From: Dendrobates tinctorius
Taxonomy: Eukaryota
Direction of reading: 5' to 3'
DNA length: 64,000 nt
NCBI RefSeq assembly: GCF_039654945.1
Contig: NW_027361825.1
Span: 21,204,001 to 21,268,000 of the forward strand
The position numbers and the translations under genes were made by a program. The notes under the pieces were generated by a model, which was not told the origin of the DNA, searched no databases, and worked only from the letters and a program-made list of their open reading frames with translations. Within the stretch, counting starts at the first letter, position 1. The number at the start of each line of letters is the position of its first letter. This document shows, one piece after another, positions 1 through 64,000 of this stretch.

Positions 1-3000
1 CAGCTCTGGAGTATAATACAAAAGGTAACTCAGGATCAGTACAGGATCAGTAATGTATTGTATGTACACAGTGACTGCACCAGCAGAATAGTGAGTGAAG
101 CTCTGGAGTATAATACAGGATGTAACTCAGGATCAGTAATGTAATGTATGCACACAGTGATTCCACCAGCAGAATAGTGAGGGCAGCTCTGGAGTATAAT
201 ACAAAATGTAACTCAGGATCAGTAATGTATTGTATGTACACAGTGACTGCACCAGCAGAATAGTGAGTGCAGCTCTGGAGTATAATACAGGATGTAACTC
301 AGGATCAGTAATGTAATGTATGCACACAGTGACTCCACCAGCAGAATAGTGAGTGCAGCTCTGGAGTATAAGACAAAATGTAACTCAGGATCAGTAATGT
401 AATGTATGTACACAGTGATTCCACCAGCAGAATAGTGAGGGCAGCTCTGGAGTATAATACAAAATGTAACTCAGGATCAGTAATGTAATGTATGTACACA
501 GTGATTCCACCAGCAGAATAGTGAGGGCAGCTCTGGAGTATAATACAAAATGTAACTCAAGATCAGTACAGGATCAGTAATGTATTGTATGTACATAGTG
601 ACTGCACCAGCAGAATAGTGAGTGCAGCTCTGGAGTATAATACAGGATGTAACTCAGGATCAGTAATGTATTGTATGTACACAGTGACTGCACCATCAGA
701 ATAGTGAGTGAAGCTCTGGAGTATAATACAGGATGTAACTCAGGATCAGTAATGTATGTACACAGTGACTCCACCAGCAGAATAGTGAGTGCAGCTCTGG
801 AGTATGATACAAAATGTAACTCAGGATCAGTACAGGATCAGTAATGTATTGTATGTACACAGTGACTGCACCAGCAGAATAGTGAGTGCAGCTCTGGAGT
901 ATAATACAGGATGTAACTCAGGATCAGTAATGCAATGTATGTACACAGTGACTCCACCAGCAGAATAGTGAGTGCAGCTCTGGAGTATGATACAAAATGT
1001 AACTCAGGATCAGTACAGGATCAGTAATGTATTGTATGCACACAGTGACTGCACCAGCAGAATAGTGAGTGCAGCTCTGGAGTATAAGACAAAATGTAAC
1101 TCAGGATCAGTAATGTATTGTATGTACACAGTGACTGCACCATCAGAATAGTGAGTGCAGCTCTGGAGTATAATACAGGATGTAACTCAGGATCAGTAAT
1201 GTATGTACACAGTGACTGCACCAGCAGAATAGTGAGTGCAGCTCTGGAGTATAATACAGGATGTAACTCAGGATCAGTAATGTATGTACACAGTGACTGC
1301 ACCAGCAGAATAGTGAGTGCAGCTCTGGAGTATAAGACAAAATTTAACTCAGGATCAGTAATGTATTGTATGTACACAGTGACTGCACCATCAGAATAGT
1401 GAGTGAAGCTCTGGAGTATAATACAGGATGTAACTCAGGATCAGTACAGGATCAGTAATGTAATGTATGTACACAGTGACTCCACCAACAGAATAATGAG
1501 TGCAGCTCTGGAGTATAATACAAAATGTAACTCAGGATCAGTACAGGATCAGTAATGTATTGTATGTACACAGTGACTGCATCAGCAGAATAGTGAGTGC
1601 AGCTCTGGAGTATAATACAGGCTGTAACTCCTGTACAGGATCAGTAATGTATGTACACAGTGACTGCACCAGCAGAATAGTGAGTGCAGCTCTGGAGTAT
1701 AATACAGAATGTAACTCAGGATCAGTAATGTAATGTATGTACACAGTGTCTGCACCCACCAGCAGAATAGTGAGTGCAGCTCTGGAGTATAAGACAAAAT
1801 GTAACTCAGGATCAGTAATGTATTGTATGTACACAGTGACTGCACCAGCAGAATAGTGAGTGAAGCTCTGGAGTATAATACAGGATGTAACTCAGGATCA
1901 GTAATGTATGTACACAGTGACTGCACCAGCAGAATAGTGAGTGCAGCTCTGGAGTATAATACAGGATGTAACTCAGGATCAGTAATGTATGTACACAGTG
2001 ACTGCACCAGCAGAATAGTGAGTGCAGCTCTGGAGTATAAGACAAAATTTAACTCAGGATCAGTAATGTATTGTATGTACACAGTGACTGCACCATCAGA
2101 ATAGTGAGTGAAGCTCTGGAGTATAATACAGGATGTAACTCAGGATCAGTACAGGATCAGTAATGTAATGTATGTACACAGTGACTCCACCAACAGAATA
2201 ATGAGTGCAGCTCTGGAGTATAATACAAAATGTAACTCAGGATCAGTACAGGATCAGTAATGTATTGTATGTACACAGTGACTGCATCAGCAGAATAGTG
2301 AGTGCAGCTCTGGAGTATAATACAGGCTGTAACTCCTGTACAGGATCAGTAATGTATGTACACAGTGACTGCACCAGCAGAATAGTGAGTGCAGCTCTGG
2401 AGTATAATACAGAATGTAACTCAGGATCAGTAATGTAATGTATGTACACAGTGTCTGCACCCACCAGCAGAATAGTGAGTGCAGCTCTGGAGTATAAGAC
2501 AAAATGTAACTCAGGATCAGTAATGTATTGTATGTACACAGTGACTGCACCAGCAGAATAGTGAGTGAAGCTCTGGAGTATAATACAGGATGTAACTCAG
2601 GATCAGTAATGTAATGTATGTATACAGTGACTCCACCAGCAGAATAGTGAGTGCAGCTCTGGAGTATAAGACAAAATGTAACTCAGGATCAGTAATGTAT
2701 TGTATGTACACAGTGACTGCACCAGCAGAATAGTGAGTGCAGCTCTGGAGTATGATACAAAATGTAACTCAGGATCAGTACAGGATCAGTAATGTATTGT
2801 ATGTACACAGTGACTGCACCAGCAGAATAGTGAGTGCAGCTCTGGAGTATAATACAGGATGTAACTCAGGATCAGTACAGGATCAGTAATGTAATGTATG
2901 CACACAGTGACTGCACCAGCAGAATAGTGAGTGCAGCTCTGGAGTATGATACAAAATGTAACTCAGGATCAGTACAGGATCAGTAATGTATTGTATGTAC

Positions 3001-6000
3001 ACAGTGACTGCACCAGCAGAATAGTGAGTGCAGCTCTGGAGTATAATACAGGATGTAACTCAGGATCAGTAATGCAATGTATGTACACAGTGACTCCACC
3101 AGCAGAATAATGAGTGCAGCTCTGGAGTATAAGACAAAATGTAACTCAGGATCAGTAATGTATTGTATGTACACAGTGACTGCACCATCAGAATAGTGAG
3201 TGAAGCTCTGGAGTATAATACAGGATGTAACTCAGGATCAGTAATGTAATGTATGTACACAGTGACTCCACCAGCAGAATAGTGAGTGCAGCTCTGGAGT
3301 ATAATACAGGAGGTAACTCAGGATCAGTACAGGATCAGTAATGTAATGTATGCACACAGTGACTGCACCAGCAGAATAGTGAGTGCAGCTCTGGGGTATA
3401 ATACAGGATGTAACTCAGGATCAGTAATGTATTGTATGTACACAGTGACTCCACCAGCAGAATAATGAGTGCAGCTCTGGAGTATAAGACAAAATGTAAC
3501 TCAGGATCAGTAATTTATTGTATGTACACAGTGACTGCACCATCAGAATAGTGAGTGAAGCTCTGGAGTATAATACAGGATGTAACTCAGGATCAGTAAT
3601 GTATGTACACAGTGACTCCACCAGCAGAATAGTGAGTGCAGCTCTGGAGTATAATACAGGAGGTAACTCAGGATCAGTACAGGATCAGTAATGTATGTAC
3701 ACAGTGACTGCACCAGCAGAATAGTGAGTGCAGCTCTGGAGTATAATACAGGATGTAACTCAGGATCAGTAATGTATGTACACAGTGTCTGCACCAGCAG
3801 AATAGTGAGTGCAGCTCTGGAGTATAATACAAAATGTAACTCAGGATCAGTAATGTATGTACACAGTGACTGCACCAGCAGAATAGTGAGTGAAGTTCTG
3901 GAGTATAATACAGGATGTAACTCAGGATCAGTAATGTAAAGTATGTACACAGTGACTCCACCAGCAGAATAGTGAGTGCAGCTCTGGAGTATAATACAAA
4001 AGGTAACTCAGGATCAGTACAGGATCAGTAATGTATTGTATGTACACAGTGACTGCACCAGCAGAATAGTGAGTGAAGCTCTGGAGTATAATACAGGATG
4101 TAAATCAGGATCAGTAATGTATGTACACAGTGACTCCACCAGCAGAATAATGAGTGCAGCTCTGGAGTATAATACAAAATGTAACTCAGGATCAGTACAG
4201 GATCAGTAATGTATTGTATGTACACAGTGACTGCACCAGCAGAATAGTGAGTGAAGTTCTGGAGTATAATACAGGATGTAACTCAGGATCAGTAATGTAT
4301 GTACACAGTGACTCCACCAGCAGAATAATGAGTGCAGCTCTGGAGTATAAGACAAAATGTAACTCAGGATCAGTAATGTATTGTATGTACACAGTGACTG
4401 CACCAGCAGAATAGTGAGTGAAGCTCTGGAGTATAATACAGGATGTAACTCAGGATCAGTAATGTAATGTATGTACACAGTGACTCCACCAGCAGAATAG
4501 TGAGGGCAGCTCTGGAGTATAATACAAAATGTAACTCAGGATCAGTAATGTATTGTATGTACACAGTGACTGCACCAGCAGAATAGTGAGTGCAGCTCTG
4601 GAGTATAATACAGGATGTAACTCAGGATCAGTAATGTAATGTATGTACACAGTGACTCCACCAGCAGAATAGTGAGTGAAGCTCTGGAGTATAATACAGG
4701 ATGTAACTCAGGATCAGTAATGTAATGTATGTACACAGTGACTCCACCAGCAGAATAGTGAGTGCAGCTCTGGAGTATGATACAAAATGTAACTCAGGAT
4801 CAGTACAGGATCAGTAATGTATTGTATGTACACAGTGACTGCACCAGCAGAATAGTGAGTGCAGCTCTGGAGTATAATACAGGATGTAACTCAGGATCAG
4901 TAATGCAATGTATGTACACAGTGACTCCACCAGCAGAATAATGAGTGCAGCTCTGGAGTATAAGACAAAATGTAACTCAGGATCAGTAATGTATTGTATG
5001 TACACAGTGACTGCACCATCAGAATAGTGAGTGAAGCTCTGGAGTATAATACAGGATGTAACTCAGGATCAGTAATGTAATGTATGTACACAGTGACTCC
5101 ACCAGCAGAATAGTGAGTGCAGCTCTGGAGTATAATACAGGAGGTAACTCAGGATCAGTACAGGATCAGTAATGTAATGTATGGACACAGTGACTGCACC
5201 AGCAGAATAGTGAGTGCAGCTCTGGGGTATAATACAGGATGTAACTCAGGATCAGTAATGTAATGTATGTACACAGTGACTCCACCAGCAGAATAGTGAG
5301 TGAAGCTCTGGAGTATAATACAGGATGTAACTCAGGATCAGTAATGTAATGTATGTACACAGTGACTCCACCAGCAGAATAGTGAGTGCAGCTCTGGAGT
5401 ATGATACAAAATGTAACTCAGGATCAGTAATGTATTGTATGTACACAGTGACTGCACCAGCAGAATAGTGAGTGCAGCTCTGGAGTATAATACAGGATGT
5501 AACTCAGGATCAGTAATGTAATGTATGTACACAGTGACTCCACCAGCAGAATAATGAGTGCAGCTCTGGAGTATAAGACAAAATGTAACTCAGGATCAGT
5601 AATGTATTGTATGTACACAGTGACTGCACCAGCAGAATAGTGAGTGCAGCTCTGGAGTATAATACAGGATGTAACTCAGGATCAGTAATGTAATGTATGT
5701 ACACAGTGACTCCACCAGCAGAATAGTGAGTGAAGCTCTGGAGTATAATACAGGATGTAACTCAGGATCAGTAATGTAATGTATGTACACAGTGACTCCA
5801 CCAGCAGAATAGTGAGTGCAGCTCTGGAGTATGATACAAAATGTAACTCAGGATCAGTACAGGATCAGTAATGTATTGTATGTACACAGTGACTGCACCA
5901 GCAGAATAGTGAGTGCAGCTCTGGAGTATAATACAGGATGTAACTCAGGATCAGTAATGCAATGTATGTACACAGTGACTCCACCAGCAGAATAATGAGT

Positions 6001-9000
6001 GCAGCTCTGGAGTATAAGACAAAATGTAACTCAGGATCAGTAATGTATTGTATGTACACAGTGACTGCACCATCAGAATAGTGAGTGAAGCTCTGGAGTA
6101 TAATACAGGATGTAACTCAGGATCAGTAATGTAATGTATGTACACAGTGACTCCACCAGCAGAATAGTGAGTGCAGCTCTGGAGTATAATACAGGAGGTA
6201 ACTCAGGATCAGTACAGGATCAGTAATGTAATGTATGGACACAGTGACTGCACCAGCAGAATAGTGAGTGCAGCTCTGGGGTATAATACAGGATGTAACT
6301 CAGGATCAGTAATGTAATGTATGTACACAGTGACTCCACCAGCAGAATAGTGAGTGAAGCTCTGGAGTATAATACAGGATGTAACTCAGGATCAGTAATG
6401 TATTGTATGTACACAGTGACTGCACCAGCAGAATAGTGAGTGCAGCTCTGGAGTATGATACAAAATGTAACTCAGGATCAGTACAGGATCAGTAATGTAT
6501 TGTATGTACACAGTGACTGCACCAGCAGAATAGTGAGTGCAGCTCTGGAGTATAATACAGGATGTAACTCAGGATCAGTACAGGATCAGTAATGTAATGT
6601 ATGCACACAGTGACTGCACCAGCAGAATAGTGAGTGCAGCTCTGGAGTATGATACAAAATGTAACTCAGGATCAGTACAGGATCAGTAATGTATTGTATG
6701 TACACAGTGACTGCACCAGCAGAATAGTGAGTGCAGCTCTGGAGTATAATACAGGATGTAACTCAGGATCAGTAATGCAATGTATGTACACAGTGACTCC
6801 ACCAGCAGAATAATGAGTGCAGCTCTGGAGTATAAGACAAAATGTAACTCAGGATCAGTAATGTATTGTATGTACACAGTGACTGCACCATCAGAATAGT
6901 GAGTGAAGCTCTGGAGTATAATACAGGATGTAACTCAGGATCAGTAATGTAATGTATGTACACAGTGACTCCACCAGCAGAATAGTGAGTGCAGCTCTGG
7001 AGTATAATACAGGAGGTAACTCAGGATCAGTACAGGATCAGTAATGTAATGTATGCACACAGTGACTGCACCAGCAGAATAGTGAGTGCAGCTCTGGGGT
7101 ATAATACAGGATGTAACTCAGGATCAGTAATGTATTGTATGTACACAGTGACTCCACCAGCAGAATAATGAGTGCAGCTCTGGAGTATAAGACAAAATGT
7201 AACTCAGGATCAGTAATTTATTGTATGTACACAGTGACTGCACCATCAGAATAGTGAGTGAAGCTCTGGAGTATAATACAGGATGTAACTCAGGATCAGT
7301 AATGTATGTACACAGTGACTCCACCAGCAGAATAGTGAGTGCAGCTCTGGAGTATAATACAGGAGGTAACTCAGGATCAGTACAGGATCAGTAATGTATG
7401 TACACAGTGACTGCACCAGCAGAATAGTGAGTGCAGCTCTGGAGTATAATACAGGATGTAACTCAGGATCAGTAATGTATGTACACAGTGTCTGCACCAG
7501 CAGAATAGTGAGTGCAGCTCTGGAGTATAATACAAAATGTAACTCAGGATCAGTAATGTATGTACACAGTGACTGCACCAGCAGAATAGTGAGTGAAGTT
7601 CTGGAGTATAATACAGGATGTAACTCAGGATCAGTAATGTAAAGTATGTACACAGTGACTCCACCAGCAGAATAGTGAGTGCAGCTCTGGAGTATAATAC
7701 AAAAGGTAACTCAGGATCAGTACAGGATCAGTAATGTATTGTATGTACACAGTGACTGCACCAGCAGAATAGTGAGTGAAGCTCTGGAGTATAATACAGG
7801 ATGTAAATCAGGATCAGTAATGTATGTACACAGTGACTCCACCAGCAGAATAATGAGTGCAGCTCTGGAGTATAATACAAAATGTAACTCAGGATCAGTA
7901 CAGGATCAGTAATGTATTGTATGTACACAGTGACTGCACCAGCAGAATAGTGAGTGAAGTTCTGGAGTATAATACAGGATGTAACTCAGGATCAGTAATG
8001 TATGTACACAGTGACTCCACCAGCAGAATAATGAGTGCAGCTCTGGAGTATAAGACAAAATGTAACTCAGGATCAGTAATGTATTGTATGTACACAGTGA
8101 CTGCACCAGCAGAATAGTGAGTGAAGCTCTGGAGTATAATACAGGATGTAACTCAGGATCAGTAATGTAATGTATGTACACAGTGACTCCACCAGCAGAA
8201 TAGTGAGGGCAGCTCTGGAGTATAATACAAAATGTAACTCAGGATCAGTAATGTATTGTATGTACACAGTGACTGCACCAGCAGAATAGTGAGTGCAGCT
8301 CTGGAGTATAATACAGGATGTAACTCAGGATCAGTAATGTAATGTATGTACACAGTGACTCCACCAGCAGAATAGTGAGTGAAGCTCTGGAGTATAATAC
8401 AGGATGTAACTCAGGATCAGTAATGTAATGTATGTACACAGTGACTCCACCAGCAGAATAGTGAGTGCAGCTCTGGAGTATGATACAAAATGTAACTCAG
8501 GATCAGTACAGGATCAGTAATGTATTGTATGTACACAGTGACTGCACCAGCAGAATAGTGAGTGCAGCTCTGGAGTATAATACAGGATGTAACTCAGGAT
8601 CAGTAATGCAATGTATGTACACAGTGACTCCACCAGCAGAATAATGAGTGCAGCTCTGGAGTATAAGACAAAATGTAACTCAGGATCAGTAATGTATTGT
8701 ATGTACACAGTGACTGCACCATCAGAATAGTGAGTGAAGCTCTGGAGTATAATACAGGATGTAACTCAGGATCAGTAATGTAATGTATGTACACAGTGAC
8801 TCCACCAGCAGAATAGTGAGTGCAGCTCTGGAGTATAATACAGGAGGTAACTCAGGATCAGTACAGGATCAGTAATGTAATGTATGGACACAGTGACTGC
8901 ACCAGCAGAATAGTGAGTGCAGCTCTGGGGTATAATACAGGATGTAACTCAGGATCAGTAATGTAATGTATGTACACAGTGACTCCACCAGCAGAATAGT

Positions 9001-11549
9001 GAGTGAAGCTCTGGAGTATAATACAGGATGTAACTCAGGATCAGTAATGTAATGTATGTACACAGTGACTCCACCAGCAGAATAGTGAGTGCAGCTCTGG
9101 AGTATGATACAAAATGTAACTCAGGATCAGTAATGTATTGTATGTACACAGTGACTGCACCAGCAGAATAGTGAGTGCAGCTCTGGAGTATAATACAGGA
9201 TGTAACTCAGGATCAGTAATGTAATGTATGTACACAGTGACTCCACCAGCAGAATAATGAGTGCAGCTCTGGAGTATAAGACAAAATGTAACTCAGGATC
9301 AGTAATGTATTGTATGTACACAGTGACTGCACCAGCAGAATAGTGAGTGCAGCTCTGGAGTATAATACAGGATGTAACTCAGGATCAGTAATGTAATGTA
9401 TGTACACAGTGACTCCACCAGCAGAATAGTGAGTGAAGCTCTGGAGTATAATACAGGATGTAACTCAGGATCAGTAATGTAATGTATGTACACAGTGACT
9501 CCACCAGCAGAATAGTGAGTGCAGCTCTGGAGTATGATACAAAATGTAACTCAGGATCAGTACAGGATCAGTAATGTATTGTATGTACACAGTGACTGCA
9601 CCAGCAGAATAGTGAGTGCAGCTCTGGAGTATAATACAGGATGTAACTCAGGATCAGTAATGCAATGTATGTACACAGTGACTCCACCAGCAGAATAATG
9701 AGTGCAGCTCTGGAGTATAAGACAAAATGTAACTCAGGATCAGTAATGTATTGTATGTACACAGTGACTGCACCATCAGAATAGTGAGTGAAGCTCTGGA
9801 GTATAATACAGGATGTAACTCAGGATCAGTAATGTAATGTATGTACACAGTGACTCCACCAGCAGAATAGTGAGTGCAGCTCTGGAGTATAATACAGGAG
9901 GTAACTCAGGATCAGTACAGGATCAGTAATGTAATGTATGGACACAGTGACTGCACCAGCAGAATAGTGAGTGCAGCTCTGGGGTATAATACAGGATGTA
10001 ACTCAGGATCAGTAATGTAATGTATGTACACAGTGACTCCACCAGCAGAATAGTGAGTGAAGCTCTGGAGTATAATACAGGATGTAACTCAGGATCAGTA
10101 ATGTAATGTATGTACACAGTGACTCCACCAGCAGAATAGTGAGTGCAGCTCTGGAGTATGATACAAAATGTAACTCAGGATCAGTAATGTATTGTATGTA
10201 CACAGTGACTGCACCAGCAGAATAGTGAGTGCAGCTCTGGAGTATAATACAGGATGTAACTCAGGATCAGTAATGTAATGTATGTACACAGTGACTCCAC
10301 CAGCAGAATAATGAGTGCAGCTCTGGAGTATAAGACAAAATGTAACTCAGGATCAGTAATGTATTGTATGTACACAGTGACTGCACCAGCAGAATAGTGA
10401 GTGCAGCTCTGGAGTATAATACAGGATGTAACTCAGGATCTGTAATGTAATGTATGTACACAGTGACTCCACCAGCAGAATAGTGAGTGAAGCTCTGGAG
10501 TATAATACAGGATGTAACTCAGGATCAGTAATGTAATGTATGTACACAGTGACTCCACCAGCAGAATAGTGAGTGCAGCTCTGGAGTATGATACAAAATG
10601 TAACTCAGGATCAGTACAGGATCAGTAATGTATTGTATGTACACAGTGACTGCACCAGCAGAATAGTGAGTGCAGCTCTGGAGTATAATACAGGATGTAA
10701 CTCAGGATCAGTAATGCAATGTATGTACACAGTGACTCCACCAGCAGAATAATGAGTGCAGCTCTGGAGTATAAGACAAAATGTAACTCAGGATCAGTAA
10801 TGTATTGTATGTACACAGTGACTGCACCATCAGAATAGTGAGTGAAGCTCTGGAGTATAATACAGGATGTAACTCAGGATCAGTAATGTAATGTATGTAC
10901 ACAGTGACTCCACCAGCAGAATAGTGAGTGCAGCTCTGGAGTATAATACAGGAGGTAACTCAGGATCAGTACAGGATCAGTAATGTAATGTATGGACACA
11001 GTGACTGCACCAGCAGAATAGTGAGTGCAGCTCTGGGGTATAATACAGGATGTAACTCAGGATCAGTAATGTAATGTATGTACACAGTGACTCCACCAGC
11101 AGAATAGTGAGTGAAGCTCTGGAGTATAATACAGGATGTAACTCAGGATCAGTAATGTAATGTATGTACACAGTGACTCCACCAGCAGAATAGTGAGTGC
11201 AGCTCTGGAGTATGATACAAAATGTAACTCAGGATCAGTAATGTATTGTATGTACACAGTGACTGCACCAGCAGAATAGTGAGTGCAGCTCTGGAGTATA
11301 ATACAGGATGTAACTCAGGATCAGTAATGTAATGTATGTACACAGTGACTCCACCAGCAGAATAATGAGTGCAGCTCTGGAGTATAAGACAAAATGTAAC
11401 TCAGGATCAGTAATGTATTGTATGTACACAGTGACTGCACCAGCAGAATAGTGAGTGCAGCTCTGGAGTATAATACAGGATGTAACTCAGGATCAGTAAT
11501 GTAATGTATGTACACAGTGACTCCACCAGCAGAATAGTGAGTGAAGCTC
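1..11549. repeat. 86-bp tandem satellite array (81/86/97-bp monomer variants) with higher-order repeats; runs off the left edge
   Basis: Monomer CAGCTCTGGAGTATAATACAGGATGTAACTCAGGATCAGTAATGTAATGTATGTACACAGTGACTGCACCAGCAGAATAGTGAGTG repeats continuously until ...GTGAAGCTC at ~11549. ORF track recurs at 86-bp offsets. Confidence 0.98.
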
Positions 11550-11891
11550 AAAACCATGGAGAAAGCCTTGCTCTCTTCCTGAAGATGGACCTATAGTTCT
11601 TGGCTATGACCAACCTTCATAGTGTACAGTTTGCTGCTGGCAATCAGTGCACACAGAAGTTGTGATAACCTCAGTGTTGGCCGCTATTACTACTTCACAT
11701 GGGTACGGTAATATGTTTCACTGACTATTTTCAGTGTGACCCCAGGGAGATCCTGTGTGTGTCCGCTTTCCACCAGGACTACGTTATGTTCCTGCAGATT
11801 GTGTCCATCTCCTGGTATAAAGCATATTGCCTTCTTGCCGTTGCTGAGACGTACACAAGCACACTTGCGGTGTGTCCAGTGGAGGGTTTAA

Positions 11892-12264
11892 GGCTGAGTG
11901 CAGACGGACTTTTTAGCCCTGCGGATTTTTCTGCGCAGAATGGAAGAAATCCGCAGGTCAAATGACCTGCATTTTTCCTGCGGATTTCTTCCATTTTTCC
12001 TGCGGTTTTCTTGCGATTTTCCACTGCGGATTCCCCCCTGCGGATTTGGAGATAGGGGAGGTGGAAAACAGCACAAAAGAAGTAACATGCTGCGGATTTT
12101 GTACCGCAGGAAAACCGCGCGGAAAAATCTGCAGCGTCTGCACAGCGGTTTTTTTTTCCCATTGATTTTAAGGCTACTGTACATCACAATGTGGATATGC
12201 AGTGTTTCTGCGCGGAAAAATCCGCTGCGCATCCGCTAGATATCCGCATCGTGTGCTCACAGCC
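11892..12264. mobile_element. PIF/Harbinger-type MITE inserted in pseudo-MRPS12 exon 3
   Basis: TIRs GGCTGAGTGCAGACG / CGTGTGCTCACAGCC, flanked by TAA/TTA. MRPS12 homology resumes on both sides. Confidence 0.8.
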
Positions 12265-12966
12265 TTAGGCTTACGAATCAAAACAACGCCTTTAAACTGA
12301 GAGGTTCCATCCAAAGCACCCAGTTAGGGTGGTTGGGTCTTGACAGTCATCTCGTGCTAGACAATGTCACGCCGGTGGCATATGGCAAGGATCTGTCACT
12401 ACTCACTGATCGGCAGTGGACTGATTGATGTGACCACTACCTATTCCTACAGTGAAGCGTTGAGAAAATTGTGTCCTTTTTGGGGTCTCTGCTCAGCTTT
12501 CTACAATCAGCCACGTCTTGGAGGAGAAGTAAGCTACTTCCTCCAACAGGATGCTGGGAAGTGTATTCCAATGTGGTTATTTTACTGGGACTCCTGTCAC
12601 ACTCTCTGGTGCGGTGGGACAGACACAGAAGGGATCTAGTGCTGCGACAGGGCGGACCCTATGGGTGACACAAGAAATTAGCCCCATGCGAACCTATATG
12701 GTCGACAAGGAGCTGATGGCAGACAGATCTTGATCTAGAAACTAAAGACCTACTACTAAACTGAGCAAGACCATGCACGAAAAAAAAAAAATCAACCTAC
12801 CCTATCTCCAAGGCAAGAAGACGAAGCTCTGATTTCCTTCAAAAGACATGTAAGGTCAGAGAGACATCACCTGCAAGAGATAAACTCACTTCAGTGTAAA
12901 TAATCACACACCGTGAACAGGCGAACCACAGCACACAGCAAAATCTGGAGCTCCCCTACAACATAA

Positions 12967-13301
12967 GGGTGAGTGCACACAGTGCGGATTCAGTTGCAGA
13001 TTTTTACGCACAGATTTGCAGGTAAATCCGCAGGTAAAAATGACCTGCGGTTCACCTGCAGATTTGCCTGCAATTTGCCCCTGTGTTTTGACACCTGTAC
13101 AATGGAACAGGTGTCAAACTGCTGCAGAATCCGCAGAAAGAATTGACATGCTTCGGATTTAAAACCGCAGAAAAATCTGCAGCATGTGTACTGTGGTTTT
13201 TAAAAACCATTGGTTAACATTATACTGTACATTGCTTGCGGAACTGCAGCAGATCCACAGAGGCGGATCCGCAGCAAAATCCGCACCGTGTGCACACACC
13301 C
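12967..13301. mobile_element. PIF/Harbinger-type MITE
   Basis: GGGTGAGTGCACAC...GTGTGCACACACCC with TAA target duplication on both sides; absent from the paralogous intron at ~32810. Confidence 0.85.
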
Positions 13302-14059
13302 TAAGAGTAGGATTATTTCTCCTGCACAGTGCCGCTCCCAGCCACCGGTTTGGTGGTCTTTACCTATCCCAGAAGTGGTGACCTCCTGTTCTTCAGTGGT
13401 CAGGTGGCCGATCATCGCCTCCTGTCAGTGAGCAATGACTGGCTGCATCGGAAGTCCTGGTGGACCTTGTTGGGTCAGCAATGTCTGGAGCAGTCACATA
13501 CCGGCACTTGCTGCTAACTGCAGTGACCAGAGCTTGCTCCGATCGATGCTGATTTAAATGCTGCTGTCTATCACTGAGCAGCTTTTGTACGGCTTCTTTG
13601 CATGGTGCAATCATTCTGGCGATCATGAAATCGCAGGGGCTCCTGAAGGGTTGGCATGCCTGTGACGGGGCTACGTATGAGAGTAGACATTTTTCCTATA
13701 TACTGCAAAATTCTAATGCTATCATATACAACCACAGAAAACAAAAAATTTTTAATCAAAATATTAAAGTGTGTAATCACTTTTTCTCCAAATAAAAAAA
13801 AAAACAGAAAAAATATTTATCCAAATTTAAGATTATTTAAAAAAATATATATATATATTTCCAAATGGCCAGTTTCGTTTGCTGCTGCTAAAAAAAATGC
13901 AATAAAAAGTAATCAAAACATCGTTTGTGGCCCAAAACCGTAGTAATAGAAAAAAAAAAAAAAACTATAGCTCGGCGATCAAAAGCTCCAGCAACAGAAA
14001 AATTGTAGGTTTCAGAATATGGAGTAAAAAAAAATTATTTTTTTCCCTACACAAACTCC

Positions 14060-14832
14060 AGAATTTTTTTTAACCATTGTAGAGGTGTGAAACCGCAGGT
14101 CTTTTTGACCTGAGAATTACCTGCGGATTTTTCCAAATCTGCAGCACCTAAAACTACGTGTGCACATAGCCTTAGGGTGTGTGCACACGCTGCGGATTCT
14201 GCAGCAGTTTTTGCTGCGGTGTACAGTACCATTATTCCCTATGGCAATACAAAACCGCTGTGCAGACGGTGAGGATTTTTCCGCGCGTTTTTTCTGCGGT
14301 TTTGAAACCGCAGAAAGAACTGAAATGTCAATTCTTTCTGCGGATTCCGCTGCGGTTTGCCATCTCCTCCATTGAGGAGATGAAAAACTGCAGGGCAAAA
14401 CCGCAGAGCAATCTGAAGGTAAAACCGCAGGTCTTTTAACATGCAGATTTACCTGCGGATTTTACAAAATCCACGCGGCCAAATCCGCAGCGTGTGCACA
14501 TACCCTAGTTTTTTGTCTCTGCGGATTTTGTAGAGAAAACCGCAGGAAATCCGCAGGACAAAGTGCTGCGGTTTATCTGCGGTTTATCTGCGGTTTTGCC
14601 CTGCGGTTTTCACCTCATAATGGATGAGGTGTAAAACTGCAGCGTTTCTGCACCAAACAATTGACATGCTGCGTTTTGAAAACCGCAGCAAAACCGCGCG
14701 GAAAAAAACGCAGCATGTGCACAGCTTTTTTTTATTTCCATAGGAAATAAAGGTACTGTACAACGCAGCAGAATCTGCTGCGTTTCTGCAGAGCCAAAAA
14801 CGCTGCGGAAACCGCAAAGTGTGCACATACCC
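14060..14832. mobile_element. Cluster of Harbinger-type MITEs (same CCGCAG-rich family)
   Basis: Full copy 14175-14505 (GGGTGTGTGCACACG...CGTGTGCACATACCC) plus partial copies ending 14171 and 14832 with TTA flanks. Confidence 0.75.
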
Positions 14833-15949
14833 TTAGTCCTAGTCCTCTGCACTGGTTTGAATCAATCTACCTAGATTTTGCAGCTGCGATCACTAATTAC
14901 AGGAAGCTTGATCCCTACCCAGATTCTCAGGCCTCACTCCTAGCAGAGGGCTGTGAGGGAAGATGTCACATCGAGGGGGAGAACCGCCATTCTTCTATGG
15001 ACCTCGGTTCAGGATGCCGTGGTGCTGGTGTACTGGTGAGGTGGAGACTAGAATGGCATCACCAAAAGGCAGCCTCCTCCTGCTTTTCAGTTGACTTCTT
15101 AAATTAATAATGTTTTGATTATTAGAGAAAGTGGAATATTTTATATCTGACCCAAAACTGCAGATTATTGACTCCTCCCAACATTGCCAATCTATTAGGC
15201 TCCATGCAGCACCTGCAAGACTGGGGTTGGGGGAGAAGAGCTGCAGTTTTTAACGAGACTTTTTAAATAAGGGATATCTTAAATTAAGAAACTGTTATAC
15301 CGGTATTTTTATAAACCTTTATTTATCTTATACATTGGTGCGCTGGAAGCTTAACCTCCCCCCAGTCTATTAGCATATGCCAAATATTTGTGAGTGTGTG
15401 ATTTTCCAATATTTTTGCAAAACTAAAACATTTCAGAAAAGACACAGCAAAAAAAATGCTGCGCTTTCTCAAATTGTAAAAAAAAAAAAAAGTCAGCACT
15501 TTAAGTTGCCAAAAAGCAACTTAAAAAATGGTGCAAAACACATACACTAAAGCACAAACAGTACAACCAAAAAAAGGCAAATTGCTGTAGAAAAGTGAAG
15601 AATAAACCATGACCAGTAGGCTATCATAGTGTCACGAAATTTGGTCACAAATGCTGACAGACTCCATTTAAAAGGCGCTCCAGTTTTGTTAGAGGGAGCT
15701 CAAAGGTGGGGAATCCTTCAGGCTACGGAGGAGATTCCTCGTCCTGCAAAGTCTGTGGGAAAACGGTCATACATTTAATGGTCTACACCAAAACTGGTAT
15801 CAGCATTTTGTGATCAAGGATTACTTTTCAATTTTTTTGCAATTCATCTGATTACTCTTCATAACTATCTAGAGTTAATGCCAATTGCCGCTATAAAACT
15901 GAAGCAGCAAACTGTTTGAAAACCAAAATTTGTCAAAATGAGAACTTTT

Positions 15950-18405
15950 GGCCACGACTGTTCTGCTAGATGCGACACTCACACTCTCCAACTCTGCGCT
16001 ACCCTCGATATCCTCTCTCCACGACGTAGGCGGTGCCGCTGTTTTCTACAATGCTACACTCACATCTGCTATTGACTCCTCGCCCTTCTTGTCCACGGCG
16101 GAGTGTGAACAATCAGACATCCCGGGCACACCAACCTCACTAAAAAGCAGGTGTCCAGGCTTGCAGAGCAGCACTGGAAGAAAACTGTCACAGGTAGAAT
16201 TCACCACATTCAAACAAGCAACTTTCACATTCAAGTCAGCCCTATCCTCTGCTAAACAGGCTTACTTGACAACCCTTGTATCCTCCTTATCCCACAACCC
16301 CAAGTAGTTATTCACCACTTTCAAATCCTACCACTGCCCCCTGCAACCCACTCATCTCTGACGAAAACATTGCTGTACACTTCAACAAGATTAACCAAAT
16401 CAGGCAAGTCTTTACTACTCAACCACCCCAAGCACTATGCATAAAAGACCATTGCCTTCCCCCACCATCACTGAAGGAGATCTTACTCATCTCCTCTCCA
16501 AATCACACCTCACCACCTGTGCACTTGACCCCATCCCACCTCCTCCCCAATCTCATCACCACGCTTATCCCAGCCCTAACCCATCTCTTCAACTTATCAC
16601 TACCTTCTGGTACCTTCCATTCTGCTTTTAAACATGCCACAATTACACCATTGCTGAAGAAGACAACCCTCGACCCGACCTCTACATCCAACTATTGACC
16701 CGTATCACTTATCCTGTTCGCTACAAATCTCCTTAAAAAGCACATTCACACCATACTTTACTTCCACCTCTTATCTAACCTACTCTTTGAAAACCTTCAA
16801 TCTGGCTTCTGCCCCACCAGTCCACTGAAACTGACTCATACTACAGATCCTTTCTTCCATCGGTATTGCAGACCTTGCCCTCTTCTGGATCTCCTCATAC
16901 CTCTCCAACCACACATTTCTTCATCCTACTCTTCTCTCTATCTGAGTTCCTCAAGGCTCTGTCTTTGGACCCCTACTCTTCTCCATCTACATCTTTGGCC
17001 TGGGACAACTCATGAAGTTCCATGACTTCAAGTGCCATCTATATGCTGATGACACTCAGATCTACCTATCTGCTGTCCAGAATCCCAGAGTACTGCTCCT
17101 CTCGCTTCCTAAAGCTCAACAAAGACAAAACTGAGCTAATCATCTTTCCTCCATCTCGCGCATCTTCCCTACCTGATCTGTCAATCACAATAAATGACAC
17201 CATGCTTTCCCCTGTACTGGAAATCAGCTGCCTCGGAGTAACTCTTGACTCTGACCTGTCCTTCAAACCATACATCCAATCCCTTGCCGCCACCTGTCGA
17301 CATTTCCAGAATTCGACTACTGCAATATCCAACTCTATGGCCTTCCTGCTAACACACTCACCCCTCTTCAGTCTGTCCTTAAAGGGAATCTGTCACCCCT
17401 TTTTTGAGATATCATATATTGATATCATTCAATTGTGTGTCACATAAGGATTCTCTTAGTACCTTTGTTTCCCCTGACCCCGCACCTTTCATGCATAAAT
17501 ACCTTGTTTATATCGGTTCAGATGTATGTAAACTGTCGCTGTCCGGTCCGCTGGGCGGGGCTTATTCAACTGCTACCCCCCTCCCTGTCTTGCTCTACGC
17601 ATTTCTTCTTGTGTAGAGCAAGACAGGGAGGGGGGAGCAGTTGAATAAGCCCCGCCCAGCGGACCGGACAGCGGCAGTTTACATACATCTGAACCGATAT
17701 AAACAAGGTATTTATGCATGAAAGGTGCGGGGTCAGGGGGGAGCAAAAGTACTAAGAGAATCCTTATGTGACACACAATTGAATGATATCATTATATGAT
17801 ATCTCAAAAAAGGGGAGACAGATTCCCTTTAACTCTGTTGCCCGACTAATACACCTCTGTCCTTGCTATCCTTCCTCTTATCACCTCTGCAAATCCCTTC
17901 ATTGGCTCCCAATTCCCCAACATTTCCACTTCAAGCTACAAACACTGACCTACAAAGCCATCCATCTGTCTCCCCTGTACATCTCTGAACTAATCTCCCA
18001 CCATGTACTCTCCTTTCCTCCAAAGACGTCCTTCTCTCCTCCACACTCATACGTTCCTGATCCAGTTGCCTGCAAGACTACTTCAGAGTATCCCCCATCC
18101 TCTGGCATTCTGGGCCCCAACACCTCAGATTATCTTCTATACTCGAAGCTTTCAAGCGGAATTTGAAAACCCATCTCTTCAGAATAGTCTACAACCTTCA
18201 ATGACCATGCTGCTGCCTCACCAACACCAGAGTGACAGAGACCCTCAAACCTACTGTCTCCTTTCCCATTATGCTGTAGAATAATGGGTAGGGTCCTCTT
18301 CCCTTTGTACTTGTCTGTCATTATTAGTTTAATTATAATTTCTATTTGTCATTGTATGTTCCCCTTCTCATCTACTTCACCATGCAATCAATGGTGCTAT
18401 AAAAA
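15950..18405 (+). mobile_element. Degenerate L2/CR1-clade LINE, ORF2 (RT) fragment and 3' end
   Basis: Fragmented peptides such as [67 protein letters not shown] and LHWLPI; many frameshifts. Confidence 0.88.
17383..17828. mobile_element. T2/Kolobok-type MITE, near-perfect 446-bp palindrome, inserted in the L2
   Basis: TTAA|AGGGAATCTGTC...GACAGATTCCCT|TTAA; arms are reverse complements around ~17605. Confidence 0.9.
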
Positions 18406-18409
18406 CGAA

Positions 18410-19200
18410 TATATAGATGAGAAGACTGATGTACTGCCGGATGGGGCTGTGCATAGAGGGACTGTATATAGATGAGGAGTAATATACTGCTAGATGTATA
18501 TAGACAGGATTGAATCAGTGATGTACTGCCAGATGGGGCTGTGCATACAGGGACTGTATATAGATGAGTAATATAACAGGGAATTTATACAGAGGCGATA
18601 AATGAGTGATGTACTGCCAGATGGGTCTGTGTATAGAGTGACTGTGTATAAATGAGGAGTAATATATCACAGGATGTGTATAGAGGGGATTAAATGAGTG
18701 ATGTATTGCAGGATATCACTGTGTATAGAGTGATTATATACAGATGAGTATACTTTAGAATGTATATAGAGGGGATTAAATTAGTGATGTACTGTCAGAT
18801 GGGGCTGTATATAGAGTAGTAGTATACTGCATGATGTATATAGAGGAGATTAAATGAGTGATATACTGCAGGATGTATATAGAGGGAATTAAATGTGACA
18901 CACTGCAGGATGGGAATGTGTATAGTGGCCGAATGCAGTGAAATACTTCAGGACAGAGCTGTTTATAGAAGGTCTGACAGTACTTATACACTACAGAATG
19001 GAACGGAGAGGAGGGCTGTATACACATGACAGAATTTATGTACAGCAGGATTGTGCTGTAAATAATGGAGGTAGAGAAGAATATACTGTAGGATGGGACT
19101 GCAGCATGGTATATGGAGAAGCTAAGAGGTGGTATGCACTGCAGGATTAGGCTGTAAATAGAGGGGCTGAAAGGAGTGATGTACTGCAGGAGGGTGAGGT
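18410..19200. repeat. Degenerate ~90-bp tandem repeat
   Basis: GTGATGTACTGCCAGATGGGGCTGTG-like motif recurs near 18429, 18520, 18608, 18699 and 18786, decaying rightwards. Confidence 0.7.
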
Positions 19201-19212
19201 CATGAAAGGAGG

Positions 19213-19244
<32 letters not shown>

Positions 19245-19970
19245 GTAACCTGCAATTGTATATTGCCGGGGGTTTAAAGTTGGGAAGTGATGTTGTTTAA
19301 ATGGGACTGTATGTTGGAGGGATGTAAGGGATAGGACTGTTTTTGGAAGGGTGTGAAGGGATAGGATTGATGGGGACTGTATGTTGGAATGGTGTGAAGG
19401 GAAAGGATGGATGTTTACATAGGACTGTATTTTGATTTTATTTATAAGGGACTGCATACTGAAGGGGGCTGAAAGGTGGGGAATGATGTTTTCCGATGGG
19501 ACTCTACAATTGGGGGGAAGGAAGGTAGGTTTCTCCTCCTCCTTTTCATCTATGGAACTGTTCATCGGTTTCAGTCCTGCACTTCTCATCTTTACCACCA
19601 CCGACATCTTTGCCAGTCCAGGTCACAGTCCTGAGATAAAAGCCTGATAAGTCCAGTGTAGGTCTGAACAAGGTTCTATCACCCACCCGGGAACTGCGGA
19701 CAGCCCATGTAGCGCCCGCCATGTGATCACTGGGGCTAAGGTCTCTACAAGATCAACTTTGGGTTTGGCAGAGACCCAACTCTGAGCAGTGTGACATGTA
19801 ACTCCCAAATATCATGGTAGCTTTTATGCAGCTGATTTATGTAATATTTCCTCTGTCTTGTAGGCTACGCTCACTTTCCAATGAGGCATGGCTTCTTCCC
19901 AGCACTACCGCCAACTTGGCTTCTGGTACCTTACTTGCCGACACCTCCGCCACAACGTGTGGAATTTTTC

Positions 19971-22900
19971 ATGGACCTAGAGCCTTTCCCGGAGGAGATC
20001 CTTCTCTTGATCCTCAGCTTCGTACCAGCGCAGGACCTGGTCCTCCGCTGTAGACTCGTGAGCCGGCGCTGGAAACATCTTGTGGACTCGCCCTCCGTGT
20101 GGAGGATAAAATGTGAGCGAGAACATAAAAAAGAGATTCTCCTTATGGCTGAAAAGTGTCGTTCCTTTGCCTGGCCGAAAGTTTACGTAATGAGTCCGTT
20201 TTCAAGGAACCTGCTGCGAAATCCCTTTGGCGCAGGTGAGGCTGTAAGACTTGGCCATCTCCTTGTATCGAACTGTATTGACCCTTTCCCATTGTCATCT
20301 TCCAAAAGTCATAATTTTATTTTACTTTATTATTTAACAGAATGAGCTGCCAACGATTGGCAAAATTTAAATATATTGTGGATTGATTGATGGGCTTGTT
20401 CACACTTGACACGATTTGGAACGATCGCTCCGTGTAAAAATCCCTAGAGATTGTGTGATGCCAAAAACAGTCACCCAAATAATGGAAACTATTGAAACCC
20501 TCCTCATGGCTAGTAGAAAACATCACGGCATCAGTTTAGGGGTTGGTTGGCGTTTAAGTTGCAGTGCGCATGCACTGGTTTGCGCATGCTCCTTCTCCAA
20601 CCCCTAGACCACCTCTTTTTTATAAATCTGATTTTCCATTTCCTGCCAGAAATATTGTCTCACTGGAACATTATACATGGAGCACTTGGATGGGGGGTGG
20701 AGACCAACCTTTCGGTTTTAGAAGGTGCGGAACAACAAATCTGCTTTGTCACCTCGTTCATGTGAGTAATCCAGTCTGCCTTCTGTCAGTTCTCTAACTA
20801 AAGGACCGTAGAATCAAGACTTCATAAAGATGCCTGATCCCAATCACAGGCCTCTGTTTATGCCAGCCATTAAATCATCGGCAGCAGATGGCCTCCATAT
20901 TGTTTGCAGCATTAGGCAAAAAGTGCATTTTTCCCCCATAGTTTTGTACCGGCCCCTTGTGAAAAGATCATATAAGTAGACAGTCTCGGTTTATTTGCAG
21001 TAGTCGGAGCGTCATAGTGCACGTTAACCATTTATCTCTCTCTACAGGTGGTGCAAGAAGTTTCAGATTATAGACCTGTTACAGGAAGGCCTATCTGAGC
21101 ATTTACTGGACGTGCACCAGCCCAGCATCTGCATATCTGACTGGTGGGTCATTATATTCACTTTACACAAAGTCTTAAGAAGTTATTAACTACTTGACGG
21201 CATCCTCCGTACGTGTTCTCAAGGTTTATGCATTACTCACATGGACCGGGCACTGGAGCTTAGCCCACTCCATATAGCGCAGCTGGCAGCCATGTTGTAC
21301 AGCTGGCACCAAAGTGTATCTGATGTGATGGCAGCCGGCTCCGACTGCAGACGTTTCACCTCTTAAATGATGCTCTCTTGCATGACAGCAGAACTTAAAA
21401 AAAAAAAAAAAAAAAGTTTCATCGCCAGAATCTTCAATTTTGACAGCCATCAGCCCCCTGCACAACAAGATCGTGGGATGCTGATGGATTGTCACCGGCG
21501 GGCCTGATGAAGCCCTCTAGTTCTGGCATGTTAGAACTCCTAGGAATGGTGACCTGTGGATTATTTTACCAATACACTTCAATCCTACAGATCGCAGGTT
21601 CAAATCCTCCAAGGCGAATCATTAAAAATGTAAAAAAATGTAAAAAAAAATCCAAACGCCAGAATTGAAAACTAATCCCTCCAAAAAAGTAAAAAATGTT
21701 TTAATGTAATTTTTATATTTGGTTTAATTTATAATTTATATGTAACTTTATATTTTATTTGTAGTTTATTTATAATATACTTAAATATATATATTCTTTA
21801 TACCACTTTTTTTTTTTTTTATTGAAAGAAAAAATAAACTTTACAAGTTTGGTATCGCCACAGTGATGGGGGAAATAACGAAGTAAATCTTTTATCCGCG
21901 GCTAGGTTCTGACACTTTAGATCCCTAATATATATACACTGAAATGTGTCTAAGTGTAAATCCACCCTAGAAAACACGACTGCTGACGCCCAGATCCTTT
22001 CCTGCAGGTACGCCGGACGACATAATTGTGGATGTGTCTACAAAATAAAAGTGCAACTCTTGGCGGCAAATAAGCAAACTATACTAAAGGAGTTTTCTAT
22101 GGCCCCCGAACCCATCCCCCAGTGGAACGACACACGCTATCGCCAGGTGGGATATAGTCAGATCATAAATAGCAGGGGTGGGCAATTAATTTTCCTGAGG
22201 GGCCACATGAAAGACCGTGACTGTTGTGGAGGGCAGAACCAATAAGCCACAATGAATTCTGCTCAATATTAATATCGATGTTATAATTATTATATTGTTG
22301 ACAATTTTATTAATATTGTATCATAATTGTATATTAAGCAGAATTAATTATGCTGACATCCCCCTATATATCGTAAGAGCCCCCTAACAACCCCTTATAT
22401 GCGGCATGAGCCCCACACAGCCTTCCTATATACTGCATGAGCCCCACACAGCCTCCCTACATATACTGCATGAGCCCCACACGGCCTCCCTACATATACT
22501 GCATGAGCCCCACACGGCCTCCCTACATATACTGCATGAGCCCCACACGGCCTCCCTACATATACTGCATGAGCCCCACACGGCCTCCCTACATATACTG
22601 CATGAGCCCCACACGGCCTCCCTACATATACTGCATGAGCCCCACACGGCCTCCCTACATATACTGCATGAGCCCCACACGGCCTCCCTACATATACTGC
22701 ATGAGCCCCACACGGCCTCCCTACATATACTGCATGAGCCCCACACGGCCTCCCTATACACTGGATGGGCCCCACACGGCCTCCCTACATATACTGCATG
22801 AGCCCCACACGGCCTCCCTACATATACTGCATGAGCCCCACACGGCCTCCCTACATATACTGCATGAGCCCCACACGGCCTCCCTACATATACTGCATGA

Positions 22901-24378
22901 GCCCCACACGGCCTCCCTACATATACTGCATGTGCCCCACACGGCCTCCCTATACACTGGATGGGCCCCACACGGCCTCCCTACATACACTGCATGAGCC
23001 CCACACGGCCTCCCTACATACACTGCATGAGCCCCACACGGCCTCCCTACATATACTGCATCAGCCCCACACGGCCTCCCTACATATACTGCATGAGCCC
23101 CACACGGCCTCCCTACATATACTGCATGAGCCCCACACGGCCTCCCTACATATACTGCATGAGCCCCACACGGCCTCCCTACATATACTGCATGAGCCCC
23201 ACACGGCCTCCCTACATATACTGCATGAGCCCCACACGGCCTCCCTACATATACTGCATGAGCCCCACACGGCCTCCCTACATATACTGCATGAGCCCCA
23301 CACGGCCTCCCTACATATACTGCATGAGCCCCACACGGCCTCCCTACATATACTGCATGAGCCCCACACGGCCTCCCTACATATACTGCATGAGCCCCAC
23401 ACGGCCTCCCTACATATACTGCATGAGCCCCACACGGCCTCCCTACATATACTGCATGAGCCCCACACGGCCTCCCTACATATACTGCATGAGCCCCACA
23501 CGGCCTCCCTACATATACTGCATGAGCCCCACACGGCCTCCCTACATATACTGCATGAGCCCCACACGGCCTCCCTACATATACTGCATGAGCCCCACAC
23601 GGCCTCCCTACATATACTGCATGAGCCCCACACGGCCTCCCTACATATATCCCCGTCACGTGCGCAGCGCCATGTCGGCCACACACAGCCTCCCCATGCC
23701 CACCCAAATAGCCTATACACATAAGGGGAAAAAAAAAAACATACTCGCCTCGTCTCGTTCCCCGGCGCTCTGCTTCTCTCCCTGCCTCCGGTGCGCGGAC
23801 TCTCCGGTGAAAACAGCTGATGACTAAATGACGTCATTTCATCGCGTCAGCTGTTTCACATGCTGATTGGTGGAGGAAGTGGCCGGAGGCCCCTCCTACA
23901 CCAAAGTATTCAGCAGAGCCACGGCTTTCATGGAAACAGCAAGCGGCCGGGCAGACATCGTGCAGCCCTTGGACCTCTGATTTCCAGCCCCATGGCTGTC
24001 TCTTTGCCCAGGTCTGATATATAGTGACTACCCATTGGAATCACTAAGCCAGACCCCCATCACTGATAATGGACAAAGAGAAGGGGACGACTGGATTAGC
24101 TATTCTGAGTTCGTCAGCCAGCCCCCTTCTCTGTAGACCTCAATGCTGGGTCATTCTCTATGGGCGACTTCATTACTTGTATGTTTACTAATATCCGGTC
24201 ACTTGTGATACTTTCTCTTCAGGTTTCCTATGAATTCCGCAAGTATGGTCCCGGTGTCCGATACGTGAAGTTTTGTCACAAAGGTAAAGACACTAAATCC
24301 TGGAATGGATGGTACGGAGCTCGGATCACAAACTCATCCGTCACTGTGAGGTGTCACAGCCTCGAGCCCTGTACATGA
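19971..24378 (+). CDS. F-box/FBA-domain lectin-type SCF substrate receptor (FBXO17/FBXO27-like), ~255 aa
   Basis: Exons 19971-20235, 20650-20761, 21048-21143, 22008-22146 and 24223-24378, all GT-AG with consistent phases (768 nt). F-box LEPFPEEILLLILSFVPAQDLVLRCRLVSRRWKHLVD; FBA motifs RNLLRNP, CFVTSF-WCKKFQIIDL, YGPGVRYVKF and WYGARITNSSV. Start uncertain: in-frame ATG at 19881 and an acceptor before 19864. AATAAA at 24524. Confidence 0.92.
22400..23650. repeat. 33-bp minisatellite (~38 units) in the last F-box gene intron, inside a hAT-like non-autonomous element starting ~22173
   Basis: Unit ATATACTGCATGAGCCCCACACGGCCTCCCTAC, highly homogeneous, with occasional 31-bp variants; upstream terminus CAGGGGTGGGCAA. 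Confidence 0.95.
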
Positions 24379-26080
24379 GCCCCGAAGGGTCATCTGGAGC
24401 CGGATGATGTCTGTTTTTATAACCCTGCCAATATTTTACACAATTACATATATACTGTATGTGTACAGATACTAAGGCTGTTTTTAAATTAGATAATTTT
24501 ACATTTCTGTACAAAACGTTTTAAATAAAGCAAATTTTACTTAGAAAGCCCAAAGCTCAAGTCTACGAGGTCCCAAAACTGTCTACAAGCTCTGAAATAT
24601 TACTGTACAGAGTGACCACAACCAGCAGGACTGTGAATGCTGCTCTGGAGTATAATACAGGTTGTAACTCAGGATCAGTACAGGATAAGTAATGAACAGT
24701 TGTGCTCAAAAGTTTACATACCCCGGCAGAATTTTTGCTTGTTTTTTTTCCCAGAGAATATGAATAACACCAAATCGTTTTCTCCACTCATGGTTAGTGG
24801 TTGAGTGAAGCCATTTATTGTAAAACTACTGTTTTCTCTTTTTAAAGCATCCAATTGACCCTGATAAAATGTTCACACCCCATTTTTTAATACCGTGTAT
24901 TGCCCCCTCTAACATAAATGACAGCTTGAAGTCTTTTGTGGTAGTTGTGGATGAGTTCTTTTTTTCTGGTGGTAAAGCTGCCCACTCTTCTTGGCAAAAA
25001 AAACCCTCCAGTTCCTGTAAATACCTGGGCTGTCTAGCATGAACTGCACGCTTGAGATCTCCCCAGAGTGGCTCAATGATATTGAGGTCAGGAAACTGAG
25101 ATGGCCACTCCAGAACCTTCACTTTGTTCTGCTGTAGCCAATGATAGGTCGACTTGGCCTTGAGTTTTGGATTGTTGTCATTTTGGACCATCCAAGTATG
25201 TCCCATGCGCAACTTCCGAGCTGATGATTGCAAATTTGTCTCCAGTAATTGCTGATAACGTGCTGCATTATTCTTTCCTTCAACTTTGACCAAGCTTCCT
25301 GTGCCTTTGTAGCTCACACATCTACAAAAAATCAGCGATCCGCCTCGGTGCTTTACAGTAGGAATGGTGTTCCTTTCATCATAGGCCTTGTTGACCTCTC
25401 ACCAAATGTAACATTTATGGTTGTGGCCAAAAAGTTCAATTTTGGTCTCCTCACTCCAAATGACCTTGTTCCAGAAGTTTTGATGCTCGTCTGTGCTGTT
25501 TTATGTATTGTAGGCGAGATACTTTGTGGCGTTTGAACAGTAATGGCCGCCTTCTGGCGACTACTATGCAGCCCATCTTTCTTAAAGTGCCTCCTTATTG
25601 TGCATCTTGAAACAGCAACACTGCTAGTTTTCAGAGAGTCTGATATTTCAGCTGATGATGTTTGTGGGTTTTTCTTGGCATGCCAAACAATTTTCCTGGC
25701 AGTTTTGGACAAATTTTTTTTGCTGGTCTACCTGACCTTAGTTTTGTTTTTACAGAGCCCCCAATTTTCCATTTATTAATCACTGTTTGAATGTTGCTGA
25801 CTGGCATCATCAATTCCTTGGATATCTTTTTGTATCCCTTTCCTGTTTTATACAGTTCTTCTAACTTTTCCCATCGATCCATTGACAATTCTTTTGCTTT
25901 CCCCATGACTCACAATCCAAAAACGTCAGTGGCTGGATGAAAGATGCCAAGAGTCTGTCTGGATCCCAGAAACTCACTCAGCTTTTATGCACACACACTG
26001 ATTACAAGCAAACAGGTCACAGGTGAGGATGTTACCTTTAGTAGACATTCAAACCCATTTGTGTCAACTCCTGTGCATGT

Positions 26081-27307
26081 ATTAAAACTGGGAAAAAATG
26101 TGGATGACACCGGCGCTGCTGTACAAATTCTGGTCCACACAATTTAAGGATAAAGATGGTTTATTCAATGAACATGTTTAAAGGTCAAAAGGACTCCTTC
26201 AGGAGTAGCTATAGGTCAGTGGTTTTCAACCAGTGTTCCGCGGCACACTAGTGTGCCGCGACACATGGTCGGGTGTGCCGCGTGTCCGCATGGCTAATTT
26301 ACATGCGATGCAAATTAGCCATGTGGAGGCAAGCAGGGCGGCGGGTCGGAGAGGCAGCAGTCCCGTGTTCCTGTGTCGCTTCCTCCCTGACACCAGTCAG
26401 CGGCGCGGCTGGATGACATCATCATTCAGCCCCGCGGCTGCTGTGCCAGTGAGATGAAGCTGCCGGTGAGGAGAGGTGAGGGGTGTGTGTGTGTCTAGGT
26501 GTCTAGGTGAGAGGTGTGTGTTTGTGTGCGTGTGTAGGTGAGTTGATGGATGTGATGAGAAGCAATGATGGGAGTCATGGAGAAGGCGGTGATGGGGAGA
26601 GGGCAATGGAGAAGGCGGTGATGGGGGTGATAAGAAGGCGGTGGTGGGGAGAGGGCAATGATGGGGTTGTCGAAAGGGCAATAATGGGGTGGTGGGGAGA
26701 AGGAAATGATGGAGGTAGTGGAATGGGCAATTTCTACATGAAGGGGATTATGATGGGGCATATTACTAAAAGAAGGGGATAATGATGGGGCATATTACTA
26801 AAAGAAGGGGATAATGATGGGGCATATTACTAAAAGAAAGGGATAATTATATGGCTCATATACTGCAATATAAAGGGGTACAATGAGAAATACTATGGCC
26901 ATGAGGCTGGAGTACATTTTGGTTGGTGGTGTGCCCCGGGATTTTTTACGTATAAAAAGTGTGCCGCGGCTCAAAAAAGGTTGAAAATCACTGCTATAGG
27001 TCATCTATAGCATCTACTGAAGAAGTCCTATTGGCTTTGAAATGTGTTGAGTGAATGAACCATTATCTTTATCCTTACATTGTGTGGACTGGAATTTGTA
27101 CAGCAGCGTTGGTGTCATCAACAAAATTTTCCAGTTTTAATACTATTACTTGGTCACCGGTTTGACCAGTGGAGCTGCAGCAGCTGTCAACTGAGTTTCT
27201 ATGTGCTGACGTAAAGATACATCAGGTGAGTGCAATCTGATTGTACACTCTTCTTTATCCATCGGCTAAGACCCTATTCGTGCTTTTCTCTCCTACGGTA
27301 TTCCTTG
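26081..27307. mobile_element. Penelope-like fragment with inverted terminal segments
   Basis: 26081-26215 is an inverted copy of 26994-27142. A ~15-bp duplication AACT(C/T)CTGTGCATGT flanks the insert. Degenerate hammerhead-like motif at 27011-27057. Confidence 0.55.
26217..26993. mobile_element. Non-autonomous hAT (Charlie-like) element
   Basis: TIRs CAGTGGTTTTCAACC / GGTTGAAAATCACTG with a perfect 8-bp TSD CTATAGGT (26209-26216, 26994-27001). Confidence 0.92.
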
Positions 27308-27536
27308 TAACTTCTGTGCATGTTATCAGGCCAAAGTCACCATGTTATATGAACTTTTGATCAGGGTCATTTGGATGTTTTGGGTTATCATTATGATTTA
27401 ACAAGACAAAACACAGTAGTTTGACAATAAATGGCTTCACCCAACCACTAACCATGAGTGGAGAAAAAGTTTTGGCGTTATTCATATTCTCTGGGACAAA
27501 AACACCAAGAAAGCAAAAATTCTGCCGGGGTATGTA

Positions 27537-28968
27537 CAACCCGTGGCAAAAATTATGGAATCACCAGCCTTGGAGAATGTTCATTCAGTTGTTTAATTTT
27601 GTAGAAAAAAAAGCAGATCACAGACATGGCACAAAACTAAAGTCATTTCAAGTGGCAACTTTCTGGCTTTAAGAAACACTAAATCAAGAACAAAAAATGT
27701 GGTAGTAAGTGTTACTTTTTTAGACCACACAGAGGGGAAAAATTATGGAGTCACTCAATTCTGTGGGAAAAAATTATGGAATAATGAAAAACAAACAAAC
27801 ACCACTAGTATTTTGTTGCACCACCTCTGGCTTTTATAACAGCTTGCAGTCTCTGAGGCATGGACTTAATGAGTGTCAAACAGTAATCTTCATCAATCTG
27901 GCTCCAATGTTCTCAGATTGCTGTTGCCAGATCAGCTTTGCAGGTTGGAGCCTTGTCATGGACCATTTTCTTCAACTTCCACCAAAGATTTTCAATTGGA
28001 TTGAGATCCAGACTATTTGCAGGCCATGACATTGGCCTTGTGTCTTTTTTCAAAGAATGTTTGCACAGTTTTTGCTCTATGGCAGGGTGCATTATCATCT
28101 TGGAAAAAAGATTTCATCATCCCCAAACATCCTTTCAATTGATGGGATAAGTGTCCAAAATATCAACACAAACTTGTGCATTTAGTGAAGATGCAATGAC
28201 AGCCATCTCCACAGTGCCTTTACCTGACATGCAGACCCATATCATCAATGACTGTGGAAATTTGCATGTTCTCTTCAGGCAGTCATCTTTATAAATCTCA
28301 TTGGAACGGCACCAAACAAAAGTTCCAGCATCATCACCTTGCCCAAAGCAGATTTGCAATTCATCACTGAATATGGCTTTCATCCAGTCATCCACAGTCC
28401 ACGATTGCTTTTCCTTAGCCCATTGTTACCTTTTCTCTGTTTAGGTGTTAATGATGGCTTTTGTTTAGCTTTTCTATATGTAAATCCCATTTCCTTTAGG
28501 CGGTTTCTTTCAGTTCGGTCACAGACGTTGACTCCAGTTTCCTCCCATTCGTTCCTCAATTGTTTTGCTGTGCATTTCCTGTTTTGGAGACATATTGCTT
28601 TAAGTTTCCGGTTTTGACGCTTTGATGTCTTCCTTGGTCTACCAGTATGTTTGCCTTTAACAACCTTCCCATGTTTGTATTTGGTCTAGATTTTAGACAC
28701 AGCTGAATGTGAACAACCAACATCTTTTGCAACATTGCGTGATTTACCCTCTTTTAAGAGTTTGATAATCCTCTCCTTTGTTTCAACTGACATCTCTTGT
28801 GTTGGAGCCATGATTCATGTCAGTCCACTTGGTACAACAGCTCTCCAAGGTTTGATCACTCCTTTTTAGATGCAGATATAATTTGATGCAGGTGTTAGTT
28901 TTGGGAAAGAAAAGTTAGAGGGTGATTCCATAATTTTTTTTCCCCTCTGCTTGGTCTAAAAAAGTAAC
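27537..28968 (-). mobile_element. Second Tc1-family element inserted in the right TIR of the first; right end truncated
   Basis: Starts TA|CAACCCGTGGCAAAAATTATGGAATCACC. Transposase pieces WMKAIFSDE..., WPANSLDLNPIENLWWKLK. Confidence 0.88.
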
Positions 28969-29120
28969 TGAGCACAACTGTATGTACACTGTGACTGCAC
29001 TAGCAGAATAGTGAGTGCAGCTCTGGAATATAATACAGGATGTAACTCAGGATCAGTAATGTATGTATACTGTGACTCCACCAGCCAAATAGTAAGTGCA
29101 GCTCTGGAGTATATAATATA

Positions 29121-31387
29121 CAGTCATGTTAAAATCTACACAACTGTTAAAGTGCCAGGTTTGTCATGTTTAAAAAAAAAAAAAAAAAACCTTACCAAAC
29201 TGAATTTTGTTCAACTTTAATACCACCCATAATCTGTACATTATCATTGAAAAACAACTTGTTTTGATGGGAAAAATGTTATTGCATAAGTGTGAACACC
29301 CTCTTACAATTGGGGATGTAGTTGTGTTCTGAACTGGCTAATCACATTTACATGTTACATAGCAATCAGTACGCAGGTGCCATTATTCACAGTAATTCTG
29401 ATTAACTCCATATAAAGTTTTGTTGTTCTAGTTAAGATTTCCAGACATTTTCTTGGTTGCATTTTACAGTGACAGCCATCTATTTATATAATTGCCTTGT
29501 AATGTCTTCACATCCTGTTCTGTCCAGATGTCACCGTATCCCAGAATTCCAAGCGAAGGAAGTTTACCGACCGCCATATTGGGACACCCAAGTGATGGGT
29601 GTCTCAATATGGAAACTGCTGCTGGTACCAACCTATTGCGTGGTACCACCAGTGGGTTATGGTCACCCTCTTGCGCTGTACCACCAGCAGGAACACCATT
29701 GCCCTGCACAGGTGCAGTGAATTATTCGGCTGGTCCCGGCTGCAGATGCGCGATATGTCTGCAGGCAGAGGAAGCTGGTCACAGTAAAAGGGTTTTCATA
29801 CGAAGGAAAGTTCATTTTAAAAACTGTCTGTGTCTGACCATGTACGGAGCATACCACATCTCCTGGGCAGGGGAGGAAGCAAAAGACAATACTGACATTA
29901 CAGCAGGGGATCACAGAGGATTCATTTTGTGAGGTAAAATATTTCACTGACTGTTTTTAAACAATATTTTACCTCACAAAATGTATCCTCTGATCTCCTA
30001 CTGTAATGTCAGTATTGTGTTTTGCTTCCTCCCCTGCTCAGGAGCTGTGGTATGTTCTGTATATGGTCAGACACAGGGGTGAGACAGCAGACAAGGGAGA
30101 TAGCACATGGGGTAGACAGGTCAAAGAAGAGAGCACAGATGGGAGAAGTCAGCACATGGAGAGAGTGGATAGGTGGGTGAGCATATGGCAGGGGGAGATT
30201 CTCAACGCTGCAAAGCCTGTCCCCATCATGACATTACTGCCCTCCTGATGCGATAGCACTGGGCCTCCATCTCATAGTCCATAAACAGCTAACACAGCAA
30301 AGGGATCGCATTGCTGAAAGCTGTCAGAAGGGTACAAGACCATTTCCGAGACAGTCAATCTACCATAGACACTGAAGGCGTCATCAAAAAGTGGCTAAAA
30401 TTTGGCAAAACTGACATTACCTAGAACTGGATGTCCCTCAAATATTGGTGAAGAAAAAAAAAAAATTGGTTAAGGAAGCTGCCAAGAGGCCGACAGCAAC
30501 ATTAATGGGGCTGCAGGAATTTCTGGCGAGTGTTAGTTGTGTCATGTATGTGACAATCTCCTGAATTCTTTTTGTCCTGTGGGGTGGCAAAACAAAAGCC
30601 TTTTATTACAAAGAAAAATTTCTTAACCAGCTATGTTTTGCTGAAACGTTCCTCAAATCTGCCAAAAGCCTGTGGGAAAATGTGTTATGTCTGATGAAAG
30701 CAAGGGTGCACATTTTGGCCATAATTCCAAAAAGGTACAAAGTCAACACTACGGAACACCAAAATAAAACCATAACCACAGTGAAGAATGGTGGAGGAAG
30801 GGTTAAGCTTTGGGGCTGTTCTTTTGTAGCTTTAGTTAAGGTGAAGGGGATAGTTCAAAATATCAGTCAATCTTGCAACAAAACCTTCAGGCCTACGCTA
30901 AAAAGCTGAAGACGAACCTTTCAGCACGCCTGCGACCTCCAAAAAAAAAAAAAAAAAACAACAAATGGCTTAAACAGAAGATGTAAGGTTTGGAATGTCC
31001 CAAACTTGAATCCAATTTATGGATGACCTGAAGAGGGCAATGTACACAGGAGATGCCAGCACAATATGAGACAGAGGTGGAGCTATTGCACAGAAGAATG
31101 GGCAAAGATTGACAATTCTAGATGTGCCGTGCTGATAAAATTCTGAATGCTGTTGTACTTCCACAAAGTATTAAACTAAGGGGTATGCAGATTTAGGCAA
31201 CCACATTATTTTAGTCCTTTTTATTTTTTTTCCTTCCAAAAAGTTTTGCTTGTTTCTCAATGAATTTGCACTGAATATGGGGGACCTTAAAGGTGGGAAG
31301 TGTTCTAACATGATTGTTCTTGGTAGAATTGTTTTACATTACAAAAACCTGGCATTTTTTAGGGGGGTGTAGACTTTCTATCCACTG
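29121..31387 (+). mobile_element. Old degenerate Tc1-family element containing a palindromic MITE (~29828-30076)
   Basis: TA|CAGTCATGTTAAAATCTACAC...GTGTAGACTTTCTATCCACTG|TA; remnant peptide TVKNGGGRVKLWGC. Confidence 0.8.
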
Positions 31388-31803
31388 TAAGTACATGGGC
31401 ACGTCACCAGCAGAACAGTGAGCGCAGCTCTGGCGTGTAAAATGAGATGCTCAAATTTCTTGACAGAGCGTCATTTTACTTGGTGCACAGCACCAAATCC
31501 ACTGCATGGGGATAAATGTGAATCCACAGGCAGGAGACCCCATGCAGTCACCACTAGGAGGTGCTCCCTGCAGGCATTATACATATAGGATGATACATTT
31601 TGGTTTCCCATATACAAAATTTATTTTACATGCTGAATCAGACACAAATATAAATCAGGTACTTTCCTCAAACCCCTCAAGTCTTGCATTCCCCTTCAAG
31701 ATAGACCAGTAACGCTTGCCTCGTGTGGCTATGACCAGCCCCCAGTGTACAGTTTGCTGATCAGGACGCAAAGGAGCCATGATAATATCAGTGGCAGCCA
31801 CCA

Positions 31804-32698
31804 TTACTTCTTCACATGAGCACAGTCATATTTTCCTCTAACTATTTTCAACTTGACCCCCGGGAGATCCTGTGTGCGGCCGCCCTCCACTAGGACGATG
31901 TTATGTTCCTGCAGATTATGTCCCTCTCCTGGTATAAAGCATATCACCTCCTTGCCGTTGCTGAGCCGAACGCGGGCGCACTTGCGGTTGGCAGAGTTGG
32001 GTTTTTTAGGTTTGCGGATCATAGTCTTCAAAACAACGCCCTTAAGCTGCGGATTTCCACCCAAAGGACCCAGTTTGGGAGGAGGTTTCTTGGGCCGGCC
32101 GGCTCTGTGCATCTGATTCAAAGTGGCCATGCTACGGGAGTCCACCAAAGAAGGGACGGCGGTACGGAAAAGTGAAGAACCTGAATTTAAAAAAAAAAAA
32201 AAAACAACACACAGGAGATTCACTTAGACTACAATTCACCCACTGTGGCCAGGATCTGCTACCAGTGACTGATCGGCAGAGGTCTGACTGATCTGTCCAC
32301 CCGATTCCTACATCTGTAGACTCTGCTTGGCTTTCTGAAGGCAGTCAAGTCTTTTGACTGGAGTTATACTGCCGCTCAAGAAGAGAAGCAAGCTACTGCC
32401 TCCTCACTGATAACCTCTTTGGAATACACTTCCCGACATCCTGTTGTTTTATCTGATCCCTGTCAATTACACTGTATGGTGCACTGGACAGAAAGGACAA
32501 GTGACAGAATCTAGTGCCGATACCTGGAGTTCCTATGGGCGACAGAGAAATCTGTCAATATGGCCGACAAGAAGCTGATAGTTTTGGCTATTTACTTTCT
32601 AGGACAGAACCTAAACTGAGCAAGACCAGGCACGGAAAAATCAACCTACCCCATCTCCAAGGTAAGGAGACGAGGCTCCGAATTCCTGCAAGAGACAT
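31804..32698 (-). CDS. MRPS12: Mitochondrial small ribosomal subunit protein uS12m, 141 aa
   Basis: Coding exons 32698-32650 ([17 protein letters not shown], donor GTAGGT) and 32180-31804 (SSLFRT...MATLNQMHR...[12 protein letters not shown]...[11 protein letters not shown]...KK*). Exon 2 begins at 32719. Probable non-coding exon 1 ends at 34649 (AAG|GTGAGT). AATAAA at 31625-31620. Confidence 0.97.
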
Positions 32699-33352
32699 GT
32701 TCGGTCAGAGAGACATCACCTGCAAAAGAGAAACTCAGTCAGTGCAAATAATCACACCACGTGAACAGGCGGACCACAGCACACTACAAAATCTGTAACA
32801 CCTCTACAATATAATAGTGGGATTATTCCTCCTGCACAGTGCCGCTGCCGGTACCAGAAGTGATGGCATCCTGTTCTGCAGCAGCCAGGTGACCGATCAT
32901 CATCTCCTGTCTCGGAGCCGTTCATTTCCCTTACCCTACTGACTGCTAAAGTAGTTATTGGACCACTACTAACAAAATGTTGAGCCTCTGTACTGCTGCT
33001 GTCCCCTGCTTCGTCTTCTAGCAGTTGGCCTCAGGTAACAGCTGCATCCAATCACTGGCCAGTGACTGGCTGCAGCAGTCACCCGATGCCCCCTGCTGGA
33101 AAGACAAGCCAGGAATCCAGCAGTTACACCAGCAAAAGTATGGAGGGATTCTGATTCTAATAGGTGATTTTTTTCCTTTCCTTAACATTGCCCTATGACA
33201 ATCATTCCGATGTCCCCAAGATCAAGGGGGCCAATGGTAGCTGTGAATCTGCTGAAGACCCTCTTTACTGCCATTTTGGTACTCCTGTGACTGGGCTTCA
33301 TAGTAGATTAGTCATTTTTCCAATATACAGAATTATATACATTCATCAACAA

Positions 33353-33648
33353 TGAAATTGCAACACCAAGAAGGAAGAAAAGTAATAGAATTACAGAAGT
33401 CACAGGATGGAGACTCGTTACTGATCTGCAATTGGTGAAAAAATCCGACGACCATTAATAACTTCAGTGATCGCAGCCGAGGCTGTAAGTGCCGGGATTT
33501 CTGCACGTGGCCTCATACTCCATAGTGAATACAGCAGCAGGTTTTCAAAATGTTGTTTCCATTTTTTTCACCATTTGCAGATCAGTAACGTCTCCATCCT
33601 GCGATTTCCAGAATTCCATCACTTTTCCATCTCGGTGTTGCAATTTCA
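33353..33648. repeat. Inverted repeat (old MITE-like) in MRPS12 intron 1
   Basis: TGAAATTGCAACACC...ACTGATCTGCAATTGGTGAAAAAAT is mirrored by ATTTTTTTCACCATTTGCAGATCAGT...GGTGTTGCAATTTCA. Confidence 0.7.
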
Positions 33649-34699
33649 AAGTTGAAAAGTGTAGAAGAAACAAACGAGCGCAGGATCAAGTCCTCTAAGA
33701 AAACCACAAAATAAAAAGACATTTAAAAAAGACAAGTGAAAAAAGTCTGAAAAGTCCAATTTATCCAAATAAAAACATTTAAACAAAAAAAGCCCTAAAC
33801 TCTAGAATTGACGTTTCCAGTAGCTAAACTTCCCCCCCCAAAAAATGCAATAAAAAGTGATGAAAACATCACACATGTCCCAAAACAATGTCAATGTCAG
33901 ATCGATGTGCATAATACAGAAGGATGCAGAAAGGAAGGGTCTAGAATTACAGAAACACAACTTTTTTTTTTACTGTATTTTTTTAACTTTTTCACCTTCG
34001 TAAGTTTACTATTTTTAAACATATTTTTTTCCTAATTGTACTATTTCTATTTTTTACATTTTTTTCCCTAATTTTTAGCTGTTTTATTTTCTGTTGACTT
34101 TTCATACTTTTATCACAGTTTTATTTTTTTACAATTTCACTTTGCTGACACTTCTTTAATTTACAAACTTCAGTTTCCCATACAATGAACGCCATAAACC
34201 CCCATCACTGTGGCAGAGTTGGATTTTTCCCACATAAGTTGGTAAACTAATTGACATGGAAAAGACCCAAATCTCCATGATGTGGGGCTGAACGCCCCTC
34301 TCGTCAGTATGCCCCCCGCAACGTGTCAGAATGATGCTAATGCTAATGCTCTGTGTGACGTGCTGATTTCACTTTACTCCATTTCTCTCCCAGTTGTTCT
34401 ATTATTTGGCATAATTAATGAAAACTGCACCTCGTCCTGCACAGAAAGACCCACAACGGCTGAGGGGGAAAAAAAAGTTACAGCTCCTGGAAGGAGGGGA
34501 GGAAGAAAACAAACCACAAAATAAATGGTCTGGTCATGAAGGGGTTAATCAAAGTGACCGCGCCCAGTGTTTTTTTGCTTTGTGAGTGGGACTTTTGCTG
34601 TCTAGTAGAACCACAAGTCCCAGCACAACCTGCCTGGGCACCACTCACCTTGAGAACTCGACAGACTGCAGAGGCGGACACTACAGCAGCATGTGCAGT

Positions 34700-34967
34700 C
34701 ACTTCCGGGTCACACACTGAAGTGGAGATGCCACTGTAACCCCGCCCTAATGTCTGATTGGACAATCACAGTGCCAGATACGTTATCATTGGTTTATTCC
34801 AATAACCGGAGTTACTGATTGGTCATTTATTATGTCTACAGGAACCAAGTCCGTTTGATTCGTTCGTCTCTGGGAACTGAATCGCCTCCGGTCTCCTGAT
34901 TGGTCAGTGTCACTTCATACTACCTCCTGATTGGATGGCTCAATTTCCGACACACTGAAACATGGCG
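34700..34967. promoter_or_regulatory. MRPS12/SARS2 bidirectional promoter with CCAAT (NF-Y) array
   Basis: ATTGG/CCAAT at 34757, 34788, 34799, 34818, 34899 and 34930; ETS/GABP ACTTCCGG at 34701; GC box at 34740; YY1-like AAACATGGCG over the SARS2 ATG. Confidence 0.88.
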
Positions 34968-35677
34968 ACCCGCATGCTGCTCAGGTTATGTGTCCGTTCT
35001 ATATGCCGGGGACTTTCAGGGGTGCGGGCTCTGAGCACCGGAGAGTCGGTACCTCCCAGCCGGCTGTACGACTATGTGCGGGAAGGTTACTGCAGCCGCC
35101 CTCAGCTGGATATGGACGCCCTGAGCCGGGACATAGATGCTGCGGAGCGTGAACTGTCGGAGAGGAGACCGGGGAGACCCCCGGAGGGGGAACTGCGGGC
35201 GCTGGTGAGAGAACTGCCTGACCCGGACACCAGAGGGCGCTCAGCTCTGCTATTGGTGGAAAATGTCACTGTAGTACCGCAATGTGACCAGGAGGGGCCG
35301 CTGTTGTTTATGTAGTTAACCCCTTCCTGCCGGGACAATTCTTTTTTCTTGTCTTTTATTCTTAGGCTACTTTCACACCAGGGCTGTGGAGTCGGTAAGC
35401 CAAACCTGCGACTCTGACTCCTCAATTTCCCTTCCACCGACTCCGACATACTGCATACTGCTTATATTTAAGTGAAAAATTTATTGTAGTACAATGTGGA
35501 CACCAGACATTTAATCATTTTTATGATACAATAATCAAGATATTTAGATAGAACATAATATATATTTATTGGAATACAACTTTAGAACACAAAAAACTGT
35601 AATAAATTGTAAATATGTAATACACTATGTAATATCAATTACATATATATATAGTGTGTATATATATATATTGTGTA

Positions 35678-35711
<34 letters not shown>

Positions 35712-38700
35712 ACACTATGTAATAAACTATGTAAGTGGCAAAAAACAGTTTTCAACAAAAGCATAAATAACTAACATTTGTGCAGTCTATGAATTTGTTC
35801 TAAGAAATAGAATTGCCTCCATCAGATCTTCCTTAATAGATGGCCTCAAATCTGACCTAATAATTTTAAGGCTAGAGAACAACCTCTCTACACTAACTTG
35901 GGTTGGAGGAAAAGCTGTAACCACATGGGCAACATCTCTAACAATTTCCGGGTATAAAGGAATTGCCTCATGCACAGTCAGTTTTGATGAACGGTTGAAT
36001 TTTTCTTTTTCTTTGAGAGCAAGTGAAACATTTTGCTGAAATATGGTCAATCTGCTTGCTATAGGAGACGGAGTGAAATCTTTTTCCTTGCGGCAATGCT
36101 TTGCCTGCTCCATAACATCCAAATACTTGTCAAAGTCAAACTCCTCATCTGATGAGGATGAAGATATGGCAGCATTAGCACTGTCAGGACCCAAGTCCTC
36201 TTGCGCCTGGCAGTCCTCCTGTAGGCAACTCTTCCTAACTGCTACCGCAGTCAGAGCTTCTTTTCCTTTAGTAAGCTGTTGATCATCAAGCAGTATACGA
36301 TGACTTGGGTCCACATAAACAGCTGCCAGAAAAAATTTATTTTCCAATAGCTGTGTCTCTCTCCGTTTCATTGAAGCAGAAATGCCATTTGCGATTAAAC
36401 CGCAAAATAGCAAGCTCTTCCACTCCCTCATGAAAATGCCAGGAGTTAAATCCTCATTTTTTAGTCACGGTAAATGGGTGATTAAGCAACTCCTTCAATT
36501 CAGCCAACTGTGTCCATTGACCTTCATTTAGGGTTACCTGAGGGTTCGCCATATCTATAAGAAATGGTTTTAGCCAGGATCAAAACTCGGGGGGGGGGGG
36601 GCAGAACCTCATACTGTTCCGCAGAATCTCATACTGCACACCTCAGCTGCTGCAGAACCTTATACTGCACACCCCTACACTTGAAAATAAAGCCTGCACC
36701 TTTAGATGTGGTGAATGCAGTCTATTTATTCCAACTATCAATTGATGTTGATGTGTTACTGAAGACGAGCAATGCCTGTCCTGGGCGTCCTTTTGGACAG
36801 CTATGAGGTGTCCCTGACTGGTGCTAAAAAAAATAAGGTGTGTTAGTCTGTGTGCTACCCGGCTTTCATTCTTTTTGGTACAGATAAGATATGGATAGAC
36901 AGATATGGATAAGGCTGGTTTCACATTAGCGCTTTTTAAGCGAACGTACGGCCGGGGGTAGCTCCGCCCCCGAGCCGGCTCTCTGCCCGGCGTGCCCGCC
37001 CCTTGCTTGTAGCGCCGCCTCCTAGCGCACAGCGGCCCCTGCGATCGGCGCACCCTATCTTTAGCATAGGGTGCGCAGATCGTGCGCAGGCCGTGCGCTA
37101 GTTGCGCTTTGACCTGCGCTGCGCACTTTTGACGGTGCGCCGTGCGCGCCAAAATCAAACTTTTCGGATTTTGGCGCGCACGGCGCACCGTCAAAAGTGC
37201 GCAGCGCAGGTCAAAGCGCAACTAGCGCACGGCCTGCGCACGATCTGCGCACCCTATGCTAAAGATAGGGTGCGCCGATCGCAGGGGCCGCTGTGCGCTA
37301 GGAGGCGGCGCTACAAGCAAGGGGCGGGCACGCCGGGCAGAGAGCCGGCTCGGGGGCGGAGCTACCCCCGGCCGTGCGTGCGCTTAAAAAGCGCTAATGT
37401 GAAACCACCCTTAATGGATAGAGCAGATTTCTAATCTGCTTTTGCTATTGAAAACTATGAGCTCAAAAACCTTTCAGGTGATGCAATTTTTTAAAAAGCT
37501 GATCGGCTTTTGCAGCTGAAAAACGTATCCTCAAAAAACGCAGGAAAAACGCTGTGTGTGAATGTAGCCTTAGATCAGGAATAGAACAGGACATTTCATA
37601 ACTTTCCCAAATTCCTATGAAAAAATATTCAGCACATTCTGCATTGAACTACTGTACCCAATTTATTATATATTTTAGGAGTCGGACCATTTTATACCGA
37701 CTCCACCAAAATGAGCTCCGACTCCGAAGCCCTGTTTCACACACCAGTTTTTTGCCGTCAGGCAGGATCCAGCTATTTTAAGAAAAACCGGATCCGGCGA
37801 AATCAGGCCCCAGATCAGTTTTTCTCTCATTGAATTGTATTAGCGCCGGATTACGCCGCATGGCCTTCCGTTTCTTCCTGTTTTTGCCAGATCCAGCAAA
37901 AATTTTGATTCCGGCATCTGGAAAAAACGTCTCTAGTAACGTTTTTTGTCTGCGGTGTAAAACCGGACAGCGCCGGATCCGACGCTTCCGGCTTTTTGCC
38001 ACAATGAAAGTCTATGGGCGCCGGATCTGGAAAAAGACGGATCTGGCCACCGGATACGTTATTTAAGTCTGCGCATGCTCAGATCCAATTGGCCAGCCCC
38101 CAGGAAACAGATATAACCTGCTAGATGGATCCGGCAGAAAAATGGATCCGTTTCTTCAGTTCTCCAAAATTTACACCGGATCCGGTTTTTCTAAAAAATA
38201 GCCGGATCCTGCCTGACGGCAAAAACCTGATGTGTGAAGGTAGCCTAAGGGTCAAAACTTTTTTTTTTTGTAGTTTTGAATGACGTCATTTAGTTTACTG
38301 TTTAGTATAAGAAAATACAATTGCGGCAAATTGGTGGAAAAAAAATAATTTGCAATTCCACCAATGTGTTTTTTATTTTTTTTATTTGATTAAAAGACTA
38401 ATTTCTGGGCCATTTTTTTTATATATAATTTTTTTTCTGCGCAGAGGGTTCGTTGTTTGCGTGGCGAGCCGACATTTCTATCGGTGCCCTTTTGATCGCT
38501 TTATTATGGAGAGCCGCTGCGATTCTTCGGTTTTGATTTCCCTTTCGGGTTATATACTTTTCTATTGGGACGGATCGGCCTTTCCCGGACACACCGATTC
38601 CTGATACCAACTCTCCGATTTTGCATTTTTATTTTTTAAAAAATCAAAGCTTTGATTTTGAAATGGTGACAATAAGGAAACAAAGGGAGGCGGAAGTCCT

Positions 38701-41700
38701 AAGACTTGTCTGCCCTATAGAAATGAATAGCCCCTTGGTGGCGCTCCTGGCCATTGTACGTGTCCGGCCGACCCTGTGCATATCTGTGAGACGTGCTGGG
38801 GACGGTCAGTGACGTCCCCCGCTCTCGCTGTCCTCGCAGGTGGAGATCTGGGAAGAGCTGCAGACGTTAAGACGAGACATTCACAGCCTGGAGGAGGAGA
38901 AATCCCAAGTGGCCAATGAGGTCAAGGAAATGACGGTGAGTGTTGGGGTCACCAGATGTCATTGAGTCGTATAGAGCGTGTATCGATTAGTCTTATATAA
39001 TGAGGTCACACGTGATTTGTGGGGGGTCAGAGCTCCAATCCTCTGCTTCCCTTCACAGTACCATTCAGTTGGAATTCTGACTACGTACAGCCACCACTAG
39101 GGGGAGCTCACTACATGTATATAGCAAATTGGTATAGAAATATTTGTATTAAAACTTAACTTTTAATCTTACATTTTTTAAGGAGCTCACTACATACAGA
39201 TTTATACAGCCACCACTAGGGAGAGCTCATTGTCTAGAGCTTTATACAGCCACCACCATCGGAGCTCACTACATACAGGTTTATACAGCCGTCACTAGGG
39301 GGAGCTCGCTGTATATGGATTTATACAGCCACCACTGGAGGGAGCTCATTGTATGGGTATAAAGTGACTGGATTTCTTTTGCAGAGGAGTTTGTTTAGTA
39401 ATATAGAGAGTGGGCATGTGTCGTCAATAGGTTTGTCATTCTGCTATAAACATCATGATTTCTGGATTCCCTAATTCTCCCTCTTTTCCCCTCAGCTGAC
39501 ACACGATCGTCAGGATCTGCCATCGGTAAGGATCTTCATTTTCCTGAAGGGGCGAGGCCTAATAGGGGAGGCGGAGTTTAGCGTCTGGTCTATAGCAGAC
39601 GCAGCGGTGGGGAAGAGCTGCTGCAGCCGGTAGCCTGACAGCCAGACACGAGTGTGATCTTATATGGGGGGGGGGTGGAGAGGAAAACGACTGATCACTG
39701 GGGACACTGATAGGAGTTTGTGGCAAGCATAAGGAATTACATATAAGACCTGCTGAGACTTGTGGTTCCTCATCACTATAATTACATTTGTGATTTAGAT
39801 CCCCAGGTATCTGACAATCAGAAACAGAGGGAAGGAGATCCGACAACAGCTGTCCGCTCTCTACCGGCAGGAGAACGATCTGGAAGAGTCATTCTACGTT
39901 CGGGCCCTTAAGTTGCCTAATCGGACCCATCCGGGTACAGTGAGTAGCAAACAAAAAACCCTGGGAAGGTGAGGGTGGTAAAGAAAAAGAACAGACAGGC
40001 TGTAACAGCGCCAGTGTCCATGGTGTAAGTATCTGGTGCTGTGGTTTTCATGTGAATTAAACTGAGCTGCAGTACCCGGCAGAGCCATGCACAAGAGGGG
40101 CGCTGTGTCTGCAGCTTGTGGGGGCCTCTGCCACAGAGTTCTTCTGCATGCAGGGTAATAATTTGCAGCTCACGTCGTCTCATTCTTTCTACAGCCTGTT
40201 GGGTCTGAAAGCAACGCGCGGCTGCTGGAGGTTGTTGGACAGAAGGCCGGTAAGGATGGGGATGCGGTGTGTGAACAGTCCCATAGTCAAGGAGTGGTTA
40301 AACATCTGCCCATACGTGGTATATATTGCAGATATACCAGACACGACCCATGGCACGTTGTGCAGCAGACAGTTTTATTTTTTCGATAATGCTGCCATGT
40401 CAGAGTTCAGCTCTGAAGGCAGCAAAACTCTGCATGCGTTTACCTGTTGTCGCCACCAGGGGGAGCTCAGTATATTAGGCTAATCAAGACTGAAACATCC
40501 ATGTGCCAGGTCTATAACAGGTGGTGGCGCTGGTTAAACCCTTCCGGAATGGGTGATCATTTTTTTTATTTACTTTTGTGCTTCCATTTTTTTCCTCCCT
40601 CTATTCCATCAGCTCTAACTTTTGCTTTTCTTTCTTTTTTCTCTGCAGTGTTTTCTGTTTGGAATAATTCATTGTAATATTCTCATACTATAGTATTTTA
40701 CACATGTGGCAATTCCAAATATGTTTTATTTTTTATGTAGCTGTAAAAACCTTTTATTAGTTTTTCACTTTCATTTATGTGAACCTGGGATTGTTTGTTC
40801 AAAACCTTGCTCTGTATACTATAATACCGCACCCTGGTGCAGACATATTATTCCCACCATATTAAGGATCATAGAGACTATCCCCGGGGGCCTGAACTAA
40901 AGGACTAAAGTGCAGTAAAATATCCCACCATATTTACGTCTTACAGAAGTTGGTGGGATTTTGTGCCAATGCCCCATGGTGTCGCTCTGGACCCCACATC
41001 CACTGCTGCCATGATGGTGGTCTCATGATCACCGGCCCTGCAGATGTTCGCTCCGGTACAGGCAGCTCTTCAGGGTCCGGAGGAGACTATATCTTAATTT
41101 TATTGTTTTTTTTGCTTCCAGAGTTTGATTTTAAAGTTCGAGGTCACCTGGAAATTGGGGAGGATCTGGACATCATCAGACAGAGGTATCCCGTCCCAGC
41201 GGTCGTCCTGCCCCTTCTCTGCTTTTGTGTTCTGACGGCAGACTTCTTTATTGTTGGGTATTATCACATAACGGGCTTTGGCCGGAGGCAGTTTCCAGCC
41301 TGCGCTCCTGTCTGCGTAATGTGACAGTATCGTGCACATGTCAGCACCTGATGGCGGCTTTATTAGCTGCTGCGGAGCCCATGGCCGGGACCATTACAGA
41401 TAATTATCCCTGCGCCCTCCAGGTAAAGCTTTGTCATGTAAGGGACACATTGTACCGAGTAGATGTATAGAGCCAGCTCTCCGAGGGACACGTGGGGTGG
41501 TGACGCATCAGTCTGGGGGGGCACGTGTGGTGGTGGCGTATCTCTTTAGGGGGCACGTGTGGTGGTGGCGTATCTCTCTAGGGGGCACATATGGTGGTGG
41601 CGCATCTGACGTGGATTCTGTCCTGTTCCTTCAGGCGTCTCTCACACATCTCTGGGAACCGCTGTTACTACCTGCGGGGGTCCGGCTCCATGTTGCAGCA

Positions 41701-44700
41701 CGCGCTGGTGAACTTCACTATCACCAAACTCGTAAAGAAGGTAAACGGACGAGCTCACCATCATCACTTGTGACCGGAGCAATAAGGGGCTTGCTGACCG
41801 CTGTTCTCAATCGCTCAGCCAGCCCCCTTCTCTGTACAGGATTATCTAGACTGGATTCATTGCAGAAGACGAGGAATGGAGATCTGTTACCCAAAAGGGA
41901 GACCCTCCAACCCCAGAGCAGTTTACCACGGTCATCCAAACTTACTGATCGGTGGGGTCTGACAACTGGACCCTGCATGCGATCAGCATCACAGGAAATT
42001 ATCCCCAGTACACATGTCGACTGCTGCACCATTCGTTCTCTATGGAGGACAGCACTTGGCAGCCCCAAGGAATGGATGGAGCAGAGGTTGTACTTGTGCA
42101 CAGCTGATCCGTGCGGGCCCCAGCAGACAAATCCCCTCTCATCAACAAGTTACTACCTGTGCTGTGTGTACACGATGGCTTCTTATCACCGGACAACCCC
42201 TTTAAAGTCATTGACTGTATAGGGAACAGAACGCTGTCCCATCCCCAGTAATGCATCAGTGCTGCAGCCCCTCCATTATTCTCAGGACTGATGAGGGTCC
42301 GTGCTTATTATTTTCTCCTTTTTTCTCTCTGTTGCAGGGATTTATTCCTCTCTCTGTCCCAGACATGCTGAAAGGAGCCGTATTTGTGAGTCTTCTTCAT
42401 ATCCATTTTGCTTCCTTTCTTAAATGGATGTTCGGGGGGAGGGGTGCAGGTTAAGAATGTCCGGAACCATAAACATACTCTTTATTTTTATATAGCGCTA
42501 ACATATTCCGCAGCGCTTTATAGTTTGCACACGTTATCATCACTGTCCCCGATGGGGATCACAATCTAAATTCCCTATCAGTATGTCTTTGGAATGTGGG
42601 AGGAAACCCACGCAAACACGGGGAGAACATACAAACTCCTTGCAGATGTTGTCATTGGTGGGATTCGAACCCAGGCTGCAGCGCTAACCACTGAGCCACC
42701 ATGCTGCCCATGGAGAGGTTGTTTACCCAGAAAAGTCTGATAATCTGCCCCTCATTAATGACAATTCTTGCTCCTGTGACCAGTAGTCTGCTTTATCCTG
42801 CTCATGGATATTGAGCCCGTGGATTAGCTGAGTGGAGCCCACAACTCTCCGTTATTCTGCCTTAATAGCCTTTTGTTGCTTGTGTGTGCCCCCTGCCTGA
42901 CCTATACACTCCCCCCATGTCCCAGGAGGGTTGCGGCATGCAGCCGACCGCCCACAGCTCGCAGGTCTACAGCTTGGATCCATCTGCCCACCCCGACCTG
43001 CATTTGGCAGGGACCTCGGAGGTTGGAATCGCAGGTAATTACATGTCCGGGCCTCATTTTACAGAATGACCAGTGCGTCTGGGATTCGCTAGTAGGTTGG
43101 GGATGAGTCCATTTTGCTCACGTTTCATTCCTGGTCGCTTTCTTGTATTCTCAGGTTATTTTATGGATCATGCAGTAGAATTGTCAGATCTGCCCATTCG
43201 GTGAGTTTTTACTTTCTGGTATCTAGAAGAAGGAGCTTGAGGGTTCTCCGGTGCTGCATCAGGAGGTGAGCAGTGCTGGTGATGGTGGTTCTGCACATAC
43301 CTGCCAGGACGCGTGCATAATCGCTGAGTCTTGTCCTCTGGTTGCAGCATATAAGGACCGCTATCTGCTAGTTGTGAGTGAAACCCGGCAGGTATGTGCC
43401 GATGCACTAGCACCCCTCACCTCCCGATGCAGAAGTAGGCAGCACCGGATAATTCTTTTAGTATATAAAACCCCGACCATATGGTAATCCGCGCCCGCTT
43501 TCAGCCTCCTCTCTATATTTTTCTGTTTTTCATCGGCAGGATTGTTTGCTGCAGCACATGTTACCGAGCAGAGACCGACACCGGCCGGGAAACGTGGGGT
43601 CTCTACCGAGTTCACCATTTCACCAAGGTCGCTGTCTTTCCTCGGGGTGTCTCGGGGCACAATCCTTTTCTCCGGAGAGGTGGTCACCATATTGGCGTCT
43701 TTTGCAGGTGGAGATGTTTGGGGTCACCGCTGATGAGACTGGTAACGAGAGTCAGGAGTTACTGGAGGAGTTTCTGGACCTGCAGAAAGAGATTTTCTCC
43801 GATCTGGGGTTACACTTTCAGTGAGTAAAAGCATAGATCCTCGTGGACCCTGGGAATCTCGGGAAGATGCTGGTTTATCCAGTGGATCCGAATTTCTGCA
43901 CGCTGCACTATTCCTGCAGCCGTAAGTAATGAAACTCCCTATGGAGCCTGTGATGGAAGGGGGAACCATGTGGGCAAAAAGGGCTGCATCCGTCACCAGT
44001 CTGTCCCATACTGTTCGTACACGTGACTGTATCTGGGTATAACATTTTCCTTGTGATGTTTCTAGTGTTTTGGAAATGCCAAGTGAGGAACTTGGGCTCC
44101 CCGCTTACCGGAAATGTGACATAGAGGCCTGGATGCCAGGGCGAGGGAAGTACGGAGAGGTGCGTACTCCATGTTAATTACTCGTTCTGCAGCCAGAGCA
44201 GCTCCTCTCTATGTAGTACCAGAGCTGTCAGCAGAGGGCACTACGAGGGGTCATTCCTTATACACGTTTACCTCCATATAGTGCTCATATTATTATTCCC
44301 GTTCCCCAAGATTTCCAGTGCATCAAACTGCACCGATTTCCAGAGCCGGAGGCTGAACATCATGTACCGGAGACCTGATGGAGAGCTGCGGCACGCTCAC
44401 ACGGTGAGATTACTGCACCCCACCCAGGGACATGTCATTGCCCAGAATCGGACATCAGTGCTGTGCGCAAAATGCATTTGTCACTTATCTCATATATTGA
44501 TAATCATTATCTATTGGTGGTCCGGGCCCCCCAGTGATCAGCTGTCAGAAGATCATAGATGTACACGGAGTGGATTCAGAACAACACAGCGCCACACACT
44601 GTAGTGGCCATTCTCAGGTACTGCAGCTCGGCTTCTATTAAAGGGAATCTATCTCCCCATTTTTGGACTATGAGCTGCCGGCACCGCCATCAGGGGCTTA

Positions 44701-46145
44701 TCTGCAGCATTCTTATCCTTTACGGGGGGGCCGTCCGATCTTGGTCCGATGGATGTCGCAGTCCGGCGCCTCCCATCATCTAAAGGTGATGTCCTCTTCT
44801 TTGCTTCCCGTCGTATCTGCTGTGCAGGAACACTCTGCTCTGCCCTGTTGAAGGCAGAGTAAAGTACTGCAGTGCACAGGCGCCGGGTAAGGTCAGAGAG
44901 GTCCAGCGCCTGCGCACTGCAGTACTCTGCTCTGCCCTCAACAGGGCAGAGCAGAGTGTGCCTGCGCAGGAGCTACGACGGGAATCAAAGAAGAGGACGT
45001 TACCGTTAGAAGATGGGAGGCGCCAGACCGGACCGCTACACCCAGTCGACCAAAACCGGACCTGGACCACCCCTGGGTGAGTATAATCTAACTCATTTTT
45101 TCTTCTCTTTCAGGTTACATCGGGGGCTTATCTACAGCATTACAGAATGCTGTAGATATTCCCCTGATGGCGGTGCCGGCAGCTGATAATCGAAAAATGG
45201 GGTGACAGATTCCCTTTAAAGTGAATGAGCTGCAGTACCTGTAATGGCCACTACACGGTGTAAGGAGCCGCAATGTTCTGCTTCTTTATACACCCGTCCA
45301 CTAACAGCTAATTGGTGGGATGGTGTTTGCCTGGCAGCAATCTCTATAGGGCTGGAGATAACCGTATTCTGCCCAAATTTAGCCAGGATTTTAATTAAGA
45401 TTTCAAATATCATCTTTTCTGCTAGTTGTAATGCCCAGTCCGATAGTCCGGCACCCCAGCTCCAGCACTGTATCGTCTGCGGACCTGTACTGAGTCTGTA
45501 TCCTATAATTGCAGATTAACGGCACAGCGTGCGCGGTCCCCCGGCTCATCATTGCCATTCTGGAATCTAACCAGTTACAGGTGAGTCTTGGAGGGTTTCT
45601 ATGACTGATCCCACTCTCTAAAGGCTTTGTACTTTATAAGAAAACATGGCTGCCTCCTACTGGATTGCGGCTGATTTTGCAGCTTTGTTCTGTGTTAATG
45701 GGACTAAGCTGTAATACCAGACGAATCCTGCGGACAGGTGTGACGCTGTTTTGTTCTTCTAATCCTGGACTGTACCTTTTGCTATAAGTCTGACTAATGA
45801 TGGTCCCAGACGTACAGCTGACATCTCTTCTTTAAGGGATCATCTAGCACTCAGACTCTAATAACCAATCCTTAGACTAGGTCATCAGTATCCGATCAGT
45901 TGGGGTCTGCCACCGCTGGTCGTGCAGTGGTATGACCCTCATCTTAAGCATGTCCATGGTGTATAGTAGTACAAGCGTCCATGCTGTAGCCCTTATACCC
46001 TGCTGTCCTTTTTCTTTAGGATGGTCGGGTGCATATCCCTGAGGTCCTCCAGCCGTTCATGGGTGCTGACGTCATAGACAAACCATCGTACACTCCACAG
46101 AAATATATAGGACCGAACCAGAGAAAGAAGCCAAACAAGATGTGA
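34962..46145 (+). CDS. SARS2: Mitochondrial seryl-tRNA synthetase, 505 aa, 16 exons
   Basis: Exons 34962-35204, 38840-38935, 39496-39525, 39799-39939, 40195-40249, 41122-41185, 41635-41740, 42338-42385, 42926-43034, 43155-43200, 43540-43627, 43708-43820, 44066-44159, 44311-44403, 45515-45580 and 46020-46145 (1518 nt, all GT-AG, open frame). Motifs [21 protein letters not shown]...[30 protein letters not shown] and [18 protein letters not shown] at 46417. Confidence 0.97.
35379..37734 (-). mobile_element. Internally deleted hAT transposon with C-terminal transposase fragment (ORF 35787-36431)
   Basis: TIRs CAGGGCTGTGGAGTCGG / CCGACTCCGAAGCCCTG, 8-bp TSD TTTCACAC; hAT dimerisation motif [22 protein letters not shown]. 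Confidence 0.92.
36913..37410. mobile_element. Young GC/CpG-rich palindromic Harbinger-type MITE nested in the hAT
   Basis: TAA|GGCTGGTTTCACATTAGCG...CGCTAATGTGAAACCACCC|TTA; ~245-bp arms almost perfectly complementary about ~37161. Confidence 0.92.
39085..39355. repeat. Short ~40-bp tandem repeat carrying CCACTAGGGGGAGCTC
   Basis: TACAGCCACCACTAGGGGGAGCTCACTACAT recurs about five times. Confidence 0.7.
42481..42709 (-). mobile_element. tRNA-derived SINE (V-SINE-like) with L2-type tail
   Basis: Minus strand begins GGGCAGCATGGTGGCTCAGTGGTTAGC (A box)...GGTTCGAATCCC (B box), then the GTATGTTCTCCCCGTGTTTGCGTGGGTTTCCTCC core, ending GCGCTATATAAAAATAAA. Confidence 0.85.
44642..45215. mobile_element. 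T2/Kolobok-type MITE nested in the loop of an older palindromic element (~44510-45310)
   Basis: TTAA|AGGGAATCT...ACAGATTCCCT|TTAA; flanks GTAGTGGCCATT...AGGTACTGCAGCTC and GAGCTGCAGTACCT...AATGGCCACTAC are inverted. Confidence 0.85.
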
Positions 46146-48162
46146 CTGGGGCAGAGAATGAGATGAAAACTTTCCCTTATTACATTAATGTCTAAGGCTC
46201 CTGCTCCTGGTACATAGCAGTGATCTGAAGCTGCCACCAGTGGGAGCCCCTTACATACAAGTTTATGTAGCTCCCATTGCATTCAGCACTTGCTGTAGCA
46301 GTTAGCTCCCCCTAGTGGTGGCTTCGTCTATGCAGGATTTTATTATTTATCAAGTCAGAAAATCGGATCTTCACTAATATGAAATGAATCAGGACCCGAA
46401 TGTGGATATTACCTTTAATAAAGGTGGGGTACAGTCCATTCTGCATCTTTGGCGCTACAATTTTAATGTGCTTCTGTCTTGAGCAGCATCTGCCTCCCCC
46501 GCTGTGACCGCTGAATGCTCAAGTAGCCGCCATGTTAGTCCCCTTTCAACATCCAGTCACACACCGAGCTCCATAAGGGAACGGCGATGTCACTATATAC
46601 TGGAACGCTGCGATATTACAGTATATGGTGTAAGAAATCAAACAATCACAGGTTCAAGTCCCATAAGAGAAACTGAAAAGTAAAAGAGGGAAAAAAGGTT
46701 TAGAAAAAAATATGAAATTTCTAGTAAAAATAAAAAACTTAAATATAAAAATTATATTTACTGTTAAATGTTTTTTTTATTTAATACCAATTTTTTTTTT
46801 TTTTTTTATCTTAGTTATCGCTGTAATGACTCCGGTCTGGAGCCTCATGTTTTCAGGATATTTATCACACAACGAACGCCATTTAAAACAAATCACCCCC
46901 ACAAAAAAAAGCAATGGTGGGATTGTGTTGTATGGTGTTTCCCCCCAATTCTACTACACTTGGATTTTTCTTCTGTTTTTCAATACGTTATGCGGTAAAA
47001 TGAGCGTCGCTCAAAACTACAATTTATCTCGCAAAAATCAAGCCCTCATAAGGATAAGGCAATGGAATAGTAAAAGGAAAAAACGTTTTGGTCCTTGGAA
47101 GAAGGAATGTAAAAGAACACAGGAGCAAAGACAATAATTCCTGTGTCTTTAAGGGGCAATGATCATTGTGTACACAACTGCTGATGAGGATTATGGTTTT
47201 ATAGCCGTCTAAGTTTATTGATCCAAGAGAGGTCGTCGTGGTCGGTTATGACTGGAGAAATTTCACAAGCTTTTAGATAGGGGGGTTCCCAGCACCCAGA
47301 TTCCGACCACTATCACTAAAATGGGGGGGCAGTAGTAGTGAGAATCTGTGGTCCTGAGTGAGAATGATCCTTCATGTGGGGTCTCTCCACTTGGATTCAT
47401 TCAAAACTTTTGAATAGTCTCTACATGTCAAAAATGTTTGTGCACATTAAAGGGTCACTCCATCACTTTTCTCATATAATAAGTCACCAGTAATTTTCAA
47501 GCTGTGTGATCCACTGTATCCCCTCTCACTTGCAGCCACCATTGCCCTCCTCACCCTGGCATTTGTTATGGGGAGCTGTGTCATGCAATCTTCAGTCAGA
47601 CCACCAGTCCTGTGAATGCTGTAAGCCATTGTTCCTCAATTTGTGGCTCTCCAACTGTCTAAAAAGTACAACTTCCATCATGCCCTGGCAGTTGTAGGTT
47701 GTGATGGTGTGAGGGGAATTGTAGACTTCAGTTTTGGACTTGGAGATGAAAGATGAGTGCTGTGACCAGAATCTCCTGCCAGCATAAAACTAGAGCACAC
47801 GAGAAGCTTATCACAAGCAGGAGCCAGAAGAGCACACAAGTAGGAGAGGAAAAAAAGGGGGACGCACATAGGGTGATATTGAAAGGTACAGATAAGAAGG
47901 GACTTATGGAGTTGTTCACCTGAAAGGGTTGTGATTGTCACAACACCAATAATTACCCATGAATATTCCAGCTACTGCATTCCTGTTGCCAAACAAAGGA
48001 TAATTCTCTTTTGCATATTGATTAACAGAAAAAGGAGATTGACGTTTCAGAGTAGACAGCGCTGCTGTATGAAGGAAGCCATTCCAGAGTGGAATAGCAA
48101 TTTTGTATTTTTTATTTTTATGCATTTCGTGATCACACCGAGCTATTTTTCAAAAACAAACT

Positions 48163-48846
48163 TGTCATGCTGCCGCTGTATACTCACCCAGCCTCCGCTC
48201 CCGCGCCGCAGCCCCCCGCCGTTCGGCAGCTGTGGCAGCCCCTTCTGACAGGTCCGCAGCCGACGGCATCAATGGCAGACCAGGCAGGGGTATATCAGGC
48301 CGTCCTCCTTTGAGGGAGGCGCCTGATCGTCGTGTTTGCTAGCACACTGGGCCCTGCTTCCTCGTGTACTCTCTGCAGTCCCGTAGTCCTGTCTTCCGTG
48401 GTTCCTGCAGCAGTCCTGTATTCCGTGGGTCCTGCTATCTATGCTCCAGTCCTGCTTCCCATGTTCCTGCTCCGTCCAGCTGTCTATGCTCCAGTCCTGC
48501 AGTCCTACTCCGGTCCTGGCTCCAGTGATCCTGCTCTGTCCTGCTGTCTATGCTCCAGTCCCGCAGTCCTACTCCGGTCCTGGCTCCAGTGATCCCACTT
48601 CGTCCTACTATCCCTTGTCCGGCCCTGCAATCCTACTCTGGTCCTACCTTCTACAGTCTCGTGCTCCTACTCCTGTACGTTCTGAGCCACCCCTCTTGGT
48701 ACCAACTATCGTGGTACCTGGGCCTGCTCCTAACGATCCCTGTATAGGGGTCGGCTCCACCTGGCAGCTTGCCCTGGGCCCCTCGGTGCCACGATCCAGA
48801 GGGCCCACTCCTGGAGAGTTTCCTCACCTGACCAGCCGTGGTAACA
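48163..48846. mobile_element. Probable solo LTR (Gypsy-like) inside a palindromic MITE (~48020-49010)
   Basis: TGTCA...TAACA termini, 5-bp flanks AAACT/GAACT, internal short tandem duplications; the flanking arms are reverse complements. Confidence 0.65.
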
Positions 48847-50279
48847 GAACTACATAGCACTTATGTTGTTTGTTTTTGAAAAAGATCTTGGTGCGAGCAC
48901 AAAACATGTAAAAATACAAACTACGAAATTGCTATTCCACTCTGGAGCTGCTTCTTTCATGCAGCAGCGTAGTCCACCCTGAAATGTCAATCTCCTTTTT
49001 CTGTCACAAGCAGGAGCCAGAAGAGCCCACGCTCTTATTACAAGAAGCTTACAAGCTGATTACAAGAAGGATGATGCTGCATCACCTAAAATACACTGAA
49101 ACTATTCAGGTTGAGGGGATACAAGTTCTGTCACTAATCTATTACAGACTGTCCCTAGATTGGGGCAATGCGATGAGACTGCCTGCTCTGCAAAGACCTA
49201 GGCACCCATATTAAAAGGAATCAAAACTATGTAGACTTTTTTCTTTTGCTCAGAGCCTTGCTGCGTCTTGCTGACTTTCTTTACTTCCTTCTAAATCCTT
49301 GAAAAACAAGAGTTAAAGAGGGCATCTTTCATCCCCAAGTTCAAAATGACTTAATATAGATATTGGATTGTTTCTGAATCTCATTGAATGTGCTGCCAAA
49401 TGTAGTTTGAACGGACCCTGAAGCACACATTGGAGAACCTATTAAAGCTGGGGCGAACCGGTGATTTTGGCTGCAGCACAGGTTGCTCAGCCAATGATTG
49501 CTGAACGGTGCAAGTGAATGGGTCTGGTGAAAGGAGTCTCCAAATGTCGATATTGGGGAACATTCTTGCCCAGTACCCTGACTCTGGCAGCAGTAAGCTG
49601 TGTTCCTTGCCGGATTGAATGATCATGTCAGGGACAATAAGCTGCCGGCAGCCATGACTTAACGCTCCGGCTGTCAAACAAAGCACGACTGACATTTTGC
49701 GGGAAGTCCTGCAGGTTTGTTCTTTAGTAATAGGTTTTTCTGCTTTCTGACTCAATAGTCACATTATGCAGTGAGACAACACACTAATGTGGTCGGGGAT
49801 TGTGGTGGCTCCAGGCTTGTTTCCATCCCCGTCCAGGTGGCAGGCAGGAGCCCCTGCAGCGAGCAGTCTACACACAAAGGCGAAGACAATGGAGAGGAGG
49901 ACACCTGCCGGGGATCTGCCGGGAACAATAGGAAGAGGCGGATGGAACAGCGACTATTTATACAATAACGGCAGGTCTGCCACCGACACCAGATATTAAT
50001 TCTCTCTGTATTATTCCCTTGGCGTGCTCCACAGTACATCGGCGCGGTGTAAAATGTGAATACGGTCTCACGTAACCTATCCCTTTACTGTGCATCCACA
50101 TGGGGTAGAAATGCAGAAAATCCACAGTGTAACATAAGATGCATTGTGGATAAGATCTGATCACATCACATTTACACGCAATGGAAGATTCAGAAATCTT
50201 GCAATTTTCTCACTGTTCACTGAGCTTAAGACAAGACTCATACTTCCTGATCTGTTCTGATCACCAAAGACAGGATTAC

Positions 50280-50870
50280 ACAATTCACAATGGGTGATAT
50301 CACAGCTCACCTCCTCCCCCTCCCATACAATGACTGATATCACCTTTATATATTGTAGATATCATAGGATCCACCATGTACAATAGGTGATGTCACAGAT
50401 CACTTCCTCACCCTCTTGTACAATGACTGATAACTCCTCTATACACAGCACATAACACAGGATCCACCATATACAACAGGTGATGTCATAGCTTACTTCC
50501 TCCCCCTCCTGTACAATGACCAATAACACCTCTATATTGTAGATATTGTAAACTCCACCATGTACAACAGGTGATGTCACAGCTTACCTCCCCCTCCTAT
50601 ACAATGACTAATAACACCTCTATATACAGCAGATAACACAGGGTCCACCATATAAAACAGGTGATGTCACAGCTCACCTCCTCCCCTCCTGTATAATTAC
50701 TGATAAAACCTCTATATATTGTAGATATCATAGACCCCACCATGTACAATAGGGGATGTTAGAGCTCACCTCCTTCGTCCTGTACAATGCCGGATAACAT
50801 CTCTACATACAGTAGATAACACAGGATCTACAAATCATAATAGGTGATGTCACAGCTCACCTACTGCCAC
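50280..50870. repeat. ~92-bp tandem repeat (about 7 units)
   Basis: GGTGATGTCACAGCTCACCTCCTCCCCTCCTGTACAATGACTGATAACACCTCTATA recurs. Confidence 0.85.
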
Positions 50871-50950
50871 TCACTTAAGAATGACCATCAGCATGTGCAG
50901 AAAAAAAATCTGTAAAAATCACTAAGTCAGAGTCAGTCTGTTGCTACCTA

Positions 50951-52571
<1,621 letters not shown>

Positions 52572-52849
52572 TATGTCCATATGACTGGTCAAAAGAGCTG
52601 GAAGTATGAGCCTAATGTTAGACCAAGTGTGAGAATTGTAATATTTGTGTTTATTTTTTAAATATAGGGAAAATAAATAATGTTTATGAAAAATAAGTTT
52701 AACATTAAAATCTGATCTGAACAATAGGCCATATTCTGATGACACATTTCCTTTAATACCCCATATGACAGCCGCAAGACCAAACTTAGATCACAACATC
52801 AGTTACTTAATCTGTAGGAGATTGGGTCTCGTGGTTGCAATTACACAGG

Positions 52850-54376
52850 ACGGTCATCTGAAAGGAGAAGTCCCAGAAGATTAGAGAAGGGTAAATGTTG
52901 TCACTATCTTCATAAAGGGGAAGAGGACAGAGCCAGGAAATTACAGGCCAGTGAGCCTTAGGCGGTGTTCACACGTTGCGTTTTTTTTTTTGCGGATTTA
53001 CCAAAAAATCCGCTTAAAAAAGCTTCCCATTCATTTTAATGCATTTTGCACTTTTTGTGCATATTGATGCGCTTTTTTCCACGAAAAAAACGCTTTGCGG
53101 TAAAAAACGCAGCATGCTCATTATTTTCGTGAAAAATTCCGCATTTCTTGCTATTTTCTATGTGTCTGGGCACGCGTGGAAAAAAAACGCATGTTTTTTG
53201 CGCAAAAAACGCGCAGAAAAAAAACGCGCGTTTTCTGGAAAGGAGTCCTGTTTTTATGCAGAAATTTTCTGCATACCAGTGTACATAGCCTTACTTCTTA
53301 CCAGGAAAGATTTTTTTTTTTAATCAAATACTTTTTTTATTAAAATTTGTTTTCGTAAAACAACAGTAAAAAACAGCAACTCAACCATGAAAAGGACCTC
53401 GTCCCTCTTCTATCCCCCCCCAACAACATGTCACCCTTTTAAACACAACATCCCGAGATAAATATTTCCCACTTCTGTCCATAGCAGATTAGAAGTCTTG
53501 CAATATGAATAACCACTATCATAACAATATTAATGGGGAATCTAGATCTTGGTTTGGAACAGTTATACAAGTATATGTGACTAAAGCTGCCCAATGTGGA
53601 ATATAGCATCTATCCTGTCTTTAAATTGAAAACAGACCTAATCGAAATCTTTGCAGTTCTCTGTATGCCAGGCCGTAGTCATCAATTCATGGAGCCCATA
53701 TTTTTTCAAATTTGGAGATGGCCTTCCTTTTTAAATATATAATTTGTTCCAGATTTAATAGCCAATTAAATGTATTTACAAATTCTGTTACTATTGGCGC
53801 CTGCTGTAATAACCAATGTTGGGCCATATATAACGTGGGCCACTGCTATTTTGCCATGTTCGTCAGTGCTCAGATCTTCTATATATCCCAGTATACATAC
53901 TAACGGTGAGGGATCTGTATCGCCTGAGTATGTTCTATTAATAATCGCTATTACATCCCTCCAGAAAGTTTCTAAAGCGGAGCATGTCCACATCATATGA
54001 AACATTTAAGCCAGAGATGTTTTACATCTAGCACATTGGGGTGTTCTATATACCAGGAAAGATATTTGAACGAATTATTAAACAGCATGTATGTAAGTAC
54101 TTGGATTAGAATACAGTAATTAACCAGAGCCAGCATGGGTTTGTAGCAAACAAGTCATGCCCGACTAATTTCCTTCTATGATGGAATCACTGACTGAGTG
54201 GATCAGGGAAATGCGGTAGATATAGTATATCTCGACTTCAACAAAACATTTGATAAAGTGTTTCATACTATTCTTATTGAAAAAATGACCAAGTATGGGA
54301 TTGACAAGGCTACGGTTAGGTGGATTCATAACTGGGTCAGTGATCATAATCAAAGAATGATAATAAATTGTTGCCC
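52850..54376 (+). mobile_element. CR1 LINE RT fragment interrupted by a MITE (52961-53290) and an L1 fragment
   Basis: PGNYRPVSL... and DQGNAVDIVYLDFNKTFDKV...VRWIHNW motifs. Confidence 0.85.
53312..54050 (-). mobile_element. 5'-truncated L1-clade LINE
   Basis: Poly-T at the left end, TSD TACCAGGAAAGAT (53299 and 54051); peptide HMMWTCSALETFWRDV resembles the L1 ORF2 C-terminal cysteine-rich region. Confidence 0.8.
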
Positions 54377-54649
54377 AAGAGATAAGAGAAGAGAAAGGCA
54401 GCACTCACCGTTTCTGACGCAATCCTTTATTAACAGAGGATAAAATATAGCGGCGGGTGGAGTATGTGGGGACAACAATCAGACTTAGACCCGTAGAAGC
54501 GCAGGCCGCGCTATTATTCAATAACGAAATGATCGCTCCATGATGTCATATCCTTTATAGTCACTATATAAAACAGTTCTAGTGATAGTAGGTATGAACA
54601 AGCGTCACATCCCTGCACTACCGGTGGACACACTTGTCAGTAAGCTGGA

Positions 54650-56080
54650 TATAAATTGTATATGTGTGTAATGTATACATATTGTATATGTGTGTAATGT
54701 ATACATATTGTATACTAGATTGTGGCCCGATTCTAACGCATCGGATATTCTAGAATATGGCCAGCGGGAGACTGACTTTCAAAAGATGGTCCAGGATGAT
54801 CCACCACGATCGGCGATCTCACAGCGGGGACCTGGTCGCTGCTGCGTGTCACACTGAGGCTAAGTACCCACGTTGCAGAAATGCGGAAATTTCCGCAGCA
54901 TTTCCGCAACTCTCACCGCGGGAAAAACGAATGCGAATTCGAATGCATTTTTCCCGTGGAAAAGATGCGTTTTTCACGCGATTTTCACGGGAATTCCAGC
55001 GCATTCCAAGCGATTTGAAGCATCGCTTGGAATGTGATTGACAGGTTGGTCACACTTGTCAAGCATAATGTTTGACAATTGTGATCTACTTTTTACTATT
55101 GATGCTGCCTATGCAGCATCAATAGTAAAAGATAGAATGTAAAAAACAATAAAAAAAAAATTAAAAAAAGGTTATTCTCACCTTCCGAAGGCCCCCGATC
55201 TCCTCTCCACGTTCCCGGCATCAGTAATACTTAGCGCGAAGGACCAGAGATGACGTCACTCTCGCGAGAGCGTGACGTCATCAGCGGTCTTTCGCGCAAA
55301 GCATTACTGGGACCGGAAGATGCCGGGCGCGTGGTGAGAGGCGGGAAAGAGTCAGGAGGTGAGTATATCACTATTTTTTATTTTAATTCTATTTTTTACA
55401 GGTTTATGGTACCCAGGGCCTGGAGGACAGTCTCCTCTCCTCCGGACCCTGGGTATCATCCGTACATTGAGCGTTGCGCTGCGCCGGTCATCTCCTGGCT
55501 GCGTCGCCGCTGACCTCCGTGCGGCAGGAGAAGACCCGTGGCAACCGTCGGGAGATCAGCGGCTAGCGCCGCAGATCTCCCAATAGTAGTGGTGGCGTGC
55601 GCTGTTCGAATGCCTCGCCAATTCGCGGCCGGACTGTGCCTGTCGCTGATTGGTCGCAGCCGGCCGGGCACGACCAATCAGCAACGTGGGATTTCCATTA
55701 CAGACAGACAGATTTAGACGATTATGTAGTAGATGTGTGTAATGTATACATATTGTATATGTCTGTAATATATAAATATTGTATATGTGTGTAATGTTTA
55801 CATACAGTATTGTATATGTATGTAATATTGTATATGTGTGTAATGTATACATATTGTATATGTGTGTAATATATACATATTGTATATGGTGTATGTATGT
55901 ATAATGATGTATACATATTATATATGGTGTATGTTTGTAATGTATACATATTGTATATGGTGTGTGTTGTGTAATGTATCTATATTGTGTATGTGTGTAT
56001 ATTGTATGCATATTGCATGTGATGTATGTGTATGATGTATGCATATTGTGTATGTGTGCATGGTGGTGTAATGTGTATGT
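54650..56080. repeat. ~26-bp AT/GT-rich minisatellite interrupted by a composite non-autonomous element (~54713-55734, possibly Helitron/HINE-like)
   Basis: ATATTGTATATGTGTGTAATGTATAC units on both sides; the insert starts TACTAGATTGTGGCCCGATTCTAACGCATCGG and ends (CAGA)n...GTAGAT. Confidence 0.65.
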
Positions 56081-56359
56081 CAGTAGGGTTGTTACAGAGG
56101 CGGCCCGGACATGTCCCGCACAAGGGCAGAATCCTTTGTCGTCAGTGTTTGACCCTGATTTTTATGGCGTTTTTTTTCCGTATACCATGCCATAATTCAC
56201 GTTACCTGCCATACTATGTATGAACCTGCAGTCACAAGTGTAAAGGTGAAGGCATATACAATCAAGAAGAAAGATTATATAAAGCGATGGCTAAATTATG
56301 ATGGATGGAGCCACCTGCTTGGGAGGGGGTGTAAGAGGAGCCACAGGTACAGAGCAGGC

Positions 56360-56420
56360 AGATGGAGGGGGTGTCAATGTGACGACATTCGCCCTGCACT
56401 CTGCCAGCTATATATTCTGC
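56360..56420 (+). promoter_or_regulatory. Candidate CRE + TATA proximal promoter of the CCER2-like gene
   Basis: GGAGGGGG (56364), CRE-like TGACGACA (56380) and TATATATT (56409), ~135 bp before ATG 56546; alternative TATATAAA at 56276. Confidence 0.5.
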
Positions 56421-56545
56421 AGCTACAGACACACTGTGCAAACTGTGGTCCAGCCCGAAGCTCAGGCTCTCCGCATCCTTCCTGTGTCTGCCTCATCATA
56501 AGCCTGGGCTGAGGGAATCCCACCATCATCAGCATCAGCGCGTCC

Positions 56546-57669
56546 ATGATGGGACCTGTCAAGTGTTTACTGCTTGCAGCTGTCTGCTTGCAAGGTAAGA
56601 GCTGCAGTCTGCCAAGTGTAATGTCCTCTGTCGTTGGGAAGACCCCTCCAAGGTGAGACCTGGATCTGCAGTAATACATGACCAGACTGGTATCAGATCC
56701 CGTATTGTAATAAGTTATTAATGCATTATGCTAAAAAATCCATTTAAATTCCAAATATGTGATCTGCGAATTAGTGTTCTCCTTCGAGGATAGGTTTCCT
56801 ATTCATAGATTTGGTTGTAAGTCATCAATTATACATGATCTATTCCAGATAACGGTATTATCATCCCTGGGGTTATTGCTGGCTTCCCGGTAATTAGGTT
56901 ATTTCCATAAAATCCTATATAAGGTGAAATGACGTAATTAATATAATATATTGCTGTACATAAAGGGTCTGCGGAGCGTTACATCAAGCACATTAATTAT
57001 GGTGCCCACAAGTTCATATTGACTCCTGGTGACCATGCCACGTTCTTATTCTCTATGTTTGCCTCCATCCTTCTGGTTCCTGATCCGTCACTCACCATAA
57101 ATGTCTTTTTTTAACCTGGTGTAAATGCAGCTGTTCTCCTGAATCCGGCGATGTTTTTCTTTTCTTCCTGCGCCTCTCCGTTCCTGAGATATGGCCTCTT
57201 ATTCCTTGTGTATAAATCTAGTTTTGTTTTCCAAGTGGGCGTGGTGCTCAGCTCTTTTCTGAGGATCACACCCAGTTGGATTAAAGGACTGGATTGATAT
57301 GCAGGAAAGAGTAGGCCATATCTCAGGAACGGAAAGGCGCAGGAAGAAAAGAAAAACAGCGCCAGATTCAGGAGACAGCGACGTTTACACCATATAAAAA
57401 ACTGCATATTTTGGTACGTGATTGATCCCCTTTAAGTCTCCTGTGCTTTCTTATGAGTTGGGTCTTGGTCTAATCTGGTAATTTCTGAAAAATTCTGGAT
57501 GATGTGGTCACGGTTCTTCTCCTTGATTTTGATCTCCAGATTGATCATTATCATAGAGCGTTGTATAAGCCCCAGAAGTGTCATTGATATTGAAGAGTTA
57601 ATCTTTTCGTTTCATTCTTTAGTTTCCACCATGCCCCTGTCCAGCCAGCTGTCCGAAGAAGAAGAAAAG
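56546..57669 (+). CDS. CCER2: First two coding exons of a secreted, chromogranin-like protein; probable CCER2 orthologue (gene continues beyond the window)
   Basis: Exon 1 56546-56594 (49 nt, CAAG|GTAAGA) and exon 2 57623-57669 (47 nt, pyrimidine tract TTTAG|, AAG|GTGAGC) splice in frame to MMGPVKCLLLAAVCLQVSTMPLSSQLSEEEEK. Position and strand match CCER2 downstream of SARS2 in human. Symbol rests on synteny. Confidence 0.72.
57110..57400. mobile_element. Palindromic MITE in intron 1 of the CCER2-like gene
   Basis: GGTGTAAATGCAGCTGTTCTCCTGAATCCGGCG...CGCCAGATTCAGGAGACAGCGACGTTTACACC inverted arms. Confidence 0.75.
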
Positions 57670-57693
57670 GTGAGCGTTATGGGTACACATCTA

Positions 57694-59322
<1,629 letters not shown>

Positions 59323-59494
59323 TATATGCATAATTTGGTAACACATGACTTATTTATTTATTGCTAGCTGAAGAGCCCGGCGTTGCTCGGGCATAGTAAC
59401 CAACTACGGTTAGTTATAACAAATTATAATGATTATATCTATATTTATAAAGCTGAGTGTATAGCCCTGCCCACTCCGCATAGCCACATTCACT

Positions 59495-59990
59495 ATAATA
59501 TCCCTCATCATCCCGTCAACCAGAGCCACTGGACTACTACCCGGAATATCCCACATCATCCCGTCAGCCAGAGCCACCGGACTACTACCACTAATATCCC
59601 ACATCATCCCTTCACAGCCACCGGACTACTACCCCTAATATCCCACATCATCCCATCAGCCAGAGCCACCGGACTACTACCGGGAATATCCCACATCGTC
59701 CCGTCAGCCAGAGCTACCGGACTACTACCTCTAATATCCCACATCATCCCGTCACAGCCACCGAACTACTACCACTAATATCCCACATCATCCCATCAGC
59801 CAAAACCACCGGACTACTCCCCCTAATATCCCACATCATCCCGTCAGCCAGAGCCACCGGACTACTACCCTAATATCCCACATCATCCCGTGAGCCAAAG
59901 CCACCGGACTACTCCCCCTTATATCCCACATCATCCCGTCAGCCAGAGCCACCGGACTACTTCACCAAATATCCCACATCATCCCGTTAG
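59495..59990. repeat. ~46-48-bp minisatellite
   Basis: ATATCCCACATCATCCCGTCAGCCAGAGCCACCGGACTACTACCCCTA, about 10 units. Confidence 0.9.
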
Positions 59991-60825
59991 CCTGGGGTCA
60001 GAATCAGAGCGCTCTGCGGAATGGTCCTAACTTCAATACCGGGGATCCCTTTAAGAGAAGCCTGGCGTCAGAACCATAGCGCTGAGTGAGAATCAGAGCG
60101 CTGAGGGATTTACTCTAACTTCCATACCGGAGATCCCTTTAAGAGAAGCCTGGGGTCAGTACCAAAGCGCAGAGTGGGTTTGCCCTTATTTCCATACCGG
60201 GGATCCCTTTAAGAGGGGCCTGGGGTCAGACTCATAGCACTGAGTGGAATTGCTCTAACTTCCATACCAATGATCCCTTTAAGAGAGCCTGGGGTCAGTA
60301 CCAGAGGATTTGAAGGCAATTGCCCTGACTTCCATGTCGGGGATCCCGTTAAGAGAGCCTGGGGACAGAACCAGAACGCTGAGTGGAATTGCCCTAACTT
60401 CCATACCGGAGATCCCTTTAATAGAAGCCTGGGGTCAGAATCAGAGCACTGAGGGATTTGCCCTATCTTCCATACCCGAGATCCCTTTAAAAGAGGCCTG
60501 GGGTCAGTATCAAAGCGCAGAGTGGATTTGCCCTGACTTCCGTACCGGGGATCCCTTTAAGAGGGGCCTGGGGTCAGAACCAGAGTGGTTAGTGGAATTG
60601 CCCTAACTTCCATACCAATGATCCCTTTAAACCACAGAGCTGAGTGGAACGGTCCTAACTTCCATACCGGGGATCCCTTTAAGAGAGGACTGGGGTCAGA
60701 ACCAGAGCGCTGGATGGATTTGCCCTGACTTCCATACTAATGATCTCTTTAATAGAAGCCTGGGGTCAGAATCAGAGCGCTGAGGGATTTGCCCTAACTT
60801 CCATACCGGAGATCCCTTTAAGAGG
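59990..60825. repeat. ~69-bp minisatellite
   Basis: GCCTGGGGTCAGAATCAGAGCGCTGAGGGATTTGCCCTAACTTCCATACCGGAGATCCCTTTAAGAGAA, about 12 units. Confidence 0.9.
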
Positions 60826-61178
60826 GAAGACGTGCCTATGGGATGGAGGATGTGTGATGGGGATATGGGCACGGGAGGGGGGGATTGATTTCTGTCATGT
60901 GCTCTCTGCTCCTTTCTGGGGGGCAGACAATGGCTGGGAGCTTATATTCCCGGGGATGTTAGATTTCTCCCACCATGTCAGTGTCTGCTGAGGTGTTGTC
61001 TGGAGTGGCAAAATTGTTGCTCATAGCAACCAATCACAGCTCAGCTTCTTTTAAACAGCTCTGGTGAAATGAAAGATGCTTCGTGATTGGTTGATGATAC
61101 ACACACACATACATTCAATTTTATATATATAGATATGTGTAAAATATGAACATCATCTCTCACAATACTTTACATGTA

Positions 61179-62743
61179 CAGTCATGGCCAAAAGTTTTGA
61201 GAATGACACAAATATTATATTTTCACATGATCTGCTGCCCTCTGGTTTTTATGTGTGTTTGTCAGATGTTTTTATCACATACAGAAATATAATTGGAATC
61301 ATATTATGAGTAACAAAAGGTTATATTGACAGTTAGAATGAGTTAATGCAGCAAGTCAATATTTGCAGTGTTGACCCTTCTTCTTCAGGACCTCAGCAAT
61401 TCTCCCTGGCATGCTCTCAATCAACTTCTGGATCAAATCCTGACTGATAGCAGTCCATTCTTGCAAAATCAATGCTTTTATTTTGTCTGAATTTGAAGGT
61501 TTTTGTTTGTCCACCCGTCTCTTGATGATTGACCACAAGTTCTCAATGGGATTAAGATCTGGGGAGTTTCCAGGCCATGGTCCCAAAATCTCTATGTTTT
61601 GTTCCCTGAGCCATTTAGTTATCACCTTTGCTTTATGGCAAGGTGCTCCATCATGTTGAAAAAGGCATTGCTGATCGCCAAACTGCTCTTGGACGGTTGG
61701 GAGAAGTTGCTCTTGGAGGACATTCTGGTACCATTCTTTATTCATGGCTGTGTTTTTAGGCAAGACTGAGAGAGAGCCCATTCCCTTGGCTGAGAAGCCA
61801 CCCCACACATGAATGGTTTCAGGATGCTTGACAGTTGGCATGAGACAAGACTGGTGGTAGCGCTCACCTGGTCTTCTCCGAATAAGCCGTTTTCCAGATG
61901 TCCCAAACAATCGAAAAGGGGATTCATGAGAGAAAATGACTTTACCCAGTCCTCAGCAGTCCACTCCCTGTACCTCTTGCAGAATATCAGTCTGTCCATG
62001 ATGTTTTTTCTGGAGAGAAGTGGCTTCTTTGCTGCCCTCCTTGAGACCAGGCCTTGCTCCAAGAGTCTCCGCCTCACAGTGCGTGCAGATGCACTCACAC
62101 CTGCCTGCTGCCATTCCTGAGCAAGCTCTGCACTGCTGGTAGCCCGATCCGCAGCTGAAACACTTTTAAGAGACGGTCCTGGCGCTTGCTGGTCTTTCTT
62201 GGGCGCCCTGGAGCCTTTTTGGCAACAAGGGAACCTCTCTCCTTGAAGTTCTTGATGATGCGATAGATTGTTGACTGAGGTGCAATCTTTCTATCTGCGA
62301 TACTCTTCCCTGTTAGGCCATTTTTGTGCAGTGCAATGATGACTGCACGTGTTTCTTTAGAGATAACCATGGTTAACAGAAGAGAAACAATGATGCCAAG
62401 CACCAGCCTCCTTTTAAAGTGTCCAGTGGTGTCATTCTTACTTAATCATGACAGATTGATCTCCAGCCCTGTCCTCATCAACACCCACACCTGTGTTAAT
62501 GGAGCAATCACTGAAACGATGTTAGCTGGTCCTTTTAAGGCAGGGCTGCAATGATGTTGAAATGTGTTTTGGGGGATAAAGTTAATTTTCTAGGCAAATA
62601 TTGACTTTGCAAGTAATTGCTGTTAAGCTGATCACTCTTTCTAACATTCTGGAGTATATGCAAATTGCCATTAGAAAAAATGAAGCAGTAGACTTTGTAA
62701 AAATTAATATTTGTGTCATTCTCTAAACTTTTGGCCATGACTG
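61179..62743 (-). mobile_element. Full-length Tc1/mariner transposon with DD35E spacing, two frameshifts
   Basis: TA|CAGTCATGGCCAAAAGTTT...AAACTTTTGGCCATGACTG|TA; ORFs 62095-62403, 61742-62098 and 61356-61910; FQHDGAPCH...NPIE has 35 residues between D and E. Confidence 0.95.
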
Positions 62744-63474
62744 TAATATATCATACCTCTCATGTTAAACATGACATCTAATTTGTGGGCAGCATGTTGT
62801 AGAGCAGGAGGAGCTGAGCTGATTGAGATATAGGTTTGTAGGAAAAGATTCATTATAACTTGAAATAAATTCACTTAAATCTATGATCTTTATAAACTCA
62901 GGAGTCCAGTGGGAGGTCTCAATCACTAAATAAGACCGCCCACTGGACACTTGAGCATAGAAAGATCATGGATTTAAGTGATTGTATTACCAGTTATACT
63001 TCATCTTATATACAAAAAATATATAGCAGTCTTCTCAGCTCTTACTGCTCTATAAGTCTGTGTTCACAGGTCAGTATTTCCATTTTTATGATCTTTTTGA
63101 GGAGCATAAAAACAGAAATAAAGAGTTCCCATACTGGACCTCGTCTATTAAATGGATTTCATTTTCCTAAAATGTCATCATTTTGCATCCATTCCATCTG
63201 ATATTTGTTTTTTGGATGGACAAAAAAGCCCATAGTCTGCAAAACTCTTTTTTCCATCCACAAAAACAGGCAACTGAACAGAGGCTTCCATTTTTTTTAC
63301 AATAAAGGGAATCTGACAGCAGGATTTCATCACCCCTAAAACTATTTATATGTACATGTCGCTCTTTCAAAGACACGTCCAGCAATACCTTTACATCGAC
63401 AGTCCATTCCTTCATTACTGAGAAATGAGTGTTTGAACTGATATGTTAATGAGGCTGAAGTGCTATGGTAGATT

Positions 63475-64000
63475 ATTATTATTTATTTATTTATTTATAT
63501 AGCACCATTGATTCCATGGTGCTGTACTTAAGGGGTTACATACAAATTACAGATATCACTTACAGTAAACAATCTAACAATCACAGACTGATATAGAGGG
63601 GAGAGAGGACCTTGCCCTTTCGGGCTTACATGCTACAGGATGGTGGGGAAGGAGACAGTAGGTTGGGGGGTTGCAGCAGTTCCGGTGTTGGTTGAGGTGA
63701 TATCTCCGGTAGTGGTGAGGAGGCAGCGGGGTCATTGCAGGCTGTAGGTGTTCTTGAAGAGGTGGGTTTTCAGGTTCCGTCTGAAGGATCCGAATGTGGT
63801 TGATAGTCGGAAATGATGGGGCAAAGAATTCCAGAGGATGGGAGCTATTCGGGAGAAGTCTTGGAGGCGGTTGGGTGAGGAACGAAAAAGTGTGGAGGAG
63901 AGAAGGAGGTCTTGGGATGACCGGAGATTACGTGAGGGAAGGTATAGGGAGATTAGTTCAGAGACATATGGAGGAGACAGGTTATAGATGGCCTTGTAGG
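63475..64000 (-). mobile_element. L2-clade LINE 3' end, runs off the right edge
   Basis: (TTA/TTTA)n tail, then TATAGCACCATTGATTCCATGGTGCTGTAC hairpin; the minus strand resembles the 3' part of the L2 at 17940-18200. Confidence 0.8.

Follow-up and report, generated by a model that had tools for sequence, protein, structure and literature searches.

The question raised by the locus downstream of the gene for mitochondrial seryl-tRNA synthetase (SARS2) in Dendrobates tinctorius is whether two micro-exons found there belong to a third relative of chromogranins A and B (CHGA and CHGB), which, to our knowledge, textbooks and reviews regard as the sole granins that are truly homologous. From the evidence set out below, the micro-exons are very probably exons 1 and 2 of the D. 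tinctorius CCER2 gene, with CCER2 being an old, separate third member of the chromogranin A/B family. The window, that is, the whole stretch of 64,000 nt that was analysed, carries on its reverse strand a coding exon of MRPS12 (31804-32223), assigned by eye rather than with an HMM from an ORF translation with ribosomal protein S12 hallmarks. It lies head-to-head with SARS2 and provides a synteny anchor. SARS2 itself is seen on the forward strand as stop-free SerRS-like stretches, with exon 1 from 34962 and more exons recognisable to ~44400, an extent that excludes its 3′ end. As predicted for the CCER2 position, the secreted-protein gene comes immediately after SARS2, on the same strand.

The coding part of exon 1 (56546-56594, forward strand, 49 nt) begins with an ATG at 56546, encodes MMGPVKCLLLAAVCLQ plus one nucleotide and ends at the donor CAAG/gtaaga; it comprises the signal peptide and is identical to residues 1-16 of P0016, the D. 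tinctorius CCER2 protein. Exon 2 (57623-57669, forward strand, 47 nt) encodes (V)STMPLSSQLSEEEEK, in which the signal peptide ends and the mature protein begins, and is bordered by the acceptor ttcattctttag/ and the donor AAG/gtgagc. Joined across intron 1 (56595-57622, forward strand, 1028 nt, GT..AG), the two exons give MMGPVKCLLLAAVCLQVSTMPLSSQLSEEEEK and close in phase 0, and their 32 residues are identical (32/32) to the N-termini of P0016 and of P0015 from Anomaloglossus baeobatrachus. The matching sequencing runs, none of which is recorded as RNA, match with small shares, and most of their signal falls on a high-copy element in intron 1, leaving X3, from a relative ~92% identical, as the sole informative run. 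The X3 contigs are RNA-like, since exon depth is 335 and intron depth 23. One contig spans 56400-56594 and stops at the exon 1 donor, while one joint, carried by a single contig whose shorter side of 28 letters is slightly below the 31-letter rule, connects 56594 to 57623 with GT..AG ends at a depth of 237. The X3 letters after exon 2, (GT)CACTAGATGTATCATGGAGGTCCTGGCAGA, continue as VTRCIMEVLA. The claim of 49-nt and 47-nt micro-exons with strong splice sites is thus confirmed by the sequence, by the X3 joint, which is exactly the splice that the original prediction had proposed to look for, and by the NCBI N-termini. Pfam searches with the 32- and 42-residue N-terminal pieces gave no match, the pieces being too short.

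The 5′ untranslated part of exon 1 covers 56400-56545 (forward strand; X3 contig, depth 335) as a minimum extent, as the contigs cannot define the true 5′ start. When the upstream regions of D. tinctorius, Anomaloglossus and bullfrog were aligned, a putative TATA-like box, TATATATT (56409-56416, forward strand), was found to be conserved in the three frogs; the X3 RNA contig begins before it, at 56400. As a candidate granin-type promoter element, the CRE-like TGACGACA at 56380-56387 was dropped, as bullfrog has TGATCACA there. The high-copy element of intron 1 (~57106-57409) is an inverted repeat that, in all four runs, shows joints on opposite strands and a depth running into the thousands. 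Of the 13.86 kb of intron 2, the first 6.3 kb (57670-64000, forward strand) lie in the window and contain Tc1/mariner copies (~57691-59332, ~61356-62403) along with tandem repeats (59496-59992, 60089-60824). No loop exon was detected when the window was scanned for its motif, exon 3 being located beyond 64000.

The remainder of the gene is found on the D. tinctorius locus L002, which is 100% identical to the window over 46546-64000 and carries P0016, the NCBI 'coiled-coil domain-containing glutamate-rich protein 2' (CCER2) of 357 aa and six coding exons. Exons 3-6 are situated 7.5-21 kb past the window end (window-equivalent 71526-85045). Exon 3 (L002 24981-25074), 13.9 kb 3′ of exon 2, is present as forecast, with 94 nt, phase 0, V-T-R-C-I-M-E-V and a second Cys 20 residues on; it encodes VTRCIMEVLAESL...GC with a Cys-x20-Cys loop. 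This N-terminal loop, CIMEVLAESLTSSGPERVSSGC, stands soon after the signal peptide, has the Cys spacing of the retrieved CHGA and CHGB proteins and is predicted to be closed by a disulfide bond. Exon 4 (L002 25481-25549, 69 nt) encodes a CHGA-like helix, ERLIAMLRHQHLLRELEDL. The long acidic exon with dibasic sites that was expected after the loop exon is exon 5 (L002 28990-29729), which is glutamate-rich and has about ten such sites, and the phase-0 last exon, exon 6 (L002 38426-38500), encodes a granin C-terminal helix ending in ...EEELRKAAERLQELHRG (RG). In total, the mature frog protein has 94 Asp+Glu in 338 residues (28%) and 13 dibasic positions. The gene had been called hidden, which it is not: NCBI already annotates CCER2 in the same assembly (GCA_039654945.1) and in >20 other amphibians.

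Is this protein a granin by descent? A phmmer search with the 32 residues led to PIO40187.1 of bullfrog, a protein that includes the loop-exon sequence, and later searches returned CCER2 of >20 amphibians, squamates, turtles, coelacanth, sharks, rays, marsupials and placentals. The N- and C-terminal blocks of CCER2, CHGA and CHGB align nearly gap-free. In hhalign comparisons with CHGA, amphibian CCER2 reaches a probability of 99.8% (E 1.2e-28, 89 columns) and mammalian CCER2 94% (E 1.4e-7). Pfam Granin (PF01271), with a gathering cut-off of 25 bits, is passed by CCER2 of sawfish (47.7 bits), catshark (38.3), Geotrypetes (35.6), coelacanth (32), Anolis (30.9) and turtle (28.9), and by 4/10 amphibian CCER2 proteins. 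The Pfam and HHpred comparison proposed for the full protein therefore came out in favour of granin homology for the profile-profile match and for many non-mammalian orthologues, but not for P0016, which at 20 bits (E 3.7e-4) stays under the cut-off. A region search with residues 69-137 of P0012 returned amphibian CCER2 only, because too few 5-residue words are common with CHGA and CHGB. The PROSITE granin C-terminal signature is [DE]-[SN]-L-[SAN]-x2-[DE]-x-E-L, and an N-terminal loop pattern exists likewise. Compared by eye with these patterns, the P0016 loop has A, E, S, G in place of S, D/N, K, E, and the C-terminus RDLQQVEEEL agrees at 4/7 fixed positions, so that both are positional homologues of the signatures and not exact matches.

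Exon organisation supports the same relationship. The coding exons measure 49/47/94/69/740/75 nt in frog CCER2, 46/50/94/69/105/348/404/84 nt in Solea CHGA and 43/44/94/1628/84 nt in Zosterops CHGB, and in the exon maps (CCER2 of two frogs, lizard, sawfish and opossum, CHGA of Solea and Varanus, CHGB of Zosterops) the intron phases agree at every shared exon. The claimed homology to CHGA and CHGB thus holds at both ends of the protein, and all three genes have a 94-nt loop exon, a last exon in phase 0 and matching intron phases. The literature search turned up no paper that connects CCER2 with the granins, while Pfam and automatic names hint at the link: at NCBI, the orthologues of Spea and sharks go under 'chromogranin-A-like'. 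The gene is therefore not an unrecognised granin as far as databases go, since Pfam Granin already matches many non-mammalian orthologues; CCER2 is listed, and its kinship with CHGA and CHGB is so far unremarked.

These automatic names, together with the 69-nt exon, which CCER2 has in common with CHGA and not with CHGB, raise the alternative that the gene is simply the frog chromogranin A orthologue moved beside SARS2, without any third family member. Orthology to mammalian CCER2 speaks against it. SARS2 lies upstream in frog, Anolis and opossum (in the latter two the upstream same-orientation gene carries Pfam tRNA-synt_2b), from which the frog gene is concluded to be orthologous to mammalian CCER2. 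Amphibian and mammalian CCER2 align in hhalign with E 3.5e-25. All returned proteins taken together, including non-human primate CCER2, the EETxQFE motif is found in 70/70 CCER2-type proteins, P0016 among them, and in none of the retrieved CHGA or CHGB; it is part of an internal block of the CCER2 group, ...S-[DE]-EET-x-Q-[FY]-E..., that is present in P0016, whereas a WE-14-like motif is absent from the frog protein. A separate frog chromogranin A cDNA has also been reported (Q9W7A0; Turquier 1999, as cited in PMC2827800). In a tree of 96 columns, the CHGA clade (lizard, gar, teleosts; 99/99) and the CHGB clade (100/100) both exclude all CCER2 types, so that CCER2 is not nested within either; nesting would have spoken against a third gene. 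Both types occur in Varanus, CHGA as P0065 and the CCER2 type as P0049. In the same tree the CCER2 sequences form the backbone and not a supported clade, their monophyly not being rejected (p-AU 0.36), and a grouping of amphibian CCER2 with CHGA is not rejected by the AU test either (p-AU 0.148). In frogs, furthermore, an ITPK1-like gene stands tail-to-tail with CCER2, and human CHGA presumably has ITPK1 beside it in the same arrangement. Despite these last two points, a displaced chromogranin A is highly improbable, and the reading of CCER2 as a distinct third gene is retained.

How this third gene arose is less certain. CCER2-type genes are present from sharks, rays and coelacanth to mammals, so the split predates crown gnathostomes, and identity of shark and coelacanth CCER2 to CHGA (N-domain 50%, C-terminus 53%) is above that of CHGA to CHGB (36% and 40%). 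Origin by whole-genome duplication is plausible on the circumstantial grounds of the age of the gene and the ITPK1-like neighbour in frogs; moreover, the blocks on 14q, 19q13 and 20p are generally regarded as paralogous. Local or segmental duplication followed by translocation would also yield a chromogranin homologue, and it agrees with a tree that leaves the order of the three families unresolved, with micro-synteny seen over ~10 kb only, and with the finding that no ITPK1-type gene lies within 10 kb of CHGA in Varanus and Solea. Set against the presence of CCER2 in cartilaginous fishes and coelacanth, the mirrored ITPK1 neighbourhood and the paralogous blocks, this origin seems rather unlikely.

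Between frogs and mammals, the six coding exons and their phases, the invariant ASDEETAQFE block and the C-terminal helix are the same, and opossum CCER2 has SARS2 upstream and an ankyrin gene and SIR2 downstream. Mammalian CCER2 (260-290 aa) is 70-100 residues shorter than the frog protein, its loop is Cys-x18-Cys and thus two residues shorter, the RHQ helix has decayed in marsupials and disappeared in placentals, which have also gained two extra cysteines. A Pfam search of mammalian CCER2 gave no match at all, which is probably why the protein was named for its composition and not for its family; the granin link becomes visible here because frog, shark and coelacanth CCER2 keep ancestral features that are blurred in mammals. 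The mammalian protein marks Merkel cell carcinoma as well as cochlear hair cells (PMC12623243, PMC9974098, PMC7221106), is co-expressed with CHGA in neuroendocrine-type cells (PMC12623243) and circulates in human plasma (PMC13088631). Its expression extends to small cell lung cancer, and expression in these two cancers and in hair cells hints, indirectly, at storage in dense-core granules and regulated release from them.

A granule function of CCER2 is plausible, and from family resemblance we infer that the protein would be sorted to granules, bind calcium and be processed into peptides. After removal of the signal peptide, the loop and the acidic body would drive calcium- and low-pH-dependent aggregation in the trans-Golgi, whereby neuroendocrine and sensory secretory cells would sort CCER2 into their dense-core granules. 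Prohormone convertases could then cleave it at dibasic sites, one likely product being the strongly conserved stretch that follows a KR site, VAEDPSEEETAQFESENRGLKYFNAKTHMHGYHGED in frog. Alternatively, CCER2 may derive from a granin without being one any longer, as a constitutively secreted or extracellular hair-cell and Merkel-cell protein with another role. The shortened mammalian protein and loop, the missing Pfam match and the presence in plasma would fit such a protein, and placental function may have drifted since the RHQ helix was lost. This alternative is nonetheless doubtful given that the frog granin landmarks are all intact and kept across amphibians (58% mean column identity), that dibasic sites flank the conserved blocks in frog CCER2, and that the mammalian gene is expressed alongside CHGA. 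The fullest version of the granin reading, in which CCER2 is a third chromogranin and an ohnologue of CHGA and CHGB, dating from the genome duplications early in vertebrate history, that serves to this day as a granule-forming prohormone in mechanosensory and neuroendocrine cells of the ATOH1 lineage (hair cells, Merkel cells) and releases a conserved peptide containing EETAQFE, is put forward tentatively, with somewhat less than even confidence.

For human CCER2, an uncharacterised gene that recurs as a marker of neuroendocrine tumours (including Merkel cell carcinoma), as a hair-cell marker and as a plasma protein, chromogranin paralogy provides a testable function, namely loop-based granule sorting, calcium-dependent aggregation and a role as peptide precursor, and points to a candidate conserved peptide. 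It is also a third gene to weigh where Chga and Chgb knockouts show mild phenotypes, and if CCER2 does form granules, it could help to explain why dense-core vesicles persist without CHGA and CHGB.

As in CHGA, a signal peptide in CCER2 leads into an X-P-hydrophobic start, the Cys-x20-Cys loop is encoded by a 94-nt phase-0 exon and ERxxSxLRHQxLLKEL by a 69-nt exon, the middle part is acidic and contains dibasic sites, and the phase-0 last exon ends in ...L..LRRG or HRG. It differs from CHGA in lacking the WE-14, catestatin and pancreastatin regions, in a middle part made of one exon instead of three, in its own conserved block KR-VAE-x-x-S-EETAQFE-x-E-x-KG, in its locus downstream of SARS2 and in its position outside the CHGA clade (99/99). 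With CHGB, the loop of which is reported to be needed for granule sorting (PMC2132667), CCER2 has in common the start (VST/MPL...VTRCIMEVL versus VNS/MPV...VTRCIIEVL), the 94-nt exon for the loop, an acidic part contained in one giant exon, and a last exon that is short and in phase 0 (LENLxxxxxELxxxAEKL..RG). By contrast, CHGB has no 69-nt helix exon, is ~2x as long, adjoins TRMT6 (Gcd10p) and forms its own clade (100/100).

The two short exons at the CCER2 position of Dendrobates tinctorius are spliced as originally predicted. The coding part of exon 1 (56546-56594, + strand) starts with the ATG at 56546 and comprises 49 coding bases followed by a strong donor (CAAG/gtaaga), while exon 2 (57623-57669, + strand; 47 bases) comes after a pyrimidine tract and AG and has the donor AAG/gtgagc. 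Exon 1 encodes MMGPVKCLLLAAVCLQV and exon 2 STMPLSSQLSEEEEK, and the spliced product is MMGPVKCLLLAAVCLQVSTMPLSSQLSEEEEK, in which, by analogy, VST/MPL is the predicted signal-peptide cleavage site. A phmmer search with these 32 residues against 1.84 billion representatives returned a sole match (E 1.7e-9), a bullfrog 'hypothetical protein' (PIO40187.1) that goes on as VTRCIMEVLAESLSKQGPERVSSGCIRLLRE and then reads into the intron. The bullfrog locus holds a further exon encoding DERLISILRHQHLLKELEDLSHRG and an acidic exon of the 740-nt class, with which some 20 frog proteins, 344-379 residues long, were found, nearly all named 'coiled-coil domain-containing glutamate-rich protein 2' by NCBI. 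All 32 residues (32/32) recur in both P0016, the D. tinctorius CCER2 protein, and P0015, that of Anomaloglossus baeobatrachus. Since the first 17455 bases of the P0016 locus (GCA_039654945.1, JAYMGB010000048.1) are 100% identical to window 46546-64000, the gene, once described as hidden, is already annotated there.

For splice evidence, public contigs were aligned to window 56200-57720. The sequencing run X3, from a relative (~92% identical), behaves as RNA, because its depth is ~335 in the exon versus 23 in the intron. One X3 contig spans 56400-56594 and ends at the exon 1 donor, and the predicted 56594 to 57623 junction is seen as one joint that skips 1028 bases with GT..AG ends. This joint, which consists of one contig with a shorter side of 28 letters, slightly below the 31-letter rule, agrees with the database gene model of CCER2. 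Exon 2 is followed by a 92-letter loose end starting CACTAGATGTATCATGGAGGTCCTGGCAGA, which together with two bases that the aligner had assigned to the intron reads V-T-R-C-I-M-E-V-L-A. Intron 1 also carries an inverted-repeat element, probably a MITE (57106-57409), whose depth in each of the four runs (four organism labels) lies between thousands and tens of thousands; it shows many opposite-strand joints and is the source of most run matches to the region.

Exact spliced mapping of P0016 to its locus yields six coding exons of 49, 47, 94, 69, 740 and 75 nt, with start phases 0, 1, 0, 1, 1 and 0 and GT-AG ends at every intron. In coordinates continued past the window, exon 3 (71526-71619) encodes VTRCIMEVLAESLTSSGPERVSSGCIRLLKED, exon 4 (72026-72094) ERLIAMLRHQHLLRELEDLTQRE, exon 5 (75535-76274) a 246-residue acidic body and exon 6 (84971-85045) ERDLQQVEEELRKAAERLQELHRG. 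Exon 3, at 94 nt, agrees in full with the forecast of a phase-0 exon of ~94 nt bearing hydrophobic-x-[KR]-C-[IL]-x-E-V and a second Cys, and the long acidic exon with dibasic sites expected downstream is the 740-nt exon 5; in the mature protein, Asp and Glu account for 94/338 residues and there are 13 dibasic positions. Intron 2 is 13.9 kb long, and its portion within the window is full of Tc1/mariner copies and tandem repeats. The copy at 57691-59332 is 95.6% identical to one between SARS2 and CCER2 (50948-52581), the transposase reading frames being fragmented, and another lies at 61356-62403. Neighbouring tandem arrays of 48-nt and 70-nt units (78-89% match) occupy 59496-59992 and 60089-60824; their long stop-free frames are products of the arrays, not exons.

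A profile of 13 amphibian CCER2 proteins (A1) retrieved CCER2-named proteins in salamanders, caecilians, squamates, turtles, coelacanth, marsupials and placentals, shark and ray proteins (unnamed or labelled 'chromogranin-A-like'), the true chromogranin A (CHGA) of monitor lizard, gar and teleosts and, at the margin, bird chromogranin B (CHGB). The CCER2/CHGA/CHGB alignment is near gap-free over the N-terminal 66 and last 30 residues. In profile-profile comparisons CHGA matched amphibian CCER2 (probability 99.8%, E 1.2e-28, 89 columns) and mammalian CCER2 (94%, E 1.4e-7, 63 columns), and the two CCER2 profiles matched each other (99.7%, E 3.5e-25, 201 columns). The Pfam Granin model, with a cut-off of 25 bits, scores 47.7 bits for the CCER2-type protein of sawfish and 38.3 for that of catshark, 32 for coelacanth, 30.9 for Anolis and 28.9 for soft-shelled turtle CCER2, and 30-36 for 4/10 amphibian proteins, with axolotl (23.8) and D. 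tinctorius (20) below the cut-off and no match in the scan of mammalian CCER2; for comparison, Varanus CHGA scores 118 and Zosterops CHGB 129 bits. In Vombatus ursinus CCER2 (P0080) the first loop Cys, kept in five other marsupials, is replaced by Arg (VTRRLEE), which reflects either a genuine loop loss or a mistake in assembly or annotation.

The strongest evidence for kinship with the chromogranins is the gene structure. Mapped exactly on the fetched loci, the coding exons of CCER2 measure 46/47/94/69/863/84 nt in sawfish, 52/47/94/69/872/78 nt in Anolis and 55/29/88/51/536/81 nt in opossum, those of CHGA 46/50/94/69/105/348/404/84 nt in Solea and (114)/94/69/99/531/437/84 nt in Varanus, and those of CHGB 43/44/94/1628/84 nt in Zosterops. 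Intron phases are identical at the exons in common; all three families have the 94-nt loop exon and a phase-0 last exon, while the 69-nt helix exon is common to CCER2 and CHGA only. Such matching lengths and phases exclude both a chance likeness among acidic proteins as the source of the match and an origin of CCER2 as a retrocopy.

In the window CCER2 comes after SARS2 (from 34962), both on the + strand, which bears out the assigned position, and SARS2 is head-to-head with MRPS12 (31804-32223, - strand). The upstream neighbour of CCER2 in Anolis has tRNA-synt_2b and the convergent downstream gene ankyrin repeats; the opossum order is tRNA-synt_2b, CCER2, ankyrin gene, SIR2, and the human order is SARS2-CCER2-NFKBIB-SIRT2. 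Elsewhere, the window contains an 11.5-kb satellite (42-11549; about 131 copies of 86-nt units, 87% match) with a higher-order period of 355 and a GC skew that stays at +0.18 throughout. A highly regular tandem repeat of 33-nt units (22397-23649; 97% match over 38 copies) occupies a GC-rich stretch (54% GC) with strong C skew, and SARS2 intron 1 holds a 214-aa ORF (35787-36431, - strand) whose C-terminal part resembles, by eye, a hAT-transposase dimerisation domain.

All 70 of the retrieved CCER2-type proteins, which range from shark to seal, contain the block S-[DE]-EET-x-Q-[FY]-E, and none of the retrieved CHGA or CHGB proteins does. A maximum-likelihood tree (38 proteins, 96 columns; without frog CHGA or CHGB) recovers CHGA (support 99/99) and CHGB (100/100) as single clades, and no CCER2-type sequence is nested within either, in keeping with the separate status first proposed. 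Monitor lizard is represented by both CHGA (P0065) and CCER2 (P0049), and the literature also records a separate chromogranin A of frog (Q9W7A0; Turquier et al., 1999; PMC2827800). The CCER2 sequences form a backbone bearing CHGA and CHGB as two long branches, which join near slowly evolving shark and coelacanth sequences. AU tests did not reject CCER2 monophyly (p-AU 0.36), and the data were too short for a clade of amphibian CCER2 and CHGA to be rejected (p-AU 0.148). Among the A1 matches no teleost or bird protein carries the EETAQFE block, all teleost matches being CHGA and all bird matches CHGB; CCER2 may be lost or unassembled in these groups.

CCER2 is older than the cartilaginous/bony vertebrate split, which is compatible with a 2R origin without proving it. 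At both dendrobatoid loci the downstream neighbour of CCER2 is an ITPK1-type gene with the domains Ins134_P3_kin_N and Ins134_P3_kin (about 370 aa), oriented tail-to-tail with CCER2 and 0.7-1.1 kb away from it, in D. tinctorius at L002:39206-48500 (window-equivalent 85751-95045, - strand) and in the second at L003:27381-36254; neither Anolis nor opossum has such a gene there. As human ITPK1 is likewise tail-to-tail with CHGA, this would be a duplicated gene pair, so that a CHGA-ITPK1-like pair may have been duplicated and the partner beside CCER2 lost in amniotes. A search of the 10 kb flanking CHGA revealed no ITPK1-type gene in either Varanus or Solea. Zosterops CHGB adjoins a Gcd10p (TRMT6) gene, an arrangement shared with human.

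Database hints of the relationship consist of Pfam Granin on non-mammalian CCER2 orthologues and of A1-matched entries named 'chromogranin-A-like', 'Secretogranin-1' or 'Chromogranin A'. In the literature, with subscription papers partly covered, no homology statement was found in the texts examined that name both CCER2 and chromogranin, nor 'glutamate-rich protein 2' together with 'granin'. We therefore rate CCER2, itself an already annotated gene, as a hitherto undescribed member of the granin family. Mammalian CCER2 is an established marker of Merkel cell carcinoma (PMC12623243), is specific to hair cells in the mouse cochlea (PMC7221106) and is measurable in human plasma (PMC13088631). These reports are consistent with the predicted role of CCER2 in secretory granules of neuroendocrine and mechanosensory cells. 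Mammalian CCER2 is a shorter protein from which part of the N-terminal helix is missing, so that its function may have drifted. Frog CCER2 has the four features to which aggregation, sorting to dense-core granules and peptide yield of CHGA and CHGB are ascribed, namely a loop, an acidic composition, dibasic sites and a C-terminal helix.
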